Shown here in pieces: positions 1 to 64,000 of a stretch of 64,000 nucleotides of DNA. The position numbers were made by a program, and so were the translations under genes. Source of the stretch: Bacteroidales bacterium (lineage in GTDB: Bacteria; Bacteroidota; Bacteroidia; Bacteroidales; VadinHA17); NCBI GenBank assembly GCA_034522515.1, contig JAXHLF010000017.1, positions 18,971 to 82,970 on the forward strand, read 5' to 3'. The notes under the pieces were generated by a model. That model was not told where the DNA came from. It searched no databases and saw only the letters and a program-made list of their open reading frames with translations. The stretch's first letter is position 1, and each line of letters starts with the position of its first letter.

Positions 1-1066
1 TGATCAGCTGACCGGTATTCAGGTTCAGGTTTCTCAGCATTTCCCCCTGATCTTCAACAGGGGTAATGTAGCACCAGCCATTCTCACCCAGTACGATATC
101 ATATGGAATGCAGTCTATGCTGTATTCTGCCGTAATATTCAGGGTGGCGATATCGATGTAAGCGACCGAGGCAACCGAATATCCTAAAACTGCTTTTTGC
201 CCGTCTTCAGAAAAACTGATGCAGTTAGGTGTTTTTTCCAGTTTTATTGTGTCGGTCACTCCCGAAGCGGTATTGAGGAGCAGAAGCTGATTGGGCGATT
301 TTGTACAGATGGCCATTACCCCGGACTCGTGATGATATTCGGCATCGGTCAGAATGCTGTTGGCTGTTGTGCCCTGTGCCGGCGGTACTGTCCAGGGGGT
401 AACCCTGACCATGAGCAGAAAGTCCCCAGTTACAGAGTTACCTGTTATTCTCACGCTGTCAACCATTTCCGTTAAAGGGGTGATCTTCGCGGGATCAAGT
501 GTGATTGTGACCCAGGTATAATTAGGGTACCATAGAGTGCCAGATGTCTGGGAGAATGTAAGCCAGTCAGGAATATCCTCTATCTCCCAGGCAAGTATGC
601 CCTCGGTGGAGGTTAAGAGAGTGATTTCCTGAAAATAGGTACGGTCAAAAACGACCTCCGCCGGAGAACATTGGATTGAAGGATAGCCGAAATTGGTAAA
701 GATCACTGTGAGGGCGACAAAACCGTAATCTTCAATGTCAAGCACCACCGTACCGACGTAACTGGAGCCCACGGAGGGGACATAGTTTTCATCGATACTG
801 AATGCCAGTGGCACGGTACCATTATTCACCCTGCCGTGCGGCGACGCGAATGCTATCCACCTTGGATGCATGTACAAGGTGAAGTCAGCATTGATATTAT
901 TCTGCAGCTCAAATGAGGTCGCCACGTTGTCATCGTAATTGCTCAGAAAGAGTGTATCTGTGGGGTCGTACCAGGCGGCATCGTTCCTCGAAAGGAAATC
1001 ATCACTGCATGATGTGCACGCGAAGATTAAAATGACAATCCCGTAAATGTAATTTTCCCGTTTCAT
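1..1066 (-). CDS. hypothetical lipoprotein; the gene runs off the left window edge, so only the N-terminal ~355 codons are present
   Basis: Absent from the ORF track because there is no stop in the window. ATG at 1066-1064. My minus-strand translation stays open to base 1 (MKRENYIYGIVILIFACTSCSDDFLSRNDAAWYDP...). It has a signal peptide with a lipobox-like FACTSC. Its start overlaps the upstream stop (ATGA at 1063-1066). Confidence 0.6.
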   Translation of the reverse strand, partial: MKRENYIYGIVILIFACTSCSDDFLSRNDAAWYDPTDTLFLSNYDDNVATSFELQNNINADFTLYMHPRWIAFASPHGRVNNGTVPLAFSIDENYVPSVGSSYVGTVVLDIEDYGFVALTVIFTNFGYPSIQCSPAEVVFDRTYFQEITLLTSTEGILAWEIEDIPDWLTFSQTSGTLWYPNYTWVTITLDPAKITPLTEMVDSVRITGNSVTGDFLLMVRVTPWTVPPAQGTTANSILTDAEYHHESGVMAICTKSPNQLLLLNTASGVTDTIKLEKTPNCISFSEDGQKAVLGYSVASVAYIDIATLNITAEYSIDCIPYDIVLGENGWCYITPVEDQGEMLRNLNLNTGQLI

Positions 1067-1978
1067 CTCCTTCCAAAATAAAACCTTATTCCAAGTGACA
1101 ACTCCACTCTTGACAGATTTTCATAATTGTCTTTCTCCAGCTCCATTGTCTCATTCATCTCTCCGTCAGTGATATTAACCTTTCTGATGGTTGCGCTGAA
1201 TATTGATAGCTCAGTGCCTGCTGAAATCAAGGGGGTGATGCGATATTCCATTCCGAGGCTGCCATCCATTCCAAGGGCATTGCCTGTTATCAGCATGTTC
1301 CCGTAGAAGAACTCAAACTCATTCCTGTAGAATGCCATGCCAAGCGAATAGGTGGAGTATAAGCTGAAAACTCCTTTTTTCCCGATGGGTTCCTGGTAGA
1401 ATATTAAAACACCGGCATAATTGACGAAGATATTTTCCCTGAAGGTTGCAAAATAGAGGGTGTAGGTGTCGCCAGGGTCAAAATAGCCCTCTGTTTCGGC
1501 GGAGGTATTGAAAAACTTGTATTTAAGTCCTGCCCCAAACCTGTCATTTATCAACCATGTGGCATCAGCATTGCCATACCAGCCTGACTTGAGGTCACTG
1601 TAATATGATTCGGCCATCGCTTCTGTCAGTCCGAGGCTTACCATGGCATCCTCAGCCGCATCCGAGCTGCTGATAATGTAACCCATCCCGCCGTTCAGGC
1701 CAAGACGCAGTCTGCCTGGTGATCCGCTGCTGACAGCTTCATACAATGGAGGCGGACTCTTGGCAGGTGAGACCGAATAGCTGAGAATACCGGCCAGCGG
1801 CATCCTTCCGGATGTCATGATCCCCTGAGAGTAAACGTCAAAATGGATATCACTCCGGGTGATCTTTGTTATCCTGCACGCGATGGTGTCATGGGTAAGG
1901 GTGATTATCCTGCTCCTGCCCCGACAGGCCGGTAATAATCCCTGCAAGGATAAATGCAAACAGCAGACTCCTTTTCAT
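1063..1978 (-). CDS. outer-membrane beta-barrel (porin-like) protein with one frameshift near the 5' end
   Basis: ORF 1063..1959 shows alternating aromatic/Gly beta-strand patterns (GLKYKFF, YSLGMAFY, LSLGIRFYF). A signal peptide MKRSLLFAFILAGIITGLSGQ starts at ATG 1978 in another frame and stops after 29 codons. Confidence 0.55.
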
Positions 1979-2061
1979 AGATTAAAACTTAAGACTGACT
2001 CAGATCTGATGATGCCGGTGCATCCTATTTCAAAGTTAGGGAAAATCTTTGTATATCAAAA

Positions 2062-2091
2062 GAAAAAAAGAGGTGCGGCACCCCGCACCTC
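2062..2091 (-). terminator. intrinsic terminator downstream of the kinase/regulator operon
   Basis: Perfect GC-rich hairpin gaggtgcgg-cacc-ccgcacctc at 2070-2091. The plus-strand A-run at 2062-2069 gives a U-run after the stem on the minus strand. Confidence 0.6.
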
Positions 2092-2342
2092 CTATCAGAA
2101 ATAAAAAACAGAACTTTGAATAACAGAAATTATTTAAGCTATACCCTGCTTCGTCACAAGGCATGGTTTGTCATTGCATTTGCCCGGGTAATAATCGCAC
2201 TAAAAGTAGAACCCAAGGTGCCGCAAGGTACTGCGGCGGGATAAAGAAGAGGTTAATTCCGCATTAAATTCCGATTAAAATATGCCGGGAGTGCATCAGA
2301 TTCGGGCCTTCCTATGAAGGGCCTGGCTTTAGGGCTTCCTGC

Positions 2343-2438
2343 GCGGGATCTGCCTTCAGCGATTTCTGTGCGGGATCTGCCTTCAGTGATTTCTGTGCGG
2401 GATCTGCCTTCAGCGATTTCTGTGTCGGCGATCTGCCT
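2343..2438. repeat. 27-bp tandem repeat, about 3.5 copies
   Basis: gcgggatctgccttcagcgatttctgt occurs at 2343-2369, 2370-2396 and 2397-2423, with a partial copy to 2438. It lies directly 3' of the kinase stop codon. Confidence 0.9.
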
Positions 2439-2443
2439 GAAAT

Positions 2444-3820
2444 CTAACCCTGTGGTGCCGGTGGTAATGAAATGATTATTTCTGTGCCTGTGTCATGTTT
2501 TGAGTCAACGGCAATCTCTCCCTGGTGTATTTCGATGATTTTTTTTGCAAGAGAAAGGCCTATGCCATGCCCTTTGACCTTCCCGGCTGTACTACCGCGG
2601 TAAAAGGGTTCAAATATCCTGCCCATGTCGGCCTCGGAAATACCCGGCCCACTGTCTCTGAAACTCACTGACAGCCTGCCGCCTGTGAAACTTAGGTCTA
2701 CATCCACTGATCTGTCGGGGGAGTATTTGCAGCCGTTTTCCATTATGTTGGTTACCGCTGATCTCAAAAGCTGGTCATCACCCATTACAATCATGTTCTC
2801 TATGTCAGAGATGGTTTCGTCAAGGGATATGTTCACGTTGTATCCTTTTTCAAACCTGATCAGTTCTTCACGCGACTGCCAGAGAATTTCATCGATCCTG
2901 ACCTCACGGAAGCCGGTTTTCGCGCTCTCGGAACTTGCATGCGCCATCAGCAGTAGTCGGTCTATGAGCCTGTTGAGGTTCTTTATATCTTCCAGAACTG
3001 CAATGGTGGCATCACGGTATTCCGCTGTTGAACGGTCCTTCATAAGGAGCACGTCAAGCTGCCCCGTGATCGCCGTCAGCGGGGTGCGGAGCTCGTGCGA
3101 TGCGTTAGAGATGAAGTCCTTCTGCACCGCAAAGGCAGTCTCAAGCCTCTCGAGCATAAGGTTGAACGTGTGGGCCAAATGGGCCAGTTCGTCCTTCCCG
3201 TTTCCCTCATCAAGCCGGAGATTGAGACTTGTTATCGATATCTCCTCAACCCGTTCCACAACACTTGAGATGGGAGAGAAGGCCCTTGCGGCCAGGAGCC
3301 ACCCCGCAGGGTAATAAAGGAGAAGGAAGAGTCCGTTAAGAAACAGAAGGACCATCCTCAGGTTTTTCTGCTTATCAACCCCGAATATATCCCTTGCAGC
3401 AGACAGCACCACAAACCTGTCATTTTCCTCTACAAAGAGCACTCCCATCAGCTCATACCTTCCGCTGCGTGTCCTGACTTTTTCCTCAAGCCTTACTTTA
3501 TCAAGGAGGAGAGTATCATACAATATAACATTGCGTGTGTCAGTGGTATAGACTACATTATTGTTATTGTCGATGATTATTATCTTCTCATCGGGCAGGC
3601 TGACGGGGTTGTCCTCTTCGATCCTGGCAAGCAGCTCGGCATCAATCTCATCGACCTCAATCAGCAGCCTGGCTGTACTGTTTGCCCTGCTCTCCAGCCT
3701 CTGGAAGAAATCGTCACGCCTGTATTGGGCTGAGAGAAAGTATACGGTCAGAGAGAAGAGCACCAATATTATGCCTGCCATCAGGAAAAACTGCAGGGTC
3801 AGTTTCTGGCGTATTTTCAT
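2444..3820 (-). CDS. sensor histidine kinase (HisKA + HATPase_c)
   Basis: Intact 458-aa ORF. It has an N-terminal TM segment, a second TM before a HAMP-like region, the H-box SHELRTPL and a G-box GHGIGLSLAKKII. Confidence 0.9.
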   Translation of the reverse strand: MKIRQKLTLQFFLMAGIILVLFSLTVYFLSAQYRRDDFFQRLESRANSTARLLIEVDEIDAELLARIEEDNPVSLPDEKIIIIDNNNNVVYTTDTRNVILYDTLLLDKVRLEEKVRTRSGRYELMGVLFVEENDRFVVLSAARDIFGVDKQKNLRMVLLFLNGLFLLLYYPAGWLLAARAFSPISSVVERVEEISITSLNLRLDEGNGKDELAHLAHTFNLMLERLETAFAVQKDFISNASHELRTPLTAITGQLDVLLMKDRSTAEYRDATIAVLEDIKNLNRLIDRLLLMAHASSESAKTGFREVRIDEILWQSREELIRFEKGYNVNISLDETISDIENMIVMGDDQLLRSAVTNIMENGCKYSPDRSVDVDLSFTGGRLSVSFRDSGPGISEADMGRIFEPFYRGSTAGKVKGHGIGLSLAKKIIEIHQGEIAVDSKHDTGTEIIISLPPAPQG

Positions 3821-4496
3821 TACAGTTCAGTGAAGATATATCCCAGGCCGATCCTGGTGTGTATCAGTTTAGGTTCAAAATCCCTGTCAATCTTTTTCCG
3901 GAGGATATTGACATAGACCTCAACGACATTGGTGCCCGTATCATAGGTTATCTCCCAGACCTTCTCAGATATGTCGACCCGTGACAGGACCCGTCCCTTA
4001 TTGCGCATGAAGTACTCAAGGAGTGAGAACTCCTTGGCCGTCAGCTCTATCATTCTGCCGCCCCTGATTGCAACTTTTCTCAGAAGATCGAGCTCCAGAT
4101 CAGCCACCTTCAGCGATTCCAGTTGCTGTGAAGCGGGGGTTTTTCTCTTGAGCAACGACTTGATCCTCGCCAGCAATTCCGGGAAATCAAAGGGTTTGAC
4201 CAGATAGTCGTCGGCACCGGCATCAAATCCTGCGACCTTGTCGGCCGTTGTGCCAAGAGCCGTAAGCATCAGAACCGGGAGATCCGGTTTTTCCGATTTT
4301 ATGTTTTGCATACCTCAATTCCGTTTTTCCCGGGGATGATCAGGTCAAGGATCACCAGGTCAATGCCAGGCTCCGCTGCGGCCTTTTCCCCTGACAGCCC
4401 GTCATATGACACCTGCGTCTCATAACCTTTCTCCTCAAGCCCTTCCTTGATGAAGGAGGCCACCCTGGGTTCATCTTCTATTATCAGAATTTTCAT
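3820..4496 (-). CDS. OmpR-family response regulator, frameshifted
   Basis: The receiver half (4299..4496, MKILIIEDEP...DLVILDLIIPGKNG) and the winged-helix half (3820..4311, ...LIHTRIGLGYIF) sit in different frames. Adding one base to the T4 run at 4304-4307 restores ...EVCKNIKSEKPDLPVLMLTA. Confidence 0.85.
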
Positions 4497-4511
4497 GGGA
4501 ACAACAGGTTT

Positions 4512-7144
4512 CTACTCGGCCGGAGGCAGGAAAAGAGCATTGAAGAGCATCTTGTAGGCGCCCTGTGTTGAAGCCCTGAACTGCGGGTTGAAACTGTAGA
4601 GAACAAGCTGTCCCTTGCCTTTCCTGAGCCATATCATCGCCGGTCTGCCCGCCAGCAACTCCTCCTTCTCGCAATAACCGCTAAGCAGTATATCTTTTTC
4701 GGGAAAATTCCCGATGACCCTGCGGTCCATGTCAAACCTGGGTACGGAGGTTGTGAACAGGGGATTACCCCTGTAAAAGACGCCTGCCGAAGCCGGCATG
4801 CCGTAGGTGAGGGGATGATCTTCCTTCAGCCTGATGCGCACAAGGGCTCCGGGAATACTCAGGCCATCCCTCCTTGCCTGGTCGGCAGTGTTGGCAAACG
4901 GCAGAGTAAACTCCTCGGTACTCTCATCCCCGGTGATCTCCAGTAGGCCGGTGAAGAGATCGGCAGACTGCCCCCACGACAGTACGGTGCCGCCATTATT
5001 GATGAAGAGAAGCAGCTTCTCAAGCCCCTTTTTGCCCATTCCTATCTGGTAGTCAGGGTGGTAGTTACTCATGTATGCCCCGCCGTCAGAGCCGGGCTTG
5101 CCGGTCATCAGGAGATTCTTCTGGGTGCCCGGGAAAATGATTATGTCAAACTCTCCCCTGAGGTCTGTTTCGGCAAATTCACCCGGACGGAGGACCTTGT
5201 AGGGCAGGTGGTAGGTGTCAAAGAGGTATCGCGTCCACCCGGCATCCATGTCGCTGAAGTATGTTTCCACCAGTGCTATCCGCGGGATGGTTACCTCTGA
5301 TGCCGGGAGGGTACCTGACCCGCCGGCGTAGACCGGCTCCGTACATGACTCCTGTGCAATGGATCCGAGCAACGAAGCATCACTGCCACTGATTACGAAA
5401 CTGCCCTTGCCAAGGACTTTGCCTTCAATCTGCATTTCACTGTCAAGACGACTAACTTTCATGCCTTTTTGTGCAGCCAGAAAAGCCGCCATGAAACTCC
5501 CGTTGCTGGTCACAGGGAAGATTGCAGGCAGACGATAACTCTTCTGCAGGGGTACATACTCCTTCCTCAAATGGTTTTATCCTGCCCTCGAAGACAAGAT
5601 CGCGTGAGGTGATCTCAAATGATGTCAGTCCCCTGTGAAAGAGGCAATGACCAGCTCGTCACGTCGTAAGGTCTTATCATTTCTCCGCCGGGACTATAGT
5701 GCCTGACAGGGAATTCCTGATTTTCCATCACCTCCTTGACAAAAGCCCTGAAGGGCTGTGCCAGGGGATAGACAAAGTCGCCTGCCTTCAGGTTAATGCC
5801 TGCAAGGGTGTGGTCAGCCGTGAGACGGTATGCGCTGACACCGTGTTCCCGCATCAGGTTAACGAAACGGATGAGCTCACTCTGGTCGGCCTGCCCTGCC
5901 GGTACCACATAATAGTACGGCGGCTCGCTCCGGCCTCTCTCAACCTCCCTGCGGCAGATGTCATTCCTGAAGCGGAGGATGTCACCTTTGTGCAGCGAGG
6001 CAGTCTTGATGACAGAGATGGTCGATTCGATCTCAAGCCTGACGATGTCACCCAGTCGCCACCACCCCCCCGGCCACGGTACAGGGAAGTTGATGCTCTT
6101 GTCATATTCCGAGAGTCCCTTTCCGCTGGCCTGCAGCTCATTGGGTTCAATATACAGCGGTGATGCCTCACGGACGCTGGCCGCCTCAGTGAGCATGCCG
6201 ATGACGTTCTTCCAGATGCATGTCTCTGTTGAGCCCGGCCAGTACATGTCGAAAATGGTCTTCTGACCCACCCCGGTGAGCCCGGCGCCTGTCAGGTCAC
6301 GCAGCATATTGGTGCCGAAGACACCTGTCCACGACCATAACTCACCATCAACATTCTCGGCAATGGGATCATGCGCCGGAGGCACGAAATAACGTATCCC
6401 CGTCGAGCCCATCTGGTGCTTCTCCACCATCACCTGCGGAAACCAGTCGAGGTTATAGATGCGGGCAATGGCCCTCGTGTCCTCCTGGGTGAGACTGATA
6501 AAGTCGCGATTGTTATCATGTCCGACGTATTTGTGATAGACCTGCGGCAATGAGGCACCCTCATACTGCGTGCCCCTGTATTTCTTGTAGTTCTCAACAA
6601 CGAGATCCATCCCGTCAGGATTATGGGAGGGAACCATCATGTAAACAACATCATCGAGGTATTTCCGGATCAGGGGATCGGGCGAGGTGACCAGCTGATA
6701 GGCAATGAGAGGTGCTGCCTGCGACGGAGCCACCTCGGTGGAGTGCATTGAGAGGGTGGCCAGGAAGAAGACCTTGCCGTCAGCAATGTACTCCTTCCTC
6801 CGTGCGTCAGAGAGCGATGGATTCAGCGCCAGCTCCCTGTTAATTTCACGCAGCTTTGGCAGGTTCTTTATGTTCTTCTCAGATGAGATGAATGCAATGT
6901 ACATCTTTCTTCCCATCGGGCTGGTGCCAATTTCTTCCATGCTTACCATCGGAGAAGCCTTGTCCAGCTTAATGAGATAGTCTGTCAGTTCTTCGTAGCT
7001 GAACAGGTTATAATCTGAGCCGGGCGTGAATCCGAAGTGTTGCTGGGGAACCGGCACAGAGGTCTGGGCCTGTGCCGGAGGCATGAAGAAAATCATTACA
7101 CCGGCAAACAGTGTTGTGGCTGAAAGGAGTCTGAGATATTTCAT
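4512..7144 (-). CDS. M14-family zinc metallopeptidase (large secreted Bacteroidota type), frameshifted
   Basis: ORF 5615..7144 has a signal peptide and M14 motifs (HSTEVAPSQ, PSHNPDGMD). ORF 4512..5570 continues as the C-terminal domain. At least two frame changes lie between about 5570 and 5640. Confidence 0.7.
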
Positions 7145-7359
7145 GGTTGAGTGTAAATTATTGATGAATTACAAGGGGTATACTGATTGTCATGCTACTT
7201 TTCTGCTATATGGTACGGTCATTTTACGGCCTTCCAGAGGCGGTCATAAAGTTAACAAAGTGAAGCAAGCGCCGCAAAAAATAAATGGTATATCTTTATA
7301 TCCCGGCAGGCATTATTAATGAGGCCGGAACTGTAAGACAAAAAGTAAAAACCTAAGCT

Positions 7360-8688
7360 ATGAAGGGCAAGACTAAATCACTGACCAGGAGAGAGTTTCT
7401 TGAAAATACGTCGCTCGGCGTTGCCGGGGTAATGATAATCCCGTCAGTTTTGGGCGGTTGCTCCGGGAAAAAAGCTCCGGGACTTGTCAGGCTTGGATTC
7501 ATCGGGCTGGGACAGCAAGCCATGCACCTGCTTGACGGCTTCATCCGGATACCTGATGTTGAGGTGCTGGGGGGTTGTGATGTGTATGGCATAAAGCGGA
7601 AACGGTTCGAGAACCGTGTTAATGAATATTATGCCGGGGCAGGGAAAAAAATAAAGGCGTTATCATTTGAAAAGTATGAAGACCTGCTTGAAAGAGCGGA
7701 TATTGATGCCGTTGTCATAGCCGTACCCGATCATGCACACGCAATGATCGCCATTGCCGCGCTGAAGGCAGGCAAGGATGTCTACCTTGAGAAGCCCATG
7801 ACCTTTACGATATATGAAGGACAGCAGCTGCGGACCACCGTCCGTGAGACGGGAAGGGTACTGGGGGTAGGCAGCCAGCAGCGCTCCGATCCCAATTTCC
7901 AGCATGCTGTCAGGCTTGTCAGGGAAGGAGCGATCGGTACTGTCACATCAATAAATGCCCATGTAGGCCCTCCCCCGACACCTTATAACCTCCCGGAAGA
8001 GCAGCTTCCGCCGGATCTGAACTGGGATCTCTGGCTCGGACCTCTGCCGGGATCGATTCATTTTAATAATGAGCTCAACCCTCCGATCTCCCTTGATCCC
8101 CCGGTTGATGAGAAGTTCTGGGGTGGCTGGCGATGGTACAAGGAGATGGGCGGCGGCTTCACAACTGACTGGGGTGCACATATGTTTGATGTAGCCCAGT
8201 GGGGACTGGGAATGGACGGGAGCGGTCCGGTAGAGATATCACCGATAGGCGACGGATCAGAGTACATATCATGGAAGTATGCAAACGGAGTTGTTATGAC
8301 ATCCGAACCCTTTGACGAGAAGATGACCAAGGGGGTCAAATTCTTTGGAGACAAGGGATGGATTGAGATCTCAAGGCAGCATTTTGCTTCGTCAGACCCC
8401 GGACTGATACCTCCCCCGCCGGAGGGAGCGGAAGATGATGGTCCCTATGAGACAAGGATACCGCACCAGCTCGACTTCATAGAAGCTGTGAGGAAACGCA
8501 CCGATCCGGTTGTGCCGGTTGAGACAGGTCACAGCAGTTGTACAGTATGCACACTGGGTAATATTGCCCTCGAACTGGGGAGGAGTGTCAGATGGGATCC
8601 ATCAACCGAAACCTTCGTTGATGACGTTGACGGCGCAGCTGCAAAACTTCTTCACTACGGTTACAGGCAACCCTGGAAGCTGACTTAG
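7360..8688 (+). CDS. Gfo/Idh/MocA-family oxidoreductase with a Tat-type signal
   Basis: Intact 442 aa. It has the twin-arginine signal SLTRREFLENTSLGVAG, the Rossmann motif GFIGLGQQA and the family motif VYLEKPM. Confidence 0.8.
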   Translation: MKGKTKSLTRREFLENTSLGVAGVMIIPSVLGGCSGKKAPGLVRLGFIGLGQQAMHLLDGFIRIPDVEVLGGCDVYGIKRKRFENRVNEYYAGAGKKIKALSFEKYEDLLERADIDAVVIAVPDHAHAMIAIAALKAGKDVYLEKPMTFTIYEGQQLRTTVRETGRVLGVGSQQRSDPNFQHAVRLVREGAIGTVTSINAHVGPPPTPYNLPEEQLPPDLNWDLWLGPLPGSIHFNNELNPPISLDPPVDEKFWGGWRWYKEMGGGFTTDWGAHMFDVAQWGLGMDGSGPVEISPIGDGSEYISWKYANGVVMTSEPFDEKMTKGVKFFGDKGWIEISRQHFASSDPGLIPPPPEGAEDDGPYETRIPHQLDFIEAVRKRTDPVVPVETGHSSCTVCTLGNIALELGRSVRWDPSTETFVDDVDGAAAKLLHYGYRQPWKLT

Positions 8689-8715
8689 TTTACTTGGGAC
8701 GTAGGTAAAATCTGA

Positions 8716-9669
8716 ATGGCACTGGAAATTGTTCTGAGGCAGATTGCCGTACTTGCAATACTTGTTCTGCTGGGGCTGGCAGCCTCGCGGGCGAAGGTAA
8801 TAACCTCTACATCAAAGGATGTGCTGGCGAGGATCATTTTTTACATCACCCTTCCGGCCCTGCTGTTCACCAACTTCAGCAAGATAGACCTGACCCCGGA
8901 GCTTCTCTCAGGAAGTCTGCAGACATTACTGCTATCGCTGTTCGTGCTGTTATTCATGCTTCTTGCGGGAATGGCGACATCGAAGCTTGCAGGCCTCAGG
9001 GGCAGCCAGGAAGCAATCTTCAGGCTTCACAGCATGCTGGGGAATATTATATATCTGGGACTTCCCCTGGTATCATCACAGTATGGGAGGGAGGGTCTGC
9101 TTTACGCCAGTCTTTTTATTCTTGTAGCAAACATTCTTATGTGGACTGTAGGTGTTGCTGTAATTACCCCGGGCAGCAGGCCGGGCCTGGGAGGGAGCCT
9201 GGTGAAGCTGTTCAATATTAATACCATAGCCATTATTTTAGGATTCGTTTTGTTTCTTCTTTCTGTAAAGCTGCCGCCGATCATACTCGATTCGGTAGGT
9301 GCACTGGGGAGTACCACCACCTATCTCTCAATGATATATATCGGTGCGGTGCTTTATTTTGCAGACGCCGGGAAGATGCTCCGCAACAGGAATGTGTATC
9401 TTTTATCGGTCAACAGGCTGCTGATTGTTCCGTTCATGATCATCGGGATATTTGCTCTATTGAATTATCTCTTTCCTGAACTCCTCAGGAGGGAGGTGCT
9501 GCCGGTGCTGGTAATGCAGGCTGCCATGCCCTGCATGGTGAATGTGGTGATCATGGTCAATATTCTTGGCAGTGATGATGATACCCCTACCGCCAATGTG
9601 TTTGTGTCTACTGTACTGAGTGTAATAACAATTCCTATTATTCTGCTGAGTATGAGGCTGATCGGGTGA
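8716..9669 (+). CDS. AEC (auxin efflux carrier) family transporter
   Basis: Intact 317 aa, roughly 10 hydrophobic helices, with length and layout typical of the AEC family. Confidence 0.7.
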   Translation: MALEIVLRQIAVLAILVLLGLAASRAKVITSTSKDVLARIIFYITLPALLFTNFSKIDLTPELLSGSLQTLLLSLFVLLFMLLAGMATSKLAGLRGSQEAIFRLHSMLGNIIYLGLPLVSSQYGREGLLYASLFILVANILMWTVGVAVITPGSRPGLGGSLVKLFNINTIAIILGFVLFLLSVKLPPIILDSVGALGSTTTYLSMIYIGAVLYFADAGKMLRNRNVYLLSVNRLLIVPFMIIGIFALLNYLFPELLRREVLPVLVMQAAMPCMVNVVIMVNILGSDDDTPTANVFVSTVLSVITIPIILLSMRLIG

Positions 9670-9687
9670 TCAGGCACTGGTCCCGGT

Positions 9688-9786
9688 GGCAGGCGCTGAC
9701 GAGCATTAACACGTTCTGCTGGCAGGCGCTGACGGGCATTAGCACGTTCTGCCGGCAGGCCCTGACAGGCATTAAAAGGTCCCTGG
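9688..9786. repeat. 33-bp tandem repeat, 3 copies (third diverged)
   Basis: ggcaggcgctgacgagcattaacacgttctgct occurs at 9688-9720 and 9721-9753, with a degenerate copy at 9754-9786. It starts 19 bp after the AEC stop. Confidence 0.85.
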
Positions 9787-9912
9787 CAGAATTAATCCAG
9801 CGGTTCGAAGTCTATTTCAAGAAATTTTAAAAAGCTTAATTTTGGATGCAACTAATTGGGGGACTTTTTCAAAATTAGTTTGCTTTGGAATTAACTTTTA
9901 CAATAATCAACT

Positions 9913-10368
9913 ATGATATTTGATACAATTTCCAACCGCCATCTGTATGCAGGCCTGTCGGTACGCATAGATTCAGCTCTTGCTTATCTGGTGACTACCG
10001 ATTTCAAAACTCTTTCACCCGGTCGCTATGAACTTGATAATGATAATCTGTTCGCCCTGGTACAGGAGTACAGCACTATTCCCAAAGAGCAGGCGAAATG
10101 GGAGTGTCACAGGAAATATATTGATATACAATATATTGACGAAGGGATTGAGCAAATTGGATTCGGTAAGACCGGGAAAATGGAGGTCAGTACTGAATAT
10201 GATCCAGCACTGGATATATCATTTTTAAAAGGTGAAGGTGATTATGTAACATTGGAGAAAGGTTCTTTCGGCATCTTCTTTCCCGATGATGCACATCAGC
10301 CAAAAGTTGCCATGTCAGGTGTTTCTGGAAAAGTTAGGAAAGTTGTGATTAAAGTCAGAGTTGATTAA
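9913..10368 (+). CDS. YhcH/YjgK/YiaL (DUF386) family protein
   Basis: Intact 151 aa. The size and the N-terminal MIFDTI... and ...FFPDDAHQP motif resemble this cupin-like family. Confidence 0.55.
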   Translation: MIFDTISNRHLYAGLSVRIDSALAYLVTTDFKTLSPGRYELDNDNLFALVQEYSTIPKEQAKWECHRKYIDIQYIDEGIEQIGFGKTGKMEVSTEYDPALDISFLKGEGDYVTLEKGSFGIFFPDDAHQPKVAMSGVSGKVRKVVIKVRVD

Positions 10369-10430
10369 GCGCACTTCAGGCGGCAGGAGATGAAACCGGA
10401 TGAACCTCTCGCCCCTCCATCGCAAAAAAA

Positions 10431-10455
10431 AGCCCGCTATTGCGGGTCTTTTTTT
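10431..10455. terminator. bidirectional intrinsic terminator
   Basis: Hairpin agcccgc-tatt-gcgggt flanked by A8 (10423-10430) and T7 (10449-10455). It serves the plus-strand gene ending at 10368 and the minus-strand tRNA-Gln. Confidence 0.65.
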
Positions 10456-10456
10456 G

Positions 10457-10529
10457 TTGTCCCGTCAGGTCTCGAACCTGAACTCTTCTGATCCAGAATC
10501 AGACGTGTTGCCAATTACACCACGGGACA
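10457..10529 (-). tRNA. tRNA-Gln (anticodon CTG)
   Basis: Hand-folded 73-nt cloverleaf: acceptor tgtcccg/cgggaca with U1-A72, D stem gtgt/acac, anticodon stem tctga/tcaga with loop ttCTGga, T arm tcagg-ttcgaga-cctga. No CCA is encoded. Confidence 0.85.
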
Positions 10530-10616
10530 GTTATATAAGGCTGCAAATATATAAAATTTTCAACTTATTAAGGTATCAGCTGCATTTTTAAGACGCCGGC
10601 AGCTTAATAAAACAAA

Positions 10617-10640
10617 GTGCACCGGCATTTGCCGGTGCAC
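10617..10640 (-). terminator. intrinsic terminator of the DNRLRE-lipoprotein gene
   Basis: Perfect 10-bp stem gtgcaccggc-attt-gccggtgcac, followed on the minus strand by a T-rich tract. Confidence 0.7.
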
Positions 10641-10664
10641 ATCAATTCCTTGCAAAATGTTTTA

Positions 10665-12071
10665 TTATTGAGGCAATGTATAGTATATGGTGAGCATCGG
10701 CCTCATCCTTGCCTCGGGATAATCGCTTGAGGCAAACCGGAAGCCCCGGACCCACTCCCCGGGCCAGAGCCTGAAGAACATACCGTAACCCGGAATGTCC
10801 GGAGCATCCGTTGCCGGATCCTGAACATAGAGTTTCGTGACATCAACCGTTATCATATTGGTATTAAGGATGAAGGGCGATAGATAGATCTGGAATGCCT
10901 CAGTCGTCTTCGGCTGTTCATTCCATGTCACCTTATCCTCCTCCCAGGGCTCAATTATCTTCTGCAACACTCCTCCGCTCCACTGGATGTCTCCTCCTCC
11001 GGCCGGATAGAAAATGGTGCTGTCCCAAACCAGCGGCAGATCATACCAGAGGTTAAGGTCTACCTTCCTGATCGTGGCCGATTTGGGTAATGCATTCATG
11101 TCAAATGATATAAGGCTTTCATTTGAACGCATGACCGTAAGTATTGGCTCTGAAATGAAAGTAGCTTCAAAATACCTGTGTTCACCAAAATTCTTCCCGG
11201 GTTCCAGGTTCGAAATCATGGCATCCTTGCCCACATCAGGACCGGGTTGCAGCACCAATATTTTCCACTGGCCGCTGTCATACGGGATCTTGAGAAAAAG
11301 GGGACTGATCTCTGTTGTTGCCTTCAGTTCGCGTGCCGTGAAAACAAACTTCTGGGGCAGGTATCCATCTTTTTCGAGCAGGAAGGTGTAGTATTCGTAC
11401 CCTCCCCTAATGATCAGATGGTTCACGGAGGCCTCGAGCCTGAACCGGTATCGCCAATCGTTGCCGGCATAGACGGTGAGATCAGCAGTGACACGCTGTG
11501 GCATTGGCGCCATGCTGAGAGGATTGTCAATGATGCAGACGGCGTAGAAATCAAGTGGCTTGATAATCTGACCCCCGAAGCTGATATAGCCGAAATCGCC
11601 CGGTGTGTGACTGCCCACAGCCAGCAGCTCCGGAGAGACAATTGTGGCAGTACCGCCACTGATACTGAATTCCAGGGGCAGGGGATCATTGACAAGATAA
11701 GCCAGCGGAGAGCCTTCAACAGGGGTCGCGGCGATAACCGTGCCAGAGGGGTCAATCAGCATAAACTTTGTAAGGTGGTAGTCTCCTCCAATCATCTCTA
11801 GCTCCTCACTGATATAGCCCGGTCCGAAAAGGTACACCGGAACAAGATGATCAGTAAGGACAGGAGATCCATCAGAGTCTTCAACAGATACCAGCAGATG
11901 GTACGAAACCAGGTCGGTGTCAGCCCAAGCTGACTTTAACTGGCTGGATTGCTCAATCGTGGCGATTGAAAATTTAGCGGTTCCTTTGCTTGTGTCGGAG
12001 TTTTTTTCACAGGAAGAAAATGCAAACACAACAAGCAGGATCAAGGTTAATGATCTCATAAATGTTCTCAT
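10665..12071 (-). CDS. secreted lipoprotein with a C-terminal DNRLRE-like domain
   Basis: Intact ORF. The likely start is MRTFMRSLTLILLVVFAFSSC (lipobox) at 12071. The C-terminus carries SLISFDMNALPKSATIRKVDLNLW ... EEDKVTWNEQP, which matches the DNRLRE-domain signature. Confidence 0.6.
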   Translation of the reverse strand: MRTFMRSLTLILLVVFAFSSCEKNSDTSKGTAKFSIATIEQSSQLKSAWADTDLVSYHLLVSVEDSDGSPVLTDHLVPVYLFGPGYISEELEMIGGDYHLTKFMLIDPSGTVIAATPVEGSPLAYLVNDPLPLEFSISGGTATIVSPELLAVGSHTPGDFGYISFGGQIIKPLDFYAVCIIDNPLSMAPMPQRVTADLTVYAGNDWRYRFRLEASVNHLIIRGGYEYYTFLLEKDGYLPQKFVFTARELKATTEISPLFLKIPYDSGQWKILVLQPGPDVGKDAMISNLEPGKNFGEHRYFEATFISEPILTVMRSNESLISFDMNALPKSATIRKVDLNLWYDLPLVWDSTIFYPAGGGDIQWSGGVLQKIIEPWEEDKVTWNEQPKTTEAFQIYLSPFILNTNMITVDVTKLYVQDPATDAPDIPGYGMFFRLWPGEWVRGFRFASSDYPEARMRPMLTIYYTLPQ

Positions 12072-12172
12072 GTTTCTTCGGTTTAAGTTGAAAAAAAACA
12101 AAGCAATTACCTGATAATGAAGCAAAAATTGTGCCAATTCAGGGTCAGACAAAGAATGTCTGAAGGTCTTCT

Positions 12173-13867
12173 CTACTTATTTTGCTTTGCCCAGGCGTCT
12201 TTCAGTCCCACAGTGCGGTTGAAAACCAGCTTCCCGGGCTGACTGTCATAGTCGACACAGAAGTAGCCTGTCCGCTGGAACTGGACCCTGGTTAGCGGCC
12301 CGGCCTCTGCCAGCGAGGGCTCCACCTTGCATCCGGTCAGGATGGTGAGTGAAGCGGGATTGAGAAATTCCCTGGGATCGATCTCCTTGTGCCCGGAGGG
12401 ATCCTCATCATTGAAGAGCCTGTCGTATAGCCTTACCTCGGCATCGAGAGCATGTGCGGCTGAGACCCAGTGCAGCGTGCCCTTGACCTTGCGGTCCGAC
12501 TGAGGTCCGCCGCTGCGCGTAGCCGGATCATAGGTGCAGTGAACTTCGGTTACCTGGCCTGTTTCATTCTTCTTAAGGCCGGTGCACATGATGATATAGG
12601 CTCCCTTGAGCCGCACCTCCTGCCCCGGGGCGAGACGAAAAAATTTAGGCGGAGGGTTCTCCCAGGAAGTCCTATCTTCTGTATGAAACCTCCTGCTGGA
12701 TGGAACCTTGCCCCGCTTACCGTGGCTCTCGTCCTCGGGATTGTTTTCTATCTCCATCAGCTCGGTGCCGCCTTCAGGATAGTTGGTGATGATGACCTTC
12801 AGGGGCCTTAGCACACCAAAGACGCGTGGCGCACGCTTGTTGAGGTCTTCCCTGATGGCGTACTCCAGCAGTGAGACGTCATTTATGGCCTCGACCTTGG
12901 TGTAACCTATGAGGTCAACAAAACGCCTGATCGACTCCGGGGTATATCCCCTGCGCCGCAGTCCGCACAGTGTGGGCATGCGCGGGTCATCCCAGCCCAT
13001 CACAACGCCGTCCTTCACCAGCTCAAGAAGCTTGCGCTTGCTCATAACCGTAAAGGTGAGGTTGAGGCGATTAAACTCTATCTGTCGCGGACGGTAGTCA
13101 TCCGTTTTGAGCTGATCGATGAACCAGTCGTACAGCGGCCGGTGCACCTCGAACTCAAGGGTGCAGAGGGAGTGGGTTATCCCTTCGAAGTAATCGCTCT
13201 GCCCGTGTGCGAAGTCGTACATGGGGTATACCTTCCATTTTGTTCCGGTACGGTGATGCGGGATCATGAGAATACGATAGATGATGGGATCACGCATGTG
13301 CATGTTGGGGGAGGCCATGTCAATGCGGGCCCTGAGTACGCGGCTGCCCTCCTCAAACTCACCTTCATTCATGCGGTGGAAGAGGTCGAGGTTCTCCTTC
13401 TGCTGCGGTTACGGTAGGGACTGGCTATGCCCGGCTGTGTGGTGGTGCCCTTCTGTTCCGAGATTGTCTCGGCACTCTGGTCGTCAACATAGGCCAGGCC
13501 GCGTTTGATGAGCGACACGGCAAAGTCATAAAGTCTGCCAAAATAGTCCGAGGCATAATATTCACGGTCCTCCCAGGTGAACCCCAGCCACTGTATGTCC
13601 TCTTTGATGGAATCGACATACTCTACGTCCTCCTTGGTGGGATTGGTGTCATCAAACCGGAGGTTGCATTTGCCTCCGTACTTCTGGGCCATCCCGAAAT
13701 CGAGACAGATGGCTTTTGCATGTCCGATATGAAGGTAACCATTGGGTTCGGGCGGGAAACGGGTCTGCACGCGGCCACCGTTCTTGCCTTCACTCAGGTC
13801 CTTTTCAATAGCTTGCTCTATAAAGTGCTGTGATTCAGGCTTTGATATCTCTTCGGATTCTTTTCAT
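12173..13867 (-). CDS. glnS: glutamine--tRNA ligase, frameshifted at least twice
   Basis: Class I HIGH motif ([17 protein letters not shown]) in 13369..13770 and VMSKRKL (KMSKS) in 12173..13372. The frames join near 13400 (...YRNRS / [16 protein letters not shown]). The ATG at 13867 is out of frame with ...[20 protein letters not shown]. Confidence 0.9.
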
Positions 13868-13999
13868 CGGTCGCTAAAATGAGATTACAAAAATCAGGAG
13901 ATTCCGGGGGACATAGTGCATGGAGAGGACAATTTATTGAAGAGGCAGACGGTTGTTCTGCAGATTACGGCCTCAGGACGACAGCAGGGAGAAGCACTC

Positions 14000-14350
14000 C
14001 TACCTGGTCAGTTCCACACTCACCCTGCCAATGCGGCCCCCCATCACGGGATTTAACTTGGAGACCTTCACTGTTGCTTTATTGATGCCGGTCAGCTCGC
14101 TGTAAAGGGCATCAAGTATGCGGGTGGCAATATGTTCGAGAAGATTTGAGGTGGTCTCCATCTCCCTCTTAACCACAAGGTATGCCGTCTGATAATTAAG
14201 CGTGTCACGCAGCTCGTCACTCTTCCCCGCCCTGTCGGTATCAGTCTCAATGGTCACATCAACCAGGAAGTGATTACCCACTATCTGCTCCTCGCGATAG
14301 TGCCCATGAAAGGCGTAAAATTCCATATCCTCAATCCTGATCAGTCCCAT
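14000..14350 (-). CDS. folB: dihydroneopterin aldolase
   Basis: Intact 116 aa. IEDMEFYAFHGHYREEQIVGNHFLVDV is the typical FolB N-terminus. Confidence 0.8.
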   Translation of the reverse strand: MGLIRIEDMEFYAFHGHYREEQIVGNHFLVDVTIETDTDRAGKSDELRDTLNYQTAYLVVKREMETTSNLLEHIATRILDALYSELTGINKATVKVSKLNPVMGGRIGRVSVELTR

Positions 14351-14461
14351 TATTTTTTCGTTTGAATGTTATATGAATCAGTTAATCAATAATATACGGC
14401 ATAAAATGAAATTATACGAAAAATTTCTATAAAACAATTAGGTTTATAATGTAAACTAGTT

Positions 14462-14469
14462 TATATTTG
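14462..14469 (+). promoter_or_regulatory. candidate Bacteroidota -7 promoter box (TAnnTTTG)
   Basis: TATATTTG at 14462-14469, 46 nt upstream of the ATG at 14515, in an AT-rich divergent intergenic region. Confidence 0.35.
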
Positions 14470-14514
14470 CTGAATGAAATTCTTTTAATAGACAATGTAA
14501 AAGTAACAAAAGCC

Positions 14515-15138
14515 ATGGAAAATGAAGAAAAAGTGATGACCGGGGAGGAGAGCCTCAGGGTCATCGATGAAATGATCAACAAGACAAGGGTCAGCATCTC
14601 GCAGAGCAGTTTTCACCTGCTTTTCTGGGGATGGCTGATATTTGCATGCAGCCTGTCGGAGTTTCTTCTCTGGAAGCTTGCAGACTGGACCAACTCCTGG
14701 TATGTCTGGCTGTGTGTCATCCCTGGGGTGTTTGTCTCGATGATCTACGGGTTTGTCAGGGGGAAGCAAGAAAAGATATTCACATACGGGACAGCCATTC
14801 ATGTCTGGACGTGGATGTCGTTTCTGGTCTCTTCGGTAATATTTTTTATTGTCTACCCGCTGGAGACCGGTAACATAGGCAAATTTATGCTGCTTCTGGC
14901 TGCTATGCCTCTGTTTATCTCCGGGGCAGTACTCAAATTCAGGCCACTTATGTGGGGTGCCCTCTCCTTCTGGGTATTGGCGCTGGCAGCCCATTTTGGC
15001 GGGCAGACGGTATCCGGACTGGCGATGCCGGTGGCTATGATCACAGGTTATCTGATTCCAGGTTATTTGCTCAGGAAAGGGGCAGCCATGACACCTTCAG
15101 GGAGCTTGATCCGTTGCTGCATTCGCAGCTCAGACTAG
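14515..15138 (+). CDS. integral membrane protein (about 5-6 TM); 3' boundary uncertain
   Basis: Hydrophobic ORF. The ATG at 14515 is preferred over the TTG at 14467 used by the ORF track. Its 3' end overlaps the regulator gene, and an indel near 15090 makes the true stop uncertain. Confidence 0.5.
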   Translation: MENEEKVMTGEESLRVIDEMINKTRVSISQSSFHLLFWGWLIFACSLSEFLLWKLADWTNSWYVWLCVIPGVFVSMIYGFVRGKQEKIFTYGTAIHVWTWMSFLVSSVIFFIVYPLETGNIGKFMLLLAAMPLFISGAVLKFRPLMWGALSFWVLALAAHFGGQTVSGLAMPVAMITGYLIPGYLLRKGAAMTPSGSLIRCCIRSSD

Positions 15139-15380
15139 CCATAATGTCAATTCTCATCAGCGTTGACAGGGCTGAGTTTACCTATCTCCGTGAGAAGACC
15201 GAAGCGACAGCGGGCAACCTGAGCGTGCAGATAGGTAAACTAAAGGAAGCGGGATATATCTCCGTAAGCAAGAGTTTCGGGGAGAGTTACCCGCAGACGA
15301 TGTGCGCTATAACCGAACTAGGACGGCAAAAATTTTCCGAATATGTGGCAGCGATAGGGGATTATTTAAAAAGTCCGTAA
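15088..15380 (+). CDS. small winged-helix transcriptional regulator, start displaced by an indel
   Basis: ...DTFRELDPLLHSQLRLAIMSILISVDRAEFTYLREKTEATAGNLSVQIGKLKEAGYI is a typical ~95-aa wHTH regulator usually paired with a membrane protein. The ATG at 15088 comes into frame if atgaca is read as atggaca. Confidence 0.6.
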
Positions 15381-15589
15381 AGTTTGTCTAGTACGTGAAG
15401 TCCGTAAAATCAAAAGACTGAAGGTTCCGAAACACCTCTTTATCGGGGTTTCGTCTTCGCCAAATGGCAGATCCATAATCTGAAGGACATAACCTCATGC
15501 AGCCCTGCAGGCATGCGATCATCAACTCTGTGGCAATCTTCCGATGTGGGGATCATATAACAGTGTACCGTAATCACACAAATTGAATA

Positions 15590-15925
15590 TCACCTGTTCC
15601 TGATTAAGCTTCTAAGGAGTCCTTCGAGTTCTAGTATACTTTCTGAAGCAGTTTTCCAGACGATATCCGTATCAACATCTATTTAGTCATGAATAAGAAT
15701 ATCTCTCATGCCTGCCATATCTGACCATGGCACCTGAGGATAATTATCTCTAAACTCTCTGGATATCCTTTTGGTTGCTTCCCCTATTATTTCAAGTTGG
15801 CGTACAACCGCATCCTGTGTTAAGAAGTCTTGTGAAAAGAATTGATAATCTTTACCTTCGAGGTAGGAATTTATTCTGTCAATACTCTTAAAAATATGGT
15901 CTATATAGATGTTGTCATCTTTCAT
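15590..15925 (-). CDS. hepT: HepT-like (DUF86, HEPN) toxin, frameshifted after the Rx4H motif
   Basis: ORF 15683..15925 ends ...GMRDILIHD. The expected C-terminus (VDVDTDIVWKTASESILELEGLLRSLIRNR) continues in another frame to the stop at 15590. There is a 4-bp overlap with the upstream nucleotidyltransferase. Confidence 0.75.
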
Positions 15926-16209
15926 TCATAAATGACTTTTAGATCATTATAAATGTAGGTTTTAAGTCTTTCATTTTTCAATGAAGCTTCAGTTACCAGA
16001 TCAATCTCTCTGCCCAGAATCTGAGATAGTTCTCTGTGTATTTTTGCAAGATCAAGCAGGGAAATTGTTTTTCGGAATTTAACAAGAATATCTATATCGC
16101 TTGCGGGCGTATGTTCTCTTCTGGCAAAAGAGCCAAAAATCCCGATCCTCTCGGGATTATATGGTCTGAGATAATTTATAATACTGGTATTTATTTCATT
16201 ATAATCCAT
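15922..16209 (-). CDS. mntA: MntA-type nucleotidyltransferase antitoxin
   Basis: Intact 95 aa with the GIFGSFARREHTPASDIDILV minimal nucleotidyltransferase motif (GS...DxD). Confidence 0.8.
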   Translation of the reverse strand: MDYNEINTSIINYLRPYNPERIGIFGSFARREHTPASDIDILVKFRKTISLLDLAKIHRELSQILGREIDLVTEASLKNERLKTYIYNDLKVIYE

Positions 16210-16304
16210 GGCAATACAAATATAATATATTTAAGTTTCGCAATAAAAATTCAGGCCGATTGCTCCTTGTTCAGCCTTTAAAAATTGATATATTTTTTGA
16301 ACAT

Positions 16305-17573
16305 TTATCTCCGGGTAATCAGTGCATCAAGGGCCCGTTCATCAACGGTTTCATCGGTTTCGGCATCGGATTCTTCAGTGGTTCCGCTGAACCCCAGTCC
16401 GCTGCCCTGACCTATTGTCCAGTACCGGGGCTTTGTAATCCGGCCCTCCTTTAACAGGGCACCGCGCTGCATCAAAGGATGGATCGAGGTCGATGAAGTC
16501 AAAACCTCCCACACCGGCAGCAAAGTGAACTGCACATGCCAGTCCCAGGTTTGTCTCAACCATACAGCCAATCATGAGTTTAAGGTTGGCGCTGCGTGCA
16601 ATTGCCAGCAATATCAAGTGACTCTATAATACATGACTTCATCAGCTTTATGTTGATGACATCAGCGCAACCCGTCCGCACAATGTCGATGGCATCAGCA
16701 GCTGTGAATACCGATTCATCGGCACCAATCAGGATCTCGGTGTTGTCTCTCACATATTTCATCCCGACAAGGTCGGTCTTCAGAACAGGCTGCTCAAACA
16801 TTACCGGGTAGATGCCGTGGTTAACCACCTCATTGATGAAACGCAACGCGGTTTTGGGGTTGTAGCCCTGGTTGGCATCTATCAGGATCCCGCATTGAGG
16901 GGCTCCGTCTCTTATTGCCAGCACCCGGTCAATGTCATCCTTCAGTGTGGTCCCCACTTTTGTCTTTATGAGCCTGAACTCCCTCAGCCGCAAGTTGTAT
17001 CGCCTGCTTCTTTGCTTCTTCCGCAGGAACTATAGAAATAGTGTAATCAGTCTCTATCCTGTTTTCAGTTCCTCCCAGGAAACGGTATAAAGGAATCCCC
17101 AGGGTTTTGGTGTATGCGTCAAGCAGAGCCATCTCGATGGCGCACCTTGCCGCCGACTGGGCCCAGAAAGCACTCTTCAGGGTGTAGGCGATTGACCTGT
17201 AGCAGTTAATATCCTGGCCGACAATAAACTCCCTGCAACTGTTCAGGGTACCAAGGATGGTTGCCTGGTTCTCACCGTTAATCTGTATGATGGGTGCGGC
17301 TTCCCCATAACCTTCTATGCCATTCTCAAGAACAATCGTAACAAGGGCATTGTCAACCTGGGTCATTACACCCAGTGAAATATGAAATGGTTCATCCAGC
17401 TTGATAGTAACAGGCTCAATGAACATCGCGGTGATCTTTATGGCTTGCAGTCCTCCCTGACTGCCAGAGTTTTTGCCTTTGTCCGGCATGATGCCGGCTC
17501 CCAGTGCGGAGACAGTTGCCAAACCTCCCGCGGTTAACCCGCCTTTTTTAATAAAAGCTCTCCTGGTACTCAT
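16305..17573 (-). CDS. enolase-superfamily dipeptide epimerase with a Tat signal; at least 3 frameshifts
   Basis: Fragments 16935..17573, 16580..16993, 16375..16617 and 16305..16571 together rebuild the capping and barrel domains (IKTKVG, ILIDANQGY, IEQP-like FEQP, DESV, NIKLMK, MVET). The N-terminus is MSTRRAFIKKGGLTAGGLATV. Confidence 0.7.
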
Positions 17574-17700
17574 TTTCGGATAAATTTTAACTGGTGCTTA
17601 AAATTAATCTTTTCCGTGTAGAGTTCTGCCCGGGAAAGCGTTTACTTTTTCATTTGCATTCAGGGCCTGATACAATCCATGGCACAGGGGAAGAATTCAG

Positions 17701-19441
17701 TCAGGGCCTCATGCTGTCCATTGCTCCCAGGACGAATACCAGCGGCGCATTCCAGTTGATTGCTATCTCATTGGTGGAGTAGCTGCACTCACTGTCGGTG
17801 TACGATTTGGCCGGGAAGGTGGAACGGTTAGCCGTCGGAGGACAGTCGGTCAGTACCACAGTGTTCGGCCCGCCGACAAGGAATCCGGGCACAGGCTCAG
17901 GCACACCGTCGGCGCCCGACGGTCGGTGATGAATGTTCATCGGCGAAAGGGTTCCGAAACCGGTCACAAAGCAATAACCGGTAGGATTGGTACCCAGGAG
18001 CCAGTTGACATCAGCCTGAACAGAGGGCAGATATTTATTGTCACCCGTCAGTTTCATGGCGATGAGCTTCAGCATTGCCTGATTCGCAACATCAGAGGCG
18101 CTTCCCCATGCAAACCAGTCGAGGCTGATACGGTATGGCGAGCTCGCCGATTTCTTAAGGAGCCCATCTGCATAGTCAACAAGAAGCGCCTTTGAAGTCT
18201 CGCGAAGTTCACTGAATGATTCTGCATCAGAAAGCGCAAGCGAAATCAAACCCAGGGTTGCAGACTGATTCCAGGTGGGTGTGCCGGCACTGATGCCAGA
18301 AAGGAAATCATCCCCCGGGATAATTCCCCTTGCCAGCGCCAGCTCGGCTTTGGCCCAGAAGAGCTCGTCAGTGAGATTATCGTCGCCATAAGCACCGGTA
18401 GAGATGTCCTTTGGCTGTATGTAAATTTTATCAGGATTAGCTTCAGCCCATTTCATTGCTCTGGCGGAGGCCTCAAGGCAGACTGCAGAAAGCGCCTTCA
18501 GCTCGTCCGAAGGATCGCTAGCAAACAGGCGCCCGGCCATTGCCGTCACTGCTGCAAAATCAAGCGCTGCAGCTGTGCTCTTTTGAACCACATAACGGGG
18601 CTGCGTAGCCTCGTGAGGCATCTCGAAACCGTAGAAATTGTCATTGGTCAGCTTGTGGTAGACTCCGCCGTCAGCCGGGTCCTGCATGGTAAGGTACCAT
18701 CTCAGGTTCCATAACAGCTCATCAACCAGGTCGGGGATATCGTTCCCGCTCTCGGGTATGTTCAGCTCAAGCGACCTGCAGTAAACGGGGAAGAGCTGGT
18801 AAAAGAGCAACAGGGTGTAGTTGGTGATGCTGCTGTTGACGATGTACTTGTTGTAGTCGCCTGCATCATACCAGCCCCCGGGACTTGAGATGATGGTTCC
18901 TTCAGGCCTTCCGGCCGAAGCAGCAGATTTATGCACTATGACGGCTGTGTCCGGATGGCCGGCGGGTCGCGCCCATTTCGAGCCGAATTCTTCTGTGATC
19001 TCAAAGCCGGAACGGTTCAGGTAGTAAGACTTCACCGAAGCTTTGGCAATCTGGTTATAAACATCAGCGGCAATCCGGAAATCACCGGAACAACTCTCTG
19101 TCCCGGCAAGGCAAAGCCTGTAGGTCCCGGGGGTCACAAGCGCGGTAAAGTCCGCAGCACGGACCGTGTCGCCAGAAAACTCCCAGTACCGTGGCTCGCC
19201 GGCCGGCCCGTTGAAGACGACCTTACCGGTCACTGCATCGATGATCTCAAACTCCTCTGCCCCTGAACGTATCAGTGCCACCTTCTCAGCATCCGGCAGA
19301 TAACCCACCTGGTTGACAAGGATCATTTCGGTTGCGGCCGAGGCCTCAAGCCTCGACTTTTTCTGTGCTGAACTGCTGCACGCCTGATGTTGCCAGCACA
19401 GCGAGGGCCATGAATACGGGAATAACCGGAATCGGTCTCAT
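17701..19441 (-). CDS. GH9 endoglucanase with an N-terminal Ig-like domain; one frameshift near the 5' end
   Basis: ILVNQVGYLPDAEKVAL (CelD_N-like), GGWYDAGDYNKY and GGPN motifs. The signal peptide MRPIPVIPVFMALAVLATSG starts at 19441 in another frame. Confidence 0.8.
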
Positions 19442-19550
19442 AGCTTTAGATTGTTTCTTTGAAATTATGGTCTGTATCATTGCTTTACATTGTTGCTTTG
19501 ACATTATGTTATGTCTCATAGCTTTACATTGTTACTTTGACATTATAGGT
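19439..19550. repeat. 39-bp tandem repeat, about 3 copies, spanning the GH94 stop and the GH9 start
   Basis: Copies at 19439-19477, 19478-19516 and 19517-19550 (catagctttacattgttactttgacattat...). Each copy holds the reverse complement of a stop codon and of an ATG. Confidence 0.85.
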
Positions 19551-21946
19551 TCCTTCCGGGAACACGGGGATCAGAGAGGAATCGATCTTCTTCCCGTCGA
19601 CAGTTATCTCCCACACACCCTTGGATTTATGTTCCAGACTTCTGACTGATCTATCAATGCGCCCTTTGAATCTCGCTGACGACATAAACCCCGCTACCCA
19701 TTCCGGGGGTATGCATGGATCGATCAGCAAGCCGTCATACTCGGGCCTTATGCCCAGAATATACTGCGTGACGGCATAGAGGCACCATGATGCGGTACCT
19801 GTCAGCCAGCTGTTCTTCGCCTCCCCGGGTCTGAAGGCATCCTTTCCCGCTATCATCTGCGAATATACATAAGGCTCCGTTTTGTGAAGATCGCTTATCT
19901 CCTCAAGGTATGACGGAGTGATGCGGGTGTAGTAGTCAAAGGCCCTGTGTCCGTTGCCCGTCAAAGTCTCAGAAATGATTATCCAGGGATTGTTGTGGCA
20001 GAATACGCCGGCGTTTTCCTTGTATCCCTCCGGATAGCTGGATATCTCACCAAGCTGCATATAGTACTTCGTAAAGGCCGGGTTGTGAGGACTATCCCAT
20101 ATTCGCAAGCCAGGTGCTGGTTGACGGAAGTAAGCGCCTGCAATGCCCTGCCGTCCTCAAGTCCGATGCCTGCCATGACGCACATGCCCTGTGACTCGAT
20201 AAAAATCTTACCCTCCTCGTTCTCCCTGCTGCCCACCTTCCTTCCGTAGAAGTCGTATGCACGCAGGAACCACTCACCGTCCCAGCCGTGACTGTCAACG
20301 GCTTTCACCATTTGACGGATGTGCTCCTGCGCCTCATCTGCCAGTGCTGCCTCGCCTCTCTTACGGGCGATGGTGACGAAATCGGCACCGTAAAGCACGA
20401 ACATGGCGGCGATGAACACCGACTCCGCCTGCCCGTCCTTGATCTCGTCATCGAAGCTACGTGGATTCGGTCAGGAGCGGTTTCAGGTCAGCCAGTCATT
20501 CCCAGTCGGCCGTCCTATCAGAGGAAGCCGGTGTGGCCCCAGGTGGTTGACGACGTGCCAGAATGAACGCTTCAGGTGCTCAAAGAGGCTTGCGGCGTTT
20601 CCCGTGTCGTTATTAAACGGCACAACCTCATCAAGTATCGACCAGTCGCCTGTCTCCTTGAGGTAATTTGCCACTCCGAATATCAGCCACACCGGGTCAT
20701 CGTTGAAGTTGCCGCCTATCTCGGCATTGCCTCTCTTGGTCAGGGGCTGATACTGATGGTATGCACTGCCGTCATCAAACTGCGTGGAGGCAATGTCAAT
20801 GATCCTCTCCCTGGCCTGCGGCGCAATCATCTGAACGTAGCCTACAAGATCCTGGTTAGAGTCGCGGAAACCCATCCCTCGCCCAATGCCTGATTCGGAA
20901 TCTTGCAGCCTCCGGAGCATGTACTGGTGACCATGCACTGGTAGGGGTTCCAGATATTGACCATGCGGGAGAGGCGCGGGTCGGGATGATCAAGGGTGAT
21001 GGCCGACAGTTGCCTGTCCCAGTACTCCTTCAGTTCCCTGAAAGCCTCATCCACCTTTTGATCGGTATCGTATCTTCCGATCATCGCCTTCGCCCTCACC
21101 TTGTTTATCACTTTGGGTGCGATGAACTTTTCATTGTCAGGGTTTTCAACGTAACCCAGGACGAATACGAAGTTCTTCTCTTCTCCCGGTTCCAGGTCGA
21201 CCTCAATGCAATGGGATGCCACGGGCGACCAGCCGTGCGCAATGCTGTTGCGGGGCTTGCCGGAGAAGACGGTATCAGGATGGTCAAAGCCGTTATACAT
21301 ACCAAGGAACGCCTCCCTGTCGGTGTCGAAACCGGCCACGCGACTGTTCACCGAATGGAAGGCATAGTGGTTGCGGCGTTCGCGGTATTCAGTCTCTGCT
21401 GATAGATCGACGCCATCTTCAACCTCCACCTCGCCGATTGAGAAGTTACGCTGGAAGTTAGTCTGATCGTCGTGTGCGTTCCAGAGGCACCACTCAACAA
21501 ATGAGAAGAGGCGGAAGCGCTTCGCCAGCTTACCGGTGTTGTTCAGCCTGATGCGCTGAACCTCGCAGGTGTCACCCACAGGAACGAAGAGTAGCATCTC
21601 AGCGCGAAGGTTATCCTTCTCTGCTCCTATAATAGGCGTAACCCAACCCATGGCGGCAGGAGTAGTCTTCGACTTCAGCTTTGACAGGCTTCCATCCCGG
21701 AGACCATACTGATCCGTTATCATTGATATAGAAGTATTTGCCTCCGTCATCCAGGGGTACGTTATTGTACCTGAAACGAGTCAGCCTGCGCAGCCTGGCA
21801 TCGCGGTAGAAGCTGTATCCGCCGGCCGTGTTCGAGATGATCGAGAAGAAGTCCTTGTTGCCGAGATAGTTTATCCACGGGTAGGGTGTTTTGTACTGTG
21901 TGATGACATACTCTCTTCTGTTGTCATCGAAGTGTCCGTATTTCAT
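19524..21946 (-). CDS. GH94 cellobiose/cellodextrin phosphorylase; about 4 frameshifts
   Basis: The N-terminus [29 protein letters not shown] is diagnostic. Five consecutive fragments (21611..21946, 20842..21750, 20483..20938, 19979..20419, 19524..20108) tile a protein of about 800 aa. Confidence 0.85.
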
Positions 21947-22080
21947 GGTTTCTCCGTTTCAGTCTTTTAGTTTATTCCACCAGGTGAATTTCAGGATGAT
22001 GGTAGTCGTCTACCATCACATCCGCTGCCACATAGAACTGGCGTCCATTCGCGCAGGACGAGGAACACCGGCGTTGGCCA

Positions 22081-23832
22081 TCAGCTCTGCCAGTCGATTC
22101 CCACCGCGATGTTGAACATATCCTTCCAGAAGTCCCGGTTGGCTTTGAAGGAAGGCTCTTCTGCCATCACCATTCTCTCCACCGGCTTCCAGAATCCCCA
22201 TGGGCGCACCTGCCTGTAAAACTTCTTCAGGGTGGCATCATCCTCCTTTTTGGTGAGCAGTGAACCGAGGACGCTGCCTACGAGAGAAATGAGGAAGATG
22301 ATCGGGAAAGCGTTCATGCTGAAGTTCTCGGTCAGAGGCCAGTTCTGGAGTATGCTGAGGTTGAGTGCCGGCAGCAGGATGGCAGCTCCGACGCCTGAGA
22401 GCATCCCCCAGAAGTACCCGTATCCGTTAAATCTCCACCAGTACCACTTCAGCACGTTGGGGGCAGTATAGCCGCCCCAGAGCGCGGCGGTGATCCAGAG
22501 CACCACATCGTTGATGGATGTCACAAGGAAGCCGGCGATTATCCCGATTACCACTATCAGGAGCGAGGCGGCGTAACTCATCCTGACGTAGGTCTTTTCG
22601 CTGGCATTGGGGTTTATGTAACGCTTGTAAATATCGTTGACCAGATATGCCGGTGCAGCGTTCACCGTGGCGGCGAAGTTGCTCATGAAGGCGGCGATGA
22701 GGCCGGCAAGAAGGAAACCCAGAAGGCCCACAGGGACATAGGTTGCGAGCACCTCCGGCAGGATGCTCTCGAAGTCGGGGTTTGTCAGTGACCCCGTATA
22801 CAGTTTGTCGAAATTAACCAGGGCCAGTATCGTCAGTCCGGCTACCATGAAGTAACGGGTGGGGTTCAGCACCACGCTCACCAGTGAGCTCATCTTTGAA
22901 GCCTCCTTGGGGTTCTTTGTGGCGAGGATGCGCTGCATGTCATAGTTGGGTGCCGGGCCGGCAGCGGAGACAAGCAGGCCCTTGAAGAGCATCATGACGA
23001 AGAAGAGCCCGAACAGCTCATATCCGTCCGTCTTGATCCACTCGTTGAACGTATGCAGCTTCGGCGACGCCGTCGCAGAGATGGCCTGCCAGTCGAGCCC
23101 CGTGGTCCTCCCGAACCACAGGGTCTTCCACCCCTCAGGGATGACCGCGTTGAGGGCATCGGGAGAGATCTGTTTTATGGCTATTATGCCCACGGCAACG
23201 GAGGCGATGGTAAGAATGCCGTACTGTATCACCTCGGTGATGACCACGCTGAACATCCCTCCCTTGACCACATAGAAGGTTGTGATAGCCATGAGGATAA
23301 GGGCATAGAGGTTGACGTTTATCTGCGGGTGTTCCAGCAGGTATTCAGGGTTGGAGACCAGAGGCGGGAGGAATGCCGAAACAAACTTGCCTATGCCCTT
23401 GAAGCCGTACGACAGGAACCCGATGACACTGACGATGGCGAAGATCACCACTATTATGTGCGAGAGGGTTGCTGCCCTCCCGTCGCCGAAGCGCGTCTTA
23501 ATCCATTCGGCTCCGGTCATGACGTTGGAGCGCCTCAGCCAGGAGGAGAGATATACCATCAGGAATATCTGGTTGAACACAGGCCACAGCCAGGGTATCC
23601 AGAGGCTCTTCATGCCGTATACTGAAAGCCAGTAGACGAGGAGCATTGTGCCGGCTATGTCAAACATGCCCGATGCATTGGAGACACCCAGGAAATACCA
23701 CGGCAGGCTGTTGCCGCCGAGGAAGTATGACTGAATGTTTTTCGACGCCCGTTTTGAGACCCAGTTACCTATAAAGATGGTTGCCACCAGGTAGAGAAGG
23801 ACGATGCCAAGGTCTATGATATGCACATTCAT
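22081..23832 (-). CDS. sodium:solute symporter (SSS family)
   Basis: Intact 583 aa, about 13-14 TM, with SSS-like spacing. It lies inside the glycan locus. Confidence 0.75.
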   Translation of the reverse strand: MNVHIIDLGIVLLYLVATIFIGNWVSKRASKNIQSYFLGGNSLPWYFLGVSNASGMFDIAGTMLLVYWLSVYGMKSLWIPWLWPVFNQIFLMVYLSSWLRRSNVMTGAEWIKTRFGDGRAATLSHIIVVIFAIVSVIGFLSYGFKGIGKFVSAFLPPLVSNPEYLLEHPQINVNLYALILMAITTFYVVKGGMFSVVITEVIQYGILTIASVAVGIIAIKQISPDALNAVIPEGWKTLWFGRTTGLDWQAISATASPKLHTFNEWIKTDGYELFGLFFVMMLFKGLLVSAAGPAPNYDMQRILATKNPKEASKMSSLVSVVLNPTRYFMVAGLTILALVNFDKLYTGSLTNPDFESILPEVLATYVPVGLLGFLLAGLIAAFMSNFAATVNAAPAYLVNDIYKRYINPNASEKTYVRMSYAASLLIVVIGIIAGFLVTSINDVVLWITAALWGGYTAPNVLKWYWWRFNGYGYFWGMLSGVGAAILLPALNLSILQNWPLTENFSMNAFPIIFLISLVGSVLGSLLTKKEDDATLKKFYRQVRPWGFWKPVERMVMAEEPSFKANRDFWKDMFNIAVGIDWQS

Positions 23833-23856
23833 GGTTATGATGGGTTAGTTAAGGGT

Positions 23857-24603
23857 TCAGATGATGAAGGATATATGTCTTTTTCTTGTTTTTTCGTACA
23901 CCTCCCGGCTGAAGAGATAATACTGTGCCGGTTTGTGGGCCACACCCTGCTGCTTCTTCTTCATCGGGATGACATAGTGCATCTGTGCCACCCTTTTCCT
24001 AAAGTTGCGTTTGTCAAATGACGTTCCAAGCACAGCCTCGTAAAGTTTCTGTAACTGTGATAACGTAAAGTAATCAGGTAGGAGCTCAAAGGCGATGGGT
24101 TCGACCTTAACCTTGCTTTGCAGAGATTTAAGAGCCTCATAAAAGAGATATTTATGGTCGAATGCCAGCTCCATATCCTTTATCATGGTGACCGGGAACC
24201 ATGAGACGTTCCTCTCTTTCAGCCTGAGCGTCACCTTGGTGTTGTCAATGAGTGCCAGGTAACCTACGGTGACGATCCGGTCGGCAAAGCCCTTGTTGAT
24301 ATAATCGAGCCAGGCCTTATCCCTGGGAGCAGAGACACGGTCAAGCTGCCCATAGGCCCCGAACTGCTCGAGGAAGATGTTGTCGAGCCCGGTAAGTCCT
24401 TTCAGTATCCGGGCCGCAGCACTGTCGAGGTCCTCATCCTCAAAGATGTGATAGCCTGCCAGGGTGTGGTCACGGATCTTCACCTCACCGCTCCTTTCAT
24501 CCCTTAGCTCCCTTTCAACAAGCAGAACATTTAGTTTTTCAAAGTCAAAACCGAACACTACACAGTCGACCGAAATGTTGGGAACAATCTTATGGACTAT
24601 CAT
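23857..24603 (-). CDS. NUDIX-domain (NrtR-like) transcriptional regulator
   Basis: Intact 248 aa with an N-terminal Nudix-like fold and a C-terminal winged-helix-like region. This is the arrangement used by sugar-responsive NrtR-family regulators in Bacteroidota. Confidence 0.6.
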   Translation of the reverse strand: MIVHKIVPNISVDCVVFGFDFEKLNVLLVERELRDERSGEVKIRDHTLAGYHIFEDEDLDSAAARILKGLTGLDNIFLEQFGAYGQLDRVSAPRDKAWLDYINKGFADRIVTVGYLALIDNTKVTLRLKERNVSWFPVTMIKDMELAFDHKYLFYEALKSLQSKVKVEPIAFELLPDYFTLSQLQKLYEAVLGTSFDKRNFRKRVAQMHYVIPMKKKQQGVAHKPAQYYLFSREVYEKTRKRHISFII

Positions 24604-24831
24604 TTTATTATATCTGGAAGGAGATAAAATGACTTAGTGTACAAAGTAGGATTTCAAAGATATCATAAATAAACAGCAGAATCAAGGAGGAATCATAAAA
24701 AACTGACAGAACTTTCTTCGATAAATAGTCAAGTATTTATATTACAATGCATTAAGCCTAGAGAGTGAAACATAAAGAAAAGTGTCTGGCAGAAAATCAC
24801 CGTTCATTATACAGTTATAAGTGTAAATAAT

Positions 24832-24853
24832 TAACTTTGTGTAATAAGTACAC
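24832..24853 (+). promoter_or_regulatory. candidate -7 box overlapped by an inverted repeat (possible operator)
   Basis: TAACTTTG at 24832-24839. GTGTA-ataag-TACAC at 24839-24853. Both lie in the 455-bp divergent region between the NrtR-like gene and GH31. Confidence 0.3.
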
Positions 24854-25059
24854 GAACAGAATGAACTCCGGTTTCACAGGCGGCGGTAATAAACCATATG
24901 AACAAAGGGTATCGCTGAAGTTATATTTAAATTGGGATAGCCTTTGTAACTTTACTATATTTAGTGACAGGTTGAAATGAATATGATGGTTCGGTTATTT
25001 TATTGGGTCATGGTCATGCTTGCATAAAGAAGAAATTAATCATTAAATAATCCAGCATT

Positions 25060-27915
25060 ATGAAGAAGATAAGAATACTTGGCGCACTTGTGACGGTGCT
25101 GGGCATTCTGGCGCTTTTGGGCCAGTCATGTTCCACTGCACCTTATGAAAGGAGCGAAGACGGTGTTGTGATAAGCCTTAACGGCAAATCAGATTTTCCC
25201 GGTCAGGTCATAAGGCTTCAGGTCATATCTGACAAAATCATCCGGGTGACTTCAGTTCCCTCAGGCTTGTTCCCTGAGACTGTCAGCCTGATCACTGTTC
25301 CCAGGCCGGAAAGAGTGACGGAGTTTACCCTTGAGGAGGGAGAGGGACAAATCACCCTGGGTACCAAGGCGCTTAGCGCTGAGGTATCGCTTAAGACAGG
25401 GGAGGTCGTCTTTACCGATACCGAAGGGACGGTCTTTGTCGCAGAACAGCTTGGCGGCGGCAGATCGTTCACCCCTTCGACAGTGGCGGGAGAAAGCTGC
25501 CTTGAGGTTCGGCAGCAGTTTGAGTCGCCCGGTGACGAGGCAATCTATGGTCTCGGTGCCAACCAGACCTCATTCATGAACCTGAAGGGCAAGGATGCCG
25601 ACCTTTTCCAGTACAATACCCTGGCCGTGGTGCCTTTCATCATCTCAAACCGCAATTATGGCATACTGTGGGACAATAACTCCAGGACAAAATTTGGTGA
25701 CATCCGCGAATGGAGCGAGCTCTCGGCAATGAAACTCTATGACAGTAAGGGCGCTGAAGGAGGGTTTACGGCAACATATGCAGACCGTAAAACTGGCAAG
25801 AAGGTGTTCGTGACCCGCAGTGAGGAGGAGATAAACTACCAGTTCATCCCTGACCTGGTGAAATTCCCCGAGGGTTTCAGCCTTGGCGACGGTAAAGTAA
25901 TCTGGGAGGGTGAGTTTGAATCGGATACAACCGGGGAGCACAAGTTCATGTTCAATTCAGCCGGCTATGCAAAGCTCTGGATCGACGGGAAGCTGATATT
26001 CGACCGCTGGCGGCAGTGCTGGAACGCTTCATCGAACTATTTCACCATGCGTCTTGAGGAAGATAAGCGTTACCCCCTGAAGATCGAATGGATCCCCGAC
26101 GGGGGCGAGTCATTTATCACCCTGAAGTACCTTTCACCCCTTGATGAAGAGGAGCAGCAGAGAATATCCTTCTGGTCGGAGGTGGCTGACCAGATCGATT
26201 ATTATTTCATCAGCGGCGATAACATGGATGAAGTCATCAGCGGATACCGCACCGTGACCGGTAAGGCGCCGGTTATGCCGAAGTGGTCGATGGGATTCTG
26301 GCAGAGCCGCCAGCGCTATACCACACAGGAAGAGGTGCTGGGTGTGGTTGAGGAATACAGGAAGAAGGAGATACCTTTTGACAATATTGTTCTTGACTGG
26401 CAGTATTGGCCTATAGACAAATGGGGCGATCATCAGTTTGACTCCATCCGCTTCCCTGATCCTGACGCGATGATTAAAACACTCCATAATGATCTGAATG
26501 CAAGGATCATGATCTCGGTCTGGCCAAAATACTATGTCGGAACCAAAAACTACGAGGCCATGAACAGCAAGGGATGGCTTTACAAAAGAAATGTAGAGAA
26601 GGGTCAGAAGGACTGGATAGGGTACTTATCAACCTTCTACGACGCTTTCAATGCCGATGCCCGCAAGGCCTTCTGGGAACAGATAAACACCTCTCTTTAC
26701 AGCAAGGGTATTGATGCCTGGTGGCTTGATGCCACCGAGCCTGACATATGCTCCAACCTGCCGATGGATGAGCGCAAGGCTCTCATGCATCCGACAGCCC
26801 TGGGCTCCGCCGACAGGTATTTCAACGCCTATTCACTGGTTCAGGCAGGGGGTGTATACGATGGGCAACGCAGCACCGACCCTGGTAACAGGGTATTCAT
26901 CCTGACACGGTCAGCATTCTCCGGACTGCAGAGATACTCCGCAGCCAACTGGAGTGGCGATATTGCTGCAAGATGGCATGACATGGCTGCACAGATACCA
27001 TGCGGACTAAATGTATGCATGTCGGGCATTCCATGGTGGACTATGGACATCGGAGGCTTCTCGGTCGAGAGCCGTTATTACAATCCGTCACCGGCCGACC
27101 TTGAGGAGTGGCGTGAGCTGATGACACGATGGCACCAGTACGGGGCCTTTGTACCCCTCTTCAGATCGCACGGTGAGTTTCCCTACAGAGAGATGTATAA
27201 CACAGCCCCCGAAAACCATCCTGCCTATAAGACAATGGTTGAATATAATAAGCTGAGATACAGGCTTATGCCATACATTTACTCTATGGCGGGACATGCC
27301 TGGCTGAATGACTATACCATAATGAGAGGACTGGCGATGGACTTCAGCCTTGATACGGCTCTGCTCAACATCACTGACCAGTATATGTTCGGACCGTCGC
27401 TGATGGTAAATCCCGTTACGGAATACAAGGCACGCTCCAGGAAAATTTATCTTCCTGCGGCATACGGCTGGTATGACATGCGAACCGGCAGATACTTCAG
27501 TGGCGGAACCGTGACCGAAGCCGATGCACCGTACGATTACATGCCTGTCTTCGTCAGGGAGGGATCAGTGATTCCCTTCGGGCCCGAGATACAGTATGCC
27601 TCCGAGAAACAGGCTGACCCCATCACGCTCTGTGTCTATACGGGCGCTGACGCAAGTTTTGTCCTTTACGAAGACGAGGGCGAGAACTACAACTATGAGA
27701 GCGGCGCATACACCCTGATACCATTCACCTACAGCGAGGCCGGAAAAACGCTGACGGTAGGCACCAGAACCGGAGAGTTTTCCGGAATGCTCCAGGACCG
27801 TACATTCAATGTGGTGGTGGTCTCAAAGGAGAAACCGGGGAAACTCGATTTTAATAAAGCACCTGACCTGACCGTTAAGTACACAGGCGGGGAGATAACC
27901 GTCAAGCTGCCGTAA
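25060..27915 (+). CDS. GH31 alpha-xylosidase/alpha-glucosidase with an inserted PA14-like domain
   Basis: Intact 951 aa with a lipoprotein-like signal (LLGQSCS) and the GH31 catalytic region (GIDAWWLDATEPD, WSGDI). The extra ~150-aa insert is as in xyloglucan-locus alpha-xylosidases. Confidence 0.8.
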   Translation: MKKIRILGALVTVLGILALLGQSCSTAPYERSEDGVVISLNGKSDFPGQVIRLQVISDKIIRVTSVPSGLFPETVSLITVPRPERVTEFTLEEGEGQITLGTKALSAEVSLKTGEVVFTDTEGTVFVAEQLGGGRSFTPSTVAGESCLEVRQQFESPGDEAIYGLGANQTSFMNLKGKDADLFQYNTLAVVPFIISNRNYGILWDNNSRTKFGDIREWSELSAMKLYDSKGAEGGFTATYADRKTGKKVFVTRSEEEINYQFIPDLVKFPEGFSLGDGKVIWEGEFESDTTGEHKFMFNSAGYAKLWIDGKLIFDRWRQCWNASSNYFTMRLEEDKRYPLKIEWIPDGGESFITLKYLSPLDEEEQQRISFWSEVADQIDYYFISGDNMDEVISGYRTVTGKAPVMPKWSMGFWQSRQRYTTQEEVLGVVEEYRKKEIPFDNIVLDWQYWPIDKWGDHQFDSIRFPDPDAMIKTLHNDLNARIMISVWPKYYVGTKNYEAMNSKGWLYKRNVEKGQKDWIGYLSTFYDAFNADARKAFWEQINTSLYSKGIDAWWLDATEPDICSNLPMDERKALMHPTALGSADRYFNAYSLVQAGGVYDGQRSTDPGNRVFILTRSAFSGLQRYSAANWSGDIAARWHDMAAQIPCGLNVCMSGIPWWTMDIGGFSVESRYYNPSPADLEEWRELMTRWHQYGAFVPLFRSHGEFPYREMYNTAPENHPAYKTMVEYNKLRYRLMPYIYSMAGHAWLNDYTIMRGLAMDFSLDTALLNITDQYMFGPSLMVNPVTEYKARSRKIYLPAAYGWYDMRTGRYFSGGTVTEADAPYDYMPVFVREGSVIPFGPEIQYASEKQADPITLCVYTGADASFVLYEDEGENYNYESGAYTLIPFTYSEAGKTLTVGTRTGEFSGMLQDRTFNVVVVSKEKPGKLDFNKAPDLTVKYTGGEITVKLP

Positions 27916-27963
27916 TAGCATATGCAAGAACGGGGTTGAAGGGTAAATCTAATATGAAATAAT

Positions 27964-29701
27964 ATGATGAAGAGACTGTTTTCTGCTGCTGCTGTGTTCT
28001 GGATCATCATCAGTTCAGGCAGTGCCCAGAGCATCGTGCCGGCTGAGTGGAAGTTCCTCACGGGAGACACGCCGGAGTATATTGACTCGGCAATGAATGA
28101 CTATTGGTGGAAGGACATCTCTCCCCTCCGGCTGTGGGAAACACAGGGATTTGAAGGGTATGACGGCTTCGCCTGGTACCGTGTAAAGGTGGTGGTTCCG
28201 GCCTCTATGAGAAAGAATGCCAATAAGTATGACGGGCTCGTTCTTAACCTGGGTAAAATCGATGATTCCGATGTCACCTATTTCAACGGGCACGAGGTGG
28301 GCCAGTACCGGTCAGATGCCCCCCGATTATTCGGGTGCTTATGATGTCCCGCGAACATACCTGATACCACCGGATTATGTAGTGTGGGGTAAGAAAAACA
28401 GCATCGCCGTAAGGGTTTATGATGCCGGCGGCGGCGGCGGTCTATACGGAGGCCCGGTGGAGCTGACCACCAAAGGCAACCCTGACCTGCTTGTCCTCGA
28501 CACGGAATTTAAAAATCAGGACATGATCTTCACCGGATCACCTGAAATGGAGATTCCGGTCACGCTGAAAAGTGAATTCAGAAAGAAGTACAGGGGTTCA
28601 CTTACACTACAGATCACCACTGACTTTGGCGAGGAGTATGACACAAAGTACCGCGAGGTGGCGGTGAAGAGGAAAAGCACCGGCCATTTTACCTTCAGGG
28701 TCAGAGACCTTGAACCGGGTTTTTATAAAGCTGTTCTTTCTCTTGAGAGCAAGATGGGCAACAAGAAGCACAGCTTTAATTTCGGGTATGAGCCTGAAAA
28801 GATAGTCTCTCCAGCTAATCCGCAGCCTGACTTTGATGAATTCTGGCAGAGGGCAAAGGCAGAACTTGCGGCTGTTGACCCGCAGTTCAGGATGATACGC
28901 ATTGACAGTCTTTGCACTGAAAAGCATAATGTCTACCTCGTCGAGATGCGCTCACTGGGCAATGCCCTCATAAGGGGGTGGTACCAGGTGCCGGCCCGGC
29001 CAGGACGCTATCCGGCCGTCATGCAGGTGCCGGGCTATAGCTCAACCATCGTTCCTTCATATGTCAATTACGGGGATGACATTATTGGCTTTGGCCTCAA
29101 TATCAGGGGCCATGGCAACAGCAAGGATGATGTCAATCCCGGTTTCCCGGGATACATACTCACGAACCTTGGAGACAAGGAGAAGTATATCTACAAGGGT
29201 GCTTATATGGACTGTGTCAGGGCGATTGACTTCCTCTGCTCGAGACCCGAGGTTGACACATCACGCATAGCCGTTGAAGGAGCCAGCCAGGGCGGCGCCC
29301 TGACCTTTGCTGCGGCAGCCCTTAATAATGACAGGATTGCCGTATGTGCACCGCAAGTGCCGTTCCTGTCAGACTTCAGGGATTATTTTCAGGTGGCCGT
29401 CTGGCCCGGCAATGAGTTTATCGCTCTTGTTGAACAGGAGAAGAAGCTGACATGGGATCAGGTTTACAATACGCTCAGCTACTTCGACATAAAGAACCTT
29501 GCCCATCTTATCAGGGCACCGATGATCATGGGGGTGGGTCTGATGGACGAGGTATGCCCGCCTCATATCAATTTTGCTGCCTATAACCTTGTTGGGGCAG
29601 AGAAGAAGTATATTGTCTATCCCGAAGCAGGCCACGGACTTCCGGAGGATTTCCATAGGGCAAAGATGAACTGGATAAGAACAAAGCTGGGATTGGAGTA
29701 A
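27964..29701 (+). CDS. CE7-type acetyl (xylan) esterase with an N-terminal galactose-binding-like domain; one frameshift
   Basis: 28217..29701 carries YPAVMQVPGYSS and the nucleophile motif GASQGG. 27964..28344 supplies the signal peptide and a GH2_N-like sugar-binding domain. The frames join near 28300. Confidence 0.75.
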
Positions 29702-29717
29702 CAATAATATTACTGTT

Positions 29718-32201
29718 ATGACGGGAAGAAAATCAATTTCGGGGCATACTGCCTCTGGCGCTCCTTGTGGCGGCTGTCATCAGTGCATGCTTACAGACCC
29801 GAGCACACGCGACAAGAGCGAGCTTCAATGAAGGATGGAAATTTTCGCCTGACTGCCGGCGAGGGAAGCATCGCAGGGTAGATCTTGACGACAGCGGGTG
29901 GAGGGTTCTTGACCTGCCGCACGACTGGAGCATTGAGGGAGAATTCAGTGAGACCAATCCCGCTACCCCGGGCGGAGGAGCACTGCCGGGAGGCATAGGC
30001 TGGTACCGCAAGGCATTCAGGGTCAGCGAGTCAGAAAAGGAGACACTGCTATACATTGAGTTTGACGGAATATACCGGAACAGCGAGGTGTGGATAAACG
30101 GCAACTATCTGGGCAAAAGGCCTTACGGGTACAGCTCATTCAGGTACGAACTTACCCCATACCTCCTCTACGGTGAAGAGGAGAATGTTGTCGCAGTGAA
30201 GGTTGACAACTCGCAGCAACCCAACTCAAGGTGGTACTCCGGGTCAGGCATCTACCGGCAACGTATGGCTTGACACAACGAGCCACCATAGCCGTGGACC
30301 ACTGGGGAGCATTTTGTCACCACCCCTGAGGTGAGTGCGCTGATGAAGCCCTGCTGAGGGTGATAACACAGGTAAAGAACGGTTCAGGCTCCGTGGCCGA
30401 GGTCAGGCTTGAAACAGCCGTCTATGATGCAGACAACCGCAGGGTGGCCTCTTCAAACACTGACCCTTTAACGGTAAACGGATCTGTTACGGCCGTTACG
30501 CAGGAGTTGCGCGCTCAGAGATCCCTGGCTATGGTCAGTTGACAGGCCATACCTTTACCGTGTCGTCACAGAGGGTTTATGCAGGAACCACGCTGACAGA
30601 CAGATATGAGACCTGTCACCGGCATCCGGTCATTTGCCTTTGACGCCGTGAGAAGGGGTTCTCACTAAACGGCGAGCCGATGAAGATCCGGGGGGTGTGC
30701 AATCATCATGACCTCGGCTGCCTGGGTGCAGCTGTCAACACCCGCGCCATTGAGCGCCAGCTTGAGATACTGAAGGAGATGGGCTGCAACGGTATACGTA
30801 CAGCACATAATCCCCCTGCTCCGGAGCTGCTCGATCTGTGTGACCGTATGGGCTTCATAGTGATGGATGAGGCATTTGACGTATGGAAGGTGAAGAAGAA
30901 TGTTTATGACTACCATCTCGACTTTGACGAATGGCACAGGCAGGATCTGGAGGCCATGGTTAAGCGCGACCGGAACCACCCCTCCGTCTTCATCTGGAGC
31001 ATTGGCAACGAGGTGATGGAACAGTGGCAGCGGGACGGCAGCGGTGAGGCCATTGCCACTGAACTGGCAGATATTGTACGAGCCCTTGATGGTACAAGGC
31101 CAGTTACCTCAGGCTGCAATGACCCTGCTCCTCATAACCCGGTTATCGCTTCGGGTGCACTTGACCTGATGGGGTTTAACTACCATGACACACTCTGGAC
31201 CCGATTCCCCGAAGCATTTCCGGGAGGAAAATATATCGGCACTGAGACTACTTCGGCCCTGGCAACACGGGGAAGCTATGACATGCCATCTGATGTCATC
31301 CGCCGCTGGCCTGTCAGATGGGATCAGCCCTTCATGGATGGCAACGCCGACCTTACATGTTCATCGTATGACAACTGTTCGGCACCCTGGGGCTCAACCC
31401 ATCAGCGACTCCTGGAAGCTGATCAGGGATAATGATTTTCTCTCGGGGATGTACATCTGGACAGGCTTTGATTACCTGGGTGAGCCTACTCCCTACTGGT
31501 GGCCCGCCCGCAGCTCATATTTCGGGGTGATCGACCTTGCCGGATTTCCAAAGGATGCCTACTGGTTCTATCAGAGCGAATGGACGAAGAAGCCCGTGCT
31601 GCATCTCTTCCCCCATTGGAACTGGAGTCCGGGGCAGACGGTTGATGTGTGGGCCTATACTAACTGTGATGAGGTTGAGCTCTTCCTCAACGGCGTCTCA
31701 CTGGGAAGGAAAGTGATGGGAGACGGATGACCTTAACCTGATGTGGAGGGTGCAGCATGAGCCGGGGACACTGACAGCCGTTGGGTACAACAGGTGGAAG
31801 CGGAGACGATGAGGAAGCGAGATCAGGACGCGCCGGAGAGCCTGCAGCCATCGTCCTTTCAGCCGACAGGTCAGGAGATAAGCGCCGACGGATCGCGACC
31901 TCTCATTTATTACCGTAACGGTGGTCGACAAGGATAACATACCTGTGCCGCATGCAGACAACCTGGTTGAAGTTCTCGGTTGAGGGTCCCGGTTTCGTTG
32001 CCGGTGTTGATAACGGCAGCCAGACCAGCATGGAGCCTCTTCAAGGCTGATTACCGCAAGGCTATTCAATGGCAAGTGCCTGGTGGTGCTGAAGTCGGGG
32101 AAGGAAAAAGGAGATAACGGTGGTTGCACTGAAGGCGATCATTGTCAGAAACAGGGCTGGCCGGAGCCGCACTGGCTACCGTGAGTTTACAGGTCAGATA
32201 A
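29718..32201 (+). CDS. GH2 beta-galactosidase-like enzyme, heavily frameshifted (about 8 breaks)
   Basis: GH2 N-domain (FNEGWKF...LPHDWSIEG...GIGWYRK) and TIM-barrel motifs (RTAHNPP, NHPSVFIWSIGNE, ...GFDYLGEP). The fragments tile to the stop at 32199-32201. Confidence 0.75.
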
Positions 32202-32366
32202 AGATCTGGTTTACCCTGATGTGGCTGTCTTGCGCCGCCTGTACCGTTAGGGTCAGATAAAGACCCTGGTGCCATGCGGCCTGAAGTGCCCCGAGTTAAA
32301 AGAATGGTATTACATCACGAACCGACTGATTGATTATTTTTGATAAGGATCGCAAAAAAACGCATT

Positions 32367-33679
32367 ATGAAAAAGTTATTGACAGGACTGTTGCTGATAA
32401 TGGCTCCTTACCGGCTGCGAAAGGAGTCAGTAAAAATGATTTTGTGACTGTCGACTGACGGCATTTTTCAGATCAGCGGCAAGCCTTACTATTATATAGG
32501 CGCCAATTACTGGTACGGAGCCATCCTCGGCAGCCAGGGAGAATATGGCGACAGGGAGCGGCTGGTGAGGGAGCTTGACCACATGAAGAGCATCGGCATT
32601 GACAACCTGCGGGTGCTTGTAGGCGCCGAGGGCCCTGACAATGAGCCTTTCCGACGTCACCCCTGCCCTGCTCCTCTCTCCGGGAGAGTATAATGACGAT
32701 CTGCTTGACGGCCTCGATTTCCTCTTGTCAGAGATGAAGAAGAGAGGTCAGTACGCCATCCTGTACCTCAACAATGCATGGGACTGGAGCGGAGGGTTCT
32801 CGCAGTACCTTGACTGGAACGGTTACGGGCCCATTCCCAATCCCAATATTCCGCCAAATACCTGGCCACAGTTCATGAGCTTCTCGGGGCAGTTCCACTC
32901 GTGTGTGCCATGCATTGCCCAGTTCGAGGATCACATCAGGTTCATCGTGGGCCGCACAAACAGCTACACCGGACTGAAATATACGGAGGATCCGGTAATA
33001 ATGACATGGGAGATAGGCAATGAGCCGAGAGCCTTTTCCGAGGCCAGCAGATATTCCCGCCTTTGAGGCAATGATAAAACGCATTGCGGTCACTGCTTCA
33101 GGAGCTTGATGAGAACCACCTTGTGACCACCGGCACGGAAGGACAATGGGGCTGCGAACAGTCAATGGATCTGTTCGAGCGCATTCATGCCGATCCGAAC
33201 ATCGATTACCTGACCATGCATATATGGCCCAAGAACTGGGGATGGCTTGACATTAAGGATATTCCGGGAACCGTTACCTCAAGCATTGAGAAAACAAATA
33301 AATACATGAATGATCATCTGGTGGTGGCAGAGAGACTCAGGAAGCCCATTGTGCTTGAGGAGTTCGGCCTTCCGCGCGATCAGCACGGCTTCTCGGCTGA
33401 GGAGCCAACCACCAGTCGTGATTTATATTACAGAAATGCCTTTGGACAGGTCGATTGAACATGCCGGGAGAGCGCGGGCCGCTGGCAGGATGTAATATAT
33501 GGGCATACTCGGGCGAGGGAAGAGGGGCAGAGGGCCGTATCCACTGGCAGCCGGGCGACGACTACCTTGGCGACCCGCCACAGGAGGAGCAGGGACTTAA
33601 CTCGGTCTTTGACACTGACTCTACAATAGACATGATCACCGGGTTTACCCGGGGTCTCGGTAACCTCATGAAAAAATAA
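32367..33679 (+). CDS. GH5 endo-beta-mannanase-like enzyme; 3-4 frameshifts
   Basis: ATG at 32367 (MKKLLTGLLLI...). Also GKPYYYIGANYWYGAILGS, LYLNNAWDWSGGFSQYLDW and the acid/base motif WEIGNEPR. The fragments run to 33679. Confidence 0.7.
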
Positions 33680-33778
33680 CCGGGTCATGAGGCCGGCATG
33701 CATTATGTGCGCAAACATTGTATGAGTGTAGTATTACGTGAATGGGATGTTACAGCCAGACAAATAATAATAAATAAT

Positions 33779-34918
33779 ATGCTGATGAAAAAAATTATCA
33801 TGCTGGCTGCCGCCCTTTTGCTTCTCACAGCCTGTCCTTCAGAGCAGGAGAAACGATCAGGACCTGCTGACCCTGCCGCCTCGGCTGAGACTGTAAATAT
33901 GCTGGCCGGACTGAAGGCCGCCACGGAAAAGGGAATAATGTTCGGTCACCAGGATGACCTGTCCTACGGTATAGGATGGATCTATCCCGGCGGCGAGTCG
34001 GACGTGAAAAAGGTCACCGGAGACTACCCGGCCGTATACGGCATGGACCTGGGAGATATCGAGCACAGGGCTCCTGTGAACCTCGATTCCGTTCCCTTTG
34101 ATCATATGAAGACCTTTGTCAGATGAGATATGGTCACGCGGAGGAGTGATCACCTTCAGCTGGCACGTTGATAACCCTCTGACCGATGGCGATTCATGGG
34201 ATGTCACCTCCGACAGGGTGGTGGCATCCGTCCTCCCCGGCGGAGAGAGCCATGAGAAATTCAAGGCTATGGCTTGATAACCTGGCTGAGTTCCTTGGCT
34301 CACTCAGGGATGAGAACGGCGTTGCCATCCCGGTCATCTTCCGCCCCTGGCATGAGCATACCGGAAGCTGGTTCTGGTGGGGACAGAAGCTCTGTACCGA
34401 TGAGGAGTTCATTTCGCTCTGGCGGTACACCTTCAACTATCTCTGCGGTGAGAAGAACCTTCACAACCTGCTGTTCGCATACTCAAGCTCAGGCAACATC
34501 ACGGGCAAGGCTCAGTATCTTGAGCGTTATCCGGGAGATGACTACGTTGACCTGGTAGGGTTCGATTATTACCAGATGCCCGCAGGCCGGCAACGCAGTC
34601 GTTTATAGAAGAGGTTGACAGGGTTCTGGGCAATTCGTGACAGCCGCTGCGGCAGAACACGGCAAGCTTGCGGCCCTGACTGAGGCGGGTTATGAAGGGC
34701 ATACCGGACTCCAACGTGGTGGACGGGCACCCTGTGGCCGGCCGTGAAGGATCATAAGATCTCCTACCTCTCTGGTCTGGCGCAATGCCCATAACAAGCC
34801 AGGCCATTTCTATGCACCCTGGCCCGGGCATCTGAGTGAAAAGGATTTCATTGATTTCCATAACATGCCTGAGACACTCTTCCAGAAAGATCTGACTGAG
34901 ATGGGGCTATATAAGTAA
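33779..34918 (+). CDS. GH26 beta-mannanase; 3-4 frameshifts
   Basis: Lipoprotein signal (LLLLTACPS). Also [24 protein letters not shown] and DLVGFDYY, which are typical GH26 motifs. The C-terminus ...LTEMGLYK ends at 34918. Confidence 0.75.
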
Positions 34919-34941
34919 GGATTTATTTAAAGGACGGTTAT

Positions 34942-36121
34942 ATGAATGATTTTAAACTCCGCATTGAGAGGCTGATTAACGATCACGAGGCCCTGATCAA
35001 ACGAAAGAACAGGAAGATTGAACCGGGGAACGGAATCTTTCACCGGTATGAGTTCCCGGTGCTCACCGGAAGCCATGCGCCGCTCGCCTGGCGGTATGAT
35101 CTGAACTATGCAACCAATCCTCACCTGATGGAACGCTTCGGCATCAATGCCGCATTCAACGCCGGCGCCATGAAGCACAACGGCAAATATCTGCTGGTGG
35201 CGAGGGTGGAGGGTTATGACAGGAAGTCGTTCTTCGCCATAGCCGAGAGTCCCAACGGTATTGACAACTTCCGTTTCTGGGAGCGTCCGGTCACCATGCC
35301 TGAGACCTCTGACCCGGACATCAATGTCTATGATATGAGACTGACACATCATGAAGACGGGTGGATCTATGGGGTATTCTGCACTGAGAGGAAAGACCCG
35401 AAAGCATCTCCCGTGGACCTCTCCTCGGCGGTGGCAGCCGCTGGTATAGCACGTACCCACGACCTGGTCAGCTGGGAGCGGCTGCCAGACCTCATCTCGC
35501 CGAGCCAGCAGCGCAACGTGGTGCTTCATAATGAGTTTGTCAACGGGAAATATGCTCTTTATACCCGTCCTCAGGACGGATTCATCGATGCCGGCAGCGG
35601 AGGAGGGATAGGCTGGGCGCTGGTGAAAGACATTACCCGTGCGGAGATACTGCCGGGAGAGGAGAAGATCATCAACTTCAGGCATTATCATACCATCAAG
35701 GAGCTGAAGAACGGAGAGGGACCACACCCAATAAGGACACCCATGGGATGGCTTCACCTGGCGCATGGAGTGAGAGGGTGCGCTGCAGGATCTGCGCATG
35801 ACGTTCTCTACCTCTACATGACTGCACCTGCATGACCCGTCCGTGGTGATGGCGGAACCGGGAGGTTACTTCATGGCTCCCGAGGGAGAGGAACGCATCG
35901 GCGACGTATCTAACGTACTCTTCTCAAACGGATGGATCACGGATGAAGACGGAACCGTATATATCTATTATGCATCGTCTGACAGCCGGATGCACGTAGC
36001 GGTATCCAGCGTCGACAAGCTGATCGATTACTGCCTGAATACACCTCCTGACGGGTTTCGCTCTGCGGCCTCAGTGGAGTCATTGAACAGTATCATAACG
36101 CGCAAAAGGGAGTTCCTCTGA
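34942..36121 (+). CDS. GH130 4-O-beta-D-mannosyl-D-glucose phosphorylase-like enzyme; one frameshift
   Basis: [23 protein letters not shown]...[20 protein letters not shown]... is typical of GH130 subfamily 1. The fragments 34942..35835 and 35843..36121 join near 35800-35850. Confidence 0.8.
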
Positions 36122-36136
36122 AAGAGATGACCCCAG

Positions 36137-37331
36137 ATGCCAGAACAACTGCTTGCGGAGATGAGGGCCGGGGCCATGGAGGAGCTGACGCGCAACATCC
36201 TGCCATACTGGATAAAACGGATGCCCGACGAAAAGGAGGGAGGCTTCTTCGGCCGGATAGACGGGCACGATAGTGTTATTGCCGGTGCGCCGAAGGGGGC
36301 CATACTCAATGCAAGAATCCTCTGGAGCTTCTCGGCTGCATATATCGATGTTAAGGATCCGGTATACCTGGAGATGGCACACCGCGCCTATGATTATATC
36401 TGCCGACACTTCTTCGACGACAAATCCGGAGGGACATACTGGTGCCTTAAGAGCAGCGGTGAACCCCTGGATACAAAGAAGCAGATATATTCTCTTGCAT
36501 TTTTTATTTATGCCCTCAGCTGGTACCACATGGCCACAGGCGACAAGGAATCGCTAGACAGGGCCGTGGATCTGTACAATCTCATCGAAAAACATAGTTT
36601 TGACCGCAGGCTCAACGGTTATTTTGAGGCTTTTGACCGCCAGTGGGGCGAGCTGGCCGACCTGCGTCTGAGCGAAAAGGATGAGAATGAGAAGAAGACG
36701 ATGAACACTCACCTTCACATCCTTGAGGCATACACAAGCCTGTACCGCATCTGGCCCGATGCATGACTGAAGCAGCAGCTTGGCAACATGGTGAGCCTGT
36801 TTGCAGATAAGGATCATTGATGCCGAGTCGACCTCGACTCTCAGACTCTTCTTTGACGAGCAGTGGAACTGCCGCTCAACGATAGTGTCATACGGCCATG
36901 ACATTGAGGCGTCGTGGCTCCTGTACGAGGCTGCCGCAGCAATTGGCGAAGGTGACTCCGTCAGGGAGGTCGCGCTGCGTGTGGCACAGGCGGCGATTGA
37001 GGGACTGGCTGATGACGGGAGTCTTTGGTATGAGCGTGATGATGCAAAGGGTCACTTCGACCGCGACAGGCACTGGTGGGTGCAGTCGGAGGCCGTGGTG
37101 GGATTCATCAACGCCTGGCAGCTGAGCGGTGATAACGTATGGCTAGAGCGGGCAGCTGAAGCTTTTAAATACATCAGTGATCATCTGGCTGACCCTGTCA
37201 ATGGCGAGTGGTTCTGGAGCATCCGCGAGCGACGGTCGGTAAACCGCGATGATGACAAGGCCGGCTTCTGGAAATGCCCGTATCACAATACCAGGATGTG
37301 TCTTGAGATTATTGCCAGGAGCAGGGAATAG
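36137..37331 (+). CDS. AGE-family epimerase (cellobiose 2-epimerase-like); one frameshift
   Basis: N-acylglucosamine-2-epimerase-fold motifs (ILPYWI, GGFF, HLHILEAYT, HDIEASWLL, KCPYHN). Its position next to GH130 and GH26 fits the mannobiose epimerase step. Confidence 0.75.
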
Positions 37332-37514
37332 GGAGTAGGGAGTAGGCAGTAGTCGGGTCTTAAGGCAAGGATGTGTTGCCGTATGAGACGAGAGGGACAG
37401 GGATCCGTGAAAATTATGCCTGCGGCCCTTATTTCATCTGTTTTTTGTTCGCTGATTCCCATCCTTTTTGTAATTTCGTAAGCAATCACTTAAAAGAAAG
37501 AAAGGGCTTATATC

Positions 37515-38372
37515 ATGACTTATGTAATCATCGGTTTGTTTGTTCTGCTGATCTTCTTCATGGGGATCAGGATTGTCAGACCCACTCACAGGGCGCTGAT
37601 CGAGCGTCTGGGTAAATACATTCATTTCGCCCAGCCGGGTTTCCACTGGATCATTCCCATCATCGACAAGATGTACCAGGTCAATGTGACCGAGCAGATG
37701 GTTGATGCGGAGCCGCAGGAGATCATAACAAACGATAACCTCAACGCCAGCGTCGATGCACAGGTTTATTTCAGGGTCAAAGCTGATGAGGAGAGCGTGA
37801 AAGGTTCAATTTACAATGTTGCCAACTTCAGGTACCAGATCGTCAACCTGGCCCGTACCACCCTTCGTAACATCATCGGTACCATGACGCTTAAGTCGGC
37901 CAACAGCGAGCGTGGCAAGATCAATGCCGAGCTTTATAATACGTTGCATACCGAGACACAGGGATGGGGTATCGAGATCGTCCGCACCGAGCTCAAGCAG
38001 ATTGACCCGCCCAAGGATGTACAGGAGACGATGAACAAGGTAGTGAAGGCCGAGAATGAGAAGATAGCTGCCATAGATATGGCTTCTGCCGCCGAAACGG
38101 TTGCCGACGGTGTGAAGAGGGCGAAGATCAAGGAAGCTGAGGGAGCCAAGCAGGCGAAGATCCTTCAGGCTGAAGGCGAGGCTGAGTTCATCAGGCTGGT
38201 TAATGAGTCTGCCGAGAGATATTTTGTTGGTAATGCACAGATATTAAGAAAGTTGCAGGCTCTGGAGACATCGTTGCAGACAAATACGAAGATTGTAGTT
38301 CCGACCGGCAGTGACCTGGTGAATGTCATTGGCGACATGGCCGGTGTTGCACCGTTGCCCGGTAAAAAATAA
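37515..38372 (+). CDS. SPFH/Band-7 (stomatin/prohibitin-like) membrane protein
   Basis: Intact 285 aa with an N-terminal TM, an SPFH core (VRPTHRALIERLGKY..., TRDN-like TNDNLNASVDA) and a coiled-coil tail. Confidence 0.8.
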   Translation: MTYVIIGLFVLLIFFMGIRIVRPTHRALIERLGKYIHFAQPGFHWIIPIIDKMYQVNVTEQMVDAEPQEIITNDNLNASVDAQVYFRVKADEESVKGSIYNVANFRYQIVNLARTTLRNIIGTMTLKSANSERGKINAELYNTLHTETQGWGIEIVRTELKQIDPPKDVQETMNKVVKAENEKIAAIDMASAAETVADGVKRAKIKEAEGAKQAKILQAEGEAEFIRLVNESAERYFVGNAQILRKLQALETSLQTNTKIVVPTGSDLVNVIGDMAGVAPLPGKK

Positions 38373-38390
38373 TATTTCACAAATAATTAT

Positions 38391-38398
38391 TATTTTTG
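38391..38398 (+). promoter_or_regulatory. candidate -7 promoter box for the tRNA-Cys tandem
   Basis: TATTTTTG fits TAnnTTTG. It ends 10 nt upstream of the first tRNA-like copy at 38409. Confidence 0.4.
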
Positions 38399-38408
38399 CA
38401 CCCGCATT

Positions 38409-38530
38409 GGTCGGTTGGCCGAGTGGCTAGGCATCGGTCTGCAAAACCGGGGACGGCGGTTCGAACCGAACGAGCGAAGCGAGAGAGCTCGCGAGCGGAA
38501 CGAAGTGAGGCGAGCAATCTGCCACCGGTA
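38409..38530 (+). pseudogene. tRNA-Cys-like gene with a 52-nt insertion in the T-loop and a degenerate 3' end
   Basis: The first 57 nt (38409-38465) match the downstream tRNA-Cys at 56/57, including anticodon GCA. Then come 52 unrelated nt (38466-38517), then tctgccaccggta, which is a weak match to tccgccaccgacc. Confidence 0.7.
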
Positions 38531-38569
38531 GTTAACGTTATTTGAATAGAGATGTCTTAAGAATATAAT

Positions 38570-38640
38570 GGTCGGTTGGCCGAGTGGCTAGGCATCGGTC
38601 TGCAAAACCGGGTACGGCGGTTCGAATCCGCCACCGACCT
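38570..38640 (+). tRNA. tRNA-Cys (anticodon GCA)
   Basis: Hand-folded 71-nt cloverleaf: acceptor ggtcggt/accgacc, anticodon stem tcggt/accgg with loop ctGCAaa, T arm ggcgg-ttcgaat-ccgcc, discriminator U. Confidence 0.9.
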
Positions 38641-38649
38641 CAATTTAAA

Positions 38650-38688
38650 AACTCAATTTGCACATCTATAGCAAGTTGAGTTTTTTTA
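38650..38688 (+). terminator. possible terminator after tRNA-Cys
   Basis: aaaaactcaa ... ttgagttttttt: a 7-10 bp AT-rich stem with a long loop, followed by T7. Confidence 0.4.
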
Positions 38689-39653
38689 TTTGCATAATTG
38701 GCCCATTATCGGCCCAATAACAAGTAAACTGTCTTCAGTTCGTTTTAAATATTTTTATCTATGTACTCTCACCTCAGGAAGTATTGACCACGTGCTGGCA
38801 GATCACCCCGAGTTGCTGATTCGAATCCAGTGAGTCCAACAAAACATATATTAGGATTTCGACGGATTTTAAATTTCCGTAAAACGGACAGTAAAGTAGA
38901 TCATCTTGAAAACTGAGAATATGCTCCTACCCAGGACATTTTTTGGAATCCTTGGATATAAAGTACAAGATATGAGTCAGATATGAGGAATACAATTCAA
39001 CACAACTTAATTACAGCTTAAATGGTCTACCCCATTATAAGTCTTAGTAATATCTCCCATATAGCTTCATTACGTGCTAATGGTAAAGATTAATGCAAAC
39101 TTGTTTTTCATTCTTGTATTTCATTATAATTGTGTGAGATATCCGGGTGAATCCCGGATTAGCCCATAAAGAATAAATCTTATAGCGTCAAGAATTATTG
39201 ACCCTGTAGAATTCACACGTTTCAAGCTTTAGTTTTGTTACCCTTATTGCAGTGTCTCGTCCTAGAAAAACCTTACACATTTGGTTAGTAATCCTGATTT
39301 CACTTTACAATTCCAATTGGTTAATCCTAAATGAGCTTTACAGTACCTGACAATGATAGTTCAATATTATCAAACAAGTATTTATTCTTTCATTTTTTCT
39401 CGTTTAGAATATTGTTTCCATCGCTTTCTTACTAATCCTTCTTGTGTATGAGCTATTTAGGGACGAGACGAAGAAAATATTATCAGGGGGAAGAGAAGAG
39501 GATCCTGTTTTCCGTAAATTCTGATAAAGCAGGATTTAGGAAATTTCAGTTTCAGCCGAATTCTTTTAAAACAGTCCATGCACAACAATGAATACTGTTC
39601 ATTTCCAATATACCGTTAGTGACATATTGGTAAATCCAATACAGTTTTGCTTT

Positions 39654-39693
39654 ATAATTCCCGATAATTCCCGATAATTCCCGATAATTCCCG
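39654..39693. repeat. four perfect 10-bp direct repeats (ataattcccg)
   Basis: Copies at 39654-39663, 39664-39673, 39674-39683 and 39684-39693. They end 56 bp upstream of the first gene of the peptide locus. Confidence 0.9.
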
Positions 39694-39748
39694 GATTTCT
39701 TATAAATATACTTTGTAGTTTTAAACTTGTCAAACTAACTGTTCTGGT

Positions 39749-41392
39749 ATGTTTTTTAGCTCAGGCGGCGATAGTAATGTCATTGAGGTTGTTTATCGGG
39801 CTTTGTCATTCTATAAAGTAAAGGTCAGAAAGGCAACCATCAGCAGATACTTGCAACCTCACCCTGAGTATCCCACCTTGAAGAGTGTATGCGATCTGCT
39901 TAAGAGTATTCATTTGGACTATTATCCCACTAAAAGTTGAAGAGAATGAGCTCTTGGGACTTTCAAAGCCATTTATTGCACATACTAATGAAGGGGGTGG
40001 AAAGATTTTGCTTATTTATAACATAGGGAAACAAAAAATTGTATATGCTGATTCGTGCAGAGGCAGTAAAGTGGTAAGCACTAGAGTTTCTTTGAATTAT
40101 GGAGCGGAGTAGTCATCCTTCTTGAACCAACAGAGAAGTCAGAGAGAAAAAGACTATAAGGAGAACAAGAGAGGAAATCTCTAAAAATGCAAATTGTTCC
40201 CTTTGTTTTTATTCTGTTTCTTTTCACATGTTTATATGGTCTGGTTTTAAACGTAGTAGAAAACGAAACCCTTTCGAGCAAGTTCATAATCCTCGTATTG
40301 ATTAATTTGACGGGGGTTATCATTTCTCTGCTGTTACTCCTTAGTGAACTTGATATTCATAGTACCCTTACTGATAAGTTATGCCACATAAGTACAAATG
40401 TGAATTGTAATGCTGTAACCAGAAGCGGGGCATCGAAAATATTCGGGGCCATTGGCTGGGCAGACATTGGAGTAGCATTTTTCGGTAGTGGACTTTTACT
40501 TCTGTTTTAATTTATCTTATACTGAAGCAATACCCCTCCTTTCCATATTTGCAGTTGCTGCAGTGCCATACCCATTTTTTTCAGTCTTATATCAGGGACT
40601 TAAAGTAAGGAAATGGTGTCCCCTTTGTCTTTCGGTACAAGCATTATTGATTTCAGAATTCATACTATTAGTGAATTCTGTTTCAGTTGAAATGATCACA
40701 ATACGGGCCATTGGAATGACTGTTATTACTTTCGGTATCGTATTGGTTATCACCCTTCTCATTAAGGTCCTTTACAGTTCAAACAAGGAGACTGACAGCC
40801 TTCACCTAAGATTGGCCAAAGTGAAGAGGGATCCGTCATTCTTTTTCACTCAGTTAAAGCGGGGCAGAAAGATAGAGATCCCGGTAAGTAAGCATTCTCT
40901 GATCTTTGGTGAACCAGCAGAGCGAAATAACATTAAGTGTTTTCTAAAGTTTCTACTGCACCTATTGTGCAAAGCTGTACAAGTCAGTTATGGGCTTGAT
41001 TGAGAATAACACGAAAATCAGGATCAGACTAATATTGCGGATCTCCCAGGGATGAATTATCCACACAAATGACAGCTCTTCTCAGCTCCTTGATTGAGAA
41101 TGGAGAAACAAGGTTGATTCCTGGTCTTATTGAACAATGGTATGTTGCCTCTCCAAATCAGCGGAAAGAACTATTAAGTGGAAATCGAACAGTCAAAGAT
41201 AATAATATAATCTCCGAGTTTATTTTTATTAATTCAGAGCTCTTTAAGGCAAATAATATAGTTGGAGTGCCGGCTGTATTTGTAAATGACTATCCTTTAC
41301 CGAAAATATACGATTTGGAAGATCTCAATTCTCTTGCTGAGGAGATTGAGGGCGAAGAAAGTGAAATAAAAGAAGCTATGATTCAAACCTGA
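39749..41392 (+). CDS. C39-like / vitamin K epoxide reductase (VKOR) / thioredoxin-fold (DsbA-like) fusion protein; about 4 frameshifts
   Basis: The fragments tile about 548 codons. The N-domain resembles a C39 peptidase fold but has no Cys before residue 48. TM helices carry the loop cysteines (CHISTNVNC) and the VKOR CxxC (KWCPLCLSV). A second CxxC (SFYCTYCAKLY, alternate frame near 40950) and GVPAVFVNDYPLP belong to a thioredoxin fold. Confidence 0.65.
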
Positions 41393-41575
41393 AGAGAAGG
41401 GCAGAAAGCATTACAGGATTTTGCTGCCGTTGCTCTCTGCCCGGACCTTCCTTAAAAGAAAGGAGGTGAAGTGACAAAGATATTATAATAATGATAATGA
41501 GGGTTCGAGTCCCTGTCATTGAAAGGATATAAATGACGGTTGCGCAATGTCTTTTTAAACTTAATTCTTAATGAA

Positions 41576-41785
41576 ATGAGAAATGTTGATAAATTAAAGA
41601 TCAGTCCTGAAAAGCTCCTAAAGAACGATGAATTGTCGAAATTAAGAGGTGGAGGTACTTGCATTTGTTTCTATTCCAATGGTTCTATTGCAATTACCGG
41701 AGCTGCACAAAATGCGGGAGACTGTAGTGATATGTGCGTTTTTGGAGGAGGTTATTCATATTTCCCGGGGAGTAACGAGACATAG
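41576..41785 (+). CDS. double-glycine-leader precursor peptide (class II bacteriocin-like, 4 Cys)
   Basis: MRNVDKLKISPEKLLKNDELSKLRGG | GTCICFYSNGSIAITGAAQNAGDCSDMCVFGGGYSYFPGSNET. The leader fits the ELxxLxGG consensus. The ATG at 41576 is preferred over the TTG at 41540 used by the ORF track. Confidence 0.75.
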   Translation: MRNVDKLKISPEKLLKNDELSKLRGGGTCICFYSNGSIAITGAAQNAGDCSDMCVFGGGYSYFPGSNET

Positions 41786-41813
41786 TGTTATTGAGTAAAT
41801 TATGTACTGATAT

Positions 41814-41837
41814 AGGCTGGATTAAAGCATTCAGCCT
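41814..41837 (+). terminator. stem-loop after the precursor gene (possible partial terminator/attenuator)
   Basis: aggctg-gattaaagcatt-cagcct, starting 29 nt after the precursor stop. No clear U-run follows. Confidence 0.3.
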
Positions 41838-41912
41838 CTATTAAGAAACATTAAATTAAGATGTCATGCTGAATAAGATCAAATAAAATAACTTCATGAG
41901 GAGATTAAAATA

Positions 41913-43065
41913 ATGAAACAATACTTGTATATGGTTTTCTTTTTACCACTGTTGTCTTGTAACTCCCCGGTTAGCAAGATTACAGAGGTTGATCTTGAAA
42001 ACCTCAATGGTGAAGAGATCACATTATCTGAGATTGCTGATGATATAACCTATGTCCCTCTCGACAATGATTACCCGATGAGTATCTACTTCCAGAGAAT
42101 CGAAATACTCGAAGATACCATATATCTGACTGAGAAAGATATCGGGATGTTTGCGCTGGACATGTCAGGTAAAATGGTAAAAAGGTATGGAAGCAAAGGG
42201 CGAGGACCGGGAGAGTATATGTATGGAAATAAGTTTACAATAGACCGGAAAGGTCAAATTCTCTATCTGCTGGATATGAAGAGCATATTAAAATACTCCC
42301 TGGATGGGACTTATCTGGGGAAAATTTCTCTGGATAAGTATCCTGGGAATTTCAAAGAGTTGAGATTCAAAGATTCTCAGTTAATACTGTTCGAGTATAT
42401 AGCCTTAGGAGAAGCTGTCTATGACTGGATTGTAATGATGACAGCTCCGGTAACCTTGTCAGTGAAAAACTAAATTATATTCCTTCTTTTAAAAGTACAT
42501 TCGGTCCGGGTGGAGGTGTTTATGAATTTGACGAGAGTATTGGCTACTGGAATGGTTATAACGACACAGTTTTTTCTATTGCCGGGGATTTGGGCTACAG
42601 CACCTCATTCCTCTTGGCTCCTTCTGAACTTAGGTGGCCCAGAAATGATATAGAGCCTGCCTTAGTGTCGAAATATATCGGGTTACATCTTATACTGGAG
42701 ACAGAGCGCTTTATTATTTTAAAGTATTTTTTCAAAGAGCAAACCCTCGGATTCATTGATAAGCATATTAAGCGGTCATATAAAGTGAGTTGGCAGCCCG
42801 TGAATCACCTTGATAACAATGGAGGTTTGCCAAATGATCTGGACGGGGGAGTCCCATTCGAACCAAAGCACTATTTTGAGGAAAACGGGGTTGAATACCT
42901 TGTTGGTTTCACGCAGCCGGTTAACATGCTGACACGGATCAGCTCAGGGACTTCTCAAATTCAGCTGCAAAATACCCTGAGAAGAAAGAGGCTCTGATTA
43001 AACTGGCAGAAGAAATTAAGGAAACAGATAATTCTATATTAACTATCGTCAGGCTGAAGAAATAG
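41913..43065 (+). CDS. 6-bladed beta-propeller family lipoprotein, paralog 1; 2 frameshifts
   Basis: Signal and lipobox MVFFLPLLSCNS. TYVPLDNDYPMSIYFQRIEILEDTIYL...RGPGEY is typical of the Bacteroidales 6-bladed beta-propeller lipoprotein family. Frame changes lie near 42435 and 42930. The C-terminus is ...ILTIVRLKK. Confidence 0.6.
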
Positions 43066-43227
43066 AATGTGCGGGCATTTTATTGTAACAGATGACTTGA
43101 TTCATTGGACTACAGAGGATCATATATTCCAATCCGGGATGATTGGCCTCTGTTACTTTCAGGTCTTAAAAAGTGATTTTAAATAATTAGAGACTCCTAT
43201 TGGTAAAATCCACTAATCAACAGCATC

Positions 43228-44371
43228 ATGAAAATCTCTGGTTACTTATTAATAGTATTCTTGATCAGTTCCTGCAAGAGTTCAGATAACGAAGTCATTC
43301 AAATTGATTTAGATAAGACTTCCGGTACTGAAATCACATTAGCCTCAATAGCCGATGAAATATCTTATGTCCCATTGGATAACAATTATCCTATGAGCAT
43401 CTACTTTCAGAGGACCGAGATAATCGATGATATGATTTATCTCAACGAGAAGGATAACGGGATGTTTGCTGTGGATAATTCAGGCAAAATGGTAAGAAGG
43501 TATGGTAACCGGGGTTGTGGACCCGGGGAATATGTTTTAGGCTTCAGATACGCCATAGACAGGGATGGTGGGGTTCTTTACCTGCTTGACAAAAAGAAAA
43601 TCCTAAAGTTTTCATTGGATGGGCCCTACCTTGGGGACATTTCTCTCGAAAAATATCCCGGAGGTTTCAGTGAGATCAGATTCCGGGATTCGGAAATTAT
43701 TTGTATTCGAGTATATTCTTATGGAGAGGCTGTATATGATTGGATAGTGATTTGATACCGTTGGAAACCTAATAAAGGAAAAGTTTAACTATGTGCCGCC
43801 ATTCAAAACTAACTATAGTTATGGAGAGGGTGTGTTTGAATATGGAGACAAGATCTATTACTGGAACAGCACTAATGACACAATTTTTTCGATTTCTCAG
43901 GATTTGAATTGCAGGGCATCCTATCTCTTTGCACCTTCGGATCACAGATTGCAAGTATGATCATACTATGGGACTAAATGATTTTAATAAATCTGTTACG
44001 CTTTCAACGGTTCTTGAGACGGATTCATTTATAATACTAAGATATTTCTATGAAAAATCCATAATGCTACTTATTGACAAGAGTACAGGGAAATTATTCA
44101 AAGCCACCTGGAATATTAATGAGGGTGGATTAATCAATGATTTGGACGGGGGAGCATCGTTTGAGCCCAAACACTATTTTAAGAAAGAGGGTCGGGAGTA
44201 TTTGGTAGGTTACACGCAGGCAACAGACATAATTTCACGGGGTCCACTCCGATGATTTTAAGAACTACTACTCCAAAAAACCCAAATGGGAAGGAGGCTT
44301 TATACAGTTTAGCCGGAAATTTGAAAGAAACAGATAATACATTGCTAACTATAGTCAGGCTTAAGGATTAA
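43228..44371 (+). CDS. 6-bladed beta-propeller family lipoprotein, paralog 2; 2-3 frameshifts
   Basis: Lipobox FLISSCKS. By eye it is roughly 60-65% identical to paralog 1 over the N-terminal 170 aa. The C-terminus is ...LLTIVRLKD. Its stop lies 2 nt before the ABC transporter ATG. Confidence 0.6.
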
Positions 44372-44373
44372 TC

Positions 44374-46632
44374 ATGTCTGTTTTCCCCTTTTTCAAACAA
44401 CTTGATTCTATGGATTGTGGGCCATCATGTCTTAAAATGATAGCTAAACAATATGGTAAGAATTATTCTTTACAGTCTCTTCGTTCAAGATCATTTGTTA
44501 CCCGTTCCGGAGTCTCAATGCTTGGAATCAGTAATGCTGCCGAAGATATAGGTTTTCGTACATTAGGTTACCCGCTTTCCTGGGAACAACTTCGTGATGA
44601 GGTTCCTCTACCTTGCATTGCCCACTGGAACCAACGTCATTTTGTTGTAATCTATGGTATTAAGAAGCAAAGGAGTGTTCCATATATCTTTAACAGAACT
44701 CCCCGGGAAGGATTGAAACCAAACCGGAGACAGTAGATATCTGATTTATGTCGCTGACCCTGCCTCCGGCCTTCTTAAATACACCGAGAAGGAATTCCTC
44801 AGATGCTGGTCTAGCAACCAAAAAGAAGGTAAACAGGAAGGCACTGTTCTGCTTCTTGAACCTACCCCCGAATTCTATAATAAAGAAGATGAGGGCAGAG
44901 TGAACCTGAAGTTCTTATACCTTCTGAACTATTTAAAACCATATAGAAAGTACATTTTTCAGCTTATACTTGGTTTGGTCACTGCAAGTATCATAAGCCT
45001 CATCTTTCCTTTCCTTACCCAATCCCTTGTAGATACAGGTATTGGCAACAGTAACCTGGCCTTTGTCGTAATGGTCCTTATTGCTCAGCTGATTTTGACC
45101 CTCAGCCAGACAGCTAATGGATTGCTCAGGAACTGGATAAACCTGCATGTGACAAGCAGGGTTAGCATTTCTCTTATCTCCGACTTTCTTATTAAACTTA
45201 TGAAGCTCCCCATTGCATTTTTCGATGTGAAGCTCATAGGTGACATCATGCAACGCATAGGCGATCACAACCGTATAAGATCATTTCTTACAGATTCATT
45301 GATAAGTATCATCTTTGCCGTTATTACCCTTGTTATGTACACTGTCATAATGGCTTCATATAACCTGGGTATTTTAGCTGTATTTTTAATTGGAAGTCTC
45401 TTCTACGTGGGTTGGGTCCTTATTTTTTTAAAACGACGCAGGGAACTTGACTATAAACGATTTCAGCAAAGCGCCGCCAACCAGAGCAATATTGTTCAAC
45501 TTGTGACAGGCATGCAGGAGATAAAGCTCAATGGTTGCGAGAAACAAAAACGGTGGGAATGGGAAAGAATACAAATTAAGCTTTTTAAAGTAAGCCTTAA
45601 GAGCATGATGCTCAACCAAAATCAGCAACTTGGAGCTGTATTTATTAACCAGGCAAAAGACATCCTGATTTCATTTCTGTCGGCACATGCTGTGATTAAA
45701 GGTGAGATGACTCTGGGTATGATGATGGCTGTCCAATACATCATAGGTCAGTTAAATGCTCCGATACAACAATTTATAGGATTTACCCAGGCTGCACAGG
45801 ATGCACGGATCAGCCTGGAGCGTCTGGGTGAAATCCATAACAGAGATGATGAGGAGAAACCGGACGATGGTCAGATAAATGATATCCCGGCAGATAAGGA
45901 TACTAGAAATCAGGAATCTTTGCTACCAATATGAAGGCCCGGATTCAGAAAAGGTTCTCGATAATATCTCATTTATAATCCCTGCAAAAAAAATAACTGC
46001 AATTGTGGGCGTAAGCGGGAGTGGAAAAACGACCCTTATCGAACTACTTAGGCTTCTACAACCCGATAAAGGGAGATGTTTTAATCGGTGGAACTGCTTT
46101 AAACCGTTTTAGCCAGAAAGAATGGCGTCGGTGTTGTGGTGCAGTGATGCAAGAGGGTTTCATCTTTTCTGATCCAATTGCCGGGAACATTGGCCTTATC
46201 GATGAAATGCCCGATAAACCAGAAATAGACAGAGCAACTGAAACGGCAAGCATAAAGGAGTTTGTTGAGAGTTTGCCGCTTGGGTATAATACCAGGATTG
46301 GGAATGATGGTCATGGCCTAAGCACAGGACAGAAGCAGAGAATTCTGATTGCCAGGGCAATCTATAAAGAGCCCGACTTTATATTTCTGGATGAAGCAAC
46401 AAACTCTCTCGATGCGCGGAATGAAAAAGCCATTATGGAGAACCTATCAATATTTTTTAAAGGCAGGACTGTCATCGTAGTAGCTCACAGATTAAGCACG
46501 GTTAAGAACGCCGATAAGATTATAGTTCTTGAAAAAGGGAGGCTTGTTGAGGAAGGTACACATAGAGAGCTTGTTGAAGCGAGAGGTGCATATTACAATC
46601 TGGTAAAGGATCAATTGGAGCTGGGAAGTTGA
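44374..46632 (+). CDS. peptidase-C39-domain ABC transporter (bacteriocin cleavage/export); about 4 frameshifts
   Basis: C39 catalytic motifs QLDSMDCGPSCL and HWNQRHFVVIYG. Six-TM ABC membrane domain at 44900..45934. The NBD has Walker A GVSGSGKTT, signature LSTGQKQR and Walker B IFLDEATNSLD. Confidence 0.85.
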
Positions 46633-46725
46633 AGGAAGCTCTGAAAGGCTGATTTAGAGCCAGGAAAGATAACGGCCGGGTATAACTTAAGATATTGCTG
46701 AGTCTATCTGGAAAAGGAGCGCCGA

Positions 46726-48018
46726 ATGGCTGAAATAAACAAACAAGAGATTCAGAGCCAGGAGCTGCAGGAGGTGATGGCCGGGATACCCGGAAGCTTT
46801 CTCAGGTGGGGCTTATTTCTGTTTTTTGCATTACTGGTAGCCATAATAGCAATTAGCTGGTTTATAAACTCTGCTACTATTGTGTCTGCACCAGTTGTTA
46901 TTACCACTCAGAATCCTCCTGCTCCTTTGGTCGCCAAATCAGGAGGCAAAATTGCATCATTATGTGTCCGCAACCAGGAGAATGCTCTAAGAAACAATCT
47001 ATTGCACTTATTGAGAATTCTGCTGATTATTTCAGATGTGAAGACACTTACTTCATTTATTGATAAAATACAAAGAAGACCAGACTGGAACCAGACTGTA
47101 GAAATATATGATTTACCCTTAGGTCTTTCACTGGGCGAAATTCAAAACAGTTATGCAAGATTCTATGTATTATGGCAGACATTCCGGGAGTATTTGATTC
47201 AGGCATACATATCCCAGAAGATTGATTTGCTTGAAGAGCAGATAAAAAAGCAGGAAGAATATACAATTGAGTTATTGAATCAAAAAGAATTAGCCGGACA
47301 GGAGCTTCAACTGGTAGCTAACGGTTTCTTTCGGGATTCGTATTATATGTCACGAGCACATATTCAATTTCAATAAATGAGTTTGAGAAATCAAAACTAA
47401 CTCTTCTTCAGAGACAAGGCTCGTTTAGTTCACTTCAAGGTACAATTAAAAGCAATGAATTGGCAACGCTGAGACTTCAGGAAGCCCGACTTGATCTTCA
47501 GATAAAGCTTGAGAATGAAATACAGCAGTTCAGGTTGGATCTCGATGAAGCATTCCAGCTGTTGCAGGTGTCTGTAAATCAATGGAAAGAAAAGTACCTT
47601 ATAGAGAGCCCAATAAATGGAAAGATCACATTTACCACTTACTGGAATGAAAACCAGGTGATAAAGGCAGGGGAAATACTTGCGACTGTTGTTCCCCGGG
47701 ATGAGAGTCAGATCATTGCCAGGTCAGTTGTACCAAATGCCGGATTCGGAAGGGTGAAAGTCGGGCAGGAAGTAAATATTAAACTTACGGAATTCCCACA
47801 TATGGAGTTTGGCGTATTGAAAGGCAAAGTAAAATCTTTGTCTCTTAGTACCGGTGGAGGGAGGTTATATTGCAGAGATAGATTTAATAAATGGAATGAG
47901 AACCACTTACAATCGTGAAATAGGTTTTATCCAGGAAATGAATGGTACTGCAGAGATCATCACTGAAGAAAGCAGGTTGATCTACAAGTTTATTAATCCT
48001 TTAAAGGCTTCTCCGTAA
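46726..48018 (+). CDS. HlyD-family secretion accessory protein; about 3 frameshifts
   Basis: N-terminal TM (WGLFLFFALLVAIIAI), long coiled-coil segments and a C-terminal beta domain (GFGRVKVGQEVNIKL..., ...GTAEIITEESRLIYKFINPL). It ends at 48018. Confidence 0.75.
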
Positions 48019-48169
48019 CCAATTAGCGATTAGTTACAGCACACCCGGAACCGGATGCTGGCGGAATGATTTATATTCTACCATTGATCACATATAAAGC
48101 CTGGGTTAATATAATCCGCCCTAATCCCTGGTTGTCATAAAATGTGTTTCACTTTTATTATGAATTATT

Positions 48170-48177
48170 TATATTTG
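48170..48177 (+). promoter_or_regulatory. candidate -7 promoter box upstream of the RND operon
   Basis: TATATTTG fits TAnnTTTG, 28 nt upstream of the ATG at 48205. Confidence 0.35.
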
Positions 48178-48204
48178 TGATAACTACTGCAAAAGTCAAT
48201 TGTC

Positions 48205-49545
48205 ATGAATAGTTCTTATGTTACCAGAAAAGAGATTGCCAGGGACCTGAGCATTGATCCAAAACTCTCAGAAAAAAAAAAGCTGCAAAAAGCGGGTATC
48301 ATGTTAGATAGCGGTATGATCCCGGCTGAAAAGGTCAAAGAAATAATGCTCCGTCTGCAGGTGAATCCGGAAAATCAGGATGATACTGAGCCAAATGAAC
48401 AGCCTGATGAAAATTTTAATAAATTTGATATATCATCCATTGATAGTCAAGAGTGTAATAATCCAGTTACCAGATGCAAAAAGAGGGCATTCATTCCACG
48501 GCTTTTTGCAGTAACTCTTGGTTGTGCATTATTCATCTTCGTGTCGTGCAAATCAAGACAGACAGATAACACTGAGGAACTGGCAAGAAGAACATCGCGG
48601 CCCGAAGCCGTGATGGTTGAAACAGTCAGACTGGAACCGTCAACATTCTATCACGAGATCATCAGCAACAGCAAGGCATTCTCACTCAGAAAGGCTGTCG
48701 TCCCGTTTAAGGTGAACGGAATTATCGAAGAGCTGTATGTGAAAAACGGCCAGAGGGTAAAAGCCGGCCAGCTGCTGGCCGTCATAGAAGACTTCGAGTA
48801 CAAAACCAGCCTCACCAGCGCCAGACAGGCCCTGACAAAGGCCGACACTAAAGCAGGGTGACCTCCTCAGTAAGTACATGACGGCAGATACAAATAACCT
48901 TGCCCCTGCCAAAATCAGGACCTCCAGGATCAGGAGCGGACTGGATGATGCACTGATAGCACTGGAGAGGGCAGAATACAACTTTAACAACACACGCATC
49001 TATTCCCCCCTTGACGGGGTGATTGCCAACCTCGAGGCAACCCGCCTGAATCCCAGCCAGAACTACAATAGCCTCTGCACGGTGATTGCCAACGATGTAA
49101 TGTATATAGAGTTCCCGGTGATGGAGTCGGAATACGGGTTCATCAACGCCGGAATGCCCGTGGGTATAATTCCCTTTGTTGATGACAGCCTTCTCATTCA
49201 GGGGAAATAGTGGAGATCAATCCGCAGGTTGATGAGGGGGGCATGATACGTGTCAGGGCAGAATTAAGGAACAATGGGCGCCTCATTGACGGCATGAATG
49301 TCAAGGTCCTTATCAGGAAGCCTGAATACAACAGACTGGTCATTCCAAAAGAAGCCCTGGTGATCAGGCAGGGGAAAGATGTGGTCTTCATCAGGCAGGA
49401 TTCCCTGGCTATTTGGAAGTATGTCACAATTGAGTCTGAGAACAGCTCTATGGTCTCCGTGAGCGAGGGCCTAACCCCCGGCGACCTTGTCATTGTAAGA
49501 GGCAACACCAACCTCGCACATGAAACAAAGGTGAAAGAGGAATGA
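48205..49545 (+). CDS. RND efflux periplasmic adaptor (MFP) with an odd AT-rich N-terminal extension; 2 frameshifts
   Basis: Lipoprotein signal RLFAVTLGCALFIFVSC at residues ~98-114, biotinyl-lipoyl motif (VKNGQRVKAGQLLAVIE) and beta-barrel/MP domains in 48878..49210 and 49210..49545. The first ~90 codons are hydrophilic and AT-rich. Confidence 0.7.
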
Positions 49546-52500
49546 GTTCCCCGAGTGAACAGTCGCCACGCTTTTCGCCTTTCAGCCTGAACATCGTCTT
49601 TGTGGTGTTCATCATCACCGGGGCAGCAATAATGCCTCTGCTGTCGCTGCAGTTGAACCCCCACCCGCTACCTTCCTTCACTGACAATAAGCTATACATG
49701 GCCTGACGCCGCCGCCAGGGTGGTTGAGCATCAGGTCACCTCGGTTGTCGAGGTGCTGATAAGCACCCTCCCCGGGGTCAGTCGCATCGCCATCCACCAC
49801 AAACAATGAGAGCGGTGAGATAACCATGGAGTTCGACAGGAATACCGATCTCCGCACTAAACGGTTCGAGGTGGCATCACTCATCCGCGACGCCCACTCA
49901 CGCCCTGCCGAGAGGGGTCTATCCGGTTATACAGATGAATATGCCGTCGAATACAAGCGGCACGGTCATACTGAGCTACCAGGTGACAGGCAATGAGGCT
50001 CCTTCCTATATCTTCAGTATTGCAGAGGAGCTGCTGAAGCCGGCGATAGCATCCGTTGACGGCGTCTACAGCGTGGATATCTATGGCGCCACACCCCGTG
50101 CCTGGGAGCTGATATATGATCAGAAGGTCCTCTCTTCAACAGGGGTGACCCCCGGCCGGATACGTGATGCAATAAGAGCATATCTCTCTGTCCGCGAGGC
50201 TGGCGGAGGAGTGGATAACCTTCTCTCATCGGGAATGAAAAGGACTTATCTGACCATGGTCGGCCACAGGACCGATACGGTCAGGTGGGAGGATATCCCA
50301 ATCACAGCCGCGAACGGCAGGGTGCTGATGCTCTCTGATCTTGTCACAGTGAAGCTAAAGGATGAGAGACCCCGCAGTTACTATCGCATCAACGGCCTCA
50401 ACACAATTACAATGGTGATAAGCGCCGGAAGAAACGTCAATAATATCCGGGTTGCAGAGGAGGTTAAAGATGCAGTTGAGAGGATGAAGAGCAGGATACC
50501 CCCCGGCCAAGACTTGATACTGTCGCTTGACAATACCGGCTTCATCCGTGAAGAGATATCGAGAAATGTTTCAGGGCGGCGCTGTCGGTCATACTGCTGC
50601 TGGTCTTCGCTCTGCTTGTGAGCCGTGACCTAAGATACATGCTTATACTGTTCATTAGTATGGTGGCAACCATCTTCATCGCTTTCATCTTCTATTGGCT
50701 GTTCAGGCTTGAGATACACCTCTATTCCATGGCGGGGATAGCCGTGTCATTTGGCATGATCATCAGCAATATTATAGTGATGACTGATCACATCAAATAC
50801 CATCATAACCGAAAGGTTGGCATCTCTCTGCTGGCAGCTACCCTGACCACCGTGGGAGCGCTTGTGGTGATCTTCTTCCTTGATGAGGCCTCGCGCGGCA
50901 CGCTGGCCGACTTCGCGGCGGTGGTGATCATTAACCTGATGGTTTCACTGCTGGTGGCACTTTTCTTCATCCCCTCACTGGCACAATCGATCAGCTTTGC
51001 CGGGAAGAGAGCCACGGCAAATTTTCGTGGTAACCTTTTCGCCGGGAAGAGAACCGCGGCAAATATCCGGCGTAAGCGCTTCGCTGTGCGCCTGACGAGG
51101 TTTTATGAGAAAGCCATCAGGTCATTTATCAGGTACAGGAAGGTATATATCGCTGCGGCGGTGCTGCTGTTCGGGCTGCCGCTGTTCTGGCTTCCGGATT
51201 CACTGCCTGTTGAAAAGATCAGGACGACTGCCGCCCCTGAGCCTGAGCTTACCCGCTGGCAGCAGCTGTACAATAAGACCCTCGGCAGCAGAAAGTATGT
51301 TTCAGATATCAAACCCATTGTCAACAAGGTTACCGGAGGCACACTCAGGCTCTTCAGTGACCGGGTAAAGAGCAGTAATTATTATTACTTTCCGGGGTTC
51401 CGACGATGTTGAACGGACACAGCTCAGTGTAAGCATAGGCCTCAGCGAAGAGGGGCTGACGCTTGAAGACATGAATGAGGTATGTCTGGGTCTTGAAAAT
51501 ATGATTGCAGCCTAGCAGCGAGGTGGACCGTTTTACAACCAGGGTCAAGCTCGCCCTCCTCGGCATCCCTGACCGTCACATTCCGTCCGGAGCATGACCG
51601 CACAATATTCCCGTTCATCCTGAAGATGAGGATCAGAAGACTACATGATGGGCATCGGCAGTTATCACGTCCAGGTTTACGGGGTGGGTAAAGCCTTCAG
51701 CAACCAGGTCTACAGTGACTACCTGAGGGGCTCGTATTCAATCGTTCTGAAAGGGTATAATTTCGATATTCTAAGCGGCTACGCCGAAGACCTCAAGGAG
51801 CGGCTCATCTCAAGCGCGAAGGGAAGAATAAAGGAAGTGTATGTACTGGGAGGAGAAGAACGCTGGTCAGTAAAGAAACAATACAGGAACATTGTCACTG
51901 CTGACAGGGAGTCGGTAACCCTGGCCGGGAGCGATATGTACAGCCTGTATGAACATACCCGGAGCCTCTCGCGGAACATCCAGGATGGCGGGCAAGTCTA
52001 CATGGGAGGCTTCCTTGCCCCGATGACCCTGAGATCAGCTTACGCAGATAGTTATGAGATGTGGGACATATACAATGAACCAATGATTACAGGATCGAAG
52101 GGTATGTTGAAGCTAAAGGACCTGCTGAGCATGACCAGGGAGATAACGGATAATTCAATCAGCCGCGAGGACCAGCAGTACATCATAACTGTGACATATG
52201 ATTTCATCGGGAACTATGGAGCTGGCCAGGATTATCAGGGACCGTAACATTGAAGAGACGGCGGCACTTCTGCCGCTGGGCTATTCGGTACGATCCAGTT
52301 CCTACACTTATTCATGGTTCACGCAGAAGAACAACTACCCGTTGCTGTTGCTTGTCATAGCGATCATCTATCTGGTCTGTGCTGTTTTACTCGAGTCACT
52401 TCGTCAGCCGTTCATTGTGCTCGGGCTGATACCATTCTCTTTTATCGGGGTCTTCATTACTTTTTCGCTGTTTAATATCCCGGCGGATGAGGGGGTGTTT

Positions 52501-52938
52501 GCAGCGATGATCCTCCTGTGCGGGCTGGCTGTCAACTCGGCGCTTTACATCCTTGACGATTACAACAGGCTGAAGCGGTCAGGGAGGCGCCTTCCGGCGG
52601 TGAGGATGTACCTGAAGGCCTTCAACGGGAAGATCATTCCGGTGATTCTTACGATCCTGTCTACCATTGTAGGTCTTCTGCCGTTCCTCCTTACAGGCAG
52701 GGATGAGCGGTTCTGGTTCGCGCTGGCAGCAGGAGCCATCGGCGGGCTGATTTTCAGCATGGTTGGGCTGCTTGTTTTTCAGCCGATGATGCTGAGGAGG
52801 GAACAAATATTACTTCCTGGAACGGTAAGGCCCTCTGATGATTCTGACGGTTCCGGCCAGGCTGGGCTCTCGGGCATTCCGGGCAACACAGAACCTCAGT
52901 ACCCTGATAAACCTGATAACACCGTTAGCCATGGTTAG
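49542..52938 (+). CDS. RND efflux permease 1 (AcrB/MdtB-like); about 6 frameshifts
   Basis: The ATG overlaps the MFP stop (ATGA at 49542-49545). The fragments 49935..50621, 50618..51412, 51645..52247 and 52198..52938 plus gaps tile about 1130 codons with RND TM and porter-domain character. Confidence 0.7.
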
Positions 52939-55900
52939 ATTCCTTGTACAGCGGCCCGTGGCCGTGATAATGAGTTTCCTCGCAGTGATTGTGTTGGGTA
53001 TCGCTGCCTCGGGGAGGCTTCCCGTATCACTGATGCCTGACATTGATATCCCCGAGATCACGGTGGCTGTCGCGCGCCCTGACATCAGCTCGAGGGAGAT
53101 AGAGAGCAGCGTGGTGAGCGTTCTCCGCAGGAGCCTGATGCAGGTGGAGGGTGTTGATGACATCCGGTCGGAATCGCGCAACGGCAGCGCCATAATCAGG
53201 ATGAAATTCGCCTTTGGCAATGACATCGACCTGGCATTCATGGAGGTCAATGAGAAGATCGATGCTGCCATGAATCTCCTTCCCCGTGATCTTGACCGCC
53301 CGAGGGTGATAAAGGCAAGCGCCACTGACATACCTGTATTCATGCTGAACATCACCCTGGCAGACAGGGCCGCTGACCCTGCCGCCTTCGCCGACCTGAG
53401 CGACTTCGCGGGAAATATAATCCGCAAGAGGATAGAACAGCTGCCCGAGGTGGCCATGGCTGACATCACCGGCCAGGTCAGCAGGGAGATTGTTATCAGG
53501 CCTGACGAGCGCAGGATGCAGAGCCTCGGAATCACTGCCGAAGATATTATCAACGCCGTGAGCATGAACAATGTCAATGTCAGCAGCATCATGGTCAGGG
53601 ATGGCAAGTATCTCTATAACCTTGAGTTCGACTCAAACCTGAAGGGTGTGGATGATATTCGCAGCATATGGCTGAAAAAGGATGGCAAGCTACTGAAGAT
53701 AAAGGATATAGCTGTTGTTGACCTGAGGATCCGGCGCGCCGCAGGCGCCTCTTACTCTGATAATAGCCAGGCGGTGGTGCTGGCCATCATAAAGGAGGCC
53801 TCTGCACGGATGGAGAACCTCGAGGAGAAGATGGACGAGATGGTTAGCCAGTTCCGCACCGATTACCCGCAGATGGAGTTTCAGATCTCGCAGGACCAGA
53901 CACGTCTCCTTGATTACTCCCTGATGAACCTGAGACAGAGCCTTATCTCCGGCGGCCTGCTGGCGTTCTTTATTATGTTTTTCTTCCTTAAAGATGCCCG
54001 TTCACCCCTGATAATAGGCATCAGCATACCAACGACGCTGGTAATCAGCCTGCTCTTTTTCTACCTCGTGGGGCTCTCATTAAACGTCATCTCACTTGCC
54101 GGTCTGATCCTTGGCATAGGCATGATGATCGATAACTCTATTGTGATCATAGAGAATATCACACAGTGGACCGACAGGGGGGAGAAGCTCATCAATGCAT
54201 GTGTGAAGGGCACCAATGAGGTGATAACGCCTCTTATCTCGTCAGTGCTGACCACCTGTGCCGTGTTTGTGCCGCTGATCTTTCTGAGCGGCACTGCCGG
54301 AGCTCTGTTTTATGATCAGGCCATTGCAATCATCATCGGCCAGGGAGTATCACTGCTGGTAGGGATCATGCTTCTGCCGACTGTTTATCACCTGATCTAT
54401 CGAAGCGGGAGGGAGGGCGTGCTGACCCGTTTCGTAAAACGAATCAGCCTTAAGAACCTCTGAGGAAATTATGAAGGAGGGATGAATTTCTTCTTCAGGC
54501 ACCGGAGGAGGGTGGTGGCTCTTTTCGCGGTGACAATCGGGGTAATACTCCTCTTCTCTTCTATCCACCATGAGGAAGGAATTCCGGCCACATAGTTCAG
54601 GATGAGATGATAGTGATGATCGACTGGAATGAGAACATTGACCTGCAGGAGAATTCGGCACGGATACAGGCCCTCGTTGATAAGCTCGGAGGAGAAGTAC
54701 GGACCGACCAACAGCTTCGTGGGTGAGCAGCAGTTTATTTTCACGCGCAAGTATGATCAGCCCTATTCATTGCGAAGATATATATCAGGGCAGCCGATTA
54801 TGGAGCGGTGGATGAGATCAGGGAGTTGCTGACGGCTTACCTTCCCCCGCGGTTCCCCGAGGCAGTGATGACTGTCAGGCCGCAGGAAAACATCTTTGAA
54901 AAGATTTTTGCTGCTTCGGAGACACCCCTTGTGGTTGAGGTGGCGCTGGCCACGGAGAAGGCTGTGCCGCCAGGGTGGAGAGGATGATGCAGATCAACGG
55001 ACTGCTGGCAGAGCGGTGGCCTGAGGCAGGTATAATGGCGCCGCAACTGGAGGAGAAGATCGAGATCAGACTTGACCCGGTGAGGATGCTGTTGTATGAT
55101 ATTGATCCCAACACGGTCTATCCGGCCATCAGGAGCGCGCTGAACCGCAATGAGATAGGAGAGCTGCGGTCGTCACACCAGATCCTCCCTGTTGTTATGG
55201 CGGGCAATGAGACGCCCATAGGTGAGCATATGGCAACCGGCTCTGTGCTGAACAGGCAGGGGGCGCCGGTTCCCGTCAGTGAGATATGCGATGTCAGGCG
55301 GATCCGTTACTATAAGGCCATCATGGGTAGCAAGGCGTCAGAGTATGTACCTGTTGAGATGAATGTATCGACGAACCGACCGGGGGAGCTGACAGCTGAG
55401 ATCGAAGAGGTTTTGTCGGCTGTGCCGGATCTCTCGCTCTCATTCAGCGGAACGCTGATAACGGGCCAGCGGCTCTTCCGTGAGCTGGCGCTGGTGCTGC
55501 TTGTCTCGCTGGTGCTTCTCTACTTCATTCTTGCCGCTCAGTTTGAGTCGCTCACCCAGCCCCTGATAGTCCTGCTGGAGATCCCCATAGACATTGCCGG
55601 GGCGCTTTTCCTGGTATGGTTATGGGGAGGAACAATAAACATAATGACAATGATAGGGATCATAGTGATGTCAGGTGTCATCATCAACGACTCCATTCTA
55701 AAGGTAGATACGATAAACAACCTCCGCAAGTCAGGGATGGGGCTAAAGGAAGCGATTTACCTCGGCGGGTCAAGAAGGTTGAAGCCCATCATTATGGTTG
55801 CTTTGGCATCGCTTTTTTCGACTCTTCCGATGCTGGTTGGCTCGGGCCTGGGGAACCAGTTGCAGCGTCCTATGGCGCTGGCGCTGATAGGAGGCATGAC

Positions 55901-55979
55901 CCTCGGCACATTTGTCAGTCTCTACTTCATTCCGCTGGCGTACTGGTATATCTACAGGAGAAGGGGGGAGAGAGCATGA
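52931..55979 (+). CDS. RND efflux permease 2 (AcrB/MdtC-like); 2-3 frameshifts
   Basis: MVRFLVQRPVAVIMSFLAVIVLGIAASGRLPVSLMPDIDIPEITV is a canonical RND N-terminus. 52838..54463 and 54975..55979 tile about 1016 codons. There is an 8-bp overlap with permease 1. Confidence 0.8.
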
Positions 55980-56305
55980 CTCGCGTTGGGGAAGGTGAAT
56001 TTGCATGGCTGTACTTTTTTCAGATAATTAATTTATAGCGCAACATCAAAATTGGAGAGCCTGTGAAGATTTTTGTGTAAACGAGGAGTCCCTCACTGCC
56101 AGCCTTTATCCCATCCTCCTGAACAAGGTAGATGTTTGAGTCGGTTGTTGAGCCCAATAGAATAAGCCCGCAGAGGTCATTTAAACCACTCTACGGGCAT
56201 TTCAGTGAAATAGGATGAACAGAGTCTCCGTTGGGGAGCAGTCCTACCTGCATAACGACAGAAGGGAAATCTCAGCTACTTACCACCTTGATATCGGTTT
56301 TAAAA

Positions 56306-56776
56306 TTAGCTTATAGTAAAACCCGTCCCGATTCTGCAAAAGGCTACAAACTCCCTTAGGTAATCCCTGTCGTCCTTATTCCCAAACTCATATAAGAGCC
56401 GGCTTCTCTCCTCCTGATCTGGGATGTAAAGCCCCATTTCACTTTCAGCAAAAATCCCCCTTACAATAGTCCCAAATGGTTCATCCCCTATAACTAAAGT
56501 CCGAGGATATCTCATTGGCTCTCCTGTACTGTTTAGCTCGGGTAACTGTTCCAGGGCCCTCTCCAGAGCTTCAGCCAATTCAAAAGCATCTTCGGGTGTT
56601 ACATATTGGTATTCGTTGTATAAGTAACCCCCCACTTTCTCACAGTTCTTCTCGTCGTCCCATTCTATAGTCCCTTTGGGTATCCAGTCAAAACATAAAG
56701 CAAGCTTTAGAACCTTAGGAAAATCACAAATTCCAAACCTGAAATCTGCAGTCCTACAATGTAAATCATAACCCAT
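56306..56776 (-). CDS. hypothetical protein (156 aa, no recognisable domain)
   Basis: Intact ORF, acidic, with no signal peptide. It is the last gene of the co-directional integrase/replication module. Confidence 0.5.
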   Translation of the reverse strand: MGYDLHCRTADFRFGICDFPKVLKLALCFDWIPKGTIEWDDEKNCEKVGGYLYNEYQYVTPEDAFELAEALERALEQLPELNSTGEPMRYPRTLVIGDEPFGTIVRGIFAESEMGLYIPDQEERSRLLYEFGNKDDRDYLREFVAFCRIGTGFTIS

Positions 56777-56787
56777 AATTAATTGAT

Positions 56788-57108
56788 TTATTTATTAAAT
56801 AGACTAAATCTCATGAATTGGCTGGAGCCTTCGCTCCTTGTCGTCTGTAGATTTTCTCTCACTAAGTACAGGTTACATCCTGTTTGAAGACCTTCATCCT
56901 GAATACCTACCTCTGCTCTGCAAACCTGGTTTTCATAGAATAGCAATAGCTTAGCCGTAGTGTATTTTTCCTGCTCAAAGAACCTGCAAGAGGCACAGCT
57001 TTTCGTAGAAGGATTATAGTAACAGCGATGCTCGTGGGCTTTACAGGTTTTTGGGTTACTGTAAATCTTGCCACAGTGATCACATTTAAAGGCATTAATC
57101 TCTTTCAT
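56788..57108 (-). CDS. hypothetical zinc-finger-like protein (106 aa)
   Basis: Intact ORF. CDHCGKIYSNPKTCKAHEHRC has C-x2-C-x12-H-x3-C spacing, followed by CASC. Confidence 0.5.
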   Translation of the reverse strand: MKEINAFKCDHCGKIYSNPKTCKAHEHRCYYNPSTKSCASCRFFEQEKYTTAKLLLFYENQVCRAEVGIQDEGLQTGCNLYLVRENLQTTRSEGSSQFMRFSLFNK

Positions 57109-57188
57109 GATTATTTAATATTATGTTTAACTCTGTTATTTATCTCAATTTGAACTCCTGAAACTTCCAGGATAAGGCATCCATGACA

Positions 57189-57878
57189 TTATGGAGGAAG
57201 TACTTTGTATACCCATACGAGAATCCATTTATATTGTTTATCATCGGTAAGCACGTTATAACCCGTTGCCCTGATCCTTTCCATTAGTTTCTTCTGAAAT
57301 CTTGATCTCTTATCGTTCAGAAGATTGAACATCTCGTGCATCCTGCTGACCACCCTGTCCTTATACTTCTCTTCAGAGTCTCCATCGGGAAGTTAGTGGT
57401 TGCTACAATGTGAGCAAGCCTTCCTTGCACCTGCTCGTAAGCAAGTCTCCTATGATGTCGACATCAGTAACGTAGATGTCTTAGACTCTCTCGACTTCAG
57501 CTCCGATATCATCAAGGCACAGGATGAACTCTATTCTCATAAGGATTAATCCTATCATATCCACCGGCCATAAAATGCTTCACGACTTCATGCACGGTCA
57601 TGATATCATAATTCATTGTATAACGCCTTCCGTTTTTTAAATATGAGATATTGTCGATCTTACGGTCCATGATTCCACTGACCTTCATCTGAAAGAGTTT
57701 TACCTGAGCCTGTGGTACCCATAAGCAATATTCCTTTGTTAAGGTTACTTTTGAAACCAGGACCACCTTGGTAGTATCTAATCAGTTCGTGTCGTATCCC
57801 TTCACCTGAGATGTCATTACTAATCCAGGGACCATGCCCTTAGCTATTTCTCTCTACAAAATGGAGAGCCGTATTCAT
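57189..57878 (-). CDS. DnaC/IstB-like AAA+ ATPase (replication helper), multiply frameshifted
   Basis: My hand translation across frames gives Walker A GILLMGTTGSGKT, Walker B ILCLDDIGAEVE and ATTNFPMETL...YKDRVVSRMHEMFNLL. ORF 57512..57766 is one fragment. Confidence 0.5.
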
Positions 57879-57900
57879 TTTATAGGGTAGGTATTGTATT

Positions 57901-58698
57901 CTATTTATTCCAGAGAGCATTGACCCTCTTGATATCTCTTCCATTACTATGTCTATCTTTTCCATCTGTCTTAAAATTTATATTATTATTCTTTTCCCAT
58001 AACCGGATGGCAGCTTGCCAATCCTTCATTCTATTTTTTCCTATCATCCACCCCTTTGAGGCATAAGCATCGACAAACTGTTCAGGATCGACTTTGTTCT
58101 TGCGTTCGGAACAGTATTCCTTTACCATCTCAAGAGTAGGAGGGATTATTTTATTGGCCGGAACGGCACTAATAATATTCTTCTCATTCTTTTCATTCTT
58201 ACATTCTTGTTTGGGGTAAGTGACCGTCTCCTGGCTGTCTGGGGGGTGTCTCCCGGGCGTCTTATGATCGTTAGGCAGGTCCTGATAAGAGTCATAATTA
58301 CAGATGCTTATCCGTGTTGTAATTTTGAGGTTCTCGCGCGTCCATATTACTCTGCAGCAACCCGAAAAATTCTAATACGGTCTGCTTTGTTACTCCCCAC
58401 TCCCTCGCCCAAGTTTGTAAGCTCTTCACCGATTGACCTCGCTTGCATTCAATTAAATCACCCCGGATCAATACCTTTTGATCAGTATGATTTGCTGAGA
58501 GTAGAATATCAAGCCACCACTGCAATTTGCCTGAATGCCATAGCCAATGATCTTTTATACTTCTGTAGAGTTTTATCCAACCCTGACCACTATCGTGATT
58601 CTTTTCTCATGATCGATCAGTTTGAGGTTATGCTGAATAAGACTATCGAACCACTGCCTGAAATCAGAAAAGCTATATACAGTCTTATAGATAGATGA
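57901..58698 (-). CDS. replication-organiser-like wHTH protein (phage/plasmid type), frameshifted
   Basis: WWLDILLSANHTDQKVLIRGDLIECKRGQSVKSLQTWAREWGVTKQTVLEFFGLLQ, then ...ISICNYDSYQ, then the C-terminal VDPEQFVDAYASKGWMIGKNRMKDWQAAIRLWEKN (57901..58128). Confidence 0.45.
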
Positions 58699-59038
58699 TC
58701 CGCGATCTGCCGGTCGTGTACTGAGTTTTCAAGGCATTATGAGACGAGCATATCTTTCTGGGCTGTATCACGATTATGAGAGACACATCCTCTAAGATTA
58801 TTATGACCTTATACCTTAATTCACCCTGTTGAATGAGTGTGTTGTTTACTGATTTTCTGAACACTCTTCTACCAAGTTCTTATTGAAATGGTGCTCGACT
58901 CCATTCTTCCTGACATATCTTCTAATCCTACTGTAGCTAGTTCCTCAGCCGCGGTATCACTATAAGCAATATGTTTATGCAGGTAGTAATTACTATCGTC
59001 GTTGTGAGTAATATGAACCTCGGGGAAGCCCATCTTCT

Positions 59039-59395
59039 TCAATTGCCGTTTGGACGCCGGTTTTTTAGAGACCGGTTTTGCCGGCTTTTTTCTCGGTAGC
59101 GATGTGAATCTCTTCGATCACGCCCTCCTTTAATTTTTAGTGCTGGAATAGCCTTTACCGCATCCTCAATACTGGATTCTAAGTAAAGTATCCTGCCACC
59201 TATTCTATGGGACTGTATAATCCCCATCCTGGTGTATGAGTGAAGGGTAGGCAATGTAATATGCAACATTTCTGCTGCTTGATGCCTTGTTAGATAAAGT
59301 GGTTTTTTGGGCTCTGGCTTTACATCTCTAAGATGTAATATTAGCCCTTCGATATTTGCGAGCCTCTGCTCAATTGTTTCAAACGGATTAATCAT
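59039..59395 (-). CDS. helix-turn-helix (excisionase/MerR-like) DNA-binding protein
   Basis: LTRHQAAEMLHITLPTLHSYTRMGIIQSHRIGGRILY is an excisionase-family HTH. The likely start is MINPFETIEQRL at 59395. The ORF track starts it at 59455. Confidence 0.6.
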   Translation of the reverse strand: MINPFETIEQRLANIEGLILHLRDVKPEPKKPLYLTRHQAAEMLHITLPTLHSYTRMGIIQSHRIGGRILYLESSIEDAVKAIPALKIKGGRDRRDSHRYREKSRQNRSLKNRRPNGN

Positions 59396-59660
59396 TTTCG
59401 ATCGTATTTGTTTTACGACCCGAAAGATTTGTGGATACACCGTCTTCTTTAACATGGTCTGAACCGGTTAAAAAATAATTCCGGTATTCTTTTCTGCGTT
59501 ATCGAGAAATGTATCTATATCATTTTCAGCAGTTGCGAGGTGCATAGGATTGTGAAGATATTTGCTTGCCCTAACCATCATTTCATAACGGGTTTTATTT
59601 TTTCTGTTACTGCCACAATCACCGGTTCTGTTGGCCTTAATGAGGAAATACTTGAATTGA

Positions 59661-59879
59661 TTATATGAACTTGTCTCCGTTCTTAAGTGAAATAACGCCT
59701 TCTGCAGTCAGCTCTTTGGCAAAGGCTTCCTTATTCTGCCTATTCATTATCTTGCCTTCCCACACATACTGAAGAGCAATTTCAGCAAGAGTACGTTCCT
59801 TGTTTCCACTTGTTTCGGGGCTGTCAGATTGTGTGGAGGTATCTACTATCATGGATACATTTAAGAGCATGTCTTCCAC
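59661..59879 (-). CDS. hypothetical protein; may continue to about 59470 after a frameshift
   Basis: 72-aa ORF. An adjacent open frame (...IKANRTGDCGSNRKNKTRYEMMVRASKYLHNPMHLATAENDIDTFLDNAEKNTGIIF) follows directly downstream. Confidence 0.35.
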   Translation of the reverse strand: MEDMLLNVSMIVDTSTQSDSPETSGNKERTLAEIALQYVWEGKIMNRQNKEAFAKELTAEGVISLKNGDKFI

Positions 59880-60153
59880 ATAACTGAAAAAAGGATTTAT
59901 AGTACTAATGCGAATTTACATCAATTTCACGTTTCAGGTTCAGTAAAAATGATAGCAGTTTTTGTTTTTCATAATCTAGGCAATTATTAGTAAATTCAAC
60001 TTATCCCCGATAGACTCGACTTTAGGTCTGCTGCAATTGGGCTGGCGACATGACACCATTTCCGTGTTTTGAAGCGTCTTCCAAGTGATTGGATTACCTG
60101 AAGTCTATCTGAAAGAGATTTCTTGATTCATAATATGTATAACATTAGTGGCT

Positions 60154-61505
60154 TTACACTACTTTTAATTTGCTGCTGTTGAAGTATGGATGAGTGGTTA
60201 GCGCTTGTGCAGTTTCTTCCTTAGTAACCTTTATGTACGTTAAAAACTCTCTTTCCGACTTATGACCTGATATTTTCATTATATCGTTTTTAGCATTAAT
60301 GCCCCCCGATATAGCAATACCGGTGCATCGATTCTCTGCCGTATGGGTTTTAATAAGTTCATTTTTGGGAACCTTACTTAACACTTTTAGACCACCTCGC
60401 ACCTCCTCCTTATTGATAATCGTTGTAATGCCGGCTAATGCTCCAAACATCCTTTATTCTGCTGTTCACCTTTTGCTTAAAGGTCTTGGGAAGAGTGAAG
60501 TCATATTTTTCGACAAGTAAACCTGCCTTACCCAATTCTTCTCTCATTGGAATTAGCACTTGCTCTCCTGTCTTTTTTTGGATGATATCTATTATACGAG
60601 AACCGTTCCCGAGTTCCCTGATGTGATCTTTTGTTCATGCCTTGAGTCAGTCTGAATAGCGCTGAGCAGTATAACAACCGACAAGGAAAATATCCCGTGC
60701 AACCTCAAGCTCCGGTTTACCCCTCAGATCGAGTTGCAACATTTTCTTTATTTCTTCTTCGGAGAGATAAATTTCCTGAACAGGAACCTTTATTGATTTG
60801 AATTTTTTCCTGTCAGTTTATGCGTTAGCAATGCAAGTCTTGATCTTTTGCTATCTACGATAATTGCCTTAAGGCTTTTCACATGTCGGCCGATGGTATT
60901 GGGACTGTAATTCTTTTTATTGAAATAAATTACCATCTTATCATAGACATCTATCGTAATATCATCGAAGTCGAGCTTACGGTTAATTGCCTCCTGAAAT
61001 TGGTTGAACTGTTCCTTAAAGCCCTTATAATTTCTGAATCGTACCCTGTTTATATCGCTCTGTTCGTCTTTATCTATGATTATCGTAACTGTCTCCCGCT
61101 TCAAGCAATCTTCTTTATGCACTCATTTATAAATTCGTTTAAGTTAAATCTGATCTCTATTCACGAGTCAGGCTCTCTTCATTTATTACATACGCCGCTG
61201 AAAGTAGCCATTGCTTATTTGCAGGTTTGCCCTGAGCACTCTCTTTTGATTATATCCCTTCGATGCTACATTTTTTGAGCGTCAATAGATTCGCAGTAAT
61301 TTCAGCTCTATCTTCCAAGGTGAAGCCTTCTGTATTTAAAATCCTTTGCCTAATCGATTGTGTTTCATTGCTCCAATATTTCGGATATATATTATACTTT
61401 GTAGGTACTCGTAAATCCAACTTTGAACCGTCCTTTAATCTAAGATAGATAGGGGGAGAACAACCTTTTACAGTGGATCGGACTGAATAAGTTTACTGTT
61501 GCCAT
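60154..61505 (-). CDS. tyrosine site-specific integrase (Bacteroidota Arm-binding + SAM-like + catalytic domains); at least 5 frameshifts
   Basis: N-terminus MATVN... then PIYLRLKDGSKLDLRVPTKYNIYPKYW (arm-binding domain). 60790..61122 is SAM-like. ARDIFLVGCYTAQRYSD. The C-terminus has ISGHKSEREFLTYIKV (catalytic His/Tyr region). Confidence 0.75.
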
Positions 61506-61679
61506 AGCTGCAAATTATTAGTCTCAAATATACGAAGTTCTTCGAATATGGCCCGCAATTGGCCCATTTATTTTTAATTTCATTTAATCGTGATTGACTA
61601 ATCATTTATTACTAATTGTCTGCGTAAACGATTATATGGCATGCTTAGCAGGGGGTATAGATTAGGGTAAGGAAAATAG

Positions 61680-61702
61680 TTTGAGTCCGCCACTGACCTC
61701 AA
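61680..61702. repeat. attR-like copy of the tRNA-Cys 3' end
   Basis: tttgagtccgccactgacctcaa matches the tRNA 3' end ttcgaatccgccaccgacctcaa at 20/23, in the same orientation. Confidence 0.7.
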
Positions 61703-61744
61703 CAAATCCTCTTCCTGAGCATAGCGAAGGAAGGGATTTTTATG

Positions 61745-61911
61745 TTCAGACCGCCGCCCGCCTGCAAGGGCGGAGAGGATGGAAAACAAGAAGCCCGAAG
61801 AGCGCTGCAGGCGCTCGGGGGATTTTGTTGCAAAAAGGTCGCGGGACTCTTGCGGACTCATGAAATAATCCGCCTTTTGTTTTCAGACCGCCGCCCGCCT
61901 GCAAGGCGGAG
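61745..61911. repeat. two copies of a ~30-nt hairpin-containing element, 137 bp apart
   Basis: ttcagaccgccgcccgcctgcaagggcggag at 61745-61775 and ttcagaccgccgcccgcctgcaaggcggag at 61882-61911. The second copy abuts the stop of the beta-barrel gene. Confidence 0.8.
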
Positions 61912-61912
61912 G

Positions 61913-63348
61913 TCAGAACTGAATCTTCATCGAGAGTCCGCCGTACCTGATACGCAGATTCAGGCTTGTAAGATCCTTGAGTGGCAACTGCACAAACGGT
62001 TCAAACAGCAAGTGACTGGTCTTGACAAAAGGCAGAGAGTATCCTGCAGAAAAGTTTGCAAGTCCCAGGACGTCAACACGGCTTAAAGGCTCCTGTTCGC
62101 TTTCAATCTTTACGGAGCTGGTCTTTGAGTTCGTACGGTATTATGACCTGTAGAGGCGTCTACTGTGGACCTTGTGTAAGTATTGTTATAATTGCCCGAC
62201 AAATGCTGAGATAAGATATCTTAGTCGCAGTCGATGCCCCTGTCGTAAAAAACAGATTTGACCCTGATCGTTTCCGGAGTGAGAATACAAAATTAACGGG
62301 AACCTCCAATGAAAGCACGTCGATACTCGCTTCATAAGAGGTGGTTGTCCCGGACAGTCCATCCAGCTCCGGTGCAGTGTAATCCATTGCAGCACCTCCT
62401 CCCGAGATGCTTTCAATACCATCTATTATGTTTTGCCATCGCCAGGCCTGGACGAACGGAGATTCTGCGGGTAAGCTGCTGTTCCACATAAAAACCAATT
62501 GAAACACCCTGGGATGCTGATGTCGTATTGTCAATACTGGCCATCATACCAGATAAGCCGGTCAGAATGGTGGTCGCCATCCTCTCCCGCGGGAGATCAA
62601 AAAAGTCCTCGGCAGCTTCTTTGGGTTTCAGTTTCAATCCCGTATCAGTAGCATCAGTTAACCTTATTTCAGCGGGATTTTCGGATAGCTTCATCTCCGG
62701 AGCCATAGAGTTCTCAGCCAAAAGTGATTCGCCAGCCTTATCTGCTTCAGTTAAATGCGATCCGCCTGCTTCATCGGCTCCGGTTAACTGCGATTTCTCA
62801 GCCTTAACGGCTTCAGCCAAGACCGGTCCGGCAGCATCATTGATCTGGCCACCGGGTTTCTCCCTGCCTGTTTGATTGGATTGCCCGACTTTGCTGGTTA
62901 TTGTCTTAGAAGCCTTACCGGAGCTCGCGATGACCGTGGTTTCCCCGGCTGCTGCTTCAATTACCGGACCGGAGTCAGCAGTGACCGTGGTTTCACCGGC
63001 TGCGACTTCAGCAACCGAACCGGTGTCAGCGATGCCCGGGCTTGCTACGGCTGTATCCTCCTTGTTTATTGCATGGTCCGTCAACCCACTCCGGTTTTCC
63101 TGCGCCAATTGATTACCGGGCTCATCGGCACTCGTGTGTGTTATCCGGTTTGTCAAAAGTACCACGAGAGTCAGGATTGCAGCAACTGAGGCGACTCTGG
63201 CCCAAAGTGGAATGATGAATGGCCGGGTCGGTCTTTTACCATACTTTCTGGTATAGGAGTTCCATCCTTCCTCTGCGAGATGTTCGGCATTGAAGTTGTC
63301 AAAGGCCTCCTTTGCCTTCCGGCCGAATTCTTCGTCAAACTGCTTCAT
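61913..63348 (-). CDS. membrane-anchored protein: N-terminal cytoplasmic segment, one TM, low-complexity linker, C-terminal OM beta-barrel-like domain; about 3 frameshifts
   Basis: 62413..63348 has the TM IIPLWARVASVAAILTLVVLL and an Ala/Glu/Thr-rich repeat region. 62160..62534 and a third frame continue to ...RYGGLSMKIQF (a beta-barrel-type C-terminal Phe) with the stop at 61913-61915. It follows the ECF sigma gene by 30 bp. Confidence 0.55.
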
Positions 63349-63377
63349 GGCCCTTTTTAACTGAGATAATATGCTCC

Positions 63378-63943
63378 TTACAATAGAGTTCCCGTAGGAA
63401 GCCCGCTTTTCGCCCTGGCAAGAGTTTCTTTGATCTGGGGATGAAATGAAGCAGTCACTCCCATCATCCGGCCGATCTCCTCATGCGAATATCCCTCTAT
63501 TTCGAAGAGGTTGAAGGTTATCTTGTAATGTCCGGGGAGGTGCCTGTACAATGCCAGGATATCGTTTACGGAAAGCTCCGATTCAATTTCCGGATCCCGC
63601 TCCGTTTTGGTCATCAATCAGTTGCATAAGGTAGCCATTAAGTTATTGAAGAATTCCCGGATAAGTTATCCTTATAGCCGTGTTTACCAATACTCTCCGT
63701 ACCAGGGTTTGAACGATCGTGAGTAGTCGTAGTCCGTATAGAATTATTGAGAACTTTCATATAGCTGTCATTAACTATTTCCATGGCCTCACTTTCATCA
63801 CGGGTATACCTGATGCAGATCGACATCGCAAAGGAGAAATAGCGCTTGTAGAGAATCTCCTGTGAGCGTCTGTCGCCACCGGCACATCCTTTAACAAGAT
63901 CCGAATCAGAGTATTCATGACCATCTTTGGTTACTTTACCCAT
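63378..63943 (-). CDS. ECF-type RNA polymerase sigma-70 factor, frameshifted
   Basis: Region 2 (RRSQEILYKRYFSFAMSICIRYTRDESEAMEIVNDSYMKV; YDYSRSFKPW in an alternate frame) and region 4 (ITFNLFEIEGYSHEEIGRMMGV). Confidence 0.75.
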
Positions 63944-64000
63944 TATACCGCCAGGAGTCAAGTTTTCCCGAAATAACTCAATTCGAACGATATTATGGTT

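What the first reader, a model, noticed from the sequence alone, without database searches (positions are those of the whole stretch)
39749..48018. Candidate system: double-glycine peptide locus with a dedicated C39-like/VKOR/thioredoxin disulfide maturase and two beta-propeller lipoproteins next to a C39-ABC/HlyD exporter
Six co-directional AT-rich genes make up the locus. (1) A ~548-codon fusion of a Cys-less C39-like domain, a VKOR membrane domain (CPLC) and a DsbA-like thioredoxin domain (CTYC). (2) A 69-aa precursor with a textbook GG leader and a 43-aa core with 4 Cys. (3, 4) Two paralogous 6-bladed beta-propeller lipoproteins. (5) A C39-peptidase ABC exporter with an intact Cys/His dyad. 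(6) A HlyD partner. Export and cleavage are standard class II bacteriocin logic. As far as I recall, Bacteroidales peptide-toxin loci of the bacteroidetocin type also contain thiol-oxidoreductase genes, but I cannot verify that here. Two things are not explained by the standard model. First, the oxidoreductase carries its own leader-binding-like (C39-like) domain. Second, there is a duplicated propeller lipoprotein of unknown function between precursor and exporter, and no recognisable small immunity protein or regulator. The locus rides on a tRNA-Cys island.
Basis: partly seen in the sequence, partly recalled or inferred. Interest (0 to 1): 0.75.

Follow-up and report, generated by a model that had tools for sequence, protein, structure and literature searches.

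The report
Leader-guided disulfide maturase bacteriocin-like locus
This is a Bacteroidales gene cluster for a secreted cysteine-rich peptide whose disulfide-forming membrane enzyme carries its own inactive leader-peptide-binding domain; it belongs to a very large, apparently undescribed family in which each peptide gene is paired with a lipoprotein of unknown role.

Summary
Window 39749-48018 (+) encodes six co-directional genes: a C39-like/VKOR/DsbA-like fusion, a 69-aa double-glycine precursor (4 Cys), two DUF5128 propeller lipoproteins, a C39-ABC exporter and a HlyD adaptor.

Five of the six genes are broken, by at least 18 frame changes and one TAA. Flanking RND genes carry the same damage (2.8-2.9 indels per kb), and gene 1 has dN/dS 0.21. 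This is most likely sequence noise, not decay.

The fusion is a large uncurated family: 3313 clusters at 50% identity. Six redox Cys and the cis-Pro are essentially invariant, and the C39 Cys and His are always missing.

In 51 of 63 related loci a GG-leader, Cys-rich peptide gene follows directly. It is followed in turn by a propeller or a TlpA-like gene, then the exporter.

New here: the fusion has six TM helices, so the C39-like and thioredoxin domains lie on the same side. K+R counts (14.1 vs 1.3, 142 of 142) put that side in the cytoplasm.

Best model: a leader-guided, quinone-driven oxidase acts before export. The propellers are probably cognate binders or immunity proteins. It is a new variant of bacteroidetocin- and sublancin-type loci. 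Nothing here is tested experimentally.

The parts
39749..41392 (+). Gene 1: fusion of a C39-like domain (no catalytic Cys or His), one extra TM helix, a VKOR core (loop Cys212/Cys220, C290-P-L-C293), TM5 and a DsbA-like thioredoxin domain (C403-T-Y-C406, cis-Pro507). It is 546 codons after correction. In the window it is broken by 8 small indels and one TAA at codon 399.
41576..41785 (+). Precursor peptide of 69 aa: a 26-aa double-glycine leader and a 43-aa core with 4 Cys (CxC...CxxxC). The reading frame is unbroken.
41913..43065 (+). Propeller lipoprotein 1 (DUF5128, six-bladed NHL-like). It is full length against homologs, with at least 2 frame changes.
43228..44371 (+). Propeller lipoprotein 2, a paralog of lipoprotein 1. 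In its aligned segments it is 53-86% identical at the protein level to the single propeller of L001/L004. It has at least 3 frame changes.
44374..46632 (+). Peptidase-containing ABC exporter (PCAT): a C39 domain with Cys and His present, ABC_membrane and ABC_tran. It has 3 frame-breaking indels.
46726..48018 (+). HlyD-family membrane-fusion protein, about 430 aa. One search lists 5 frame-breaking indels against L088.
48205..48450 (+). 81-aa HTH-like ORF, a candidate regulator. It is conserved at this position in L088/L089. In the window a frameshift reads it through into the RND adaptor gene.
39487..39588 (+). Remnant (last 33 codons) of an S26 signal-peptidase-like gene. The gene is whole upstream of the fusion gene in L088/L089/L090. 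It marks a deleted left part of the island.
39654..39693 (.). 10-nt tandem repeat ATAATTCCCG x4 in the upstream region of gene 1. The copy number differs from L004. Its role is unknown.
38570..38641 (+). tRNA-Cys(GCA) at the left edge of the low-GC stretch. A truncated 5' copy lies at 38408-38465.

Best explanation
The locus makes and exports a small disulfide-bonded peptide. The steps are given with their status.

1. The 69-aa precursor carries a canonical double-glycine leader (shown in the sequence).

2. The fusion protein is a dedicated maturase.
- Its N-terminal domain is a protease-dead copy of the leader-binding C39 domain of the exporter. It is inferred to dock the leader.
- Its DsbA-like CxxC domain is inferred to oxidise the four core Cys to two disulfides.
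- Electrons are inferred to pass to the VKOR loop cysteines, then to the VKOR CxxC, then to menaquinone. This follows the established relay of bacterial VKOR-thioredoxin fusions.

3. The protein has six TM helices, one more than a canonical VKOR-Trx. The C39-like and thioredoxin domains therefore sit on the same side of the membrane. The positive-inside rule places that side, together with all six redox cysteines, in the cytoplasm. This is predicted, not shown. Oxidation would then act on the leader-bearing precursor before export, as a leader-dependent RiPP enzyme does.

4. The C39-ABC exporter cleaves after GG. Together with the HlyD adaptor and an outer-membrane channel encoded elsewhere, it exports the peptide (inferred by homology).

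5. The two propeller lipoproteins are extracytoplasmic partners specific for the peptide. They most likely bind it and give self-protection (immunity). This is inference from gene pairing only.

The frameshifts in the window are most likely sequencing or assembly errors, so the locus is probably intact in the organism.
For: Family and redox site:
- P0001 shows three Pfam domains above threshold.
- A profile of the family hits PCAT1, bacterial and vertebrate VKOR, and DsbA/ScsC/BdbD structures.
- In 142 representatives (median pairwise identity 32%), the four VKOR Cys and Cys406 are invariant. Cys403 and the cis-Pro are each present in 141 of 142.

Dead C39 domain:
- The position of the PCAT1 catalytic Cys is mostly Asn and never Cys among the residues listed. 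The position of the catalytic His is K, Q, N, D or S among the residues listed.
- The Pfam match starts only after the Cys motif, at profile positions 22-132.

Link to GG peptides:
- In 51 of 63 loci with at least 500 bp downstream, a GG-leader ORF with at least 2 Cys lies directly after the fusion gene.
- The pattern matches 58 of 122 small ORFs there, 31 of 571 elsewhere, and about 0.4% of small ORFs inside genes.
- Leaders are nearly identical within a locus, while cores are hypervariable with 4-9 Cys.
- A PCAT lies downstream in 14 of 18 long loci.

Topology:
- Hydropathy and AF2 (pLDDT 83) both give six helices.
- The extra helix aligns with TM1 of PCAT1.
- K+R per loop is 4.3 / 0.5 / 4.5 / 0.3 / 1.9 / 0.5 / 3.4. 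That sums to 14.1 on the domain side and 1.3 on the other, in 142 of 142 sequences.
- Synechococcus VKOR, whose orientation I recall as known from its crystal structure, has its K/R in the opposite loops.

Propellers:
- Lipobox-like motifs occur in at least 27 of 34.
- They form 1:1 tandem cassettes with peptides: six pairs in L036, others in L003, L013, L014 and L019.
- Some loci have surplus propellers without peptides: the window, L003 and L088.
- The AF2 model (pLDDT 88) is closest to BF0058 (4raa). After that come binding propellers: NHL domains, BamB and BtuG.

Noise rather than decay:
- Frame-breaking indels occur at 2.8-2.9 per kb in the flanking RND genes. The locus genes show 1.35 (PCAT), 3.9 (HlyD) and about 4.9 (gene 1) per kb.
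- All genes are full length and colinear with intact homologs.
- Gene 1 has dN/dS 0.21.
Against: - No experiment exists for any member of this family.
- The orientation rests on charge statistics and domain logic only. All characterised bacterial VKOR and DsbA-like domains work outside the cytoplasm, and the cytoplasm is reducing.
- Leader binding by the C39-like domain is inferred from homology alone.
- The immunity role has no direct support. Peptide and propeller similarity correlate only within loci (rho 0.58, n=21) and not between loci.
- The propellers have conserved polar motifs (GxGPGE, NDT, NDLDGG) that could equally mark an active site.
- Bacteroidetocin producers are reported to lack immunity (PMC6671954).
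- In a sister group of loci the partner gene is a TlpA-like thioredoxin instead of a propeller.
- No outer-membrane channel gene is in the locus.
Confidence: 0.55

Rival explanations
1. Same pathway but canonical orientation. The VKOR and thioredoxin domains face the periplasm, as in all characterised bacterial VKOR/DsbA systems. The peptide is oxidised after or during export. The N-terminal C39-like domain is then also periplasmic, or it only tethers the enzyme to the exporter.
For: - The VKOR and DsbA-like parts are homologous to extracytoplasmic enzymes.
- The bacteroidetocin paper assumes extracytoplasmic oxidation because Bacteroides lack general Dsb machinery (PMC6671954).
- TlpA-like and other CxxC lipoproteins occur in related loci, so periplasmic redox chemistry is part of some of them.
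Against: - It would leave the three 'cytoplasmic' loops with 1.3 K+R in total and put 14.1 K+R outside, in 142 of 142 sequences.
- It needs translocation of a charged domain of about 145 aa without a signal peptide.
- The leader is removed on the cytoplasmic side by the exporter, so a periplasmic leader-binding domain would have no ligand.
- A HlyD-type adaptor suggests secretion that bypasses the periplasm.
Confidence: 0.25
2. The propellers are not immunity proteins. They could be enzymes or assembly factors acting on the exported peptide (a further modification, folding or presentation on the cell surface or vesicles). Alternatively, the peptide-propeller pairs could be a signal/receptor or adhesion module rather than a toxin/antidote pair.
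For: - Invariant polar residues and motifs are found in 39 propellers.
- The same propeller families pair with a second kind of Cys-rich peptide that uses a signal anchor and an S26 peptidase. The partnership is therefore independent of the export route.
- The structural neighbours include BtuG, a surface ligand-capture lipoprotein.
- No antibacterial activity has been shown for any of these peptides.
Against: - A general enzyme would be expected once per locus, like the fusion and the exporter. Instead, the propellers occur once per peptide, with extra orphan copies.
- No enzyme is listed ahead of BF0058 and the NHL binding domains in the fold matches.
- No signalling domain or partner is attached.
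Confidence: 0.3
3. The locus in this genome is a dead relic: true pseudogenes on a decaying island.
For: - There are at least 18 frame changes and a nonsense codon in 8.3 kb.
- Visible ORF breaks are denser in the two AT-rich stretches than in the GC-rich flanks.
- The left part of the island is deleted, leaving an S26 gene remnant.
Against: - Flanking RND adaptor and pump genes are 92-99% identical in protein to an intact genome (adaptor). They carry the same kind of lesions at 2.8-2.9 per kb.
- There are no large deletions; every gene is full length.
- dN/dS is 0.21.
- The lesions are 1-2-base indels, many in short runs.
Confidence: 0.12

Closest known systems
Bacteroidetocin (proposed class IIf) loci of Bacteroidales (Coyne et al. 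2019, PMC6671954)
   Same: - The phylum is the same.
- The peptide has a GG leader, a core of about 42 aa and four Cys.
- A locus-encoded thiol oxidoreductase is needed for activity.
- A C39-ABC exporter is present.
- There is no classical small immunity gene.
   Different: - Those loci are described as four genes, with a separate 5-TM protein and a separate oxidoreductase, and no HlyD or propeller is mentioned.
- The leader there is 15 aa, against 26 aa here.
- Here the oxidoreductase is one 546-aa protein with a C39-like domain.
- I could not obtain bacteroidetocin sequences, so homology of the peptides or enzymes was not tested.
- The nine database homologs of the window peptide are all unnamed.
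Sublancin/glycocin loci of Firmicutes (sunA-sunT-bdbA-sunS-bdbB; recalled from memory, not read here)
   Same: - The peptide has a GG leader and two disulfides.
- A C39-ABC exporter is present.
- The locus carries its own quinone-linked oxidase and a thioredoxin-like protein.
- Related Bacteroidota loci add GT-A/GT4 glycosyltransferases.
   Different: - The oxidase there is DsbB-like (BdbB) and separate from the thioredoxin-like BdbA.
- Both act outside the cytoplasm.
- There is no C39-like domain and no propellers.
- The window locus has no glycosyltransferase.
Bacterial VKOR-thioredoxin fusion (Synechococcus, PDB 3kp9/4nv6)
   Same: - It has a four-helix VKOR core with loop Cys pair and CxxC, a fifth helix and a fused Trx-like domain.
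- A profile match was found.
   Different: - This family has an added N-terminal C39-like domain plus one TM helix.
- The loop charge pattern is reversed.
- The Trx part is DsbA/ScsC-like.
C39-like domain (CLD) of HlyB-type RTX exporters, and the peptidase domain of PCAT1 (PDB 4ry2; the CLD role is recalled from memory)
   Same: - It has the C39 fold without a catalytic Cys.
- In HlyB this domain binds the substrate rather than cutting it.
- The profile hits PCAT1 at E 4e-9, including TM1.
   Different: Here the dead domain is attached to a redox enzyme, not to a transporter.
BF0058 (PDB 4raa), the closest solved structure to the propeller model, and Pfam DUF5128/DUF4934/TolB_like propeller lipoproteins of Bacteroidales
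   Same: - The propellers match Pfam DUF5128 above threshold.
- The AF2 model is structurally closest to BF0058 (4raa, TM 0.68-0.72).
- NCBI names homologs '6-bladed beta-propeller'.
   Different: - No function is known for these families.
- No paper in the searchable library mentions DUF5128.
- I did not test whether BF0058 itself belongs to DUF5128.

Membership tests
Double-glycine (class II / RiPP-type) peptide with PCAT export | N-terminal leader ending in GG, with hydrophobic residues at -4, -7 and -12 and an acidic residue at -8 | tested here: met
   The leader ...LLKNDELSKLRGG has L-4, L-7, E-8 and L-12.
Double-glycine (class II / RiPP-type) peptide with PCAT export | ABC exporter with an N-terminal C39 peptidase that has its catalytic Cys and His | tested here: met
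   Peptidase_C39 matches at E 8e-28. DSMDCGPSCL and QRHFVV are present. The reading frame needs three corrections.
Double-glycine (class II / RiPP-type) peptide with PCAT export | Antibacterial activity of the mature peptide, and a cognate immunity function | not testable with these tools
The propellers are only candidates.
Bacteroidetocin family (PMC6671954) | Peptide homologous to bacteroidetocins A-D (15-aa leader, mature peptide of 42-53 aa) | not tested
   No bacteroidetocin sequences are in the held text or supplements. The leader length differs (26 aa).
Bacteroidetocin family (PMC6671954) | Four-gene layout: a 5-TM protein, the peptide, a separate thiol oxidoreductase and a PCAT | tested here: not met
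   Here the layout is one fused C39-like/VKOR/Trx protein, plus propellers and HlyD.
VKOR family (Pfam PF07884) | Membrane core with a loop Cys pair and a CxxC at the start of TM4; Pfam gathering score reached | tested here: met
   The score is 50.4 bits against a threshold of 27.5. Cys212, Cys220, Cys290 and Cys293 are invariant in 142 of 142.
VKOR family (Pfam PF07884) | Redox centres facing the extracytoplasmic side (canonical bacterial VKOR) | tested here: inconclusive
   Charge bias predicts the opposite orientation. No experimental test is available.
Peptidase C39 (active protease) | Catalytic Cys and His | tested here: not met
   The Cys position is mostly Asn. The His position is K, Q, N, D or S. 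Neither a Cys nor a His appears among the residues listed for 63 + 142 sequences. It is therefore a C39-like domain.
DsbA-like thioredoxin fold (Pfam Thioredoxin_4) | CxxC, cis-Pro and an inserted helical domain | tested here: met
   CTYC and Pro507 are conserved. The fold match to ScsC/BdbD/DsbA gives TM 0.65-0.74.
DUF5128 six-bladed propeller lipoproteins | Pfam gathering score, propeller fold and a lipoprotein signal | tested here: met
   Scores are 72.8 and 63.1 bits against a threshold of 22.9. The AF2 model has pLDDT 88 and matches 4raa. Lipoboxes are present.
tRNA-linked genomic island | Integrase and direct repeats of the tRNA 3' end at the far border | tested here: not met
   No integrase ORF was found, and no tRNA-derived repeat lies at the right border. 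Only the GC shift and the adjacency to the tRNA support it.

The most novel reading that the evidence does not exclude
The C39-like/VKOR/thioredoxin fusions are a natural, widespread class of cytoplasm-facing ('inverted') quinone-dependent disulfide oxidases. They would be recruited to their substrates by a protease-dead leader-binding domain. Disulfide formation would then be a leader-dependent, pre-export modification of ribosomal peptides in Bacteroidota. In addition, the DUF5128/TolB-like propeller lipoproteins would be a new kind of peptide-specific immunity or capture protein, one that pairs with Cys-rich peptides whatever their export route.
Probability: 0.35. Interest if true: 0.85.

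Novelty: new variant of a known kind. Interest (0 to 1): 0.7.

Why it matters
Peptide toxins of Bacteroidales shape gut and environmental communities, yet how they acquire disulfides in a phylum without general Dsb machinery is unresolved.

This family gives a concrete and testable answer: one enzyme that combines substrate recognition (a dead C39 domain) with a VKOR-thioredoxin relay.

If the predicted orientation holds, it would be a bacterial example of enzyme-catalysed disulfide formation in the cytoplasm, directed by a leader peptide. That would be of interest for RiPP biology and for making disulfide-rich peptides in cells.

The family is large (3313 clusters at 50% identity). It sits next to hundreds of hypervariable Cys-rich peptides, which makes it a handle for genome mining.

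The peptide-lipoprotein cassettes also attach a first functional context to the DUF5128/TolB_like propellers, which are common in Bacteroidales and have no known role.

Tried and rejected
1. Bacteroidetocin sequences. I looked in the main text and supplements of PMC6671954 and PMC11195462 and found none held. Direct homology to bacteroidetocins therefore stays untested.

2. Literature searches. 'DUF5128' gave 0 papers. 'VKOR + peptidase C39 + thioredoxin' gave 0. 'vitamin K epoxide reductase + C39 + Bacteroid + bacteriocin' gave 0. 'glycocin + vitamin K epoxide reductase' gave 0. 'VKOR + inverted topology + cytoplasm + disulfide' gave 0. IIBacFinder (PMC12648112) and the Bacteroidales RiPP mining paper (PMC10352776) do not mention VKOR, thioredoxin or propellers.

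3. The genome-contig scan was run with a single protein and returned only two loci. The alignment-based metagenome scan was the productive one.

4. A mirror-tree-type test of peptide against propeller similarity was not decisive. Correlation appears within loci only, as expected from tandem duplication. There is none between loci, because the cores cannot be aligned. A first version of the script timed out.

5. NCBIfam has no model for the fusion, the propellers or the peptides. The only result is a weak leader-level similarity to TIGR04149 (E 0.004, below cut-off). The signal-anchored peptides of L088 do not match Pfam NVEALA or any other family.

6. The pseudogene reading was rejected as the main explanation after comparison with L088.

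7. A site-specific tRNA island was not supported: there is no integrase and no tRNA 3' repeat.

8. No TolC-like gene was found just downstream. The ORFs at 52829-55976 belong to a second RND pump.


Full report
**Observation**

ORF listing shows six co-directional gene-sized units between 39749 and 48018 on the + strand. Each of them, apart from the small peptide gene, is split into 3-6 overlapping ORF pieces.

Pfam scans of the pieces gave these matches:
- VKOR and a weak Peptidase_C39 match in gene 1
- DUF5128 in both lipoprotein genes
- Peptidase_C39 (E 8e-28), ABC_membrane and ABC_tran in the exporter
- HlyD_3 in the last gene

GC falls from about 0.52 to 0.35-0.44 between a tRNA-Cys gene (38570-38641) and about 48.9 kb.

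**Intact relatives and the state of the window copy**

A stitched gene 1 found intact proteins of 544-546 aa. The best is P0001, 93% identical to the stitch. P0001 passes the Pfam gathering thresholds for three domains: Peptidase_C39 (19-129), VKOR (181-306) and Thioredoxin_4 (382-516).

Gene 1 was aligned to a 95%-identical intact copy (L004). The window copy has eight 1-2-base indels and one TTA>TAA. Its substitutions give dN/dS 0.21.

All six window genes are full length and colinear with intact homologs. In total there are at least 18 frame changes.

The decisive control is L088. This is an NCBI genome contig of 399 kb with the same right-hand synteny: HlyD, an 81-aa ORF, an RND adaptor, then an RND pump. 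Against it, frame-breaking indels occur at these rates:
- RND adaptor: 2.8 per kb
- RND pump: 2.9 per kb
- Exporter: 1.35 per kb
- HlyD gene: 3.9 per kb

The RND genes lie outside the AT-rich locus. The adaptor is 92-99% identical in protein to the L088 copy. The damage is therefore window-wide. It is best read as sequencing or assembly noise, not as decay of this locus.

**The fusion enzyme**

Three alignments were analysed: 17, 63 and 142 family members. The last set consists of representatives with a median pairwise identity of 32%.
- The four VKOR cysteines and Cys406 are invariant: the loop pair Cys212/Cys220 and C290-P-x-C293.
- Cys403 and the cis-Pro507 are each present in 141 of 142.
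- A family profile matches the PCAT1 peptidase domain with its first TM helix (E about 4e-9). It also matches Synechococcus and vertebrate VKOR, and DsbA/ScsC/BdbD-type proteins.
- Foldseek on an AF2 model (pLDDT 83) agrees.
- In the profile alignment the catalytic Cys of PCAT1 corresponds to Asn. The catalytic His corresponds to Lys, Gln, Asn, Asp or Ser. Neither a Cys nor a His appears among the residues listed at those columns.

**Topology**

Hydropathy and the AF2 model both give six TM helices. The first helix (149-171) aligns with TM1 of PCAT1. The second aligns with TM1 of VKOR.

An even number of helices separates the C39-like domain from the thioredoxin domain. The two domains must therefore lie on the same side of the membrane.

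K+R counts per loop in the 142 representatives are:

| Loop | K+R |
|---|---|
| before helix a | 4.3 |
| a-b | 0.5 |
| b-c (holds the loop Cys pair) | 4.5 |
| c-d | 0.3 |
| d-e (just before CPLC) | 1.9 |
| e-f | 0.5 |
| after helix f | 3.4 |

This sums to 14.1 on the domain side and 1.3 on the other side, in 142 of 142 sequences (the same pattern appears).

Synechococcus VKOR shows the opposite pattern. Its TM2-3 loop (PLVKRWRWP) and TM4-5 loop (GHRWLDGGK) are the positive ones. I recall its periplasmic orientation as known from the crystal structure.

By the positive-inside rule, the C39-like domain, all redox cysteines and the thioredoxin domain face the cytoplasm. This also fits the biology. 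The leader exists only before the exporter cuts it on the cytoplasmic side. An exporter with a HlyD-type adaptor is expected to bypass the periplasm.

From memory, not read here:
- Inverted VKOR homologs have been proposed in hyperthermophilic archaea, and engineered inversions work in E. coli (Hatahet and Ruddock 2013).
- The PCAT1 cavity was described as large enough for small folded peptides (Lin et al. 2015).

The orientation remains a prediction.

**Conserved neighbourhood**

A metagenome scan with the family alignment found 397 relatives, of which 80 loci were kept. An exhaustive profile search found 3313 clusters (50% identity) at E <= 1e-30. The best 150 are nearly all full length.

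- In 51 of 63 loci with at least 500 bp downstream, the next ORF is a GG-leader peptide with at least 2 Cys.
- As a control, the search pattern hits 58 of 122 small ORFs in that position. It hits 31 of 571 elsewhere, and about 0.4% of small ORFs inside genes.
- About 70 distinct peptides were read. Leaders are nearly identical within a locus, and cores are hypervariable with 4-9 Cys.
- The window leader has the canonical L-4, L-7, E-8 and L-12.
- A PCAT lies downstream in 14 of 18 long loci. In 9 of these it is directly followed by a 380-470-aa ORF of HlyD size. HlyD_3 was the most frequent Pfam family among the downstream ORFs scanned (13 of 73).

RefSeq calls the fusion 'vitamin K epoxide reductase family protein' or 'thioredoxin domain-containing protein'. 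NCBIfam has no model for it.

Some relatives also carry GT2/GT4 glycosyltransferases and LanC-like genes. Examples are Parabacteroides distasonis NZ_OY725766 and a Spirosoma plasmid. These recall the sublancin/glycocin loci of Firmicutes.

**The lipoprotein partner**

After the peptide gene comes one of two kinds of gene:
- a DUF5128 propeller, in 14 loci;
- some other gene. I scanned 20 ORFs lying downstream of the fusion gene, most of them directly after the peptide gene. Fifteen are TlpA-like (AhpC-TSA/Thioredoxin_8, often with DUF4369).

Peptide and propeller genes form tandem cassettes. There are six pairs in L036 and two in L013, L014 and L019. L003 has three peptides with four propellers. 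The window cassette (one peptide, two propellers) matches the third cassette of L003.

In L001 and L004 the peptide differs and only one propeller is present. The recombination break lies exactly at the start of the peptide gene.

Further points on the propellers:
- Most have lipoboxes.
- NCBI names homologs '6-bladed beta-propeller'.
- An AF2 model (pLDDT 88) is closest to BF0058 (4raa). After that come NHL binding domains, BamB and BtuG, with no enzyme ahead of these.
- L088 carries a second kind of cassette upstream. It consists of 81-83-aa peptides with a hydrophobic N-terminal anchor and a Cys-rich tail, followed by DUF5128/TolB_like propellers. An S26 signal peptidase and a small CxxC lipoprotein accompany them.

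The propellers thus go with Cys-rich secreted peptides whatever the export route. They occur once per peptide, and surplus copies also exist.

I read this as peptide-specific binding, most likely immunity. The analogy is the bacteriocin-immunity gene order and orphan immunity genes. This step is inference only. Conserved polar motifs (GxGPGE, NDT, NDLDGG) keep an enzymatic role open.

**Surroundings**

- 39487-39588 is the remnant of the last 33 codons of the S26 peptidase gene, which precedes the fusion gene in L088-L090. The left part of the island is therefore missing here.
- 48205-48450 is an 81-aa HTH-like ORF.
- In L089, L004, L006 and L007, a copy of this ORF plus the first 108 codons of the RND adaptor also lies upstream of the fusion gene. 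The module is thus bracketed by a direct repeat.
- No integrase, no tRNA-derived repeat and no TolC-like gene were found.

**Comparison and novelty**

The closest characterised system is the bacteroidetocin locus. It has a GG peptide with four Cys, a required thiol oxidoreductase, a 5-TM protein and a PCAT, and it shows no immunity (PMC6671954). The sublancin/glycocin loci are the functional analogue in Firmicutes.

This locus works like those systems but differs in several ways:
- The oxidoreductase is a single C39-like/VKOR/thioredoxin protein with one extra TM helix and a reversed charge pattern.
- A HlyD adaptor is present.
- The locus has per-peptide lipoprotein partners.

Searches of the held literature found no paper on this fusion or on DUF5128.

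I rate it a new variant of a known kind. The mechanistic prediction, leader-guided pre-export disulfide formation on the cytoplasmic side, would be a real surprise if confirmed.

Noticed in passing
window 1-64000 (examples: 36137/36801, 28211-31727, 49600-53000): Genes all over the window are split by frameshifts. Against an intact relative, the flanking RND genes have 2.8-2.9 frame-breaking indels per kb. The assembly appears to be error-prone.
   Followed up: yes
window 38408-38465: A truncated 5' copy (58 nt, 98% identical) of the tRNA-Cys gene lies 161 nt upstream of the intact copy. It lacks the 3' half of the T arm and the acceptor end. ARAGORN does not call it.
   Followed up: partly
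window 39654-39693: A perfect 10-nt tandem repeat, ATAATTCCCG x4, lies about 60 nt upstream of the fusion gene. L004 has one unit fewer. It could be an operator or a slippage-prone site.
   Followed up: no
window 39487-39588; L088 8996-9823: A remnant of the 3' end of an S26 signal-peptidase-like gene. The gene is whole in relatives, so the upstream part of the island is deleted in the window.
   Followed up: yes
window 48205-48450; L088 18900-19145: An 81-aa HTH-like ORF lies between the HlyD gene and the RND adaptor gene. It is conserved in relatives. In the window a frameshift fuses it to the adaptor ORF.
   Followed up: partly
L089 3983-6095 and 15255-16000; L004 962-2995: A second copy of the HTH ORF plus the first 108 codons of the RND adaptor lies upstream of the fusion gene. 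A direct repeat therefore brackets the fusion-to-HlyD module. This suggests insertion by recombination or a tandem or circular intermediate.
   Followed up: partly
L088 2330-8267: A second cassette type. It consists of 81-83-aa peptides with an N-terminal hydrophobic anchor, '...ANAQ' and a Cys-rich tail, each followed by DUF5128/TolB_like propellers. An S26 peptidase and a 176-aa CxxC lipoprotein lie next to them.
   Followed up: partly
L086 (P. distasonis NZ_OY725766), L087 (Spirosoma NZ_CP089543), L092 (P. distasonis NZ_OY725771): RefSeq records with the same fusion, next to GG peptides, glycosyltransferases, a LanC-like gene, a DUF4369/TlpA-like protein or a 6-bladed propeller. In L092 the fusion is annotated as two genes (C39 domain protein + thioredoxin domain protein).
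   Followed up: partly
L005 (contig labelled Tissierellaceae): This contig carries the fusion, three GG Cys-rich peptides, TlpA-like proteins and a CarboxypepD_reg/TonB-type receptor. These look Bacteroidota-like, so the bin label may be wrong.
   Followed up: no
window 56000-62000: A second low-GC (0.39-0.42), heavily fragmented stretch on the - strand, with an HTH_17 (excisionase-like) ORF at 59042-59467. It may be another mobile element.
   Followed up: no
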